Origin: Owenia fusiformis
Lineage: Eukaryota
NCBI GenBank assembly: GCA_903813345.2
Contig: CAIIXF020000001.1
Span: 13,950,001 to 14,014,000, forward strand
Direction of reading: 5' to 3'
Length of the DNA stretch: 64,000 nucleotides
This document shows positions 1 to 64,000 of this stretch, piece by piece. The stretch's first letter is position 1, and the number at the start of each line of letters is the position of its first letter. Position numbers and translations under genes: made by a program. The notes under the pieces are model-generated. The model did not search any database. It was not told where the DNA came from and saw nothing but the letters and a program-made list of their open reading frames with translations.

Positions 1-2
1 TG

Positions 3-755
3 AAGCACGTAGAAGAACTGCTGAACAGACTACGTCTGAATAATCTTACTGCAAAGCCTTCAAAGTGCCAGTTTGCATTTCAAGAAGTAGTATATTGTGG
101 CCATATGGTTGGAAAAGGTGTTGTTTCACTAAAGCCAAGTGCCATAGATGCAATCAAGAATTTTGACAAGCCAGAAACAAAAGAGTTACTGAAGACCTAT
201 TTAGGTATGACAGGCTACTATCGCCGTTTTATAAAGGATTATGCAACCAAGGCATACAACTTAACAGAACTGACCAGAAATCAAGCACCAAAGAAAATAT
301 TTTGGGAAGATAAGTCAGATGAAGCTTTCTACAAACTCAAAGAATACCTTTGCAAATACCCAATACTTCGAAGCCCAGATTTTGACCTACAGTTTCTAGT
401 CATCACTGATGCAAGTGCCTATGGTATTAGTGGCATACTGAGTCAGAACTTCGAGGATGGAGAGCATCCCATCATGTATTTGAGTAGGAAAATGTTACCA
501 AGAGAAAGAAATTACTCTGTAATTGAGAAAGAATGCTTGGCGATGAAATGGTCTATAGAGAAGTTGAGTTACTACTTGCTAGGAAGAGTCTTCAAAGTCA
601 TTACTGACCACAATCCTTTGGTATGGTTGCATAACATGAAGAATACAAACCCAAGATTGATGCGTTGGGCACTCGCTCTACAGCAGTACAATTTTACAGT
701 GGTGCATAGACCTGGATCAGCTAATAAAAACGCTGATGCATTGTCAAGACTATGA
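3..755 (+). CDS. pol: Retrotransposon Pol, C-terminal part (RT thumb/connection and RNase H)
   Basis: KPSKCQF..CGH, YLGMTGYYRRFI, TDASAYGISGIL, YSVIEKECLA, TDHNPL, RLMRWALALQ and NADALSR are Ty3/Gypsy RT-RNase H motifs. The frame is uninterrupted. Confidence 0.93.
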   Translation, partial: KHVEELLNRLRLNNLTAKPSKCQFAFQEVVYCGHMVGKGVVSLKPSAIDAIKNFDKPETKELLKTYLGMTGYYRRFIKDYATKAYNLTELTRNQAPKKIFWEDKSDEAFYKLKEYLCKYPILRSPDFDLQFLVITDASAYGISGILSQNFEDGEHPIMYLSRKMLPRERNYSVIEKECLAMKWSIEKLSYYLLGRVFKVITDHNPLVWLHNMKNTNPRLMRWALALQQYNFTVVHRPGSANKNADALSRL

Positions 756-924
756 GATGATAAACTGTTAGAAACTTGTATATAGATAAACATTTTAACA
801 AAATTTGTTAGGGAAAAGCCATCCCTAATAGGACTTTATATAAGAAATAGAGATACGAAGATGTGACTGTTTTACTGAGATGGAAAAATTTAAAGAGCAA
901 AAACAGTCAAGAAAAGGGGGAAGA

Positions 925-1195
925 TGTGATATAGTAAGATTAAAAGTGAATTGAAATATAGATGGCATGCTAACAATAACATTAAAAGTAGATTGAAGAT
1001 AGATGGCATGCCAGTTTTTACCCAGAAAAGTCAGTTGACAAGAAGTGGCCATATATGAGACATGTAATAATTAGTAGCAGAGAGAGGAAATAAAGAAATC
1101 GAAAGACCTAAAGGACAATAGCGACAATAACCGATAGATATAGTAGTAAGTAACATATTCACAGTTATATTCTACATTTTCATGAATAGTTCACA
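925..1195 (+). repeat. 3' LTR (TG...CA), ~240-270 bp
   Basis: Starts TGTGA right after the PPT. Internal direct repeat (aaaagt..attgaa.atagatggcatgc x2), AATAAA at 1089. Ends in TCACA at 1163 or 1195; this is ambiguous without the 5' LTR. Confidence 0.7.
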
Positions 1196-1303
1196 AATAA
1201 TACATATGATTTGCATGATTATATCTTTATCGACACATCCAATGAGTCGTAAATGATGATGTCATAATGTCAGTATCTAGGTACAATATACTAGTTTTCT
1301 TAC

Positions 1304-2883
1304 CTTGGAGTTTTGTAGTTGGCTTTTAATCCAATCGAGCTGCCTGCGGTCCCTACGTCTAGATAAAGGAGTGGTGTCCATCATAATGAACAACACAGAC
1401 TTTCTGCCTACTTTCTTAGTAATTGAGTAATAATTTGTTGGAAGATACCATCTAGAGTTCACCTTGCTATAGGCAACCTTTAACAGTTGTGTAATTATGT
1501 AATTATTCATCTTTGAATAATTTTTGCAAGGTATCAGTAATCTATAGGCCAAGAGTTAGTCATGTGACATATTAGACATGATATATTATGCTATGGTTCA
1601 TTGGCAGAGCCAAGGTTACCACTATCGCTTGGGTCGATTCGCTTGATTCCCGGTTCAGATAAATTTGTTTGTGCATTAAGTATTTCTGGGTGTTTGACGG
1701 AGTGGTCAAGACATGCCAGCCAGGTGTTAGTAACTTATAATTTGTGAATAATTATCTTTACTTACTTCATTCTTGGCATTGTCACGGTGATGGTCATGGT
1801 TGCCTAGGGTGATATACCAGGTTTTCTGGAGGGACCTGGCTGTGTAGACATCCTTCCACTTCTTATCAAACTGAGGATCTTTGACACTACAATGTTGGTT
1901 TTTTTCCTTATTATAATGTTTTTGTTAGTATACCCCACTGATGCTAGACAATCCTATATTACTTAAGCCTATACCTCCACTCAGGCCCACAGCCAGCTTT
2001 AGCCAACGGCGTTCATTTTTCAGAAAAATTCCAGAGATGTTCACTTTGACAAATTTACATAAAAAATGCTTAGAATCGTGAAAAACTGCATGAGTTTGAT
2101 AGAATTTTTGGCCAGGGGGGTTGGGGGTTAAAAGAGAGCCCTGAATATACCTATTAGCACCATCATTGTAGAAGTTATCTCCAAGGGTAACTATAAATTC
2201 TCCTTTGTACTTTGCCATCCAGTCTCCCATTGATTTAGCCACCTTCTTCTGGGTACTTCCTCCAGTTCCCCAGTCACCCATAGCAGCAAACCTCAGGGTG
2301 TCTAGAATACAAGTACAGCAGATTTGTTTACTTAGCATTGTAAGATTCAAGTACAGGGTGTGCCAAAAAAATCGACATTTTTATTTTGCTTAATTATGAC
2401 ATTAAATTTTATAAGAGTATATACATATAATGTACACCCAGTATATAGAATATAGCAGCACTATAATATGACTTTGTAATTGTTTAAAGGAGTAAGCCAC
2501 AATAGTTCATAATTAAATAATTAAAAGCAAAGTGTATTTTGCACAATGATTCCTACTTAGTCTTCTTTTAGCCGTCCATTTTTTCCAAATATTTCCCATC
2601 TACGGTAATCAAATTTTTCTGTTAGTCTGAGAATATTATTATGACTTTAACCCTATAGCTGAATGAGGTTCTTGTTAATGAAGTTAACAAGGGAACCCTC
2701 TAATTGCAAAGCTTATTTTGACATTATTTCAATAAAAGAGAAACAAAAACATTCAATTAACAATAAAATCCCCTGAAGCTCCTCTGCCAAAGACATACCT
2801 GCCGCATGTGTCACGGCTAGCAATCCTGCCAAAGCACACACCAACACAACACCATTCTGGAAGAGGCGATTCTTCATTATCAT
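1304..2883 (-). CDS. ACP5: Tartrate-resistant/purple acid phosphatase (ACP5-like), first four coding exons; the rest lies left of the window
   Basis: Exons 2883-2799 (signal peptide MIMKNRLFQNGVVLVCALAGLLAVTHAA), 2301-2151 (LRFAAMGDWG, LGDNFY), 1886-1766 (DPQFDKKWKDVY, WYITLGNHD) and 1477-1304 (YSKVNSRWYLP, IMMDT, QLDWIKSQL). All are GT-AG with consistent phases, 177 codons. PAP motifs DxG, GDxxY and GNHD are present. Confidence 0.88.
1982..2143. repeat. Dispersed G-tract repeat, copy 1
   Basis: Shares tcac(a)tttgacaa...aaaaactgcatga.tttga.agaatttttggccagggggg with 7316-7514. Confidence 0.5.
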
Positions 2884-4621
2884 CCATTCAACAATTGTTC
2901 TTGTTTAATGCTCTTCATTGAATATGATAATCTTAGTATATAAGTAAATTGTGAATAAAATTATTACCAGCATATTAATATATTATGGTTTATATTTATA
3001 ATTACTATATATGCAGGTAAGAGAAATATAATGATGGAAATATGAATACAGTAAGAAAAGAATAATTTGATTCATTACGCTATGTTTCTCATGGTATAAT
3101 ATACCTTGGCATATGTTGTCTAAGATCTCAGTGTCTAAATTTAAATGTTGGCAAATACACATTCATCTTTTTTATCAAATGATCAGTTCTTGACCAATGA
3201 CAATGAGAGAAACATTTCAATGGTATAAAACGTGATAACTTGACTGTAATTTAAGAAAAAAAACAATTTATATTCAGTTGGCCCCATTCTGATTTTCCAT
3301 GGAAATTTTTATCTACTGATCTATTTTGGTCCAAAATATATATAAAAGGGTGTGGAAACAATCATTGACTTGGCCAACATCTATTCTAAAAGTAAACCTT
3401 ACCATATTGCTTGATGCCAGATCTCTGAACATTGAAAAGTTGATAAATATGGGACATTATTATATGACTTGTTATCTACTCATCATTTCCTTATCTTATC
3501 AGCCTATCCTATCTCCATAGTCCATATGAATGGAGCCCATACGAAAATGTCAAATGAAGTGTTCCAAAATAGACAATCAAGAGATTAACCAGCAATTTGT
3601 ATAAAAGTCAACATGTCCAATTGTTTTATTGAAATGCTAGAAAATCGAACAGTTAATTGTTATCTTAGAGAAAACAAATTCTGATGGATGGGTAAGCAAT
3701 GTAAACATGATACATTACACATGATACCGTGTACATGAGTGATTGTGACTGTAGCCCTGATACTGTTGATACCTACCTTAAGTGTGGCGCATGCTCAGGA
3801 GATTTTATTTATATTGCATAAGGTTGGCTGATCAAGGTCAAATATTCAGATTGCTCTAATTGCTGTGATGTCATCAGTATGTTACTGAACACATGATCTG
3901 CGATATAATGATAAACATCTAGACTATGTGAAACAGTGTAACAATACACACTTTTTCTGTGATACTGTCATCTGTCATTGGTGAAAAACATGTGACAAGT
4001 TGTTGGTCAGTTCTTTTGTATAATCTCCAATTTTAACTCCTAACCTTATTCTAAAGGGTGGGATACATCAATTAATGCTCTTTGAGGTGACAAAATACCT
4101 GAGAATCTCTCTGTCAGTTAGATATATGGATTTCATTGTGCCATGTTCCTTATTCCATTGGATGATAAAGAGAATCCTATCCTATCCATAGGGCTAGTAT
4201 AATTCAAATACTGTTTGGTCAGTATTGTTTTATATTTTTATTCACAGATATGGAAAAGAAGAAACAGGAAATTTTGTTGATATTTTATTCATTTATTCGT
4301 TCATTCATCCATCTACATGTCTGTCTATTTTCATGTTTGTGCATATTATTTGCACTGCTTAGTGGATTGCATGGGAGTTCCATAATTGTATCATCCAATT
4401 CATGCTACTGTGCCCTAGGTGGTGAAAGCTTTCTGGCAATTGTTGTATTGTTGTACACACAACATAGGAAGAATTCCTTAGGTGATGGAGATTTGAAAAC
4501 ATTTTCATTTCGATATGGCTAGAATTTGAAAAACTCAAGCTCCCCAGGAAAGTGGTTTGAATTGATGAAAAAGAAAAGTTTAAAATTGAATTTTCATTCA
4601 ATATATTGGTATTTTAAAAAG

Positions 4622-6107
4622 CACCCTATGCAGACAGAGCCTGTGGGAAATATTGGGTGGGGAGCAAATGAGCGGAGGGTGCGCAGCTAACGGTCATTTT
4701 TGAATTTAAATTTGGGATATTTCTGGAACTAAGCCGTTTTGGGACTTCAAATATACCAAGATATGTGTATTTGACACCAAATATCAATACAATTGTGAAA
4801 ATAGTAGCGCAATTCATTCTATAGCGACGCAGTGTGCCTTAAACCTTTCCCAGACCTATATATTTTGAAATTATCCTTTTAATACTGAGTCCCCAGCATT
4901 CATAAAAAATGGTGTTCAAGGTACACTATCTATACAAATTATTTTTGCATCTTGGAAGCCAGGCAGTATCAGTGTGATTTTATAAAAATTCGGAAATGTT
5001 TTTCAGATATGAGCCCCCTCTAAATATTGGGTGCGGAGCAGCTCCATAAACGTAGCTCCGCACCCAATATTTAGAGGGGGCTCATATCTGAAGAACATTT
5101 CCGAATTTTTATAAAATCACACAGATACTGCCTGGCTTCCAAGATGCAAAAATAATTTGCATGGGTAGTGTATCTTGAACACCATTTTTTATGAATGCTG
5201 GGGACGCAGTATTAAAAGGATAGTCTCAAAATATATAGGTCTGGGAAATGTTTAAGGCATACTGCGTCGCTATAAAATGAATTGCGCTACTATTTTCACA
5301 ATTTTATTGATATTTGGTGTCAAATACACATATCTTGGTATATTTGAAGTCCCAAAACGGCTTAGTTTAAGAAATACCCCAATTTTAAATTCAAAAATGA
5401 CCGTTAGCTCCGCACCCTCCGCTCATTTGCGCCGCACCCAATACAGGGTGTCAAATGGCGTTGTGCCCCCCTTTCACAGCATAAACTTAGAAAGGTACCT
5501 ACACATTATGTATGTCATTGGAAAGAGCATTCAATTCTGGATAAAATAAATCCTAGATGACCTAGGTCAGATGTTGCTATATAGTGTTACATGCATTTGA
5601 AATGTACTAGTGTAGTGCTCTATTTCATTGATTTTTGAGAAGTGGCTGACTGTAAAGTGTAGTGCCTTATTTTATTTATTTAGACTAAAGCTAGTTCACA
5701 GTTGAAATAAAGATGACAAAACAACTTTTTGATGATGATAATCAGCAATATAGAGACAGAATAAGGTGTATTGCATATAGAGAATGAGGGTGCTAGTTTA
5801 ATTACGAAGTATTAAAATCTCTTGAGAAAGACACAGCCCTTTTCCATTCCCTTTTAGCTTCATATCCGGCTAGATTGGCAGCGGTTAAGGCTGCCCAAGG
5901 GGGGTCATACTCACTTTTAAAAGTAAGTTGAAAATATATCTTATTTTCCATCATGCATCTTCATCTTTTCACATGTTAACAACAATTAAATGCTCTTTCC
6001 AATGGTATATGGTATGTGTGTGTATCTTTCCTAGTTTATGCTGTGGACGGGGGGCACAACGCCATTTGACACCCTGTATTTCCCACAGGCTCTGTCTGCA
6101 TAGGGTG
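4622..6107. mobile_element. Non-autonomous foldback (near-palindromic) DNA transposon with CAC termini and 5-bp TSD
   Basis: Left arm 4622-5039 (~418 bp) is the inverted copy of 5055-5443 plus 6079-6107, with a 15-bp spacer. Termini CACCCTATGCAGACAGAGCCTGTGGGAAA. AAAAG flanks both sides (4617-4621 and 6108-6112). Confidence 0.88.
5444..6076. mobile_element. Tc1/mariner-type MITE nested in the right arm of the foldback element
   Basis: Perfect TIR CAGGGTGTCAAATGGCGTTGTGCCCCCC, extending imperfectly to ~85 bp. TA is duplicated at 5442-5443 and 6077-6078. Removing it restores the outer arm. Confidence 0.9.
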
Positions 6108-6236
6108 AAAAGGCATGGGTCATCTTTTAACTGACTCAGTGATGATACAAGGTACAACTTGACTTTAAGGTGTACATTGTAAAATATACCACAAATACAT
6201 TCTCCATTTTGTAATATCTCTATAATCTCATTCTAG

Positions 6237-9200
6237 GTGCTGTTCAGTCCACTGTTTGTTGCTAGAAGTCGCCTTCCACAGCCTCTATTTGTAAATGTTG
6301 AGACCCCCCGTTTAAAGAGTTCTCACCAGATGGAGCTGTTAGGACGTGGCAGGGAGCAACAGCTAAATGTTCTCAGCGGAGACGTCACACATCATCTCAC
6401 CTTTCAACTCGGGTAAATATAAACAAATGACAGATTGGCAGATTGAGGGGTTCCACTTATAAAGGTTCATTTAACACTAAGTTTGTTGGTCTTGGGACTC
6501 TGAAAGATGTTCCACTTCTTGAGGTGTTTCACTTTATAGGTTTCACTGTCTTTTTTGCTATATGATAAATTCTAAATTGGAAAGTGATTTTTTGTAAATA
6601 TCACATCATCAAAGATGAATTGAGTAATATAAGAGTTAATATTTTGCGTAAAGTCACTCAAGCTTGTGTGTAGGTTTAACAAGTAACATGTACTGTGCAA
6701 TATTAACTATCCTGTATTGTTTTAGACCAACTGCCAAGAAGTCTAGCCCTCATGTAGATCTCTCCGTCAACTGCTTAGATCAGCAACAATACAAGACTGT
6801 TGAAAACCCATCAATAGAGTCTATATGTTATGATTGGGATAAACAGGACAGTGCTGGGAGAGATATGTGGCCATACACAGATATTCAAAGGTACTGAAGT
6901 AAATTACTCAATTTAAACATTACTTTAAACTTCTTGCTGTGTTCTGCTATTTTTGGGACTTTCTCATTAGTCTACATTGGCACTTGGACATACTATACAT
7001 AATTAGGTTTATGCTGTCTAAACGATATGCAGTCACATGAAGTGTGAAATACTCATATTGCATAATATACAGTAGAAAACAACAGATTTTAATTTAAAGT
7101 TTCAATTTATTTTGTTTTTATTCATTGATTTACAAAAAATACTATGATTTGCAGTCTGGATTTGTTTTATATGAAGGAGTCATATCCAACATGTTGCTAT
7201 TCAGCCTGAAAATACATTACAATATAGTATCACATTCTCCAAGCATCTTTAAAGTTGATTCTTTTAGATGTTCAGAAAATTAAAGAAATATATACAACTA
7301 TAGAACTAACTGCCAAGGGGGGGGGGGTTCAATTTTAAAAAATTTCCAGGGGGGTTCACATTTGACAATTTTGGCCAAAATTAGGCTATAATCACTTGAG
7401 AAGTGCTCAAAATGGTCAAAAACTGCATGATTTTGAAAGAATTTTTGGCCAGGGGGGGGGGGGGGTTCGCCCGAACCCTGCGAACCCCCCCCCCCCCCCC
7501 TGGCTACGGGCCTGCCTGTGATATACTAAGTGATATATTCTCTGATATCCAGAATAAAACATCATATCCCATGAAATAATAGCAGTGATTTTTTCTCCAA
7601 AAATCAATAAACAGATAGCACTATTTTGAATGTACATGTAATAGTTACTTTTCACTGTAACCATAACTATATGGGTGGAAACAATCACCCCTCAGATTTA
7701 TGGGTCTACAATATTATTTACAGTAATGAAATTAGTCAAAGCATATGCCTGTCTTTTATTTCTGGGACAGTTTGTACCATACATGTACAGAGCTAACCCC
7801 TCTAGTGACCCAACAGTTTACTTACTTTATATTCTCTATTTGGCTATGCTATTGCTGCACATCCACAGGTGTCACAGAGACATGTTATCCGTGGTTTCTG
7901 CCTTTGGTCGTAGAATTCAGGTCCCTCACACACCAGAGTAGGACATTTGGGGCACTCGATACTACACAACTTCGCCTCTCTAAAAGACTGCATGCTGCGC
8001 CCACTAATCTGTGACACCATGCATAAGGCCACCAGAGCCAAACATAGACACCTCATATACATGATAACCTGGAGTATATGACATGACATAACTTGACATG
8101 ATTTGACACGAGGTATAAGGCCACCAGAGTCAAACATAGACACCTCATATACATAATAACCTGGAGTATATGACATGACATGACTTGACAGTAGGTATAA
8201 GGCCACCAGAGTCAAACATAGACACCTCATATACATAATAACCTGGAGTATATGCCATGACATGACTTGACAGTAGGTATAAGGCCACCAGAGTCAAACA
8301 TAGACACCTCATATACATAATAACCTGGAGTATATGACATGACATGACTTGACAGTAGGTATAAGGCCACTAGAGTCAAACATAGACACCTCATATATAT
8401 AATAACCTGGAGTATATGATATGACATAAGGCCACCAGAACCAGATATAGACACCTCATATAAATAATAACCTGGAAAGGAAGTCAAAAATCCTCAAGCT
8501 CAATTAGTATTTTAACATTAAAGTTAAGCACATAACCCTTTTAAATCTTTCTGTTTAGATTTGGCTTCTTTAACCTATCAGCAGTGTCTGTTTGAGGATT
8601 ATCACCTGTTAGTTTTTGAATTATATTTATTGTATAAATATATAAAAAATAAAATACTTGCTTACAAATAAGATAAATTTTACCTTTAATACTTCTTGTT
8701 AGGAGATGAAATATAAAATCGAATGGCTTGTCTGTTTATATACCCTCATTTAAAGATAGAATATTTTTTCAGTTGCTTTAATTTTGACGTTTTATTTCCT
8801 CAAAAGTAGAATTTAAGTAAATTTTCATTATATGTTTTTATTGATAATAATAATGACTAAAAATGTTATTTTACAAATTGCTTTCATCTGTAACTGTTAT
8901 CATCCCATCGAAGAAGGATATAGGGAACACCTCTGTCCGTCCATCCAGACGTCCATCCATCCGTCCGGGCAATAACTCAAATATCGTTGGCCCGATTTTG
9001 TTCATATTTTGTATACGTTTACCCTATGAGGGCAAAAGTTCTGCTCGAAAGTCGATTTTCAAAATGGTCGCTCATTTAAAAATGGTGGCCATTCTAGTGC
9101 CTCTAGTGCTGACTTTACAGTAATTTAGGTGCAATATGTAAAACTGTAATAGCAATATGTTTTAAATGTAAAAAAATTATATTGGACATTAATAAAGCTA

Positions 9201-12200
9201 GAAATGTAGATATTGAAAAATGGCGGCTGTTTTAATGTAATTTGGTATAACTTGAAAAGTAATGGAGCGATTTCGTTCATATTTGGTATGTGAATACTAT
9301 AAGCATGGCACACTGTCTAATGACACTTTTGGTAGAAGGCAGCCATTTTGAAAAATGGCGGCCATTTTAACATATTTTGCTATAACTCGAAAAGTAGTGG
9401 AGCGATTTTGTTCATATTTGGTATGTGAATACTCTAGGCATGGCACACTGTCTAATGACACTTTTGGTAGAAGCTGGTGGCCATTTTGAAAAATGGCTGC
9501 CATTTTAACGTACTTTAATATAACTCTAAAAGTGGTGGAGCGATTTTGTTCATATTTGGTGTGTGAATACTATAAGCATGGCACACTGTCTAATGACACT
9601 TTTGGTAGAAGCTGGTGGCCATTTTGAAAAATGGCTCCCATTTTTGCTATATACTTTGTTTGTAAATATGCCAGCCATGGCTGTTCGATGGGATTTGCTA
9701 TGCTTTGGCGTTGCTGTTGTCTAGTTATTATAAAATGTTGGATTTATAGTTTTCATTTTTTAAATACTATTTGCAACCTATTATCCCTTTGGATATGACA
9801 TAGACTGGCATATTAATCATGTCAAAATAATTATGATATTAACTGATATAATGATGACATTTATTTGGTTCATGAATATTAGTTTAAATTAAGATTGTTA
9901 TTTGAACTGAATTTCATTTATGAATGAAAAGCTAATATCCTTCATGTCTTTTCACTTCATAAGTATTTAATAAATACAGAATATCACATCATTTTGAGTG
10001 ATATCATTTTTATCGCCGAGTTGATATCAAATATCAACACGAGTGAGCGGAGCGAATGAGTGTTGATATTTGATATCTACGAGGCGATAAAATGATATCA
10101 CGAGAAATATTGGGTTTATCCAATGATTACAATCACCTCGTGATGTTCATTTTAGTACCATTTTTTAATCGTTATTTAGCAGCCTTCTAATCAAATTATA
10201 TATACAATCGTAATTCAATACACCAATGAAACATAAAGAGAATAAATTTACGGACCTATTTTCTCAAAATAGAATAAATTATCTGACCTAATTTCCAACA
10301 ATATTGTGGCGCGAAATGCAAATGTGATATCACACGGATATGCGTGGGATAAACGATATCACACGCATATGAGTTTTATAAACGATTTTCTGGAAAATAT
10401 CACACGGATTTCAATAGTATCAGAAATATCAATAGCTGTTATTGTACAGATAACACATTAATCGTGGGATAAAGCAGAATATTAGATTCTTTGCATTTGA
10501 GTTTTGCACATTGACATAATTATACTGCATATTTGGGATTGAATATGTAGGGATTTCCACATATGCAGCCAATATATCTTTAGTGTGGATATTAGATAGC
10601 CTTGCCCCAAGTCGGTCTCTTTAATACCGACTTGGGGCAAGGCTAGATATTAGAGTTTGAGCGGTAAAACTTTTGCTGACTAATACAATGTGATTATGAA
10701 TGAATGAAACTTTGGTTGCCATTTTACAATTTACTGGTCAATTATTTCCAGGATATGTACTGTATGTATATCTATAAGAATTCAATCATTTATCTTGACA
10801 ATGAGGTGCATTATAAGTCTATAATACAAGTCTGTCATTGTTGGTACTAGGAGGCAGGTTTTCAAAAAAATGTTATCTTATTCACTGGATTATTGTTTAG
10901 ATATGTGTTTTTTTGCTGATGTTTTAACATTACAACACATAGAATCAATAAGCAGACTGATAAAAAGACAAAATGACCACTCAAGTCAACTTATTATTTC
11001 AGAAAACATCCAATAAATTCAATTTATTAAAAAAAACTAAAACTAAATATCTTACCTAGATTTTTGTAAGGGTTGTCAGGCATCTGAATGACCGCCATAT
11101 TTGAAATGAAAATATCACTTATTAAAGCTTTGCGCAAATTACATAATTACTATACTATATGCATATAAGATATGTATATAATTTCAGTAATGAAGAGCCG
11201 CCGAGTGAATTGGGATACCTCCACTCAGAGCCCGTATCCATGCCCAACACCAGAACAGTCCTTCCAGAGAGTATGAGGTCGCCTCATGTTGCCATGACAA
11301 TGCAATCAGTTGTCAAGGTAGTGCCAGACATCATGGCCAGACATATTGAGGAGACGCAAGATTTTGACCAACCTGATATCCAGTTGAACATTACCAAGCA
11401 ACAGTACTGGGTAGGATGTCAGACTATTTTACTGGATGTTGCTCCACCTTGGCTGCTAGTGAACCACACCCCCATTGACCTTACTCTGGTGGAAAGCTCT
11501 GAGGTGATATGGCATATTGGCAAAGGGAAAACTATGGCTCCCCCTTATTTACAGGTACTATCAAATATGTAACATTTGAAGTTGGAATTGAAATGCACAT
11601 TAATTCTGGGGAATGAAAGTACATTTTATAACCATATTCTGGAATAAACTTATCAAAAAAGATCAATTTTCTATACATAATATGTTTCAAAATATGCTGT
11701 GTGAGTTTCCTTTAATCAAAGTGAACAACATGTAAATCTTCGAACCTTCAAATTATAATGCAAGATTTTACCACAATTCTTTCAGAGTCCATTTAGGTTA
11801 GGCATCCAGGTTAAAGATACATTATACACAACAGACCCTGTTGAACTATCGAGCCAAGACCCCTCCACCAGGCGCTACCTCCCCAACATTCAAGGGGTAC
11901 TATATCTGGAGGGCACAACAACTGTTGTGACACACATCAGAGAGAAAAATCTGCCTGTTAAGGTATCATTTAATACATTTATTACATTTATGTGTTTAGG
12001 TATCATTTAATACATTTATTACATTTATGTGTTATGGCCTAGTCACATAGCCCGGCCGATGTCTGGCATCGGTAGAGGTCGGTGGATTTTTTTTGTGCCA
12101 CCGAGGTCTCCTCATCGGAAGCAGAGCTCGGTGACGTGAACGGACTCCGTCCGGACATCTTCAGGCGACCGACCGAACACCGGCCGGTGACCGTACGGAG

Positions 12201-15200
12201 TCTGTCTCAAAATGGTAGTTTTTTTCTGCCGATGTGGCAGCAACTACCGGCCGGAGGTCGGCCGGACATCGGAAGGAATACGGCTTCTGTCTGTCCCACA
12301 TCGGCCGGAGCTCGGTCGGAGCTCGGCCGCTGTCCGTTAAAAAAACCTCGTCCTCTGGTTGTCTCAGATGCACGGGACACCGGTCGATACTCGGCCGTGC
12401 ACCGGCTGTTGGTTTTCCGATGTGGTTATGATGGGGCTGCGATGACATGATGAGGGAGCTCGGTGAGAACCCGGTGAAATTTAACTCCGAAGTTAAAATT
12501 TCACCGAGCTACCACCGATGCGGTTTTAAGCAACAAACGCCACGGATGTCCGGCCGGTGAAAATTGCATCGCTGGCTCATCGTAACCTCATCGGCCGGGC
12601 TATGTGACTAGGCCATTAAGGTATCATTTAATACACTTATTACATTTATGTAGATGTGTCATTATAAAATCACTCAAGGTTATGCAAAATTGTAGTTTAT
12701 ATGTAACAACTTGCTTTCTTCATAATATTTATAATGAAGAATTGAATAGCATTTCAAAAAATAAAAAGTAGTCTATTAGTTACTAGTATTTAAATAAAAA
12801 TTTATTAAACTACATGTATATATAAAAATCCTTTACTGATTTTCAGGTGTGTTTCTTGACTCTAACATCTGTTATGAAACAAGGACTTCGAGTTATCACA
12901 GTGCAGCCCAAATATCAGTTTGTCAACTCATCTCAGCACCCTCTATATGCTGCTTGTTACACTATACCACAGGCTCAAGGCAGAGTATGTAATTTTCTTG
13001 TCGTGTCTGGATGATAGAATTAGCCATCTGAGGTCCAAATTGATCATTTGTATGATTGTATATATATATCTTAGAACAATGTTCTTTAATCATTTCATCA
13101 TAGGATGCGGCTGATAATGCTAATGCCCAGCCACTAACACATGTGCACCTATTTTGTATTCTTTGTATTTACAATGTAAAATAAATAAAAAATGTTGTTT
13201 TGTCAGAGAAAGTGGGAAATATTTGTATATGGCTTCTTTGTTGTACATTCCATTTTACCGTCATGATGATATCACATATGAATTATTTCAGGTGTACTTG
13301 GATCCTAGTCAAAAGGGAACAGATATCACAACAATAGACGGTTCTAATGGTGACACTTCTGCCCCACTACTCTTCTGGACTCTGCCCCATATGAACCAAT
13401 CAGATTTGCCGAGTACAGATACTACAGACTTTGTGCAATATATCATTTTGACCCATGGCCACAAGAGGACTGACATCCCAGAATTCAAGCAATGGAGTTG
13501 GCCAATCAGAATTAAGGACACGGCAAATGGGACTCTGACAACAGTGTCTGTGCCAGGACTATCCTCTGAGACTGATATGACTCCTTATAATATTTCAATG
13601 CATTTGAATGATGGGATCTCATTCATGGTTGCCAGTGTTAATTGTGACTCTGCAATGAAAATCCAGAATAACTGTGATGTTCCACTCAGCTTTGGCCAAT
13701 CTGTCATGACCATCTCACTGCCAGGTAAGAAACATCTCATTTCCAAGAAAATCACCCCTATCCCTCTGATAATGGAAAAACATAGAGACCAACATTTGAA
13801 AAAGCACAAACCATTATGAAGCATATATACTACATGTATATAATTAAAACAATCTGAATAGTCAGCTGTTTCTAAATAAATAAATTTCATGTATTATGTG
13901 TTTTAGCTGGAGGATTAGAATGTTCATTATTCATGTGTCAATATCCAAACGAATAATGTTGACCTCTGTTTTATATTCAGATACTACAGTACATGAAGAG
14001 ATGGAGCTAGTCACTAATCTCCCTGTTGTACCACCCCACAGTGCTATATATTACACCTACCCCCATAGCACACAAACATTCCCAGAGTTACCATCTGGGG
14101 ACACAGGCCCTAGGTTACACTTGAGTGATGGCAAAATGTCATCAAAGAATAAACTATGGAGCCAGGGTATAGATGTCTCTGCTGAACAAGATATGTTTGT
14201 CACAATACCTGATGCTTGCGATGTGAAGGTCCATATCGAGAGATCTGGCTTACGTGTACTTGTGACAATTGATCCAATCAACAGAGCTGAGGTTTCAGCC
14301 AGGGAGATTCGTAGCAGGATTAAAGGCAGGGAAAGTAGTGTAGTAACTGTAGAGTCACCGACAGAGACATTTATTACACCACCTACTACACCTCAAGGTT
14401 CCATCATAGCAAGTGAGGAGAAAATCTCAAGTCGATCTATGACACCTTCGTATATTACACCCCCCACCTCACCTAGGGATAATACACCCCAGAGGTCCTC
14501 TTCCCCGGAGGATACCCAAATACCACCGAAGTCAGCAAAACATGAATCGAAACAGAACAAAGCTAAAACCTTATCACTGTCTTTATCTGCATTTTTCAAA
14601 CAAATTTCAATTGCGTTGAGAAATGAGAAAGAAACTGTGACCACTGAGATCCTACGTGCAAGCTTCGATGAGGTCTCACTGTTCTACTACCCTGTTAAAC
14701 CTGTACAACACTATGGGAAGCCTATAGAGCAGCACAAACAGATCTTAGCAGTTTGTATAGAGAACATACAACTAGACAATCAGCTCTACCCTGAAGGCAG
14801 GTTTGACTTCCCTGTTGTAATGCTACATCAGAACGCAGCCCGATTTGACAACAAAGCACCCATCAGTGACACCTATAAGAAGCTCCAAGAAGTGAAAGAG
14901 AGAAGCCTTGTATTTATGGAAGTGGTTTTCCATGAAGATGAAGGCACCCAAGCTTTATCAGTCCTGGGAGTTGATATCTCAATGCAACCTGTTACTTTGT
15001 TTTTGGAAGACATCTTCGTGTATGACATCATCAAACACCTTGATACATTCATCCCAACTAAGCTGACACGTTCTCCAACAGCCAACAAAAACAAAACTCC
15101 TGCTGTTATTCCAAGAGCTGTGAGATGTGCAGATAGAGGATTGACCCATCCAATAAAGCTAGAATACATCAGGATACAACCAATGAACCTGCTCCTTAGT

Positions 15201-18200
15201 GTACATGCATCATTGAAGCTGTATATCGCATCAGATCAAACTCCATTGAGTTTTGGAAGCTTTGAGAAGAGGAATGTGTACACCAATAGCCAACAGCTGG
15301 TGCAGACTTTGACCATGCATTACGCATCGGGGGCTTTATTTAAGGCAGGGCAGGTTGTAGGGTCTCTAGAAATGTTGGGAAATCCCACTGGACTTCTACG
15401 GAACATTGGAACCGGGGTGGCTGATTTTGTGAGATTGCCCTATGAGGGACTGACTAAGGGTCCTGGAGCATTTGTTAATGGAGTCACACATGGAATGGCA
15501 TCTCTTGTCATGCATATCAGTGCAGGTATATTTAACTTGTGTTGCTTTTTCCATTTCAATTAAAATTATGACATTACCCTCAGCTCTCCCTCTGAACAGA
15601 TGCAAGATCGGGGCCAAATGAAAAGAAAAGAGTGAAGTTCTATGAAATAGTTCAATAGAAATGATTTCAATGGATTCTCATGTACTTTAAAGCTAGTGCA
15701 GTAAATATGTGTAAATGCACACCATTTCTAGTTTAAAAATGGAAGCAAGGACAGCCTTAATGTATGAATTTCATCACGACAGTATACAAAATTATGAGGT
15801 TATATAATGGTTCTTTCTGTATATCGTGTTTATACTCGAGTGAGTAAGTGAGCGTAGCAAACGAGTGAATATATTATATTCTCACGAGAGTATAAAATGC
15901 ACGATATACAGAATGAACCATTATATAATCTTATTATGCCACTCTAAGTTCAATTACAGTTAATTCGAGCACAATCATTTATGACGTGGCTTGATTCTAG
16001 CAAATCATGCCGGAACCATTTATGACGTCACTTGATTCTAGGAAATCATGAAAATTTTCATGATTTTTTTATTCATTAGTTCCCAGAATGCACTTCTACA
16101 GTGGTATACGCTGGAGTGTATACGGAGGAGTTGTATACGATGACGATATACCACTCTCCACTGTATATCGTTGTTATAGACCCATGTTATACAACTGTAA
16201 TTGGACTTAGAGTGGTATAATATACCATATATAAGCAATATGACATTTTTATGATTCTAGGTACACTGACATCTATAACTAACTTTGCATCTAGTGTGTC
16301 TCGCAATATGGAACGTCTCTCCATGGATACAGACCACCAAGAGAGGCTACAAGAGTCCAGAAGGCAACGGCCAGAGAAGGTGACTGATGGTCTTAAACAG
16401 GGTCTCTCTGGCTTTGGGATTAGTTTATTAGGTGAGATATTGGCATTTTTAGCTTATTACATGGGTGGGCTATTGTAATCACCCACTTGTCTGTCCAGCT
16501 GTCTGTTCCCATTATCCATGATGATGGTTCATAGATTTATCATTGCTATATTGCTTAATTGTACAGATTTGATAACCCAGTGATGTCATATGGTCAACAA
16601 CAATGTAAAGTATATCCTTAATCATGAACTATCAGAATGTGGCTGTTAAATGAACTTATATTGCCTGTTTGGCAAAAATGCATGGGATTGAAAATATTAC
16701 TTCTGTACATATACTAATTGCCAGTTTGGCAAAAGTTCATGTGTCCCTGTTTATTAAAGACCAGATCATCTCATCTGATAAACTTTTACTGTTTTCCATA
16801 GGCGCCATAGCAGGAATAGCTGACCAACCAATACAGGAAATGACACGTAGGGGAGACACTGAACGTAGAACCTCTGCCTCTAAGACAGCAGTTGGAGTCG
16901 TGGCAGGGGTGGGCAAAGGTCTCATGGGAGTTGTCACTAAACCTATAGGGGGAGCTGCTGAATTTGTCTCTCAAACTGGCCAAGGTAATACCTTGTACAG
17001 TAAAACCTGTAATACTGAAACACCTCTATAATCTGAACATCTCTTAATCTGAACATTTTTTGAAATATGACACCTGACAGTCTGAACATTTTTGTGCAGT
17101 CCCAGTGGTGTTCATATAAGACAGATTTTACTGTATTTATAAACATTTGCATTTATTCTTCAGGATTTCAACACAATGTCATCTGCTTTGTTGTGTTTGT
17201 TTATTTAGTGGTTATTAATTGCATTGTATAAGTTAGTATTGTTATCATGTGTTCCCTGCAGTGGCTTATCACTAGTTATGACATATGTATGCTTTTAATG
17301 TAGGTTTGCTGCTGGGAGCAGGTCTGTCAAAGTACCCTACTGTTCGATGTGCTACAGACACCGAATATGTGGAAAGCAATATCAACTCTGACACCAAGTA
17401 TCCATGGTAAGTCTATAATGCATTGAAATGTTTAACTAACACTAATGTTGGAGTTGCTTCGTGGTTCTCTGAATCTGTAATACCATCTCCCATACATGTG
17501 TGACATTTCCTGACTAAAATAACAAGTATATGAAATGTAGATGCCTCTTGAATGACAGAAGGCGCTTTAACCTGTTATTACTCAATTTTAGGAAAATGCT
17601 TCAAAATCTGGTGAACACCGATGTAATTATGTCACTGGATGCCAGCCAAACAACATTAAGTGGCAGCCATCTTCCCACAATCCTCCTGCTGACCCAGGAC
17701 ATCCTGTTTGTAGTCGGCTTCCTTGAAGACAGCCAACTGCAGGCATTCTCAGTGACTGAAGTGAACTTAGAGGCCAATACAAAGAATGCAAGTGTCATCT
17801 ATATAAAAGCAAAGGGACAGCCAAATTCTCATGAAAAATCAGAGGTACAGTGGAATTTAAAATGATTTTAATATCTTAAAAAGTGGATTGATTTTAAACA
17901 AATATTTAAAAATAGGATTTGTTAGTACTTTATGTTGTAGACTCTATTGTACTAGTTTCTCTCATTTAGAATCCATTGAATCCTTGGCTTTTGAGGATGT
18001 GAAACTCACTAAGAAATAATACGAAATGATAATAGCTTCAATTAGTGTCCATGGGAGCTTTTGTGTTCTTTTCCCAAAAACTAAATTATATAGTAGCCAA
18101 ATATTTGCTGACACATTAAGGTACATTTTTCCCTACTATTCATATTTTATTTCTAATAATATCCTCATCAAATTATAGTTTAATATTGATAATCACTTTA

Positions 18201-18458
18201 ATGTTTGTCATAATCTTTCAGGTGGACGAGAGTAAGATAAGTAAAGACAGAATTGCAGAGTTCATTGACCACACCTCTGGCTATATTTCCCAAGGTCAGA
18301 GCAGCATCGCCAGTTGTGATAGCCAATCAGATGTCAGCAGCCTCATTCTGGGAAATGGTCGCTATGAATTTCACATCGACCCACGTCTCCGAACATTGTT
18401 TATGGGACAGTTTAAAATTGCCCAGGATAAAATCAACAAAAAAGGTTTTGTGCTTTGA
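6237..18458 (+). CDS. VPS13B: VPS13B (COH1) lipid-transfer protein, C-terminal ~1315 aa in 12 exons; N-terminal exons lie outside the window
   Basis: Exons 6237-6412, 6726-6890, 11188-11554, 11786-11962, 12847-12984, 13292-13724, 13981-15525, 16261-16431, 16802-16984, 17304-17406, 17592-17844 and 18222-18458 (TGA). All GT-AG, phases consistent. VPS13B-like motifs: VLFSPLFVARSRLP..HHLTFQ, IQLDNQLY..GRFDFPVV, LLLSVHASLKLYIASDQTPLSF, MHYASGALFKAGQVVGSLEMLGNPTGL, GTLTSITNFASSVSRNMERLS, GVVTKPIGGAAEFVSQTG. Confidence 0.95.
7316..7514. repeat. Dispersed G/C-tract repeat, copy 2, with a G-run/C-run hairpin
   Basis: gggggggttcgcccgaaccctgcgaacccccccc...tggctacgggcctg; homologous to 1982-2143. Confidence 0.5.
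8023..8476. repeat. Minisatellite, ~82-bp unit, ~5.6 copies
   Basis: Unit ataaggccaccagagtcaaacatagacacctcatatacataataacctggagtatatgacatgacatgacttgacagtaggt starts at 8023, 8115, 8197, 8279, 8361 and 8426. Confidence 0.95.
8897..9726 (+). mobile_element. Helentron/DINE-1-like non-autonomous element with an internal ~135-138-bp tandem array
   Basis: Subterminal IR ATCCCATCGAA (8902-8912) / TTCGATGGGAT (9684-9694). (GTCC/ATCC)n microsatellite at ~8934-8966. Tandem units at 9264, 9399 and 9537. Ends CTAGTT, T-rich flanks. Confidence 0.75.
9977..10482. mobile_element. Unclassified hairpin-plus-IR-module repeat, copy A
   Basis: Palindrome 9998-10101 with apical gagtgagcggagcgaatgag. Second IR pair at 10115-10129 / 10459-10473. 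cagaatat at both ends. Confidence 0.55.
10597..10645. mobile_element. 49-bp micro-MITE with TAG termini and 9-bp TSD
   Basis: Perfect 20-bp IR TAGCCTTGCCCCAAGTCGGT with a 9-bp loop. GATATTAGA duplicated at 10588-10596 and 10646-10654. Confidence 0.85.
11958..12651 (+). repeat. Three copies of a ~37-bp unit containing a VPS13B 5' splice site; third copy displaced by a MITE
   Basis: ag|gtatcatttaataca(t/c)ttattacatttatgt with the GT at 11963, 12000 and 12621. Confidence 0.85.
12035..12615. mobile_element. PIF/Harbinger-type GC-rich MITE
   Basis: 27-bp perfect TIR TGGCCTAGTCACATAGCCCGGCCGATG. TTA TSD at 12032-12034 and 12616-12618. Confidence 0.85.
15800..16234. mobile_element. Unclassified hairpin-plus-IR-module repeat, copy B
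   Basis: Palindrome 15800-15928 with apical gtgagcgtagcaaacgagtg. IR pair at ~15931-15961 / ~16193-16222. tatataa at the left end, the junction and the right end. Confidence 0.6.
16998..17133. mobile_element. Tc1/pogo-like MITE (CAGTAAAACCTGT termini, TA TSD)
   Basis: ta|cagtaaaacctgt ... acagattttactg|ta, starting 13 bp after a VPS13B exon. Confidence 0.7.
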
Positions 18459-18481
18459 AGCAGGATAGTGACGATTGAAAT

Positions 18482-18960
18482 CATAGATCCCGGCCAGATT
18501 CTTTTGTAGTAGGATCAGTAGCTCAATAATATTTCCTCAAGATGAGACACCTCAGAAAAATTCAAATTTTAAAATGACGATTCTGGAGCCATTTCTGAAA
18601 AATATGAGACAAATCATACCTCATTCGAAGGGTCTTGTTATTCTTTACCTTTTTTATCACCAATGGCCGTTATTCAAGCAATACTGCGTTGATAAGAGGC
18701 CAAAACAGTGATATTTTATCGCCGGACTCTTGTCTGTCCAAACCTGAATGTTGCTCCCGTGGTTCCAGAAATGTGACGTCATCATTACAATGATATTTGG
18801 ACACACAAGAGTCCGGATTTCGTGAAAAATATTCGCCGTATTGAAAGTCAAATAACTGCATCCATAGGTTACTGTATTTACTCGAACCAAACAAGTAGAA
18901 ATAGATGATGTGATGATGTGCCTATGATCCTACTACAAAACGATCTGGCCAATATCTCTG
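18482..18960. mobile_element. MITE with CA termini and 8-bp TSD (P/hAT type) in the VPS13B 3' UTR
   Basis: Imperfect ~35-bp TIR catagatcccggccagattcttttgtagtaggatc / gatcctactacaaaacgatctggccaatatctctg. ATTGAAAT duplicated at 18474-18481 and 18961-18968. Confidence 0.85.
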
Positions 18961-19044
18961 ATTGAAATAGTGAAACAGTTGCAGTATGAAGTTCACTTTA
19001 GACATGTTGTCTGAGGTGTGCTTATATGGTGTTAATGTTTAATT

Positions 19045-19610
19045 TATTATGTCACCACCACAAATGGTGACATGTTGTTATAGTGTCCAATTTTTTTGGT
19101 CGGTGTTTGGCAGTTGGTGTTTGCCATTTGGTGTTTGGCATCTGTAAAATATGGTATTCGGTGGGTGGCATCTGGGGCAGGTGGTGACATTTTGCATGTG
19201 AATGCTTTGTTTATTATGTCACCACCATAAAGTCAAGTCAAACATGGAGTGGCATATCTTGCCATGCATATCAAATATGCAAACATATTGTTATAGCCAC
19301 CAATTTTGTGACTGATGTTTGGTGTCATTCTTGTATGTTACATTTGCAGGTGATGACATTTACTCATATAATTGCCTTTTTTTCAGTGAGCTTGTTTGTT
19401 AACATACAATGCATAATTTAGTGAAAGTGAAATAACCAGTTTGTTTTAGAGTTCTTGCACATTGTTTTTTTATGTCACCATCAGAAGTGGTGGCATATTG
19501 TTGGAGTTTCCAACTTTTTTTGTGGTCGGCATTTGATGCTCTGCGGTTGGTGTTTAGTGTCTGTAACAAATGGCAAGTGGTGACATTTTGCATGTTAATG
19601 CCTCGTTTAT
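19045..19610 (+). mobile_element. Three clustered copies of a short (~150-170 bp) Helentron/DINE-like element
   Basis: Each copy: ttatgtcaccac..ggtgacat hairpin, (ttggtgt)-like core, gtggtgacattttgcatgttaatgc..tgttt. Further copies in reverse orientation at ~44845-44940, ~45830-45942, ~56849-56992, ~60798-60972 and ~62935-63085. Confidence 0.7.
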
Positions 19611-21058
19611 TTAAGAAATAGGTGCAATGCAGTTTCTGCATTGTTCATGCATTGGATTAACCTCATTCGTCTTAATTAAAGATTCTATGTTAAAATAATG
19701 GCACATATATGAGCCTACAGAGTTCTTGATCTATGACACAGTTTACAATTAATATTCCCATTATATTGCAGTATTTGAAGAAATGATATTAAATGCTAAA
19801 CCACAATATGTACAGGTATATAAGATATATAATATATACGGTACATAGGAGGTATTCGGACATGTAGCTTTATAATGATTTGCATTGGTGCCAAATGCAT
19901 GTGTACTGAGGTAATATTATAGAATTACAAGAATGTACAGATTATGGTGAATAATAATAAGGTACTTGATCATTGTTAATATTTCTGGTGGCAGGTTACA
20001 CCATTATATTATTTAATAATAATAAATAAGTTGTTGAAAGGGATAAATCATGATTGTTGTTGAATTTCAAAGGTGGAAAAATATGTTGCTGTAAAATATG
20101 AAACAAATCTGACATTATTATGGGTTTCAGTTCTTCTTTTACTTTCATTCCGCTTCCCTAGTATCAACACATTCACACCAAGAATGTGGATGTAGATTTT
20201 TTCATCAAGATATCCCTGAGAAACATATCATTCAATAGAATTTAATACAAACAAATGAAAATTTGTGATTTTAAACATTCCGTAATGAATGAAATGTCCA
20301 TTGGTGTTCTGGTCCTGAATTGTGATAATGGAATTTAATGGCAGGGGAGGGGGTATTAGACAATGTTTTTTTTCATGTTGGATTATGGTTTGGGATAGTT
20401 GGGGTTTGTTTTGCAGATGACTTGTATACACTTGGGTGTTTTTTCTTGCTGTGTTCTGTATTCAATGTTGGTATTTTCCCTTTGGCACATGTACATACAT
20501 ACCTTCTCACATTGTGATGTGAATTGGATATTCTACATTGAGGAGATTAAAACACATCAAAATAACAGAAGTGAAAATTTGTGATTTCAAACATTCCTTG
20601 TTGGAAAATATTTATTTAGTTTGTACATATTACATACAGATTCATCTGACATACCATTTTGAAATACAAATCTTAATAAAAAGGATATAGTGTGCTTTTG
20701 GATCTTTGAGCAACTTCAATCTTATATTATTAAGTTCCAAATTCATATCATATGTTATAGATTCATTTTATGTTGAATATGTAAAATGATAAAATCACAA
20801 ATTCGTTAAATAATTACGACTAGACTTCCACATTCAAAGTTGAACATTACTTTATCAACTATAAATACATCACTTCGCCAACTCAAATAAATAAAATATT
20901 AAAACAAATATATTAATATCATTCAAAAAGAATGAAACAAATATAGAACAATAAATTAATAAATACAGAAGGAACCGATCATTTTATTCCAGCAGTGATG
21001 TGCTTGAAGAAAATGACAGGTCCCCTTATGGCAAATTAATATCCCAGATAGCTCTTAA

Positions 21059-21509
21059 AAGCCCTGTGATATCTTACAAGCCTAATTGACATTCTATTGT
21101 CAATGTGGATATTACACACACAGCAAAATCAAGACTTGGGTTCTTAAATGATGACAACAATATGCTATACAGATTTCTTTTTTTGTATTTCATTTCACAT
21201 GGGTCACAGGGAAGACTTAGTGCTATTCTAGGAGGGGGTGGGGGTAGCATCTTCACTTTGTAAGCTAATGTTCAAGATGTTAACACAGATATACATACAA
21301 GGGAGTAAATGAAGCATAGCAATGATTTATTTGAGACAGAATCCACTATTTCCCTTCTGTGACCCATGTGAGATGACAGAACCATAGTTTGGGCAACCCA
21401 GTGCCATTTCACCACAATAAGTAGACTTGCTAGGCAACACCCCATAGTCACTTTATACAGTGCAATATGTCATTGTTCTACACTGATGGGTCATGGTATA
21501 ACAGGGCTT
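21059..21509. mobile_element. Old TTAA-flanked MITE (Kolobok-like)
   Basis: TTAA|AAGCCCTGT ... ACAGGGCTT|TTAA, plus an internal inverted pair at ~21191-21214 / ~21354-21375. Confidence 0.55.
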
Positions 21510-21870
21510 TTAAACGAATTGCTTCTATGATGGTTATTCCTTCAGATATATAACATGTATGTTTTAGTTTTGCATCAAGGCCCTATACTCCTCCACTCAC
21601 GTTATACATAACAGTTACCTCAAAAGACAGAACTAGTTATGAGTGATGAGATGAGTGATTGGTGAGCCTCTTTCATAACCAATATCAGCCAGAGTTGATT
21701 GGTCATTGCAAAACTGTTTCAGGGAATTGCTATAGTGATGTATAAGAGACTTTATGTAGAACTAAAAAATCCATTTACATGTTGAACTCACAAACCTCTT
21801 GATAGACATTAGACAATTACTGGAGTAGTGTTTGTAGTTGAAATTCTTTTGAAGAAATAAAATCAAAGTC

Positions 21871-22043
21871 CAGAAAACCTGTAAAGTGGAACTCCTCTGT
21901 AAGTGGAACACCTCCACATGTGTACCACTTTTCAGGGTCTCTTGACCAATTGATGAAATGTTAAATGAACCTCTGTAAGTAGAACACCTCCCAAGTGGAA
22001 CACTAGAGGTACCAATGGTGTTCCACTTACACAGGTTTTACTG
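21871..22043. mobile_element. Tc1/pogo-like MITE (degenerate)
   Basis: cagaaaacctgtaaagtggaa ... ttccacttacacaggttttactg|ta. Related degenerate copies at ~6440-6548 and ~60590-60705. Confidence 0.6.
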
Positions 22044-22917
22044 TATTACAAAGGATAGATTATGTTATGCTTTTACCCTTTTAGTGAGTTCAAGATGCAA
22101 ATGGAAATAAGATATTTCAATGTTGTTAAGGGTAACTCAATATCACCTTGACTTGGTATGTTTAAAAATCACAACAAATGACTGGACGATCTTCCAATCT
22201 TGAGAGCCTATAAATAAAATGGAAATTAAAGGTAGAATCAGAAATCGAAGGGGGGCATCTGTCCCAAACATGGGGTCATATTCAAGTCATGTCTCTTTTC
22301 TTGAAGTTTTCAAGAAAGTTACATGAAGTTCATACCTATTTCATTTGACTTTTTTTTGTAAATGTATTCAAGCCATATTTGTAATTCAACAACACCAATC
22401 TTCATGTTTATATCAAAGTGCAATGTTGTACCTTGCTAATACAGCTTAAATTATATATCTTATTGTGACATATTATACATATACATAAATCTGTTTGGGT
22501 TGGTAGAAAACCAACCAGTTGGTGAATTCAAAATGTAGCTTGTTATCATTTTTCTTGTCTTAGAATTACATATTCTACCTTTAAAATGTTTAAGTCACTC
22601 CTGAAGGAGTATGACAAAACCCCTCCCACTCAATACATCTGTATAAACTAGGAAGACTGGGGCAAAAGGGTAGAGTCCACTATAAAGTAATGCTAACATC
22701 TAGTAACATCAAACAAAGCTGAATAGTAGCTACTTGCATTCCTAGACTCCAGCATCCCTTACTGAACTCAAATATCAAAATTTGCTTATCACATTGTCAA
22801 ATATTGTAATGGCTGACTTGCCTACCGAAAGAATAGTGCATTGGTCACCTGACTAGGCTGACTAGCTCACCGAATTATTAAAATCTCAAGTCGGGTTTTT
22901 ACACCAGTTTGTAATAT

Positions 22918-25900
22918 TTAAACAGGTGTCTCGCTGAACTTCCTCTCTCGTGCTACAGGATATAGTCGATCATCGAATGATCGTCGGAGAGGGTCAGCAT
23001 ATGACCGTCTTAGTGACGTAGGGGTAACTATTGGAGTAGACTTCTCCATTGATGGATGTCGCCATCTTTGGGGTGATCTCCTAGTTGTAGGGCTATGTTG
23101 CTGCATAGATGGCGTGACCATTGTCGGAATTTGGAGACCTCTCATTCGCTAAAAAAGAAATTACATTTTATATCATATTGACTGTAAAAACAAATACTAC
23201 ATAATTGGCCAGAGCATTTGTTTTTTGCAACATGTTAACTCAGATTAAACTGTCTCACTTAATTAAAAAACGACACCTTTTTCTAACTAACCCCAACATA
23301 TTTTTGTTACCATATGCATGCCCCACAATACAACAATGACTTTCACTATGTTCAACACAGAATGTGAATTTTTCCATCAAAATTCAAGCTTAGAATATGT
23401 TATTTTTTGGGAAGGATAGATCCCCTTTACTTAAAGGGCAGCCCCTAAGTACAAAATGAAAGATGAAAATAAATATTCTCAATTTTATGAGATATTATTA
23501 TACTATGTATTCTGCACATTTTAATGAAACCTACCTACAAACTGAGGTATCAAAACAACATCCCAGACCAACTATTTGATGCATTAATATAAATTATAAC
23601 AGAAATTATTATTAGGAAATTAAATCAAAATATTCATTTTCACTATGAACAATTAATTATCAAAAATAACCAACATTATTAACATTAACAGTACCATAAA
23701 TGAAGGAAATCAAATATTTTGTAGGGCTTCAAACATGCAGACATGCATTATATGTTGTTAGTATTCAACACTGTAACAATGTATTATAAGCTACATTTAA
23801 AATTTTTAACGTAAAATCGAAAATGTAGCAAGGGAATGGGCATTTAGATTTAAATGATATTATTATTCAATAACATTCAAAAGGGGCCAGGTCCTTCCTG
23901 ATAGGGCCTAAGTCACAACCACTTGCATCCATTATAGCATCCAGTATCATATATATTAATATGTCTGCAGAAAAGAAAAAACATCATCAGACACTCCAAG
24001 TTCAGGGAATGGGAACACAAAATTAATCATAAGGCCGGAAGAGATAATTCAAATACAGCTGTCAGTGAAAATTCTGTTTTTCAAATTAGTTGTTATTTTT
24101 TGCCTTGGAGTGTCTTTTAGTCAGTAAAGGTTAGGCAGTAATTTGGGCTTCATTCTTATAAACTGGTCACCTCTTCCAGATCCTCATTTCCAGCGTGAGA
24201 AACGAGACTTTGTTCTTCCACGACGTTCCTGCAGAATTCAATATGATTTTACATAAGAGTTTCAAAACTCAAACACTACATAAAATATGCACATAAGCAA
24301 CACCTGTGTATCTCAATTTTATTGTTATGTTATTAATTTCAGAATTACCTTTCCTAAATATGCCATACATTGTGAAACAGAATCATGGCTCTCAATTCTT
24401 GAATCATTAAAGTGCAATGAAAATTCTACAATTGCTTGTGCTGAGCTTTTAATAAGTGTTCTTATATCTACAACTGGATGGGTGGTTTTACAGTTCTAAA
24501 GTTAGGCTAATTAATATGTGTGTAGACTTTGGAATGTGAAAATATTTGCATCTTACCGATTCGAACTCCCCATCTCTTGGACTTGTCGCTGAAGTAGCCC
24601 TTGAGAGACGTGAGGAGATACTACTCTCACTAGATTCACGTGTCACCGAGGGGGTTGTTGATGATGAAGATGGAGACAAAAGGGTCTGAGATGGGGTTGT
24701 GGGGGAAGGTTTCGGAGAGGGCTTTGCTTCTCGTGATAAGTCAGGTTTAGATCCCCGATCTTTTGATCGATCTCGGGATCGAGACCGATTTCTCCTCCCA
24801 GGGATTAGCTTAGCAATGTCCAAACTGAAAGATCTTCGGTAAGGCTTCTTTTTGGTCTTTGGTTCAGGTTCTGATGGCACTACTGGTGTTGGCTCTTGCG
24901 AAGTGGAGGGAGCAGCTGGAGCTACAAGACTAAGTCCTGCTTGCCCTATGGACTTTTCTGTATTGGAATTCTCAAGACTGGAAGACTTCTGAAATAGTTT
25001 ACGTCTTGCTCTCACTGACAAACCGAATACTGATGATTTGGATTCTTTCTCATCCTTGGAAGATTTAATTGATGTTTCCGAAGTGGATTGGCCCATAGCA
25101 CCTTTAGCACTGTCCTCTGATTGTCTGTCAGAGTCATCTGGCTTCATATAGTCAATGTCCTTAACACTAGTCCGTTCACGTTTTGATTTGGAACCACGCC
25201 TATCAGGCAAAGACATAAACCAATCACTCTTATTATAATCATCATAGAAAACCTGTCTTTGAGATCTCGGTGATGATTTCTGATGATCAGAATGTTCAAC
25301 AGTAAGAGTATCAGTTTTACTTCTGCCATAACGTTTTTGTACTCTGGGTTTGGAAGTATCAGATCCACCAGATGGGGTGGGCGAATGGTCCATTATAGTG
25401 CTCCCAGGAATCACTGGGCTCTCATCACCTCTCTCATCAAGAGAGGCACTTTTCTGAAGCATTGGTCTATCCTTAGTAAAGTACTGAATTTGTTCATGTT
25501 TAAGTTTATCATACAAATGTGACACATTCTCTGATGTAAGAACATCAGCTTGATAACGATCCTTAATTTCTTCATAACGTGTTGGGGTACTAGGGACTGA
25601 CCCTGACCTAGAGCCACTGGGGCGGATGAGGAATCCTCTTGGTGGGTCAGGATAGTTTGTCACTTTCTTAACAGGGGACAATGGACCCCTTTTCCTGTCA
25701 GGTGACCCAGTCCGTGATCCTGTTGCACTCTGGGTACCAGATGTATAAGCGCCATAGCGGGAAGTTGGTCGACTGCGGATTGGTCTAGAAGATGTTAAGC
25801 CATATGATGATGGGATTTCTTCCACCTCGAATGACGTTCTCTCTGTGTCAGAGATTAATGTGCTTATATCTGTGGGTGGGGTCTGCTGATATAGCGCTTG

Positions 25901-28900
25901 GTTGCTCATGTCCAGCTCAGATGATGATAAAGTCCTGCAATAAAACATTGTTTGTTTGTTATACCAATGACTCAAGATCACGTTCAGGGAGAGATTGTAG
26001 GCTCAGTTTTGAAACCATTGAGACAATCATTGGTTGATACCAGTTTTTGGATGGAATATAATCACTACTGAAATGAAACTAGTTTCGACTGTAAAATTAT
26101 AATGGAAATCATAAATCCAGATTGTACAGTAATGAAATCAATCTTATTCTGTTTTACTAACCTTCGTAGTGGTAATGGTTCACCATTTTCTAGTTTCTGT
26201 TTGTAATCACTTAGGTCATCTGTGACTCTCTCTATTTGATTCAGGGCCTATAACAACAAACACAACATTTTAAATAGTACAGGTAGAATTGCCCTCGCCT
26301 CCACCAAACTCATTAACAATTGGTATGTTGATGAATAGATTCATCACATGATGATACCCGTAACCCATTTTAAGTTGTGTATCCTTGTATCATGCACACT
26401 CAACACAAAGTGAAGATTTTCTTCTCAGAAGTCATGCATTATTTAAACAAATTGATATATTGTAATATGGTGACAGAATAAATGGCAAGAATAAAACTTT
26501 CAATATTTCAATCAATCCACAGTCAGATTGCATCCTTGTTAATTGTATATAAGAAAAAGGAAATAAGCACAAATTGAAACACACTCAGGTGTGTATAAAT
26601 TGTATACTGTGAATAGTACATGTGCTAATTTTCATAAAATGACATAAATGCTCCACAATATAGGTTTCCAATACAGGACCCTGTATATAAAATGATTTAA
26701 ATTGATATCCTCTTTTTCAATATGGACATGCAGGACATTCCTTATTTTATTTTGATTAAATGTGTATTTTCAATCAAATGAAAACCATGTGATCATCACT
26801 GATTTCCAACTTGATTGAAATACACAACGGCAGAATACCTACATCTATGGTATTATGGTATTCTATCTACTACAAAGGGAGAACAAAAGTTTGAGTTGAT
26901 AAAAGAGGAAGGAAGCTATAAGTAAAGTAGATAATCTTTTACACCCAAGGTTCATATCATTAATTAGCCTTAGTTGTAAACCTGCATAAAGAAAGAAATA
27001 GTTGATATCTAAGAGGGTCTAAAAAGAATCCCGATACAGTGATAGATTCAGTGGTAAAATAAAGTAGGCACAATTTGCTATGGAAGCTTTTCAAGCATTC
27101 AGGTATAAAAATTCTTATATACATGAATGTACATATATACATACATATACTGCAATATTGGCTTTCATAGCTAAACAATTTTGCATAAGGATTTACATGT
27201 ATTGAAGAATTAAACAGAAAGGCACCACAGTGATATAAAGAAAAAGTGGGTATTAAAACATAGATGCTTATGTATAATTCCATACCTGACCAACTCTGGA
27301 TGCCAAGCGCTGAAAAGTTACATAAAAATAAATAAAACATAGCAAATCATAATTTGCATTTATCGAAATGGACATGAACCATTTCACAAAGCAATTGTAT
27401 TACAAACAGTTGAGTAAATGTTATACTCAAACAAAAGAGACATGAATCGCCACATACACTGTAACACACTGACTTACATTAAACATTTAACTCAACTTAC
27501 GTCATCAAGAGTTTTTGCCAGTTCCATTTCTTCCCTGTTGTTTCTGTCCCTGGGGGGTATATAGAGAGACAGACCAGGCCTGGACTTGCTGGGGGAGGCT
27601 TGGGAGGTGGAGTAGTGCTCAGATTTAGTCATTTCTTCAATTACAGGAGTTATAGTCTTCAGCTTTTGCAACTGAAAAATACATACATGACCTGTCATGA
27701 AAAAACATTTGAAATACAAAGCAATATTCACAACCCTTTAAAACAATTTGAAACATGTTTGAAACTGACCTATTTTTATGTAAACTCTATTTTAAACAAA
27801 TGGATAAACTACAAATGGAACTGTTTGTTCTGATTTCATGTTTCTTTAAGTTTACTCTTTGTTTGTGCTATGTTTTCAAATTGAGCACAAAGGCCAAGAT
27901 TTGCATTTGTTTGTGCCTAGTTATAATGAATTATGTAATAAACAACACTTGTATGCAGATTTTGAATCATCATCTTTACAGTAGCTAAACCTTATACAAT
28001 ATACTGTATAGGATACGTATACAATATACTACCTCTAGGATAAGATCATCTATCTTTCTTTTGTCAGACTGCTGGACCTTCTTGCTGTTATCTATACTTT
28101 GTCTCAGTTCTTTCCTCTCTCTTTCCCACTCCATACGCTCAGATTTAACGTTATTCTGGGCAGACTCAAGTTTCTTCTGTAGACTCGTGATTTGTCTGAC
28201 TTTCTCTTCAACCTAATTCATTTAGAAGACAATAAAGATTTTTGCAATTCATGTATTGGTATCCACAATTTATTAGATGATTCATATTAACTACAAGTTT
28301 CTCAATCAGTATTTTACAGATATAGATATGTGAGACCATGAAATCGTTATGCCAAACGTCTTTTACATCACAGTTCAATAGCCATTTGTAAATATTTAAT
28401 AAAAATCATTATTGGTGTTTATGAATTATAGGGAAACCTTGTAGCATGACCCGAGTTTATCACATGTTCTTCACATTATTTTGTCTTGATCATTGATTGC
28501 TCACCTCAGCATTTTTATCCATCATTTTCTTCCTCTCATTCTCCCACTGTCGTTCCTTTGATTCTAACTTGCCCAAAATTTCTCTTTTGTCCAACTCCCT
28601 AGACCTCTCACTTTTCTGAAGCTGTTTCTCCAGGTCTACAGCATGGCTGTGGGACTTATCAAGTAGTTTCTTTATTTCAGTGTGCTCTTTCTCCTCTCGA
28701 CTTTCGAATCTAACACGCTTTGGAACAGTTCCTTTCTGGTTCTTTAGTTGTTCCTCCAACTGGAAAGTTAAACCAGACATTTTTTCACCTATTGTCTTAT
28801 TCAGTAAGAAAATTGTCATTATGAGAAGTCATCATGATGTTATTATTAAATATATATGAAGGCTACAAAGGCTGTGAATGAAGGGGACAGATCAAGAAAA

Positions 28901-31900
28901 TGCTAAAACAAAAGCTTATGTTAAAATCAATTGTACATGTGATGTACTCATTTGTTTCATAGAATCCTAATCATTAATCAGGTCATCTATACAGGGAAAA
29001 ACTGCCTTACTTGATCTATTTTATCCTGCATATTGACCCTCTGTATTTCCCATGCTGTCTTCTCTGTTGTTAGCTTATTATCCACTTCTTTCCTCTGTCT
29101 TTCCTCCCTGGACACAAGTTCCTGTAGTTCCTGAATCTTCTTCTCAAGCTCTTTCACACTCCTCTTCTTCTCTTCCATCTGTCAATGAAGAGTAATTAAT
29201 GATGAAGCTTACATTAGTGGCCACATTTCTAATGATAACAATTAATATATATCAGTACACATATCAATTGCAATATTAAGATGTTGCCCAATACAATATT
29301 GAAGAACCTTTTGCAAGAATTTCACCTTAGTTCAGTCTTTGAATAAAATAATTGTCAAGTGTACAACATTTTACATTTAGTTACAAATATTGTGTAACAT
29401 AAATCAGAGAAATAAACCCGACATAAAACAGAGAAGTTTCAAGACACATTTGTTTGATTGAATAACAGTTCACTTCACCTCTTTAGTAGCTGAAATAACT
29501 CTACGGTGCTCTCTCTCCCAGTTGTCTGTTTGTGTATCATGCTTGGTTTTAATTTCATCAAAATTCCTCTGTGCTGTTCTTAACTGGTCTCTTTGTGTGT
29601 CATTCTGCTTCCTCAGACTCGTTGTCTCACCTGAAAATAGCAATCAGTTGTTAAGAATGAGGGTTCATATTGGTTAATTAATAGTTTGAAAGAGGCTGTT
29701 GAGTTGGACCCACCAATCACCTGGGGAACCTCTGAACCCAACCCCAAAGGCCTAGTGGGGGACTCAGACTATCAATCAAATGCTAACATAGAGGCTGCTT
29801 TTAAGTTACCGTTTTTGCATCTTTATACACTTTTATCTATGGTAACGCTAACTTGCCATGCATGTAATTATAATATGATCTATTATAGAGATGTATATCT
29901 ATTTTAGATAATAAGTTATCTTTTTCTAGATTTGAATTGCTTATTTACATCATCAATACAGATATACATCTGATGTTGAACATATACAAATTTAATGCAT
30001 TCAATTTTGTTTCATATTCACCTTCCAAAATCTCAATTTCTTGTTCCAGAGTTCTCATCTTTGATGCATATTTAAGTTGGATCGCTTTAGTTTCTGCCTT
30101 CAACAGTTTCTCTTCTCTAATGACTCTATCAAGCAGATCCTTCTTTTCCTTATGCCAGCGTTGTTCTGCTAGCCTCATTTGCTCCTTTGTGACATCAGAG
30201 CCCTTACTTGCTGCAGCCAAGGCATCATTGTTTTTGGATATCTGGAATGAATGTTATCATCAGATATATCTATGAATATGTAACGTTTAAGTACTAATGG
30301 AAAAATGGTTACAGAATACAGCAAGAGAAAGAAAACATCTAAGAGTAACAAGTCATAAGGAAATTAAATTCCAATTATCACAAATAAAGTATGCTTGAAA
30401 TATTTTAGTTGATGAATTCAACATTATTAAAAGAAGTAAGCAGTGCGAAATGTTAAAAAGTTGAACAGCTAGTTTTCAAAGTTGGTATTTTGAATTGTTT
30501 TTTATTATTCTATTTTGATTTGAATTTTATACTTTTTTAAATGTTGTCATTTAAACATTTTTATTTTAGAAATGAATGTAATACCCTACCGAGCTCTTGA
30601 GCTTTTCAATATCCTTCTGAAGCATCTTAATGATGGACATATTATCTTCTACAAGTTTGGTCTTGTCTTCAATTACTTTCTTCAACTCATTTCTCTCATT
30701 ATTCCAGTTCTTGTTGCTTTCTTTCATCTCATCACCAAGTTTCCTCAGATCCTCTTCCAGCTTGTGTTTTTCATCCATTAGGTCTCGCTTTTCCTTACTG
30801 AGTGTTTCAATAGCTTGACTTTGGCGAAATTTAGTGTAAAGTTCAGTTGAGCGAACCTTTTCTTCCAGTTGTTTGATCATGTTATCCTTGTTAGACTTTT
30901 CCCTTTCAAATTTCTTTTCCTTTGCCTTAAGACTCTCATTGACACTAGCTAGTTCTGATCGTGCAGTCTCTCGTTGCTCTTGAAGCTGTTGAACATTGCT
31001 TTCTAATCTTACTTTGTCAGATTTTAATAGTTCTATTTCCTTTTGAAGTTTTTGAGAGCTGTCTTTATTTGTTTTTTCATATGCTGAAAACCGTTCATGC
31101 ATACTCTTCAATTCTTGGTTTTTCACTTCAATGTGATCTTGTAGTGTCCTAATATCATTTTCCTTGTGATTGAGTCTCTCAATTGTCTCTTTAAGAGTAT
31201 TGTCCATAATAATTACTTTGCTTTCTTCTTTTCTTAATTTTTCCATAATTTTAGTATTGTGATCTTCCTTTTCTCGAAGTTTGTCATCACGAGATCTAAT
31301 GGTATCCTTCAGAGTTTTCATTTCATCAGTTTTTAGTTTTAACATGGAGTCTTTTTCTTTTAGTTGATCTGCACTGCGTCTGGTTTCATTTTCTCTTTGT
31401 TTCAATAAATGTTCATTTTCTTTAATGATTTTATTTTTCTCATCAACAATACTGTCCTTTTCTTTTAAAATATCTAAGTTCTTTCGCAACAATTCTTCTT
31501 TCTCTTTGACCATTGTATCCTTGCTTTTAATACTTAATTCTAGTTGTTCTATTTTGGTTTTGTATGATTGCTGATTTTCGCTCAGTCTTGATTTTTCATC
31601 TTTCCATTGTTTCTCCTTACTAGCCCAAGTGTCTTTCTCCTGAAAGTTATTTTATAGAATTTATTAGAAGCTTCTGATTATTTAATCATTCTAATTTATT
31701 AATCCATACATTAAAGTACTAAACATTCCTATCATAAAAATATATTGTTTCGTTTTGTATACCTGATGAAAATTATTTATATATTCATGGTTCGATGCAC
31801 TTCAGAATATGAACATGCTTTAAATCTACACTTCAAGAAGAGTACAACTTGTAACTAAACTCAAACATATCAAATTCCATTCACATTGCATAATAGGTCT

Positions 31901-34900
31901 TTAGACCAAGAAATATATGTAACCGGTCTTTCTATGAGTATGTACATGTAATTTATGACTTTTACCTCTTTGAGTTTCAATTTCAAGTCCTCTACTTCAT
32001 GTTTGTGTTTGGAGCAATCTTCTTTTAGTTGTCTTGATTCCTTTTCAAGTAGTTCCTTGGTCCTTGTTTCAGCCTGGAGTAGAAATAATGGGAAAATGTG
32101 AGATAAGATTTCTTTCAATAAGTCAAGTCCATGTTCAGTGGAAACTGTGATTTCTAACAATTCACGAAATACAGTGCATTGACCTAGTAATTAGAATAAG
32201 TAAAAAACCTGTACATACTGAACATTTTTTTGCTGAGAAAAAACGTTCAGTATTGGTAGATGTTCACTACAGAGAGTGTACTTTATACAGAAGTCAGTAA
32301 AGTATGTGCGGAGGAAGGGTGTCCACTAGAGACAGTTGTTCAATAGAGAGGTGTTCACTAAGACTGGTTTTACTGTATATGATATTATTATTAATTATCG
32401 ATTCATCTTTGGAACAATGAACTAAGTTGCTTTTTGTGTATCAATGTTTTTTGCTAGATTTTCTGTTTCTAATATTCAATTTACGAGTTGACCAAATACC
32501 ATTCATTAACTCACTTGGGTTCGTTCATATCCACTCTTCCATTTGTGCTGAGCCTTCTGAAGCTGAGCATTGAGGGCCTCTACATTGGCTTTGTAGTCTT
32601 CCAGCTTCTGGTTCAGCTCTTGTTTCTCTCTCTGCCAAGCCTGACTTCCAGCTAGAGTGCTCTCTGCTTTCTCTTTACTCTTACTCCTCTCATTGTCCAG
32701 CTGTAACATCAGAGTTAAGTAAGCTCTAATCGGTTTTAATTGGGTTAGTTCAATAAGTATTTCTTTTATTAATAAAATCTTTCGCTATCATGGTCTCATT
32801 CTTTTGGTTAGAAATTAGTTCATCATATTTTATTTAATCACTTTTCATATGATTTGAGAATTCTAATGTCATAAGGAATGATATTGAAGTCATTGTTCTT
32901 TTACTGTTGCCTGATCAACATAACAATCAAGCATACCACTCTGTATCACATCCCATTGATAACATTACACAAACCCCTTATTAAACACAAAATCCTTATT
33001 AAACTTACATCATTCTTTACACTTTCCAGCTCCTGTTTAAGTGAGTCTTGGTCCCCAACCTGTTTGGACAGTTCATGTTGTAAGCTTTGGTTCTGCTCAT
33101 TCACTTCATCAAGCCTTGTGTGGCATAGAAGCACCTATGAGGCATACAACTTATAATCAGACTTATTCAATATTGGCATATTTGCCAGTACAGTAAAACT
33201 AGTGTGGCATTATGTGTAAACCCATAATTACCCTCCATAAAAGTTGTACTTTAAGAAATAAGTGAAATCATCTCTTCCCTATAATCACACTACTATACCT
33301 AACACCTAGAAATGCATAAGATACTTTGTTTGTCTAATTGAATTGTTTAATATATTTTTGAAAATGCCTTACTGGCATCTAACTTTCAACCGATAAACCA
33401 TTCATAAGGAACAGACAAATAAAAACAAATACATAATCATTACTAATAAGCCAAATGAGTTGCTCATGAACACCAAATGCAAGGTATAGTAGAGTGATAA
33501 TATACTGACTATATTATACACCCCGGTTACTTCACTCACCCCAATTATGTAAACTAGATTATATTACTAACATAAATCAGAATTGCCTGATGGATAGAAC
33601 AGCTAAAATGCATGAGTTGAGTGACTGCAGAACATGGATATACATTGCCCCTTGAGTACTTCACAAATAGACTTTGGTATCGAATCTTGATCCAAATGGG
33701 TGAACATGTTATTTATTGGATTCTGATATTACTGATAAGATATAGATCCGTGTTCTCAAGAGATTTGAATAAATCCGTGCAACTGTCATTATTTTACCAC
33801 TAACTATAAAGTAAAATCATTTAAAGTTATTATGTAAAAAAATTAACTGAAATAGCAGACTGTTGACTTGAATTGTATTTAAAGTCAAAGGACAAAGATC
33901 ATCAAAATAAAAGATTAAATAAAATATCATTCAATATCATTCGAGTTGTATCGAGTTGTTTTGGACTGTCAAATTGCGTCCCCTGAAACTCCTATCACAT
34001 TATGACGTACCTCATCAGAAAGAAGCTCCTTCTCCCTATAGAGAAGACTGATATCATCACGTATGTCAGACCTTGGACTGTCCCTCAGTTCCATACGTTT
34101 CTCAGCGGCTCTGCTCCGTTGTCTCTCTTCGGCTAGTAGACGTTCTAATGATGTTATTCTCTTCATGAAGTGTTCCTGAAGTAAGACCCGAATAAAAATT
34201 GTAAAATGTTTATAAAATTAATTCATTGGATATCCTTTCACGATTGTCATTTTCTTATTTAACTGGCGTTAACATTTTCCATTTTTGGTGTAATTGTTTA
34301 TCCTTTCATTAATCTATATTTCTGACAATCAAATATCACAAGATATAAATATATTTTGATAGTTGTGGTAGATGCACCAATTTGAGAGTTCCATCTTTAA
34401 AACGTAATATATAATTTAAATAAAACTTCAATTATAGTTTTGGAGCAGACGCCTTTATAACTGATTGAGCTGGTTGAAATCCGTATTACGAATTCGAAGC
34501 ATGTCGGGGAACTCGAGTCTTATTTTTTCCATTTGCTCTAGATTGCAATTTATTAGATAATGGCTTTCACCCGCAATTACATTCATCCCATTCCGGGAAC
34601 AATCAACACTGCAACGTTAGGAAATGTGTTGTAATTTATTAAGAAACAAATTTACCCAATCCTCGTCAAACTTCCTAATCCGTTCGTCAATCGTAACGTC
34701 TTTATTTAATTTCAACGCATTCAAACTTAAACTTTTGTTCATGGTGTCTTAGATTCATCATTTCAATTTGAAATTAAAACAATTATGGTATTTTCCTATC
34801 ATGTCACGATGATCCGAATCATATCCAAATCGCAATCACCTCCAAATCCCAATCAATTTATTTTGATATCTAGATCGCCATATCTCTCAATTGGTAATGA

Positions 34901-37900
34901 AATACTCTGCGATAGAATGTTTTATATAATACTGAGGTTGGCTTAATCATACTGAGGTTCAATCCTTTTGTTTCATCTCAAGGCAGATTCTTAACTCATA
35001 AAAACTGATCAATTTTACACTAATATTGTTTTATCGGTTTAGCAGAAACGCCATCATCATTGCGTTTATGACTGCAAATGAACCGTTCGACTTTTATTGA
35101 TGGCTGTATTTCTCTGAATGCATAACTCAAATCACTTAACTTCTATCAACAGAAAGTGCGATTTAACGCGGTACATTTTGGCAGTACTGAGCACCCAGTG
35201 GATTTCTTTGGAATAAAATACCTTGGACAAGTCAAGTTGCCTTTCACGTACACTCCCCTCTATAAGTTTGGCAACTGGAATTTTTCATTGGATGGCATAT
35301 CAAAGCATGTCAATGTTTGGATCTAAATGTGTTCCTTAATTACGATAGTTCGAAAATTAATGACAAATCTGATCTTTTTAAAATCATCAACATAAACAAG
35401 GACATAAGTGATACAAAAAGAAACGTATTGCCAAACTTATGAAGGGGAATGCAATCTTGAAGCGTATTTGGTTAAAAATATTCACCATAAAAATGTTGTT
35501 CCTTATGTAATTCATACTTCATTATCGTTAGCACCTACAGTTCTTTTACCATTTTGCTAATGGATATCAGGCATATATTTTGCTAAAATGTGTTTGTGTA
35601 TATTTTGGTATCAGGCATATATTTTGCTAAAATGCAGTTGTGTTTATTTAAATGAGACCAATAGTAATATTTTCCTCTGAATCCTTTTAGCAGGCGCTTC
35701 AAACGAAACATATAAAGTAATGTTTTGGAAAATGGATACCTCCAGATATTACTCTGCCTAGTTATCTTAAGTTCAGAGCAAATACGGGGACGTCTTCCTA
35801 TGATTGGTTAGGCTAATCCTAGATTCGATCGGTGCCACTCGAATGTCTGAACCATGTAATCTTGTTTGATAGACAAGGGCCCATAGGGAATATTAATACA
35901 AATCATAATTTCTAGGATATAATTTTCTTTCCCTGTAGCTGTCACAGTTCATCAAGTGTGTCAATAGACAATAAAATCCATATATCTACGAATGGTATGG
36001 TATGTTAGAATAATGTGAAATTTCGTTCATAAGCTTTCAGAAATTGTCGTTCCACATTTTCAAAGAACGAAAACTTGAGAAATGTTGTATGGGCACTTGG
36101 CACTTGTGAGGGTTCATCTGCCCATCTATCAATTTTAATTGTATCTTTATTTCTGTTATTTATATTAAGAAAACGTGTAAATATCCACATAAAGTGTGAA
36201 AATCATTACCAATTTAGTGTCTATTGCACAATTATACTGAACATACGAATTTACTACCTTTTAAAAGGAGGGAATTGAAGTTAAGGAGTACAGCTGGTCA
36301 AAACTCGGGGAAACTAGCTGTTCTTGTGATATCCCAACTCGTGGATCATCTCAACTCCAGAGTTAAATAGATGTCAGCAAGCAACATCTTTATAGATGGA
36401 TTTGTGAAATAAGTTGTGGATTTCATGAATGCGAGCTACCCTAACCATGTTTAGCCACAACAGAGGTGATCATTGATAGTAGTCGTGTAAAATTTCCACA
36501 CATTTCCCCACTCTGTTGTTTACCTGGTCAGAGCATGCCCCGCTTTCTTCATAGAGAAATAATGAACAAAGTAAAGAACCGTATGATAAGACATGTATGT
36601 ATAAATGTTACTGACTGCAGAAGACCGTACGTTTGCCGTAGCAAAAACTGGGATTTAAATATCAATGGCGAAACTAGTTGAACTTCGTCTAAAGTGCCAC
36701 ACTTAATCAGGTTGGTGAAGAACATACATTAATTGCCAGTATAAAATGAACATATTAAGCGTACCTCCCATTCCCGTAGGACAGTTGCTGGATCGCCTGT
36801 CGTTTCACTACTGAAGACATCATCACTGACACTGCTCACACCACCTGGTGGAGAGGAGCGGGTAAACGTCATAGATGTCACTGTGTTCGTCTTCTCGGCT
36901 GTCAGCCGTTCAAGCTCCCTTTAAAACATCGGATATTAAACCATATAATTGTTATTGATTAATATTTACATTTCATTTAGTCAATCAAGCAAGCCACCAG
37001 AGTTCAGATATAATATACTTCAGGATATGCAAACGTATGTATCATGTACAAAATGAAATTAGTGAGATTGCAATACCTCTGTGCAACATCAAATCTATCA
37101 TTTACAAGTTCAACATGTTCCCATGTACAAAATAAAAGTAGTGAAAAGATCGTTTTGCAATACCCTGCGCAACATCAAATCTATTATTTACAAGTTCAAC
37201 ATGTTCCCATGTACAAAATAAAAGTAGTGAAAAGATCGTTTTGCAATACCTCTGTGCAACATCAAATCTATCATTTACAAGTTCCAACATGTTCGCAGTG
37301 ACACTTTGTTTGCTGTCTAACTGGTCTAGTTCTTCAAGGAGCTCCTTCTCCCGTTTTCTAAAGCCATCCTTCATTAGTTCTAACTCATCTCGAAAGTGTC
37401 TCACTTGGTCCTCTAGGTCGACATTGTCCTCTTCTCTACTCTTAACGATGATAAAGAGGTCAGCTGAAACAAGACATGTCTACGTATACGAATTCTTTAG
37501 AAGCACTATTTTAGTTTGATTGTGCTCATCAACTGTTCCCCTTGCGTTTTCCTCTAAAACTATGCGGATGGGTTGATATATACTATTTGAAATTATGAAG
37601 AGGACAGTTTACTTAGAGGACAAGATAAACGAGTGTATTTCAAGATTAAATTATGCACCCAAATAAAACGTGAAACCAACAGGCTTACATACTACACTTC
37701 AAAGAATTCAAATGACTAAAGATTAAAGGAGGAAGTGTATGAACCTTAGCGAAACATAGCCAATATAATGGAATTGTATTTAATTAGAACAATAAACTTC
37801 ATCGAAGGGATGCATTTGGACTTACAAATCTCTTCCTCCATTTCTTTAGCTTTTTCCCTGAGCTCACGAACTCCCAATTTGTCAAACTGAATTTTAGACT

Positions 37901-40900
37901 TTTTGGAATCCACTTTCCGTTTGGATTTATAGTTGAGCAGTTCCCTGGAAAGTTTAGAATTTTCTGACTCTAAGTCCGCCACCTTTTTTCTCAATATTGA
38001 TGTATCGTGTTCATGAAGACGCAGTTGTTCTTGTAAGTCTTTAGATTGAACTATGGAATCTGACAGGCTACCCTGAGCTTTGGAACACTCCATTGTAACA
38101 GTTTGTGAGCGATCACTGAGGTCTTTGCATCGTTCTTTGAGACGTGTGTTCTCATCCTGCAATGATCTCAGACGCTGTTTAAGCTCCATTGTCAGAACAG
38201 CATCATCATCAGATTGCATTGCTTCAATGGAAGTACCAGACCCTACTTGTCTGGAAGAAACTTGCTCTAGTTTTCTATTCCTAGATATTAACCTCTCGTT
38301 TTCGGATTCTAACTGGGCTAACAAACTACGTAATTTCAACTCTTCCTTTTGGTAAGAGTCAATCTGTCTTTGCATATCTAATTGTTGCTCAGAGTCTAAG
38401 GAATGACTTTTTTGTAACTTCGGTCGATTGGATTTTGCTTGCATATGAGATCTGGCCACCTCTGAAAGGCGTTCGATTTCTCGATTTTTCTCAATGATCT
38501 TCCATCTGAGACTGTCCACCTCCTCTGTTAACAGGCGGATCTTTCCATCGTAGTAGCTATCGGGGAATGGTGAAGACATGGAATCGCTTGAGGTACTCTT
38601 TAAACGTTGCTGTAGGAACTTAACTTCAGATTGCAGATTGTCACACTCTAGTTGCATATCGCTTATTTTCCTTCTGAGCATACTAGCTTCTTGTTCAGCT
38701 AGTTCCATTTGTAGCTTAAACTCAAGCTCCTTCTCAGTCAGAACCTCTGGATCTTCATCTAGGCCTAATGAAGATTTCTTCCCGCCAGTCTCACGGAATC
38801 TGGTTGACCTTGCAACTGCTACCTTTTTTAGTTGTAGCGACAGGCCTTCGTTCTCCTCTTCCAGGTCACTTAGCTTTCTCCGCATGATCTTAGTCTCTTC
38901 CTCTGCATATTTTAACTGTTCTTTCACATCTTGTTCGCGCTCCATACTGTCAGAGAGGTCCCTCATCAGCTGCTGGGCGTCATACTCATATGACGACTGT
39001 GCACTACCCGTCCTGGTTAACCGCAACTAAGGAAACACAGAAAATAATTGAAGTTTATGTTAAAATGTTGCAATTTAGACGATTTAAAGAACAATAGGTT
39101 TGGGCAATGCAAGATATCGTTGTTATGCTTATTAGTTAATGCACAAGAAATTTTCATAAAAAGGATGGAAATTCAAAAGCACACAATCAAAAAGAAATAG
39201 ATAATAAACAAATTGGAGGACTTACTGGATGCTGTAATTTGAACCTGTCAATGTTAGAGATGTTACTAGTACTCAAAGACTGAAAGCAAAGAAACAAGCA
39301 CTTTTGTAAAATACGAGCCATAGAAAACAATACACACAACAAAGACACTCCGTCCTGTTAACGCTGACCCAACATTAATCGTTGATGTACTTGTCACAAA
39401 AACAATACACACAACAAAGACACTCCGTCCTGTTAACGTTGATCCAACATTAATCGCTGATGTGATATATGTTGTTAAAGGTCTTGAATGGGATATATGC
39501 AGAATTAACAACATAAACAGTTAGCATCGACAAAAGATGTCTCTATACTTTCCCGATGCCTTGTAGAACATAAAGCATAACATAAAGCGCATAATCGTTA
39601 ATCATCTGTTAATTGAGCAGCAGAACGCAGCAGGCTAATATAACATAATCATTTATTCTACCAAAATACAACAACAGCAGATGTATATTTTTATATCGAA
39701 TAACAAATCAATGCTATACTTGATATTAGTTCCCTGTACAAAGTGTACAATGTTGTATCAATGCTTCCCTAACGTTAGAATTCCGTTATAATAATATTTG
39801 ACAGATTAACCCAAAGGAACATATATTGATTGTTTCTTACTGGCATATCTAAGATATAGATAAATCATAGAACAATGAAATATGGAATGTCACCTTTTTA
39901 TCAGAAAATGTCGTCTGCTGTGAAGTTTGGGCGGGAGAAGACGGACTACTGGCGCCATCTGGGGTTGGTCTTTCCATAGACGTAAAGGCTTCCGAACGCA
40001 ATTTGATCAGCTGCAATACATAAGAATGAATAAACAAATGTTCAAAGGATGAGACAGTTTTTTGTTTTCTTTTGCAACAACATCAGCACCTGGTAAGTGA
40101 TAAAAATAAGTATCGGTAACGATTGCACTACTTTGCATCTACCCCGTGATGTTGCTTCTGAACGCGTAACCATGGTAACACATTTTATGTTAGTTGATTC
40201 AAGTAAAATGTTTTGTTAGATAATCATACTGTGATATATAACTTGAATATCTTGAACTTATCTCACATTCTCCAGAAATAACAGTTACTGAGAGGAAGTG
40301 GATCGCATTATAAAATAGCGTATGCCTACAGCCAATTTCAACATTGCAGTAAAGGCGATAGTTTTCCAAGTATATGTACCATATATTATAGAACTGCGGG
40401 AATCCATCGTTTCAACACTTGCAATCAATTTTAAGATAAATATTTAGAATATTAAAGAATCTGTATTCATAATTATTGCATCAATTTAGCATACTGGCAT
40501 ATGTGCCAATGGATGTTATCTATTTCAATCAGGAATTTCTATTACCGTACAGTTCGGAATGCTGTTCATATAAACAGAAACATACGAACAAGAATACGGC
40601 TGTAAGGGTTAGGATGCAGTGAAGATGAGCAACGTTTTAACCTGTTTACAAATGTACACATGTACGCGCATGTGCTAAATGGGAAAATAGTCCAAATAAC
40701 GAAAAGATATAATAAATAGTAGAACTATAAGCAGGAAAAAGAACACTGGTCAAAGGGAATCAAACCCCAACACCTAAAAGAATAATCTAACGTGCGGGGA
40801 AACAATGTCCAACGCCCGCTTCCACCCCACCCTTCATGAACCATAGTCATAGTCCAAATCCATTAGAATATGAGACTGTTCAGTATTACAGGGTGAGACA

Positions 40901-43900
40901 GAAAATATCACACACATAATGTCGAATAAAATGTGGGTCGCATTTTGTGTCGCCCTGTACTTGAGTCATTACAATAAAAGAGAACATTAAAAGACTGATA
41001 CATTAAGAATATTTGTGAACACTAGCACAAGATACAGCCACAAAAGAACAGTATCAATTGAAACAATATCGTATGTGCCCATCAAACTACTGAATAAAAA
41101 TACTAATGTAGCATAATTTTATAAGAACGAATGAGATTTGCTACATCTCGTTTACAAGTGAATGGAAGACATGGCATTTGTACATTTCATACGAACACTA
41201 TCTCTTCTGAAAAATGTGTCTATTTTCATCTTGAGTGGTTCAGAATATTTTGTAGTTTGCGGTTTTTATGCCTATGTGGATTTTGAAACATTTTTTTATG
41301 TTGGATTACATTTGTGCGTTCAGTGGTTCTTCAGTGCTTTTTTATAGAATAAAATCTGGGTTTGTCCTGTTGATTCATTATTTTCTGGAAGTTCTTTTTC
41401 AATTGGTTTCATTTTCTGATTAAGTTTGTAATTAGTAATATTATGAAGGTACAAATGTTCGAGAGGCAAGCAAACTTGTAAAACGATCAGATGGCTAACA
41501 GCCAGAGGTAACAGTTACTGCCTTCTATCTTTGCATTTTGTACATATCTACAGTAAAAATAACTTTTTTATTAGACCAAGGTACAGTTGCTATTCTTTAT
41601 AAACATCGTCCTCTTGGCAGCAAATTTTGGTCGTTGTGTTATGTAAAGATTTAACAGGACACAATTTGAAAATTATTAATGCAAATCAGTGTGCATGAAA
41701 GAGGGATTTGCCGGAAATAATTGTACTTTTTATGCATATATTTTCATAACTTTTATCAACAGAAGATGTTCTCTTCTTTCTAAAATACAAATTCATCGTG
41801 AAATTCATCAACTAAAAATTCAGATATTCTCCATCACTTTTAATACAAAAACAAAAACTAAAAATATCCAGTGCTAGGACCAATAACCCAAACTAAACAC
41901 CAAAGACCGACCTCCATATCGTTATACATCACGGCTGTTTCCAACTGAACTTTTAATCAAATCTCCAGCTTTACTCCATGCAGCAGTAAACAAAGTCGCA
42001 GATTTATTCTGCCATTCAGTTACATGGGACTTTTTTACAATTAGGTCAAGTTTAGAGTCTAAATGCTCAGAATGTAGTGATTTTAATTTATTCACTTTTT
42101 GATGATTAAAACAATAAAGGTATCCTTTATATTGTCCATCAAGAATTACATGACAGCACCATATAGACAAAAAGTTATGAATTACTTTAGAACATGTGTA
42201 TTTGGAAAAATATGCGGGGATATACCAAGATATCAAATATCTGCCTATGCTATAACTGCTGCAGACATTTCTGCTAGGGCTATTTACATGATGTTCAGCA
42301 GATTGCCCTTGCATATTATTTAAGACTGAAATACAGTTTTGTTTAAATGCCTTTAAAAGAACTTATGATAGGGTCAATTTAAAACTTTTGCTAACAGTAT
42401 TCTTATAAGGTTTATCTTCATAAGGTGTATGTTTTTATAAAAGCATAACTATTGATAAAATGCGTCAAGAATTGAGAGTGAAATTGACTTACCAAATTGC
42501 AGCAAGGGACTATGATTAAATACCCATAAATGCGCTAATGCTCATTTCTAATCCAAATGTTAATCTAAGATAGATACTATGTTATGTAAAAGTCAATCAA
42601 TGAGTCACTTCAATATCTTTTTACTTTCTTCAACTTTACCCCCTTTATTTGTGGGGTAATATCCTGAAATTCTGGTTGCTGTTCAGTTCTAGTGATCATT
42701 GATACGCTTGATTTTCTCAGCAAATGATGTTGTTAATGATGATCATTGTCTTATTAATGTCATGTAACATTTACTGCCTATATATGTAGGGTGATAATGC
42801 GCCTCATCTAATGTTACATGAATTCCTTCTTTCGTTTTGATATTTTCAGTTACCTATTTTGCATTAATTGGATTTACCTTTCTGCTTTTCTGTAAATGTT
42901 TAGTTTTGAATGTAAAACGCTTTTTGAACAAAACCGGCAAAGTGATTCTATGGATTTTGAAAAAAATTCCAGATTCATACTTGTTTATTTAATGAAGGCC
43001 ATACTAAAATCCATGTTCTGTTACAATTTACAAAGTAAGAATCTTTAAAGGAGAATGGTAACTTCAGGGAAACTAAACTTTAAGACAAAGGGGTGCTGTC
43101 ATGACTTCTAAATATAGTTGTGTATATCTTGAATAGTTCTTTCCTGTGGTGTGTCATACTTTAAAAACAAATCTCAACTTTTTTAGATAGAGGGGTGAGA
43201 AAGTATAGACTTTACACAGATTTATGTTCATTAAATGATACCAGATTTGATCAGTTATGTCTCAATTCCTTGAACCCCTTCTAGATGTTCACATGTTAAT
43301 GTTTCTACCAGGAGCAATTAGACTGTCAACAAGTTAAACAAAGTGAATCTAGCTTGATTTATTGAATGGAAGGAATACATTGAGGGGGAAATGCTACACA
43401 ACTTTAGCTAAAGAATGAATGACCCAATTTAACCGGATATGGCTAAGAGCGCATGCTCAACATCTGGTTTAGATTAACAGTCAGAATGACCTGAACTTAA
43501 GGACAAGTATTAAAGATGCCAAAAACAAGCCATTTAAACAGCCGTGACATATGAATCAAACTGGTAAATTAGTGAATAAAATAAACTAATTCAAATCTGA
43601 AAATCCCTCGAGTAACTGGAGGTGGTACAGTAGTGTTGAAAACATATGTCACTAAACCAGAAAATGGTCCTATCTTGAATCAATTACACTCAAAGTGAAA
43701 GATAAATAAGATATTTATGCACTCAAAGAATCAACGTTAATTTTCTTACGTTCCATAAATAATTCAGAAGAGATTACAACAGGCATACCAATCCACTATA
43801 AGTTTTGTACATCACGCCACTCGATACCATATCACCACTCCCAAGGTGAATACATACAACTCAGATGATTATAAGTAATTCCCTTGGAACTGGAACTTCA

Positions 43901-46900
43901 TTTTGGAACTAATTTCATTGGTTAGATACACTATTTTTAAAAACTCCTAGAAAGTGCATGTATGTCATACTTCGTTCCTTCCATGAAAGGAAATGAGAGC
44001 CCAGTATAGGTCATCATCAAATAAAAAGCTTTAGGAGTCTATATACATAGACTATGTACCGCTACTACAGTACCAATGATCTCATAGTTTTAATGAATAA
44101 TATAACAGGACAAAAGAAGCGATGATGATAGATTTACAATCAATCAAAAGAATACGTCAGGGAAGTTACTTTAACATGAATGGTATAATTTTAGTTGCAT
44201 ACCTCAGATCTGAGCATATCTACTTCACTCTCGAACAGCACGCATCTGTTCTCTGACGCCCGCAACTGTTGCTGTATGATCTCATTGTCTTCTTCAACCT
44301 ACAAAATATGAATTTGTTATTGGTCACATTCACTACAACATGCTTAAACAACTCACTGACAAATATGTGCCTGTATTACAAATAAATGTGAAATTAGGTC
44401 TTTATCTTTTGCATTTAGGTCCGATCGAAACCGAAACGTTATAATGTTTTTCAATCCGGGGTTATTATGGACGTGTGGATTGGACGAGACTACAACATGT
44501 ACGTACAAGGTGTTACGAAATAACACTCCAATTTAAATTGAATTGCTTTGTGTCAAATTAATGTGATGTTGCGTTTTGGAGTCACCTACCTTACATCTTC
44601 TTTCTTCCACCATCTCCAATTCATCATGTAATCTAACCGATACTTCCTGTGCCATCTTCAGTTCTTCTTCGAGCTCTGCAATATGTTCATTGTCGCTAGT
44701 CGCACTCGCCCCAGTCGACTGTAGCTGTCTCAACTTATCCTCATATGCCATCTTGTCAACCTCCGTCTATAAATAGATGTAACAATCACATAAAATTGGC
44801 GTTTATGGGTCATCTATTCAGAGTAAAATAGGGAATTAAAATGACAAAATGTCAGCATTGGTTGTTGCAAAAGTGTAACTTGTTACAGACGCCAGAAATG
44901 GTGATTATAACAATATGACACTTGTTGATTGTGACATAATTATTTTCAATAATATGGTATCATCGACTATCAATAAATCACATGACAGCCTTTGGTTTCA
45001 TAATCAAAACTGATATCTTCAAACAGGACCCCGGCAATCTGAAACACCTGAGAGGCGTTATTTCCTGACTTACACATCAGGTTGACCTGAAGATGATGAT
45101 GTGGATGTTGTCGAAATAACAATGTGTGAATCGATGATAACCGAGATGTAAACCAGAGCAACCAATCAAGCAATGGGCATCGTTCAACACGTTAGCATTG
45201 GGGGACGCTGTTCTCCAGATAACTCTGTATCTTCACTGGTCAAGTGCCAAGGGAGAGTGTTCAACACAACCTAAACCAGTTTACAAAGATACTTTGTGAT
45301 AATACAATTCATTATCTACCCTTAAGCCAAATTGCTAGTCCTCATTACAATTCATTATCTACCCTTAAGCCAAATGGCCAGTCCTCATTACGATGAAAAT
45401 GTGTTTTAATGATACGAAATCGAACACTTGAAAAGGGTCATTATCGGCACTCCTTGTTATGAATGAACCAGGGACATCATGCGGGGGTGGATCAATATTA
45501 TTAAACAGCATACCTCAGGAGCCCGGAACAGGACAAGTGGAGTACAAGTGCCTTGTGAAAGGAAAAAATCTGGTAGTGTTTTTATAGTTTGACAGGCTTA
45601 AATTAAAGCATGGTATAATAACAGACCCACCATGCTACTAGATCGATTGTAAATACATTGATATGAGATAATACGAATCTACATGATGCCAATTCTATTG
45701 ATAATCAATGTAATTTCATTAAATAAGTCGGACTGATTGCCCTTGAGGTTGGCTTTAATGCAATACGATTTGCACTATAAGCGGTCATCGGCATCATTGA
45801 ACATGCCATCTCATTCTTTCACGATGATACAAAGTGTCACAATTTGGTATTTATTACAGACGCCAAAGTCCGACCGCCAAACGCCGAACACAAAAAAGTT
45901 AGAAACTATAACAATATGTCACCACGAGTGGTGATGACATAAAAGTCAAAAGATTTCAGTTGGTCTAAATTGTATTATTACACCTTGGAAGTCGAAGATG
46001 GGGAGTCCTACGCTAATTGGTTACCATATACCAGCAAGGGTTACTGAATTATTGAAAAACAATTATTTCTATTTGTATCGTAACTTGCGAAAGTAGTTCA
46101 GAAGTAAAGTTGATTAATCAATGAATTGTTCAACCTTTTTTAATTAAGAGGTTGGATATCGATATGTAATCACTACAGTTCTAGTAACATCCTCCGAACA
46201 CGGGTGCCCAGAACTAATTCACGTGCTTCTTCTTCACATGGGAAGAAGTGGATAATGTCTGGGGTGCTGCATCCTTGGTCCGAGGGTATTTCACTTCTTT
46301 TCTGAATTTAGGAATAAATGAAGTCCTCCGAACACATCTAACAAGTACGCATAATGATATTAGCCACTATTTGTATGTTCTCAAATTATGTGAAGGGTGT
46401 ATTCTAGATTTTCATATCAAGATTTGATTACATAATATGACATTCATGATCCATATATCTGGGTATAATGAAGACGAAACATCAATATCAGTGTTAACAC
46501 GTGTTAAAATGATTCAACGTTGCCGCACATAATGAAACAGGGGACCACCGCGAATGAAAGCTGGAAAGAAGCTATGTGGTCAGACCTGAACGCCACACTG
46601 AGCGCTGAGTGAGTGTTCTTGAACTACGTTTGTAATAACCGCATCATCTCCGACCACATGAATGAGTTTTTGTCGTTTGGGGCGGTTATCAAAGACCTGA
46701 CATCACTCACCAACGCGTGCATTCTGACTTTTAAATCCGAATTATCATTCCACTGAATTTAATATTTTCGTAATCAAGGAATATACGCAATTTGATAAGA
46801 CTGGCATTTTTAGTATTCAGCTAAAAGAAGTGACATTAGTAATTTGATGATTTTTAAAAATCGCCTAACATAAGCGATCCAAAAAGAAAGGGGCTTTCGG

Positions 46901-49900
46901 TTGCTAAACTTACGGTGGGGTTGTAGATTGATATTTTGCTCATCATAGTATGGCCTGCATGTATAATATTTTGAACTGACTTCATCTTGAGTTAATTTAT
47001 CAACGTCTCCTGCACAGGTGATACTATGAACAGAGGTGCGACCTTTCCAGGGCTGTGGGTGGTATGGGACCATGGGGACAAACCATTGATTATTATTGGT
47101 TATCAGGCACAGAATATTTTCCTGTTGCAGTCAGGATATTTAATGAAAACATTCCGATTCTCAAGATCTATTGACTCACCCCTGAATTTTTAGTGCAATA
47201 TTTTTATAAATCCATGTTTCAAGTATTACCAGCAATGGCATTAGCCGAAGATTATCTGAATACGTAAGGATTTCTAGCCAAAAGCCCTGGTGGCCCATCC
47301 CTTATTTTGTTAATTTATAGGGTAATTCAGGTAACATTCCAGGTAAATCGAGATTATGTGTAGTAATAGGATCTGTGTGTAACCAACTTAAGTTGGGGAT
47401 TATACCAAAACATTGCCACATGTATGTATGTTAACAGTATGTGAATCCAGAACAAGACTTGGGAAAACAGTAAATACTTTTAACTTGAACAAGTTTGCTT
47501 CAAAAAGGAAAACGGCATCGGTCCCCAATTAATTCATTTGATGTAATATCGTTAGATTTAGATTCACATGTTCAAGGGAATTTTAGATTGAACAGATTTC
47601 TGAATTTCTTTCAGTAAGCAAAGGGGATAGCACAAGTTCCCAATTAATCCATTTGATGTAATATCGTTAGATTTAGATTCACATGTGGAAGGGCATTTTA
47701 GGTTAAACAGGTTTTCTCGACTTTCTTTTAGTTAGCAAAGGAGATGGCACAAGTTCCCAATTAATTCTCTTGATGTTGTATCATCTTGGATAAACACATA
47801 TGATCATATGGGCTCATATGCATGTGCATGCCGTGGTAGTTTAAAGATTTTGCTTGAGTTAAAAATACAAAATTCGTGTTATTTCAAGTGAATTATTTTG
47901 TCCATAGTGGGAATGCACGTCGGGGGACAGATGGATGTTTTGTTGAGCGTTATGCTTACGTTACGTACAGCGCAACCCACTCCCCCTCCCCCATGCCACC
48001 GTACTGTTTGATGCATCGGTCCATGGGAATGTTGTATTACTTCAGATATGATTTCTATGAGCCATCTTCAGATACCTGAGTTTACAGATCTCCGACTGTT
48101 TCCAATAACATTAGTGCCTGTTAAATTCGTGATGGAAAATACGATTCTGTAAAGACATAGCTATTTTATCCTATACCAAGTAGAGTTTTAGGGAGATAAG
48201 TTGGTAAGATATATCCCGTATCCTGATTTTGAGGTTTCCATATCCAGAACCTCCATATCTCCCGCCATATCTCCCGCTTCGGTGCATATCTTCCCGCTTC
48301 CGGTAATTTCACTTCACATATTTTTTAAAAATTAAAAAAAAAGTTTTTGAACATTTTTCACATTTTTTTCAATTTTTTTTTAACTTCTTTTTTTCAATTT
48401 CTTTTGAAAATCTCGCAAACTTAAAGACCAAGAAAACGCGTACCTAAGTATGTTTAGGAATTTTGGATCTTTATAAGGTATGATGTACCTAGAACCTCAG
48501 TAGGTATGAAATACATCTGTTATGTACGGTCGGTTTTGGATCTACATTTATCCTTTTGTTACATTGTTAAACAACAATTTTTTATTTCAAAAAGTTATCA
48601 ATGTTTTTAAAATTTAAAAGTGGAAATGCAATCAAATGACTTTGCAAATGATTTGTTTATTTTTACACCTTGTACTATTGAAATGGCCATATGCCCCTGA
48701 AAACTCTACTTGGTATAGGATAAAGCAGTTATGTACGGTCGGTTTGGATATTGGGTTCATCCCTCGTGAGATATGCACATCTACCTTCGGTCCCTCAGGT
48801 AGATATGCATATCTCCCTCTGGATAAAACCCATATCCAAAACCTCCCAGTACCTAACCCTTATTTATTTGAAGAATTTGGCGTAATGAAACCGCATCAGA
48901 AAACGCAAGGGAAAATTAAAACAACATAAATACATGTACCAAAAAGTGAAAATGATAAGACCGTCAACAAAAAAACATGTATCTGCTATTCATAAAAATC
49001 AATCAGTACGGTGTCATGAGAGCAAACCACGAGATAAAATCTCAGGTAAACGGTTGTGCAAGATAACTAATGCAGAAACACCAAGCGCCGGAACCATAAC
49101 GCCGACAGTTATCATATGGGTTATTACCAATCTGCTTGTATCTGTATTACACAGTCGGACACAGAGCATGGAGTAAAAATAAATCATGCTGGAAATAGCT
49201 GAACCGCACATGTGAAAACTACTTATCTCTTTCGGCGAAAGTTTTATCAGGCCTACACTGTATATGCTACCCTACAACAGTTAACCAAGGTTATTCCTGA
49301 ATCTAGTAAATAGGCCAGAAAGATAATTTACAGGTGCATCTTTCAGTAGATGTATTACAGCGGACTACAGTGCTAAACCAGACATGACTGATTTTACAGC
49401 TGTTTTTGCCTAGCATTAGATTGTGCATTTTGTTAACCCCAAAGAAGTTCGAATTGTGTACCGTGGACAAAGTTAGTTATCTATTAGATCAATAAAAATG
49501 TTTACTGATGGGTATGTTATTGGTTTATATTCAACAAAGAGGTGCTTTATATTCTGGTATCTATATGGTATGTAACAGTGGTTAGGTAAACACGTTTATC
49601 ACATATTAAAAAATATTCGCATATCTTTATGTTTTGGCATGCACCAGAAACAATGGCCGCATTCGAACCTTATCCTCTTATCTCAGTAATAGACGCAAAA
49701 AATAAGATAACTTCCTCTCATTAAAATAGGCCCACGTATGCATGTAAATCACTGATATAAACGTAATGCTGCTTAAAATCAATATGATGAGGTTGCATAC
49801 GTTCATGTGGCATCAATTTAAAGGGAGAACCAGATCTAGTGAGCAAGCTAAACAAAAAACTGTTTCAATTTTAAAATATTTTAAGTTCGCATCATTCCTT

Positions 49901-52900
49901 GTCACGACTTTTAAAAAATCCCCAAAATGCATACATGTACTTTATTTCAGGATTTTTACAATAATTCTTTCTTTAAATTTGTATGTACCATTTTCATTAT
50001 TTGGGAGAACCTAAACATTTTCCCCATTTTTGCACTTTGATTCCTCAATAGCTTCACCAATTTGTAATATAACCTGAATCATTTGGGAGATATTGTATTA
50101 AAATCATAAGAAATATAAATATATTGGTGGGTGAATTGTACATGTTGCTTGTAATCTTGTCACCACCTTTAGATCTAAATCTAACCTTTAACAAATACCT
50201 ATCTTTTAACTTGAACGCGCCTGGTTCGCTCTTTTGACCGAAATATAGGCTATACTTGCTTCTGTTCGTGTCAGTTAATAACGCAGATGCGAGTAGGTAG
50301 TTACCAGTTTCACCACCAGGTGGCTCGTTCGGGTCAGATAGCATGGCGGGTATAGTAGAAAGTTCCCTTTAACTTAAATTACATCTGTTTTAGTGGTTCA
50401 ATTTTCATATAACCCTTATGTATCTAATAGTTATGCAAATCAAAATATGTCCAGTAAATGAAAATGTTATCTGACCAATACAAGAAAAGATATTCCACTT
50501 TTTGTGATTTCGTAACATGGGCTCTATGGAGAATCAACCCGAACTAGAAGTCACACATTCAAAAAGAATTTAATTTTCAAACTTGATAAACAATTTTCGA
50601 AACCATATTTTAGATGTACTTTTACATGTAGATTTCAAATATAACATCGCTTTTTGACTGAATTTTGAATATTTAATGGCGTAAATCAAGATTTTTTCTA
50701 CTCGCATCTAGTCTATTAATAATGATTTCTTAGTTTTTTATTTTTATCAGTGTGTCTAGGCCTATAAGGGTATGGTATTGCTATTTATGCTTCCCTGAGT
50801 TTCTCAACATCCATATATTTTCAGATAAAGCCAGAATCAATCCGACATAAAGATGCTATATCAAGATATCGCCGAGTAAAAATTCCGTGGCATACTGACA
50901 CCATGCAACAACGTGTACAAGCAAGTGTACAGTATGCAACGTTCAAGTTGTCAACGTTGCAATTGCAAGCAGAAAATCTCTCTCTAGTTAGCGTGTGACC
51001 TCAGGGCGACCTTTGACCTCGACCCCATGTTGGAGCATGGGCGTATTTTTTTTTCGTATGACCGCGGTACAAGTTAATTTAATACGGTCTGAGCGCAATG
51101 GTCAAGGTGATAGTTAAACAAACAGATAAACTGTCAGACCTCTTCCGAGCTTCAAAGTAAGATACAATGTCAGTTTGACTGACTAGATTTGTTTACAAAT
51201 AGTCTACACGATCGCTACCTGCCTACAGATTCTACGAAAGTTCAAAGTTCTTGCATGTTTTATCCGCCTGTAGACTTGTCATACCTGGAGGCCTAGAGAA
51301 AAACACATCACATCAAAACAGACGATTGTTTCATTCCTAAAGAATTTCCTCAACAATGAAAGAATAAACAACGTACTTAGACCAAGTGGCTTTTATCTAA
51401 CAGTATTAAGTATCTCTTTGGAACATCGTGTCATAAGACGTTACTTGATTCAGTAACTGGCACCCACCGGTGAACATTTTGAAGGGATGAGAGATAAGGA
51501 TAACCTCGGTATGAAGATGAGATGTTTTTAGATGCTCATTCTTCGAAGAATGGTAATAGTAAGAATCGGATGGTTTTATTGATTCTACCAAATATTGTTT
51601 TATTGGGATATGCTGAAGGGTCATTTTCCTCGTAAGGGTTGACTTAATCTGGCATACTCTGGGTTGGCGCTTTGGAATCCATTTGAGAAAAGGAACGTTA
51701 CCCATGGTTCAATTTTGAAGAAAATTCATTTTTGTGTATTTTCATGGGCTTCTAGTTGAAAGCCCATGATATTTTCCAACAATAAATATTCACTTTTTAC
51801 AACCAGGAGAGGTGAGAATTGAGAGCTTTAGAGTTGTTGTTGGTTTTATCGTTAGATATACTTTATTGGGGTTTGTGTGTATTTTGATCCTCCTAATGCT
51901 ACCTGTGATTTCTATTCATACTTGTTAATAGATTATAACAACTGTCATAACACAAACAAGTGGTATTCGAAGTGGAGTTTTGTTTGAGGCTAATAGAAAT
52001 TCAATAATATACCTGTTCCCTCAGGCGTTCAGCCTTTCGAAGCTTGAACTGCAGAATTCTAACGTTTTTCGATGTCATCTCAAGTTCTTTTTGGAGTTCC
52101 CTATAAAGAAAACATTACATCAGATCAATATAGGCAATGTGTTTACAAGTTCTCAAAATTAACAGCCTAACCAGAGCACTCATACATATCGGATTTTATA
52201 TCATGGAATTATTCAATGTAATTGATTATACAACTAGAAACAACGCTTGAAACCAATTCGAAGCGGCGATGTGTGGATTACCGATTGTGAACAAGTATAC
52301 AAACAGGCTCTCTCAAGCGGTTAGCCTAAACTTCAACTTGCTTATGGAAATATATTTATGATAGTGATTATTACCTAAATTCAAGAGTTTCTTCCTCTCT
52401 AAACTGATCCTGCATCTCTTCCATTTCTTGCTGCATTTCAAACATTTCCTCCTTGATACATTGATTCTCTTCCCGTAATTCATCGCAGATCTTTTGCAAC
52501 TCATCCATGTTATCTTCAAGCTCTTGAATGACAGCATTTTTGTCTTCTTCCTGGGAGTCTCCTGATTTTGTCCTTTCACTCTCTGGAAGGCTTGATTCCA
52601 TAATTTTGTCCCTGAGCGTACAGTTTTCACGGTCTAGCGTTCTGAGTTGATCCTGCAAATCACTAATAGCTTTTTCATTTCGAAGATTTATCTCTTCAAA
52701 TCGTTCTTCCTTAGCCATAAGGTCATCGTCGAGGTCCATGTAGTCCTGCTCGAGCGAGGCATATTTGTCCTCAACCTGCGAAAGTTCCCGTTCAAGATCC
52801 CGAACACTTTTCTTTGATCCTTTATCATTTTTACTACTTTGCTTATCATCTTTACTGAGTGCTTTAGCGCCATTATTCCCCGCTGAAGGCGTCTCGGAAC

Positions 52901-53576
52901 CTAGTTTTAATTGGGTCCTTGGAGACATTGTCTCAGCTTTTCTAGCTGCCCGGCGTTCCATACTGTTTTCCCGTCTTACCTTTTTACTAACTCCATCTTG
53001 TTGCTCAGACTTTCCCTGCGAGGAATATAATACTGATGATTTAACATTGCCAGGTGCGCTTGTCATTTGAGCCGAGGATTTATTAGATCGCTTATCATCT
53101 CCCGAAGTGTCCGAAATATCGTCTCTCCTCCGGCCAACTTTATTTGAAGCCGGCGATGTTGGTCTCATAGACCCAAGTGCACGACGGCTTGGACTTTGAC
53201 CCGGACTACCATTTGCCGTTCGTGTACCTGTTCCCCTAGCCTTGTTCCTCGCACCACCACTGCCGACGCCCCCTCCCGCGCCATTGCTATCTCGTTTCGT
53301 ATTCACGTCATTAGTGCCTGTATCAATTGCTGTTTTATCCTGCCTGCTGTTCAAAGAACTATTTTTACTACTATCATCAACATTTTTATCTCCATTTTTG
53401 ACCTTTTCGACAAGCTTCTGGTCGGTGCTACGACTACTACTGGGAGAATGAGACCCCTCACTACTATTGTGTTGTGATTTTGTCCGGAAACAATGTTTAC
53501 ACATAGATCGCCTCCATGTTTGTGATTCGAATCCTGGGCATTCCTTCTTAGGAGCTTCCTTTGCCTTTGAGCTCAT
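22918..53576 (-). CDS. SOGA/MTCL-family (microtubule cross-linking factor-like) long coiled-coil protein, ~2574 aa, 22 exons
   Basis: Exons 53576-52375, 52100-52013, 44766-44590, 44298-44203, 40010-39894, 39026-37826, 37463-37250, 36918-36765, 34175-34011, 33134-33009, 32700-32515, 32073-31966, 31639-30590, 30241-30022, 29630-29479, 29178-29011, 28759-28505, 28212-28033, 27671-27501, 26247-26162, 25934-24557 and 23148-22918. All GT-AG, phases consistent, 7725 nt total. SOGA-like motifs: EMEEMQDQFREEE..RELQKELEMTSKNVRILQFKLRKAE, ELKMAQEVSVRLHDELE, DVKEQLKYAEEETKIMRRKL, QMELAEQEASMLRRKI. Confidence 0.87.
32198..32375. mobile_element. Tc1/pogo-like MITE, same family as 57765-57942 in opposite orientation
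   Basis: Shared core gaggaagggtgtccactag...gaggtgttcactaa...ggttttactg|ta. Confidence 0.65.
37068..37293 (-). repeat. Tandem triplication (86-87 bp) of a SOGA-like exon end and its donor site
   Basis: ttgcaatacc(t)ctg.gcaacatcaaatctat.atttacaagttc x3, with donors at 37249, 37163 and 37076. Confidence 0.9.
39324..39463. repeat. Direct tandem duplication, ~75-bp period
   Basis: aaaacaatacacacaacaaagacactccgtcctgttaacg.tga.ccaacattaatcg.tgatgt x2. Confidence 0.85.
45304..45391. repeat. Tandem duplication, ~43-bp unit
   Basis: tacaattcattatctacccttaagccaaat.gc.agtcctcat x2. Confidence 0.85.
47524..47780. repeat. Diverged tandem repeat, ~114-118-bp period, ~2.3 copies
   Basis: cccaattaat.catttgatgtaatatcgttagatttagattcacatg at 47524 and 47639; partial third copy at ~47756. 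Confidence 0.75.
48160..48856. mobile_element. Unclassified hairpin-plus-IR-module repeat, copy C (reverse layout)
   Basis: IR pair tttatcctataccaagtagagtttt (~48165) / aaaactctacttggtataggataaa (~48700-48724), then an imperfect palindrome 48729-48856 with apical ccttcggtccctcagg. Confidence 0.6.
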
Positions 53577-55140
53577 TTTCCTTAAGAACACATCATAATT
53601 CCTTATCTCTGGTAGTCTTTTACTCTTTTAATAGCCAAATGCATGTTGTTTTTCTGTGGCAGCTAGGTGATATGGACGGGACTACGAGGCCAAGGCTAGG
53701 CAGGTGAAAGCAGCAGCAGCAGACGATCTACACGAACATCCCATTCATATCATACTACGTCACTCGTTCTTATTGACACCATTTACCTTTTTTGGAAAAG
53801 GTTAAAGGTAAACCGTATATTTGGATGCACAGTAATCCAATCCAAGCATTAGCTTTCGATATCTGCTTGGAGATTGTATCAAGGATAAGCTTCCTGCAAT
53901 CTCCTTCCAGCAGTGTATACCAGCGCTGTTTGTTTAAACCATTATGATAATCCCAGATTATCCCTACTTGTTACAGATCCATCTATTTAGATAATCAAAT
54001 ACAAATAAATAATTTGTGTGAAAGGTATGTATCGATTGTTCAAAGTATGATCATGCCATCTTTTCTGTAATATTCTATATATTTTTGAATGACATTTTGG
54101 ACCCTCTGGTTTGTGAAAGTTTCCAAAGAAAGACAACATGGACTTACATGTTCCAATTTTCCAGTCATTTTGACTTTATGTCGATGATGATATTTTATTA
54201 AATTTCGTAGCCCTAAAATATGAACTTTCTGCTGCGGCGTGGAAGAACTGAAATCTACCGATGTGTGTGTAACATGAATTTTGTACCATTTGTGAGCATA
54301 GAATGAAATATTTGTTTTATTATATCAATTTCATTTATGCCCTATAATCTGAATCTATGAGCAAGCAATGTGCAAGTCCAGAGGTCTTTCATCAATTCAT
54401 TGACCGATGATGATCGATATGTGTGAAAATTTTTGGTATTTTTGATCACATGATATTCATATTTTCCTGCAAAGCAATTACTTTTAAAGTCAAATAATTG
54501 CTACCAAGGTAAGTATTACTTTGATATGACCGACATTCTGTAGCATGTAAAAATAGTTTGGTTTATTTTATTTACATATATATTATGTACATTACCTTAT
54601 CATCCTTACATTAGTTTCAGAGCAAGTCACATTATATTCTTAGAAAAGGCAGAAACTAATAATATCTCATTTTATATCCATTTTGCAATGCTATTTTAAA
54701 GGCAGAACTGGTAGCAGAACAACTGTAAACAATATGTTTCTAAAGTAGCATGTTTGAAATTGATTGGATTATTCAGTTTTTCCTTTTTATAAATACACTA
54801 CACTTTTCTAGCAATATAAATATGCATCAACAAGTCATTTAGGTACAACCATGAGGTGTTCCCTTAGCTGAAAAAGTGTTACCTGAGCCGTTTATCTCAA
54901 AACAGGTAGACAATTTACCCATTAGCATACTGTAAATGCCCCATCAGATCAAAATATCCAATGACTACTTTAAGAGAAATTAGCAAGGCATTTCAAATTA
55001 TCCAAGTATTGGATGCAGCTTCAATGTTGGGCTCGGATCACTGCATGAGCTACAGCTATATATAAATCCAGTTTGTATTCACACCATGGTGATCGCAGCA
55101 AGTAATAGTTCTTACTAGTGTGTGTAGATTAAGATGCAAT

Positions 55141-58100
55141 TTATTTCTTTCCAAAGGTTTCATTAGATGACAATAGAGCAAATGCCAACGACTCCACTGC
55201 AAAACAGAAAAGGTATTAATAATTAATGGCACAACAACATTTTCAGCTCACGCGGGTGATCTATTGTAATCACCCACTTGTATTTGCTGTTTGTAGCATT
55301 CATTTATATGTCCAAATGTTTTGTTCATTTCATTGTAGAGCAAATGCTCCTTTTGAGTAAAAATTGGAAATGTTTACTCTATAGCCCTCACACCAGCTTC
55401 TACTATTTACACCCTCAAATTCCCACATTACTGAACTGCTACTCCCTCTTCTACTCTATTTTCCCCTATAACTGCTCCTCCTCTCTATTTCCCTCAGAGT
55501 TTTAGGAAGACGGAGTTAGGAGGGAGGATAACATTTAAAATGACTTGGTGCAGTACTAAATACATGTTCAAGTGCATTACTTACAGTGTTGGAAAGAGCC
55601 TCTCTTAATAACATTGTTGAGGAATGATGTGAGGAACTGTATACATCGAGAAAAGTCAAGCTCCATCTCTGAAAGGATCTCCTCACTGGAAAATAATCAC
55701 CCAATTTAATTCAAGTAATATTGAATAATTTATAATAAAAAAGTCATATGAACATAGTTCTATTTTATACGAGCATTATGTCATTTTTAAACAAGGTATT
55801 TAAATGTCTGGTGGCACATAGTTTTTAAAACTGAAGACTGCTTTACCGAAACTAAGACGTAGCAAAATTATGAATGCAAATTACAAGATTCAATTGTACA
55901 ATCTTTGTTACAGACAATGAATGCTGACACTGATGTCAAATGCCAGTCACAAAAACCAATGGCTATAACTAGTTATATTTTAAAACTGGGTTCGATTTTT
56001 TCATTTTGCAAATAAATTATTTTTGTAATATTAAATAAATTGTCAAAGTATTAAATAATGTTCAGTTTTAATCAATTAACAGGAATGAGTTATTTGTAAC
56101 TTTCATCAACAAAAACATATTTTGAAGACTTTCCTTTAAGACATTTTTATTTTTTGGCTGCCATTGTGCTTACATAAAGAATAGTCACAAATATGAGAAT
56201 TTTCAGATAGTACATACTTGACACTGTTGATGCCACTGTCCCAATTTGCTTGGAAAGCGAACACCAGATTGAGAACTTTGAGCACTGCCTCTTTTATAAA
56301 GGCAACCCTCTGGTGCAAGAGGCACCTGTCATATATGTTGGCAATGTAGGTATTATGCAGCTTAATGACCTGGTCTAGGTCAGGAGCCTGTTGAATATCT
56401 TCCTGGAACTCTAGCCCCGTATTTTGTAAGATCTGCAATGTGATCATCAATGTGCATGTTAGTTAAATAATGTGGTACAAATCATCATCTGCGCATGCTC
56501 GGTCATTCCTGCATTCCGACCTTCGCTAATATAGCATGTACCACTGTTCCCGGATGACGGGAGTCGAGTGAACGAAGATGAGAAATCATGGGATTCTAAC
56601 ATTGCATGATTTAAGACAAGTTATTACTCCAATAGAAAAAGTACATCAAAGTATGTAGTGAAATCATCCAAACACTGCTCAATGTAGACACTCCGACACA
56701 TTTTCTCTGTCCAAATTTGTTATCTTCCATTGACTCACATACTTAAAAAACCTTGAAATGAAAACACCTGCTAATCTGAACACTTTTGGCTGGTCCCACA
56801 GGCATTGGGATTAGATTGGTTTTACTGTACATCAAAAGTATAATTATTAACAAGGCATCAACATGCAAAATGTCACAACCTGCCATTTGTTACAGACACT
56901 GAATGCCAACTGCCAGCAACCAACCGCTGAACACCATCCACAAAAATGTTGGAGGCTATAACAATATGTCACCACTTGTGCTGGTGACATAAATATAAAT
57001 TATTCCAACTTTTAACTTCAAGGTTATCGTTTTACAGTGACTTCATAAATACTTTTAAACCTTTTCGTTTAAAACATATCAAACTTACTCTTGTGACTAT
57101 GTAGTTGTGGAGACTGTTAACAAAGTGCAGAAGTTTCATTCTGAACAGATGCATTCTGTGGATCAAATGTTCTGATCTCTGCCCTCCATCCTGACCTTTC
57201 AGATCTAAAAAACAGAACATTCACTAAATGGAAGCATAAGAATGTGCAACATGTTAAAAAATATACATACAGGGTATCTTATAACAACTGTCCTCAATCA
57301 ACCACCGTTGCTAGATAGCATAATCCCACATGATATGTGTCATATGAAAGCTCTTATTGAATCAACTAGCTTAATAGTTTGCAGTGTACCCTGCGAATAG
57401 CTATGATATCCACACATCACAACACGATTACCTGTAGTAATGAACAGATACTGAGGGATGCTGAGGATAAGGCTCAATGAAATTTGAAAGAAAAACTTGT
57501 TATTTATTAAATATTATCCAGAGAGCTCTTATACAAGAAATAATGTACAGCAATCTGCTCGTGCTTTTTTATCTATTCTTAGCAAATAAACTGACCTATA
57601 AACCGGAGTTCATCCAAGCTGTATTTGGCACGTTTGATTTGAAGCAGGAAGGTGAATATTTGGTTGTAGTAATCCTGGCATTTAGAGCTGATCACCACAT
57701 TAACAGGCCATGGGACCTACAACAGTTATCATGATATTGGAATTATACATCTTTAACTGATATACAGTAAAACCTGTTTTAGTGAACACCTCTCACTAGG
57801 GAACACCTGTCGCTAGTGGATACCCTTCCTCAGCACATACTCTACTGACTTCTGTATAAATTACCCTCTCTGTATTGAACATCTACCAACACCAAAATTT
57901 TCTTATTGGCAAGAAAATGTTCAATATACACAGGTTTTACTGTACTGTACTGTACTGTACTGTATGGTACTGTACTGTACTGTTGCATGTTGCAACTGAT
58001 GACTTACGTCGCAATACATGTTTTTGGATTTTCATTTTCAAAATGATCAGTATAGATCAATACTCCATTGACACATACGTATATTAACTTAAATTTCTTT

Positions 58101-61100
58101 TTAGTAGGTTCATGACATTTCGAGTAGGTATACAATCCCTAACATACCTTATACAGCAAAGCAAGGCTATCTAAAGCATTCACAGGTCCTTTTATGTCTT
58201 TGGCACCCTTAGTTTCATCAATGAACAATGACAGACGTGAGGCTTCTTCAGGATGATGTTGCTGCAATGCATCATGGAGCACTAGGTTCAGATAGGACAC
58301 ATCTTTCCAGTCCTCGTGTAGCCGCAACTGAAACATGAATCAATGATTTTCTAAGTTAACTGAAACACAGGTGACTGAATCTTCAAGTTTATCCATGGAT
58401 CATTATGTCTTCAAGATGGATCATCATGGATTCCTGAATCTTCAAGTTAATTGTAACATGGATGAATGGAACTTTAAAGTCAAAGGAATTAGAATTGATA
58501 GATGAGTTGATAAGTTTCCCAAGAATTACCAGTAGTTTGCAACATTCTTTGCTCTCACGATTCTATGTTAAGCATATTTTCCAGAAAGTCCAACAGTTCT
58601 AACTTTATCTCAGAACAATCCTTTGATTTAAATGTTATCTGGCAGAGAATTGAAAAATGGGACAGACAATTATCACTGTAAGCATTTCAAGTCAATCTGA
58701 CCATGACTTCTAAAATTATCACTATGTAAAAAGGATGTTAGATGTGAGAAATGTTCACAGATCTTACCTTGTCAAATATGTCTATGTAGAAGTCATACAT
58801 CGTGTCACTTGCTTCCATCAAGTAAAAATGCTGCAAATGAGAATTTAGAACTATATTATAAGTGTTGTACAGATGTATTTGAAATTGAATACACAAGAAC
58901 AGTTTGATTCAGATATCATACTTGCAGTAAGGATTAAAGGATTTGATTGATTTAATCTATGGTGGTAATGTGTTCTCTGCAAGAAATTTTTATATCTTAA
59001 TATATTTAAAAATTCAAATAATTAGCTATTCAAAATTTAAATTAACAATTCTGCCATGCTGACGAGTTTAAAAAATATTTCTAATTTAGTGATATCAGCA
59101 AAAATAGTAAATTTTTCTATAAATAGCTTTACCCTCATGGAGGCCAGATAATCCATTAGGTGAAACTCTTGCACTAGGATGTCAAGTAGACTCTTGCAAA
59201 CATGCAGATACTTGTGTTCTATGTGAGGGTGGAGAGAGCTCTGTACAGCTAGCTGTACAGGACACATACAGTCAAGGTTGAGCTTTTTCAATTTCCTGTA
59301 ACGCAATGAGAACATGACACATTTATAGAGGGTTTAGGACTAATAGGCATTCTCTAGAGCTAGACACATAGGGTACATACAGTCAAGATTTAATCAATAT
59401 ATACCAAAACTTTACAAAGTGTATGAAGAAAGGTTTGTGACCAGTAGGTGTTCTGTTGAGCTGGATACATAGGGTACATCAAGTCAAGATTTAGTTATAA
59501 TAGGCTCCCAAAGATTTAAAAAAATATATGGAATAAAATAAGGTACAGTATAATCACCCAAGGGTTTCATCTTCTTTTATGGTTAATGACTGTATTTTCT
59601 TTTTGCTTTCCATGTTTTCAAAGTTCAGTTTCAGGAATGGATTGTGTATTCCTTTTACATACAACTGTTTGTTAATATCTTGGCTGTCAGAGCAATCTGT
59701 GGGTGCAGTTACTGTATGTGAATCTGGAGGTTGGGGGTTCTCATTATCACTGGTACTGCCCAGCTCATCTTGTAAGGATTCTATGAGGCTGTCATATAAA
59801 GACTTTTGAGTGTGTTCTTAAAGTAGAAGTGTCGCGATTAATTGAAAGCTAAAATCAATGATACAAAGGAGTGACAAAATTCCAATTACATTTTTCCAAT
59901 AAATTGATTTTTCTTCATCATCACAAATAAATAAAAAAAAGATATCAGTGAGCCATTTAATCTATGCAAAAACGTCAAAATCTCAGGACATACATACAAT
60001 ACAAAACCTTTGGAATTTCAGAATATAGGCACTACATGAATCATATGATATGGGACAACAAAAAGATTCTGAATGAGACAAAATTTGGGGAATTTTTTTA
60101 TGTTTTACCCTATCTAAATCTTCAATACCTGTTCTTCCAATAACGTCATTGAGTCGGCCAAGATTCTCCAATACCTGCATTGATTTGCCAGCAAGAATAA
60201 CCTTCTCTAGTACTGGCAGTAAAAACTTGGGTACACCTTGTAGTCTTTCACTTATTGCATGTTCATTCATACGAGTCTGCTCAGATGATGCATCATCACT
60301 TTTAGATTGTTCAGTTGATGACTGAGATTTTGACTGAGAATTCCTTTCTTTTGAATATTCAGTGTCACTAGTACAGTCAATTGTAAATGCTGTTTCCCAG
60401 AATGTTTCATCTAAAGTGGACTTTCCTGTATTCCTGTAAGGAAACAAGGTAATAAGATTTATTTCAAATGGTGCAGTTCATATCTATATGCATTTTTTTA
60501 CATTTTGGTCTTTACTCTGGTGGCACTTGTGGTTGCATATTTGGTAACTTGGATGTAATGCTGCTTATCATAAAAAAAATTATTCCACATGGGAGGTGTT
60601 CCACTTTCAGAGGTTCGTTGTACAAAAACAAGCGGGACTGTGAAAAGTGTTTCACTTAAAGAGGTGTCCCACTTACAGGGGTGTTCCACTTTACAGGTTT
60701 TACTGTAGTAAAGGATAAGGGTTAACTTGAATATAATCTTTTTTTTGAATTTTCTTTTCAAATTGACAAATTAAATACAGCTGTCATAAAAAATCTCAAA
60801 CAAGGCATTAACATGCATATTGTCACCACCTGCCATTTGTTTGAGACGGCAATTACTGAACTCCAATCACTGAATGCCAAACACAAACCACCAAACACAA
60901 AAAAGTCGAAAACTATAACATTATTTCACCACTTATGGTGGTGATTATGTCACCACTTGTGGTGGTGACATATTACAATCTAAACTATAATTATGTTCAT
61001 TCCTGACCTTCTTAAGCTTGCAAAAGTTATACCTTTATTTAAGAAGGGTAATAGAAATGTCTTTACGAATTATAGACCTGTATCTATTTTGTCAGTTTTT

Positions 61101-64000
61101 TCTAAACTTCTTGAAAAACTAGTTCATAAACGTCTTTATCAATTTATCGAAAATAATCAAATCCTTTACTTACAACAATTTGGATTTAGAAAAGACTTCT
61201 CTACATATATGGCAATCTTAATTTTTGTTGAAAATATTAGAACAGACTTAGAAAATGACGAGTATTCAATTGGACTTTTTCTTGATCTTTCAAAAGCGTT
61301 TGATACGTTAAATCATGAAATATTGCTTAAAAAATTAGAATTTTATGGGATACGAGATAAGTCCTTCAATTTTTTCAAATCATATTTAGCCAATCGAAAA
61401 CAAGTAGTCTTTTATAATGGAACTTCATCTGAAGTTAAATCAATATCTCATGGAATACCCCAAGGATCGGTTCTAGGGCCACTCTTATTCATCTTATATA
61501 TAAATGATATGTATTTGGCATCTCCCACTTTGAAATCAGTTTTATTTGCTGATGACACCAACATTCTTGCACATAACTCTAATATAGACCTACTTGTTAA
61601 TAACCTTAATCGAGAACTTTTATCCCTGGATGATTGGTTTAGATCAAATAAACTATCACTCAACTATGATAAAACCAAATACATAATTTTCACAAAGAAG
61701 AAAAAGCAAATTAATAAAAATGTGAACATAAAAATTAATAATATCAATATTGAAAGGGTAAAATCAATTAACTTTCTTGGTGTTCAAATTGATGAATATC
61801 TTGACTGGAAACAACATATCAAGAATCTTGAAACAAAATTATCTTGACAATTGGAATTCTATACAAATGCAGATATCTATTAAATGTACCAAGTATGTTG
61901 GCAATCTACAACTCATTGATATACTCTTATCTCAACTATTGTATTATAATATGGGGCAGCAATTATAAAACTGCACTTGATAAAATTTTTAAAATTCAAA
62001 AAAGCTTTTTGAGATTGCTTGCTTTCAAAGATAGAAGAGCCCATACAGCTCCACTTTTTAAACAATTTAAAGTTTGGGATATTTACAATATCCACCTTTT
62101 TAACGTCGCCCAATTTGTATACAAATGGTACAACCGATTAACAGTGTTCCCACAACTTTTTGGTGATATTTTCCAAATAAATGTTAACATTCACAATTAT
62201 CATACCCGCCATTGTCAGGATCTACATGCTTTTGGACATTACACCAAAGTAGGATTTTTTTCTATTAAGATTCAAGGTCAATGGATATGGAACAGTATTG
62301 AAAGGCCAATAAGAGAAAGTTCTTCTTTGAATATTTTTAAGATAAGATACAAAAAGTATTTGATAGATAAAATTTCTTTAGATTAGAGTGTATATCACCA
62401 AATATTTCATTCTGGGTCTTAAAGGCATTTAATTACAATTAATCATTTCCAGCAGTATTTGTCCTAATATTATCATCATGCTATCATACTCTACTTTATT
62501 TTTTACTGTCACTCCCCCTGCTCCTACCCAACAACTATTGATGTGCTCTTATTTATACTTATTTATTTATTTGCGCTATCATTATATTCAATTTATGTTT
62601 ATCAAGCAGTATATACACCTATTTTAGGTGTCCTCTGTAAGTAATTTGTATTTTAATTTATTGTTATATGAAGGAAATAATAAATAAATAAATAAAAAAT
62701 AAATAAAATAAAAATTCTAATCTAAAAAGGAAATAATGTGAACTTGTTTTTCAAAAAAGGAAAAATCAGACTGCTACATTATAAATGAGATACTCTACCT
62801 ATGAATTATAAACTCCTGTTTGAGATCAATCAATGATCCATTTGTGATCCAGTCATCTAGTATTTCAATGTATGGTCTACATGTCTGTGCCCATATGCAT
62901 AGCAATGTAGATACCTGCAAACAAACAATAACAAAAACAAGGTATTAACATGACAAAATGTCACCACTTACAACAATTTAAAAAGTATATATATATTTCA
63001 GACAGTAAGTGCCAATGCCAAATTAAAAACATCAGTCACAAAAAGGTGAATGTAATAATAAATTACCACTTCTAAGCAGTAACATGAACGTCGTCTCATC
63101 GTAATCTCTATCAATTTTTTTTTATATCAACAAACACATGAATAGAACCAAATGCTCCACTTACTCTGTTAGTGTTGTTGTTAGCCAGCATGTCAGACTG
63201 AAGGATAGCATCATATATCGTAGAGAGAATCCTGGCTGCTTTCTGTGAGTTACACATGGACTTGGGTACACACTCTATACCATTTGTGTAGAGGTAGTAC
63301 AGGGTGTCCAGAAGTGGGAAGTGATGTTTCAACTTTTCTTGAAGTTTCATTAATGTGAAACTCTCCTCTGAGAAGTAAATAAAGAAGGAATTGAGATGCA
63401 ATGAAATTTGATTTAACCTCTTGAATACCCAGAGTGACGGATATATCCGTCACAAATGAAATAAGACTGGTGCCCAGAGGGACGAGAAAATCCGTCACAA
63501 AATTTTTCACAAAAATTGCTCTCATTTGAACAATTTTCATCCAATTTACACAAAAATTGTTTTAAAACGTGTAGAAATGATCTCTGCCGTCCAATTTTAC
63601 TAAGCTGAGCATCTAAAGTTGTATAGGTATGTAATAAAATGTCAAAAGGTGGCAAAAAATGAAAAATTCTCTGGTTTCATGCCAATTTTAGAGCCTGGGA
63701 TTCAAGAGGTTAATGTTTACACTCCATACCAGGTTAATCAAGAATTAAATTTTTTTTAGACTGCATCATATCAATAGAACTACATTGCAGAAAAATAGTG
63801 GATATTCCAAGAATTGGAATTTTTGCATAGATAATGAGCTTATGACTTGTATAGATGACAGGTCACAACCATCACTTCCTGTTAAGTATTATTTGTGTAA
63901 ATATTCAAAATACCTTGCAATATTCAAATTGAGCATATGAAATGAAACATACCTCTTTTAATGATAATTTTCTCAATATCCAATAGCTCCAGTCTAAAGG
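55141..64000 (-). CDS. TUBGCP5: Gamma-tubulin complex component 5, C-terminal ~650 aa in 13 exons; the 5' part lies right of the window
   Basis: Exons 64000-63953, 63367-63165, 62914-62799, 60433-60129, 59816-59558, 59295-59133, 58830-58768, 58327-58148, 57716-57596, 57204-57089, 56432-56218, 55685-55585 and 55196-55141 (TAA). Phases consistent. GCP5-like motifs: WAQTCRPYIEILDDWI, FLLPVLEKVILAGKSMQVLENL, HFYLMEASDTMYDFY, YKVPWPVNVVIS..YNQIFTFLLQIKRAKYSLD, KLLHFVNSLHNYIVTRIL..GLEFQ, DRCLL..KEAVLKVLNL, RGSFQHLESLA. Confidence 0.95.
57765..57982. mobile_element. Tc1/pogo-like MITE (57765-57942) followed by a (TACTG)n microsatellite
   Basis: ta|cagtaaaacctgt ... acaggttttactg|ta, then tactgtactg... 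to ~57982. Confidence 0.75.
60985..62713 (+). mobile_element. 5'-truncated CR1-group (CR1/L2/Crack-like) LINE in a TUBGCP5 intron, antisense to the gene
   Basis: RT ORF 60993-61847: AKVIPLFKKG, NYRPVSIL, QFGFR, FLDLSKAFD, GIPQGSVLGPLLF, LFADDT, FLGVQID. It continues after a frameshift in 61844-62386. A 3' UTR follows, with a (TAAA)n tail at ~62675-62713. Confidence 0.93.
60993..62386 (+). pseudogene. LINE ORF2 reverse transcriptase, endonuclease domain missing, one frameshift near 61845
   Basis: Two overlapping ORFs (284 aa and 180 aa) join as ...ETKLS/TIGILYKCR..., the typical post-RT region of CR1-group ORF2. Confidence 0.85.
63417..63709. mobile_element. piggyBac-type MITE
   Basis: TTAA|CCTCTTGAAT(A)CCCAG ... 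CTGGGATTCAAGAGG|TTAA. Confidence 0.75.

Follow-up and report, generated by a model that had tools for sequence, protein, structure and literature searches.

The 3' end of a long coiled-coil-type gene on the minus strand of Owenia fusiformis raises the question of how many C-termini the gene encodes, and which of them can act as PDZ ligands. A class I PDZ ligand is defined as x-[ST]-x-[VLI] at the C-terminus. The original prediction envisaged three alternative terminal exons, ending in ESLV, ETPV, and VTSL, whose choice would swap PDZ partners and include or drop a disordered region of ~460 aa. Comparison of the window (the whole 64-kb stretch of DNA analyzed here) with RNA and with orthologous proteins points to a simpler arrangement: the 3' end of the gene is probably a two-state splice switch, turning one conserved class I PDZ-type ligand on or off. 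Features of the locus are collected in Table 1.

Table 1. Minus-strand features of the Owenia fusiformis gene (positions are those of the window)
Feature	Position	Strand	Remarks
First coding exon	52374..53576	-	ATG 53576-53574; N-terminal Cys motif (CPGF…W…C..C); 3' limit given by the open frame
Open frame of the SOGA-domain exon	37749..39026	-	Coordinates are frame limits; PF11365 match
171-nt coding exon (LQKLK…AKTLDD)	27501..27671	-	Last 8 bases present in spliced RNA loose ends
24-nt in-frame microexon (RLASRVGQ)	27286..27309	-	RNA loose ends at 26249
86-nt exon	26162..26247	-	Ends in phase 2; junction 26162>25934 in 4/4 runs
Exon a (…ESLV, stop)	25959..26067	-	Open frame inside a 227-nt intron; use unsupported
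S/P/R-rich exon	24557..25934	-	1378 nt, 459 full codons, ends in phase 0; covered by continuous contigs
Alternatively spliced cassette exon	24171..24228	-	58 nt; phase 0 gives ERRGRTKSRFSRWK, then stop
TGA stop of the cassette-included isoform	24184..24186	-	Frame 0 of cassette; 13 nt upstream of the last junction
Two UGCAUG hexamers, 8 nt apart	23734..23747	-	~425 nt downstream of the cassette donor
Last coding exon	22918..23148	-	76 codons and TAA; joints 24557>23148 and 24171>23148
E-T-P-V codons	22921..22932	-	C-terminal class I PDZ-type motif, cassette-skipped isoform

Gene identity and relatives

On sequence grounds, the assignment of the gene as SOGA/MTCL-like, already made in the original prediction, is supported: the open frame 39026-37749 (minus strand) scores 65.1 bits against the Pfam SOGA domain PF11365, for which the cut-off is 31.1. 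The domain is common to the Owenia protein and the vertebrate MTCL1 (SOGA2) and MTCL2 (SOGA1). Like these, the Owenia protein is very long; charged, coiled-coil-type exons make up most of it, and its C-terminal region is basic and Ser/Pro-rich. PF14818 (the SOGA1/2-like coiled-coil domain) is matched in two exons at 22.6 and 14.5 bits, both below the cut-off of 26.6. According to a preprint, MTCL1/2 bind microtubules via their C-terminal KR-rich region (bioRxiv 10.1101/2021.09.07.459224). Basic stretches are present in the Owenia protein, both in the product of the 1378-nt exon (…KTKKKPYRRSF…GRRNRSRSRDRSKDR…) and in the 76-aa tail. The protein may bind microtubules as MTCL1/2 do.

With the SOGA-domain frame as query, 72 protostome orthologues were recovered, 69 of which bear a precomputed PF11365 match; in tblastn the frame is collinear with gastropod proteins. 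The existence of these proteins is contrary to a statement in the same preprint that an MTCL1 homologue is absent from invertebrates (bioRxiv 10.1101/2021.09.07.459224). Orthologue models go by such names as "interaptin-like" (Gigantopelta aegis), "SOGA3-like" (Homarus americanus), and "myosin-9-like" (Varroa destructor); all three share PF11365, are collinear with the window, and have an E-T-x-V end. Over the SOGA exon, the best identity of the NCBI/UniRef orthologue models to Owenia is ~40%. Gastropod models begin at this exon, without the N-terminal ~500 aa common to Owenia and arthropods; residues 30-58/64 encoded by the first exon align to residues 9-45 of arthropod orthologues (BLAST, E 0.005-0.04 in a small local database). 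Apart from the preprint denying MTCL1 homologues in invertebrates, a search of one literature collection returned nothing on invertebrate SOGA/MTCL-like proteins, and no paper linking MTCL/SOGA to a C-terminal PDZ ligand.

Exon structure at the 3' end

RNA evidence comes from two contig sets (X1 and X3) and two raw RNA-seq runs (X19 and X20) over the region 22300-26400, the runs being recognized as RNA by their spliced joints. Rare variants are dropped from contigs, whose depths are no true quantification, and informative junction reads number only 5 and 6 in the raw runs. In all raw reads the first mate lies on the plus strand, which fits a stranded library of minus-strand RNA.

The predicted exon 26247-26162 is confirmed in the sequence, together with its phase 2 end. 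Loose ends of RNA at 26249 place two further exons upstream of it: their consensus equals the end of exon 27671-27501 followed by the microexon 27309-27286, with 1 mismatch in 30, and support for the microexon is found in X1, X3, X19 (3 reads), and X20 (4 reads). Because both a splice junction and a SNP fall within it, the 30-letter loose end has no direct match in the window. Skipping of the microexon would fit one 18-letter contig end in X3 (2 mismatches).

Downstream, junction 26162>25934 is present in the X1 and X3 contigs, in X19 (1 read), and in X20 (5 reads), and junction 24557>23148 in X1 (depth 157), X19 (1 read), and X20 (4 reads). The predicted splicing of 25934-24557 to 23148-22918, with the end RKFSETPV before the stop, is thereby established in RNA. 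Of the 12 listed differences between RNA and window within the 1378-nt exon, 10 are synonymous in the frame by which the cassette is reached in phase 0. Its 459-aa product has six exon-level homologues (E 2e-9 to 1e-3), none of them full-length and none informative about the tail, and a search for longer homologous proteins with the same product found none among 7996 scored candidates. The 3' UTR runs below 22918 to at least 22300, and depth over 22300-23148 is at exon level in all runs.

A cassette exon and two C-termini

That the C-terminus is alternatively spliced, as originally proposed, is borne out by RNA junctions, which define a cassette exon between the S/P/R-rich exon and the last one. 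Its inclusion is seen as joints 24557>24228 (depth 445 in X1 and 732 in X3) and 24171>23148 (623 and 1288, respectively). X3 contains the included form only and X1 both forms, inclusion being dominant (445-623 vs 157), while X19 and X20 contain skipping only (5 junction reads), with a depth of 0 over 24228-24171. Inclusion and skipping junctions are both found in RNA, and their use differs between samples (4 runs).

The length of the cassette is 3n+1, and the TGA is met at codon 15 of the incoming frame. When the cassette is skipped, the 1378-nt exon is joined directly to the last exon, giving a predicted basic Ser/Pro-rich tail of 76 aa that ends in …RKFSETPV. Its inclusion shifts the frame, so that translation would stop within the cassette once 14 basic residues (ERRGRTKSRFSRWK) have been added, with loss of both the 76-aa tail and the E-T-x-V ligand. 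Since the end of the included isoform (…SRFSRWK) is not a class I PDZ motif, splicing removes the motif instead of swapping PDZ partners, as had been suggested. The stop lies 13 nt before the last junction. Under the 50-55-nt rule, such an mRNA would be expected to avoid junction-dependent decay and to be translated; depending on the rules of nonsense-mediated decay in this animal, its stability might nevertheless be reduced.

The switch would be regulated by tissue or stage. Downstream of the cassette lies a pair of UGCAUG hexamers, which may represent a candidate Rbfox-type splicing enhancer; TGCATG occurs 21 times on this strand of the window, with no other two copies within 30 nt of each other.

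Conservation of the E-T-x-V terminus

In the last exon, ETPV is followed by TAA, and junctions into this exon occur in 4/4 runs (24557>23148 and/or 24171>23148). ETPV is a class I PDZ-type end, as originally recognized, and it recurs as E-T-x-V at the C-terminus of orthologues from molluscs, mites, and crustaceans. It terminates proteins of Gigantopelta, Patella (2 species), Oppiella, and Varroa (2 species), and, among crustaceans, of Macrobrachium, Penaeus, Homarus, and Hyalella. Within the 72 orthologues, 8 of the 12 named non-insect proteins have this end and none of the 57 insect proteins does; it is also present in six further cluster members (four Varroa isoforms from two species, Patella vulgata, and Penaeus vannamei X10). 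The motif is missing from four non-insect models: a millipede model, a barnacle model, a partial model of Penaeus monodon, and an older one of P. vannamei. Judging by these proteins, the motif is not universal in the SOGA family.

Near the C-terminus, a (K/Q)RWR…S.E block aligns between Owenia and both gastropods, with flanks otherwise beyond BLAST detection; a search for near homologues with the 76-aa last exon gave no candidate. By background, E-[ST]-x-V ends are found in 3 of the 3989 frames in the window. The E-T-x-V end would dock the protein on a PDZ scaffold, with a Dlg/PSD-95-type or Dishevelled-type PDZ domain as the obvious candidate.

Alternative explanations

The possibility that donor 26162 serves three terminal exons, all with class I ends, and that the 460-aa disordered exon is optional, has some basis in the sequence, in which all the frames and ends described (ESLV, RKFSETPV, and VTSL) are indeed present: the AG at 26068 opens a frame of 36 codons ending in ESLV, and the AG at 24229 one of 24 codons ending in VTSL. 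The 1378-nt exon and the 58-nt cassette are both 3n+1, so that replacement of the former by the latter keeps the frame, and frame +1 of the cassette is stop-free. Class I endings are carried by 153 of the 3989 (3.8%) stop-terminated frames of at least 10 aa in the whole window and by 18 of the 228 AG-started, phase-compatible frames in this region; two such ends among ~8 distinct intronic candidates are mildly unusual (binomial P ~0.035), a post hoc figure that is not compelling. The RNA makes this model highly improbable. There is no joint into 26067, including the expected 26162>26067, in any of the four runs, and in all of them depth is 0 over the bin 25999-26135, where most of exon a lies. 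Exon a cannot be a terminal exon because it ends 25 nt before acceptor 25934, with no AATAAA or ATTAAA between; use of its acceptor would merely lengthen the 1378-nt exon upstream and place a stop over 1.4 kb upstream of the final junctions. As to the third proposed exon, its acceptor at 24228 is real, but its partner, frame, and terminal nature were wrongly assigned: junction 26162>24228 is absent from the four runs, the acceptor being used from 24557, and VTSL is not read because the exon is spliced on at donor 24171, beyond which VTSL lies. No junction in the four runs skips the 1378-nt exon, so that loss of the disordered region finds no support there. Two C-termini are observed in place of the three proposed, neither ESLV nor VTSL being seen as the end of a transcript in the four runs. 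Their peptides resemble no orthologue, and exon a has no similarity to any of 100 compared proteins (BLAST, nothing below E ~1.7).

Two further readings accept the cassette and question its meaning. Its inclusion might constitute unproductive splicing with no second isoform produced, as either noise or a "poison exon" whose regulated use reduces the amount of protein. The shifted frame and premature stop would be expected in that case, the acceptor tract and donor (GTGACC) of the cassette look weak by eye, and the 14-aa tail lacks detectable relatives, as BLAST of the cassette (both frames) and of the last exon against the 100 compared proteins gives nothing below E ~1.7. This is nevertheless quite unlikely: the included form is the dominant or sole assembled form in X1 and X3, its depth matches that of constitutive exons (445-1288 vs 430-900), which is unexpected for a decaying or noise transcript, and its stop is so close to the last junction. 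It also seems rather unlikely that ETPV is incidental and has no PDZ partner, the switch mattering through the 76-aa basic tail, which would possibly be microtubule-binding or phospho-regulated. Class I-type ends do arise by chance at the frequency given above, all 57 insect orthologues finish in a basic tail without the motif, and the 76-aa tail contains basophilic-kinase-type sites (RRSY and RRSF) in addition to the RWR block that it shares with gastropods. Such a reading has to contend with the retention of exact E-T-x-V in annelid, gastropod, mite, and crustacean lineages despite upstream divergence beyond BLAST, and with the rarity of E-[ST]-x-V in the background (3/3989). The preferred reading is a regulated on/off switch of a single conserved class I PDZ-type ligand.

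Comparison with known splice switches

At splice site C of the PMCA pumps, insertion of an exon causes a frameshift, and the ET[ST][LV] end is missing from the "a" form. MAGUK PDZ domains are reportedly bound by PMCA4b, a finding attributed to Kim et al. in 1998. That the C-terminal tail of these pumps is altered by alternative splicing near the 3' end is described in a published account (PMC8428515). The Owenia gene resembles PMCA site C ("a" vs "b") in this respect; unlike the Owenia cytoskeletal coiled coil, PMCA is a plasma-membrane Ca2+ pump, whose tail also contains a calmodulin-binding autoinhibitor.

A second parallel is offered by the receptor subunit GluN1, in which the C2' end is a PDZ ligand (-STVV). 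Here the first stop resides in a 3' cassette (C2), and splicing this cassette out yields a different C-terminus (C2'), as stated in PMC3958896. The same source mentions that the E-S-D-V ends of GluN2A/B bind PSD-95-family MAGUKs (PMC3958896); these ends are of the E-[ST]-x-V type, as is Owenia E-T-P-V. Exon sizes and sequences are unrelated between GluN1 and the Owenia gene. With both sets of junctions, a length that is not 3n, an internal stop, and differential use, the Owenia cassette fits the PMCA site C/GluN1 C2 type. Removal of a PDZ ligand by a frame-shifting 3' cassette is known from other genes; here the mechanism is found in a new gene family.

Implications for the SOGA/MTCL family

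The E-T-x-V end might be an ancestral protostome, perhaps bilaterian, tether of SOGA/MTCL microtubule crosslinkers to a polarity scaffold with PDZ domains (Dlg/Scribble-type or Dishevelled), toggled by an old, regulated 3' splice switch. This possibility, which we regard as doubtful, draws on the isoform architecture of Bactrocera latifrons, on barnacle alternative ends, and on the PDZ dependence of the interaction between MTCL1 and Dvl2. In B. latifrons transcript isoforms, an acidic Ser cluster is immediately followed by an end of 10 aa in place of the last 79 aa, an architecture identical to that of Owenia, and the barnacle models have three alternative ends; both are counted as support for an old switch. 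According to a 2026 preprint, MTCL1 recruits Dishevelled-2, and the Dvl2 PDZ domain is required (10.64898/2026.10.08.757526). The short basic alternative end of Owenia is present in none of the NCBI/UniRef orthologue models. The cassette tail (…SRFSRWK) and the B. latifrons end (RFTWSF…) have 3-4 residues alike, a resemblance treated as chance.

The SOGA/MTCL-like proteins of invertebrates are essentially unstudied. The retention of E-T-x-V in annelids, molluscs, mites, and crustaceans suggests a specific class of partners that can be tested, the cell-polarity PDZ scaffolds, and the splice switch provides a natural plus/minus pair for experiments.

Alternative splicing of the C-terminus

At this locus, alternative splicing switches a single conserved PDZ-type end on or off. 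Of 21 sequencing runs listed (20 from one organism), two Logan contig sets (X1 and X3) and two raw stranded RNA-seq runs (X19 and X20) were compared with positions 22300-26400. Four joints (donor>acceptor) are listed in total, where joints with fewer than three reads would go unlisted and contigs lose rare forms: 26162>25934 in all four runs (one read in X19, five in X20), 24557>23148 (depth 157 in X1, one read in X19, four in X20), 24557>24228 (depth 445 in X1, 732 in X3), and 24171>23148 (623 and 1288, respectively). The two mRNA forms differ by a cassette and are used in opposite ways in different runs; both bins over the cassette have zero depth in X19 and X20.

Features of the C-terminal switch and of the gene start
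Feature	Position	Strand	Description
N-terminal motif	53576-53470	-	CPGFESQTWRRSMCKHCF; resembles first ~45 residues of shrimp, Drosophila and Anopheles orthologues
Microexon	27309-27286	-	24 nt, in-frame, RLASRVGQ; spliced read ends in all four runs
Exon	26247-26162	-	86 nt; two bases (AG) of a codon left over
Exon a frame	26067-25959	-	opened by AG at 26068; 36 codons to the stop, ending ESLV
Big exon	25934-24557	-	1378 nt, S/P/R-rich; AG precedes 25934; phase 0 end; GTAAGA donor after 24557
Cassette (exon c)	24228-24171	-	58 nt, internal, between big exon and last exon
Exon c frame as originally read		-	AG before 24228; 24 codons to the stop, ending VTSL
Last exon	23148-22918	-	ends RKFSETPV, then stop

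The original prediction envisaged three alternative class I PDZ ligands (x-S/T-x-V/L-COOH): ESLV, ETPV, and VTSL. All the sequence features it described are present on the minus strand, and the RNA contains both junction sets of a real gene with alternative C-termini; nevertheless, two of the three arms are wrong. The RKFSETPV end is borne out by both of its joints, from the 86-nt exon to the big exon and from there to the last exon. The acceptor at 24228 is also genuine, but its donor partner is 24557: no 26162>24228 joint is listed within 22300-26400 in the four runs, and exon c is neither terminal nor read in the proposed frame. Entered in phase 0, the cassette reads ERRGRTKSRFSRWK and stops at a TGA (24186-24184) that lies 13 nt short of the junction, while VTSL lies beyond the donor in actual use (24171) and in another frame.

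Exon a, proposed to supply the ESLV end, finds no support in the RNA, as the bin covering most of it (25999-26135) has zero depth in all four runs, unlike other introns, where pre-mRNA depth reaches 4-63 in X1 and X3. Nothing in these runs favours rare or tissue-specific use, which could fall below three reads per joint or be lost from contigs. It could not serve as a terminal exon: only 25 nt separate its end from the 25934 acceptor, and this gap contains neither AATAAA nor ATTAAA. A transcript using its acceptor would simply carry a longer big exon, with a stop lying over 1.4 kb ahead of two junctions.

In each of the four runs, the loose ends at 26249 match the end of exon 27671-27501 plus the microexon (one mismatch in 30), which fixes the phase of the 86-nt exon. 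Occasional skipping of the microexon is suggested by a single X3 contig end of 18 letters, in which exon 27671-27501 runs straight into 26247. Within the big exon, the RNA runs show 12 listed differences from the window; read in the annotated frame, 10 of these are synonymous and two (P>S, S>T) conservative.

Skipping of the cassette would give a protein ending in a 76-aa tail with E-T-x-V, potentially a PDZ-binding end; inclusion would end it 14 residues past the big exon, with neither the tail nor the motif. The included mRNA is probably stable, since fewer than 50 nt separate its stop from the last junction and its depth equals that of constitutive exons. Weak splice sites are usual for regulated exons; the acceptor tract and GTGACC donor of the cassette look weak by eye, without splice-site scoring. 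Approximately 425 nt downstream of the donor, two UGCAUG hexamers lie 8 nt apart (23734-23747, minus strand), the sole close pair among 21 such hexamers on this strand of the 64-kb window; they are a possible Rbfox-type control element or enhancer, a lead and no more. In X3, a 370-nt contig (depth 63; 23835-24200, minus strand) reads through the cassette donor, and intron depth just downstream is 50-63 versus 4-28 in other intron parts. This could reflect partial retention or use of an alternative 3' end and, with the stop lying upstream, would leave the protein unchanged.

Identity and span of the gene

The predicted SOGA/MTCL-like identity is upheld by the Pfam SOGA domain (PF11365, 65.1 bits, cut-off 31.1) in frame 39026-37749; a PF14818 match stays below its cut-off. 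A search with the SOGA exon retrieved 72 proteins of 747-2130 aa (E<=1e-5), 69 with precomputed PF11365. Gastropod proteins match best (40% identity), and their collinearity with the window extends from 38966 to 24890. That molluscs rank first is consistent with a lophotrochozoan origin of the sequence. The first exon (ATG at 53576) encodes an N-terminal Cys motif common to arthropod orthologues, and the gene therefore spans ~53.6 to below 22.3 kb. This motif could form a small zinc-binding module. Gastropod gene models, which begin ~500 aa further on, are probably truncated.

The big exon, otherwise disordered, shares short islands with six exon-level homologues (P0001-P0006): YASGTQSA.GSRD.SPD, NYP.PP.FLI.PS, DVLTSEN..LY.KL, KEKRKLF.K..S.D.S, AAPST, and a basic-x-x-S-(L/V)-D site. 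For two of these, P0003 and P0006, end and start fall on the same exon boundaries. The next gene upstream on this strand (~55000-63700) encodes a gamma-tubulin complex component (GCP_C_terminal 30.9 bits, cut-off 25.8; GCP_N_terminal weak).

Conservation of the E-T-x-V end

The FSETPV terminus corresponds to FSETAV in Gigantopelta aegis, Patella caerulea, and P. vulgata, AETNV in Oppiella nova, FTETQV in Varroa destructor and V. jacobsoni, ETDV in Macrobrachium, Penaeus vannamei X10 (with a Logan twin), and Homarus, and ETRV in Hyalella. Among the 72 matches, E-T-x-V ends 8 of 12 named non-insect proteins (it is lacking from a millipede, a barnacle, a partial P. monodon model, and an older P. 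vannamei model) and none of 57 insect proteins. A (K/Q)RWR.xS.E block upstream of the C-terminus aligns the window with gastropods; outside it, the tails have diverged beyond the reach of BLAST. Within the window, class I ends close 3.8% of frames and E-[ST]-x-V ends 3 of 3989. As its recurrence in orthologues against this background argues, the ETPV end is conserved by selection, whereas the ESLV and VTSL ends are at chance level (post hoc binomial P ~0.035).

Transcript isoforms of Bactrocera latifrons (P0034, P0037-P0039) swap the last 79 aa for 10 aa directly after an acidic Ser cluster, and barnacle models (Amphibalanus amphitrite; P0014, P0091-P0096) have three different C-termini; C-terminal alternative splicing therefore recurs in the SOGA/MTCL-like family.

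Relation to known systems

The window protein is grouped with SOGA/MTCL by its domain. According to a preprint on MTCL2, MTCL1/2 bind microtubules via a C-terminal KR-rich region (10.1101/2021.09.07.459224), to which the basic stretches of the window protein may be homologous. The same preprint states that MTCL1 has no homologue in invertebrate genomes, whereas the 72 proteins found here are from protostomes and nearly all carry the SOGA domain. Literature searches on MTCL1/SOGA with PDZ and on invertebrate SOGA/MTCL homologues turned up no C-terminal PDZ ligand described for the family; a 2026 preprint reports that MTCL1 recruitment of Dvl2 needs the Dvl2 PDZ domain (10.64898/2026.10.08.757526).

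The alternative ends of PMCA site C and GluN1 C2/C2' gain or lose PDZ ligands, and the E-T-x-V type is a classic MAGUK ligand. The window switch resembles in its working both PMCA splice site C (PMC8428515) and the C2/C2' cassette of GluN1 (PMC3958896), the latter source also describing binding of the ESDV ends of GluN2A/B to PSD-95-family proteins. The switch represents a known mechanism in a further gene.
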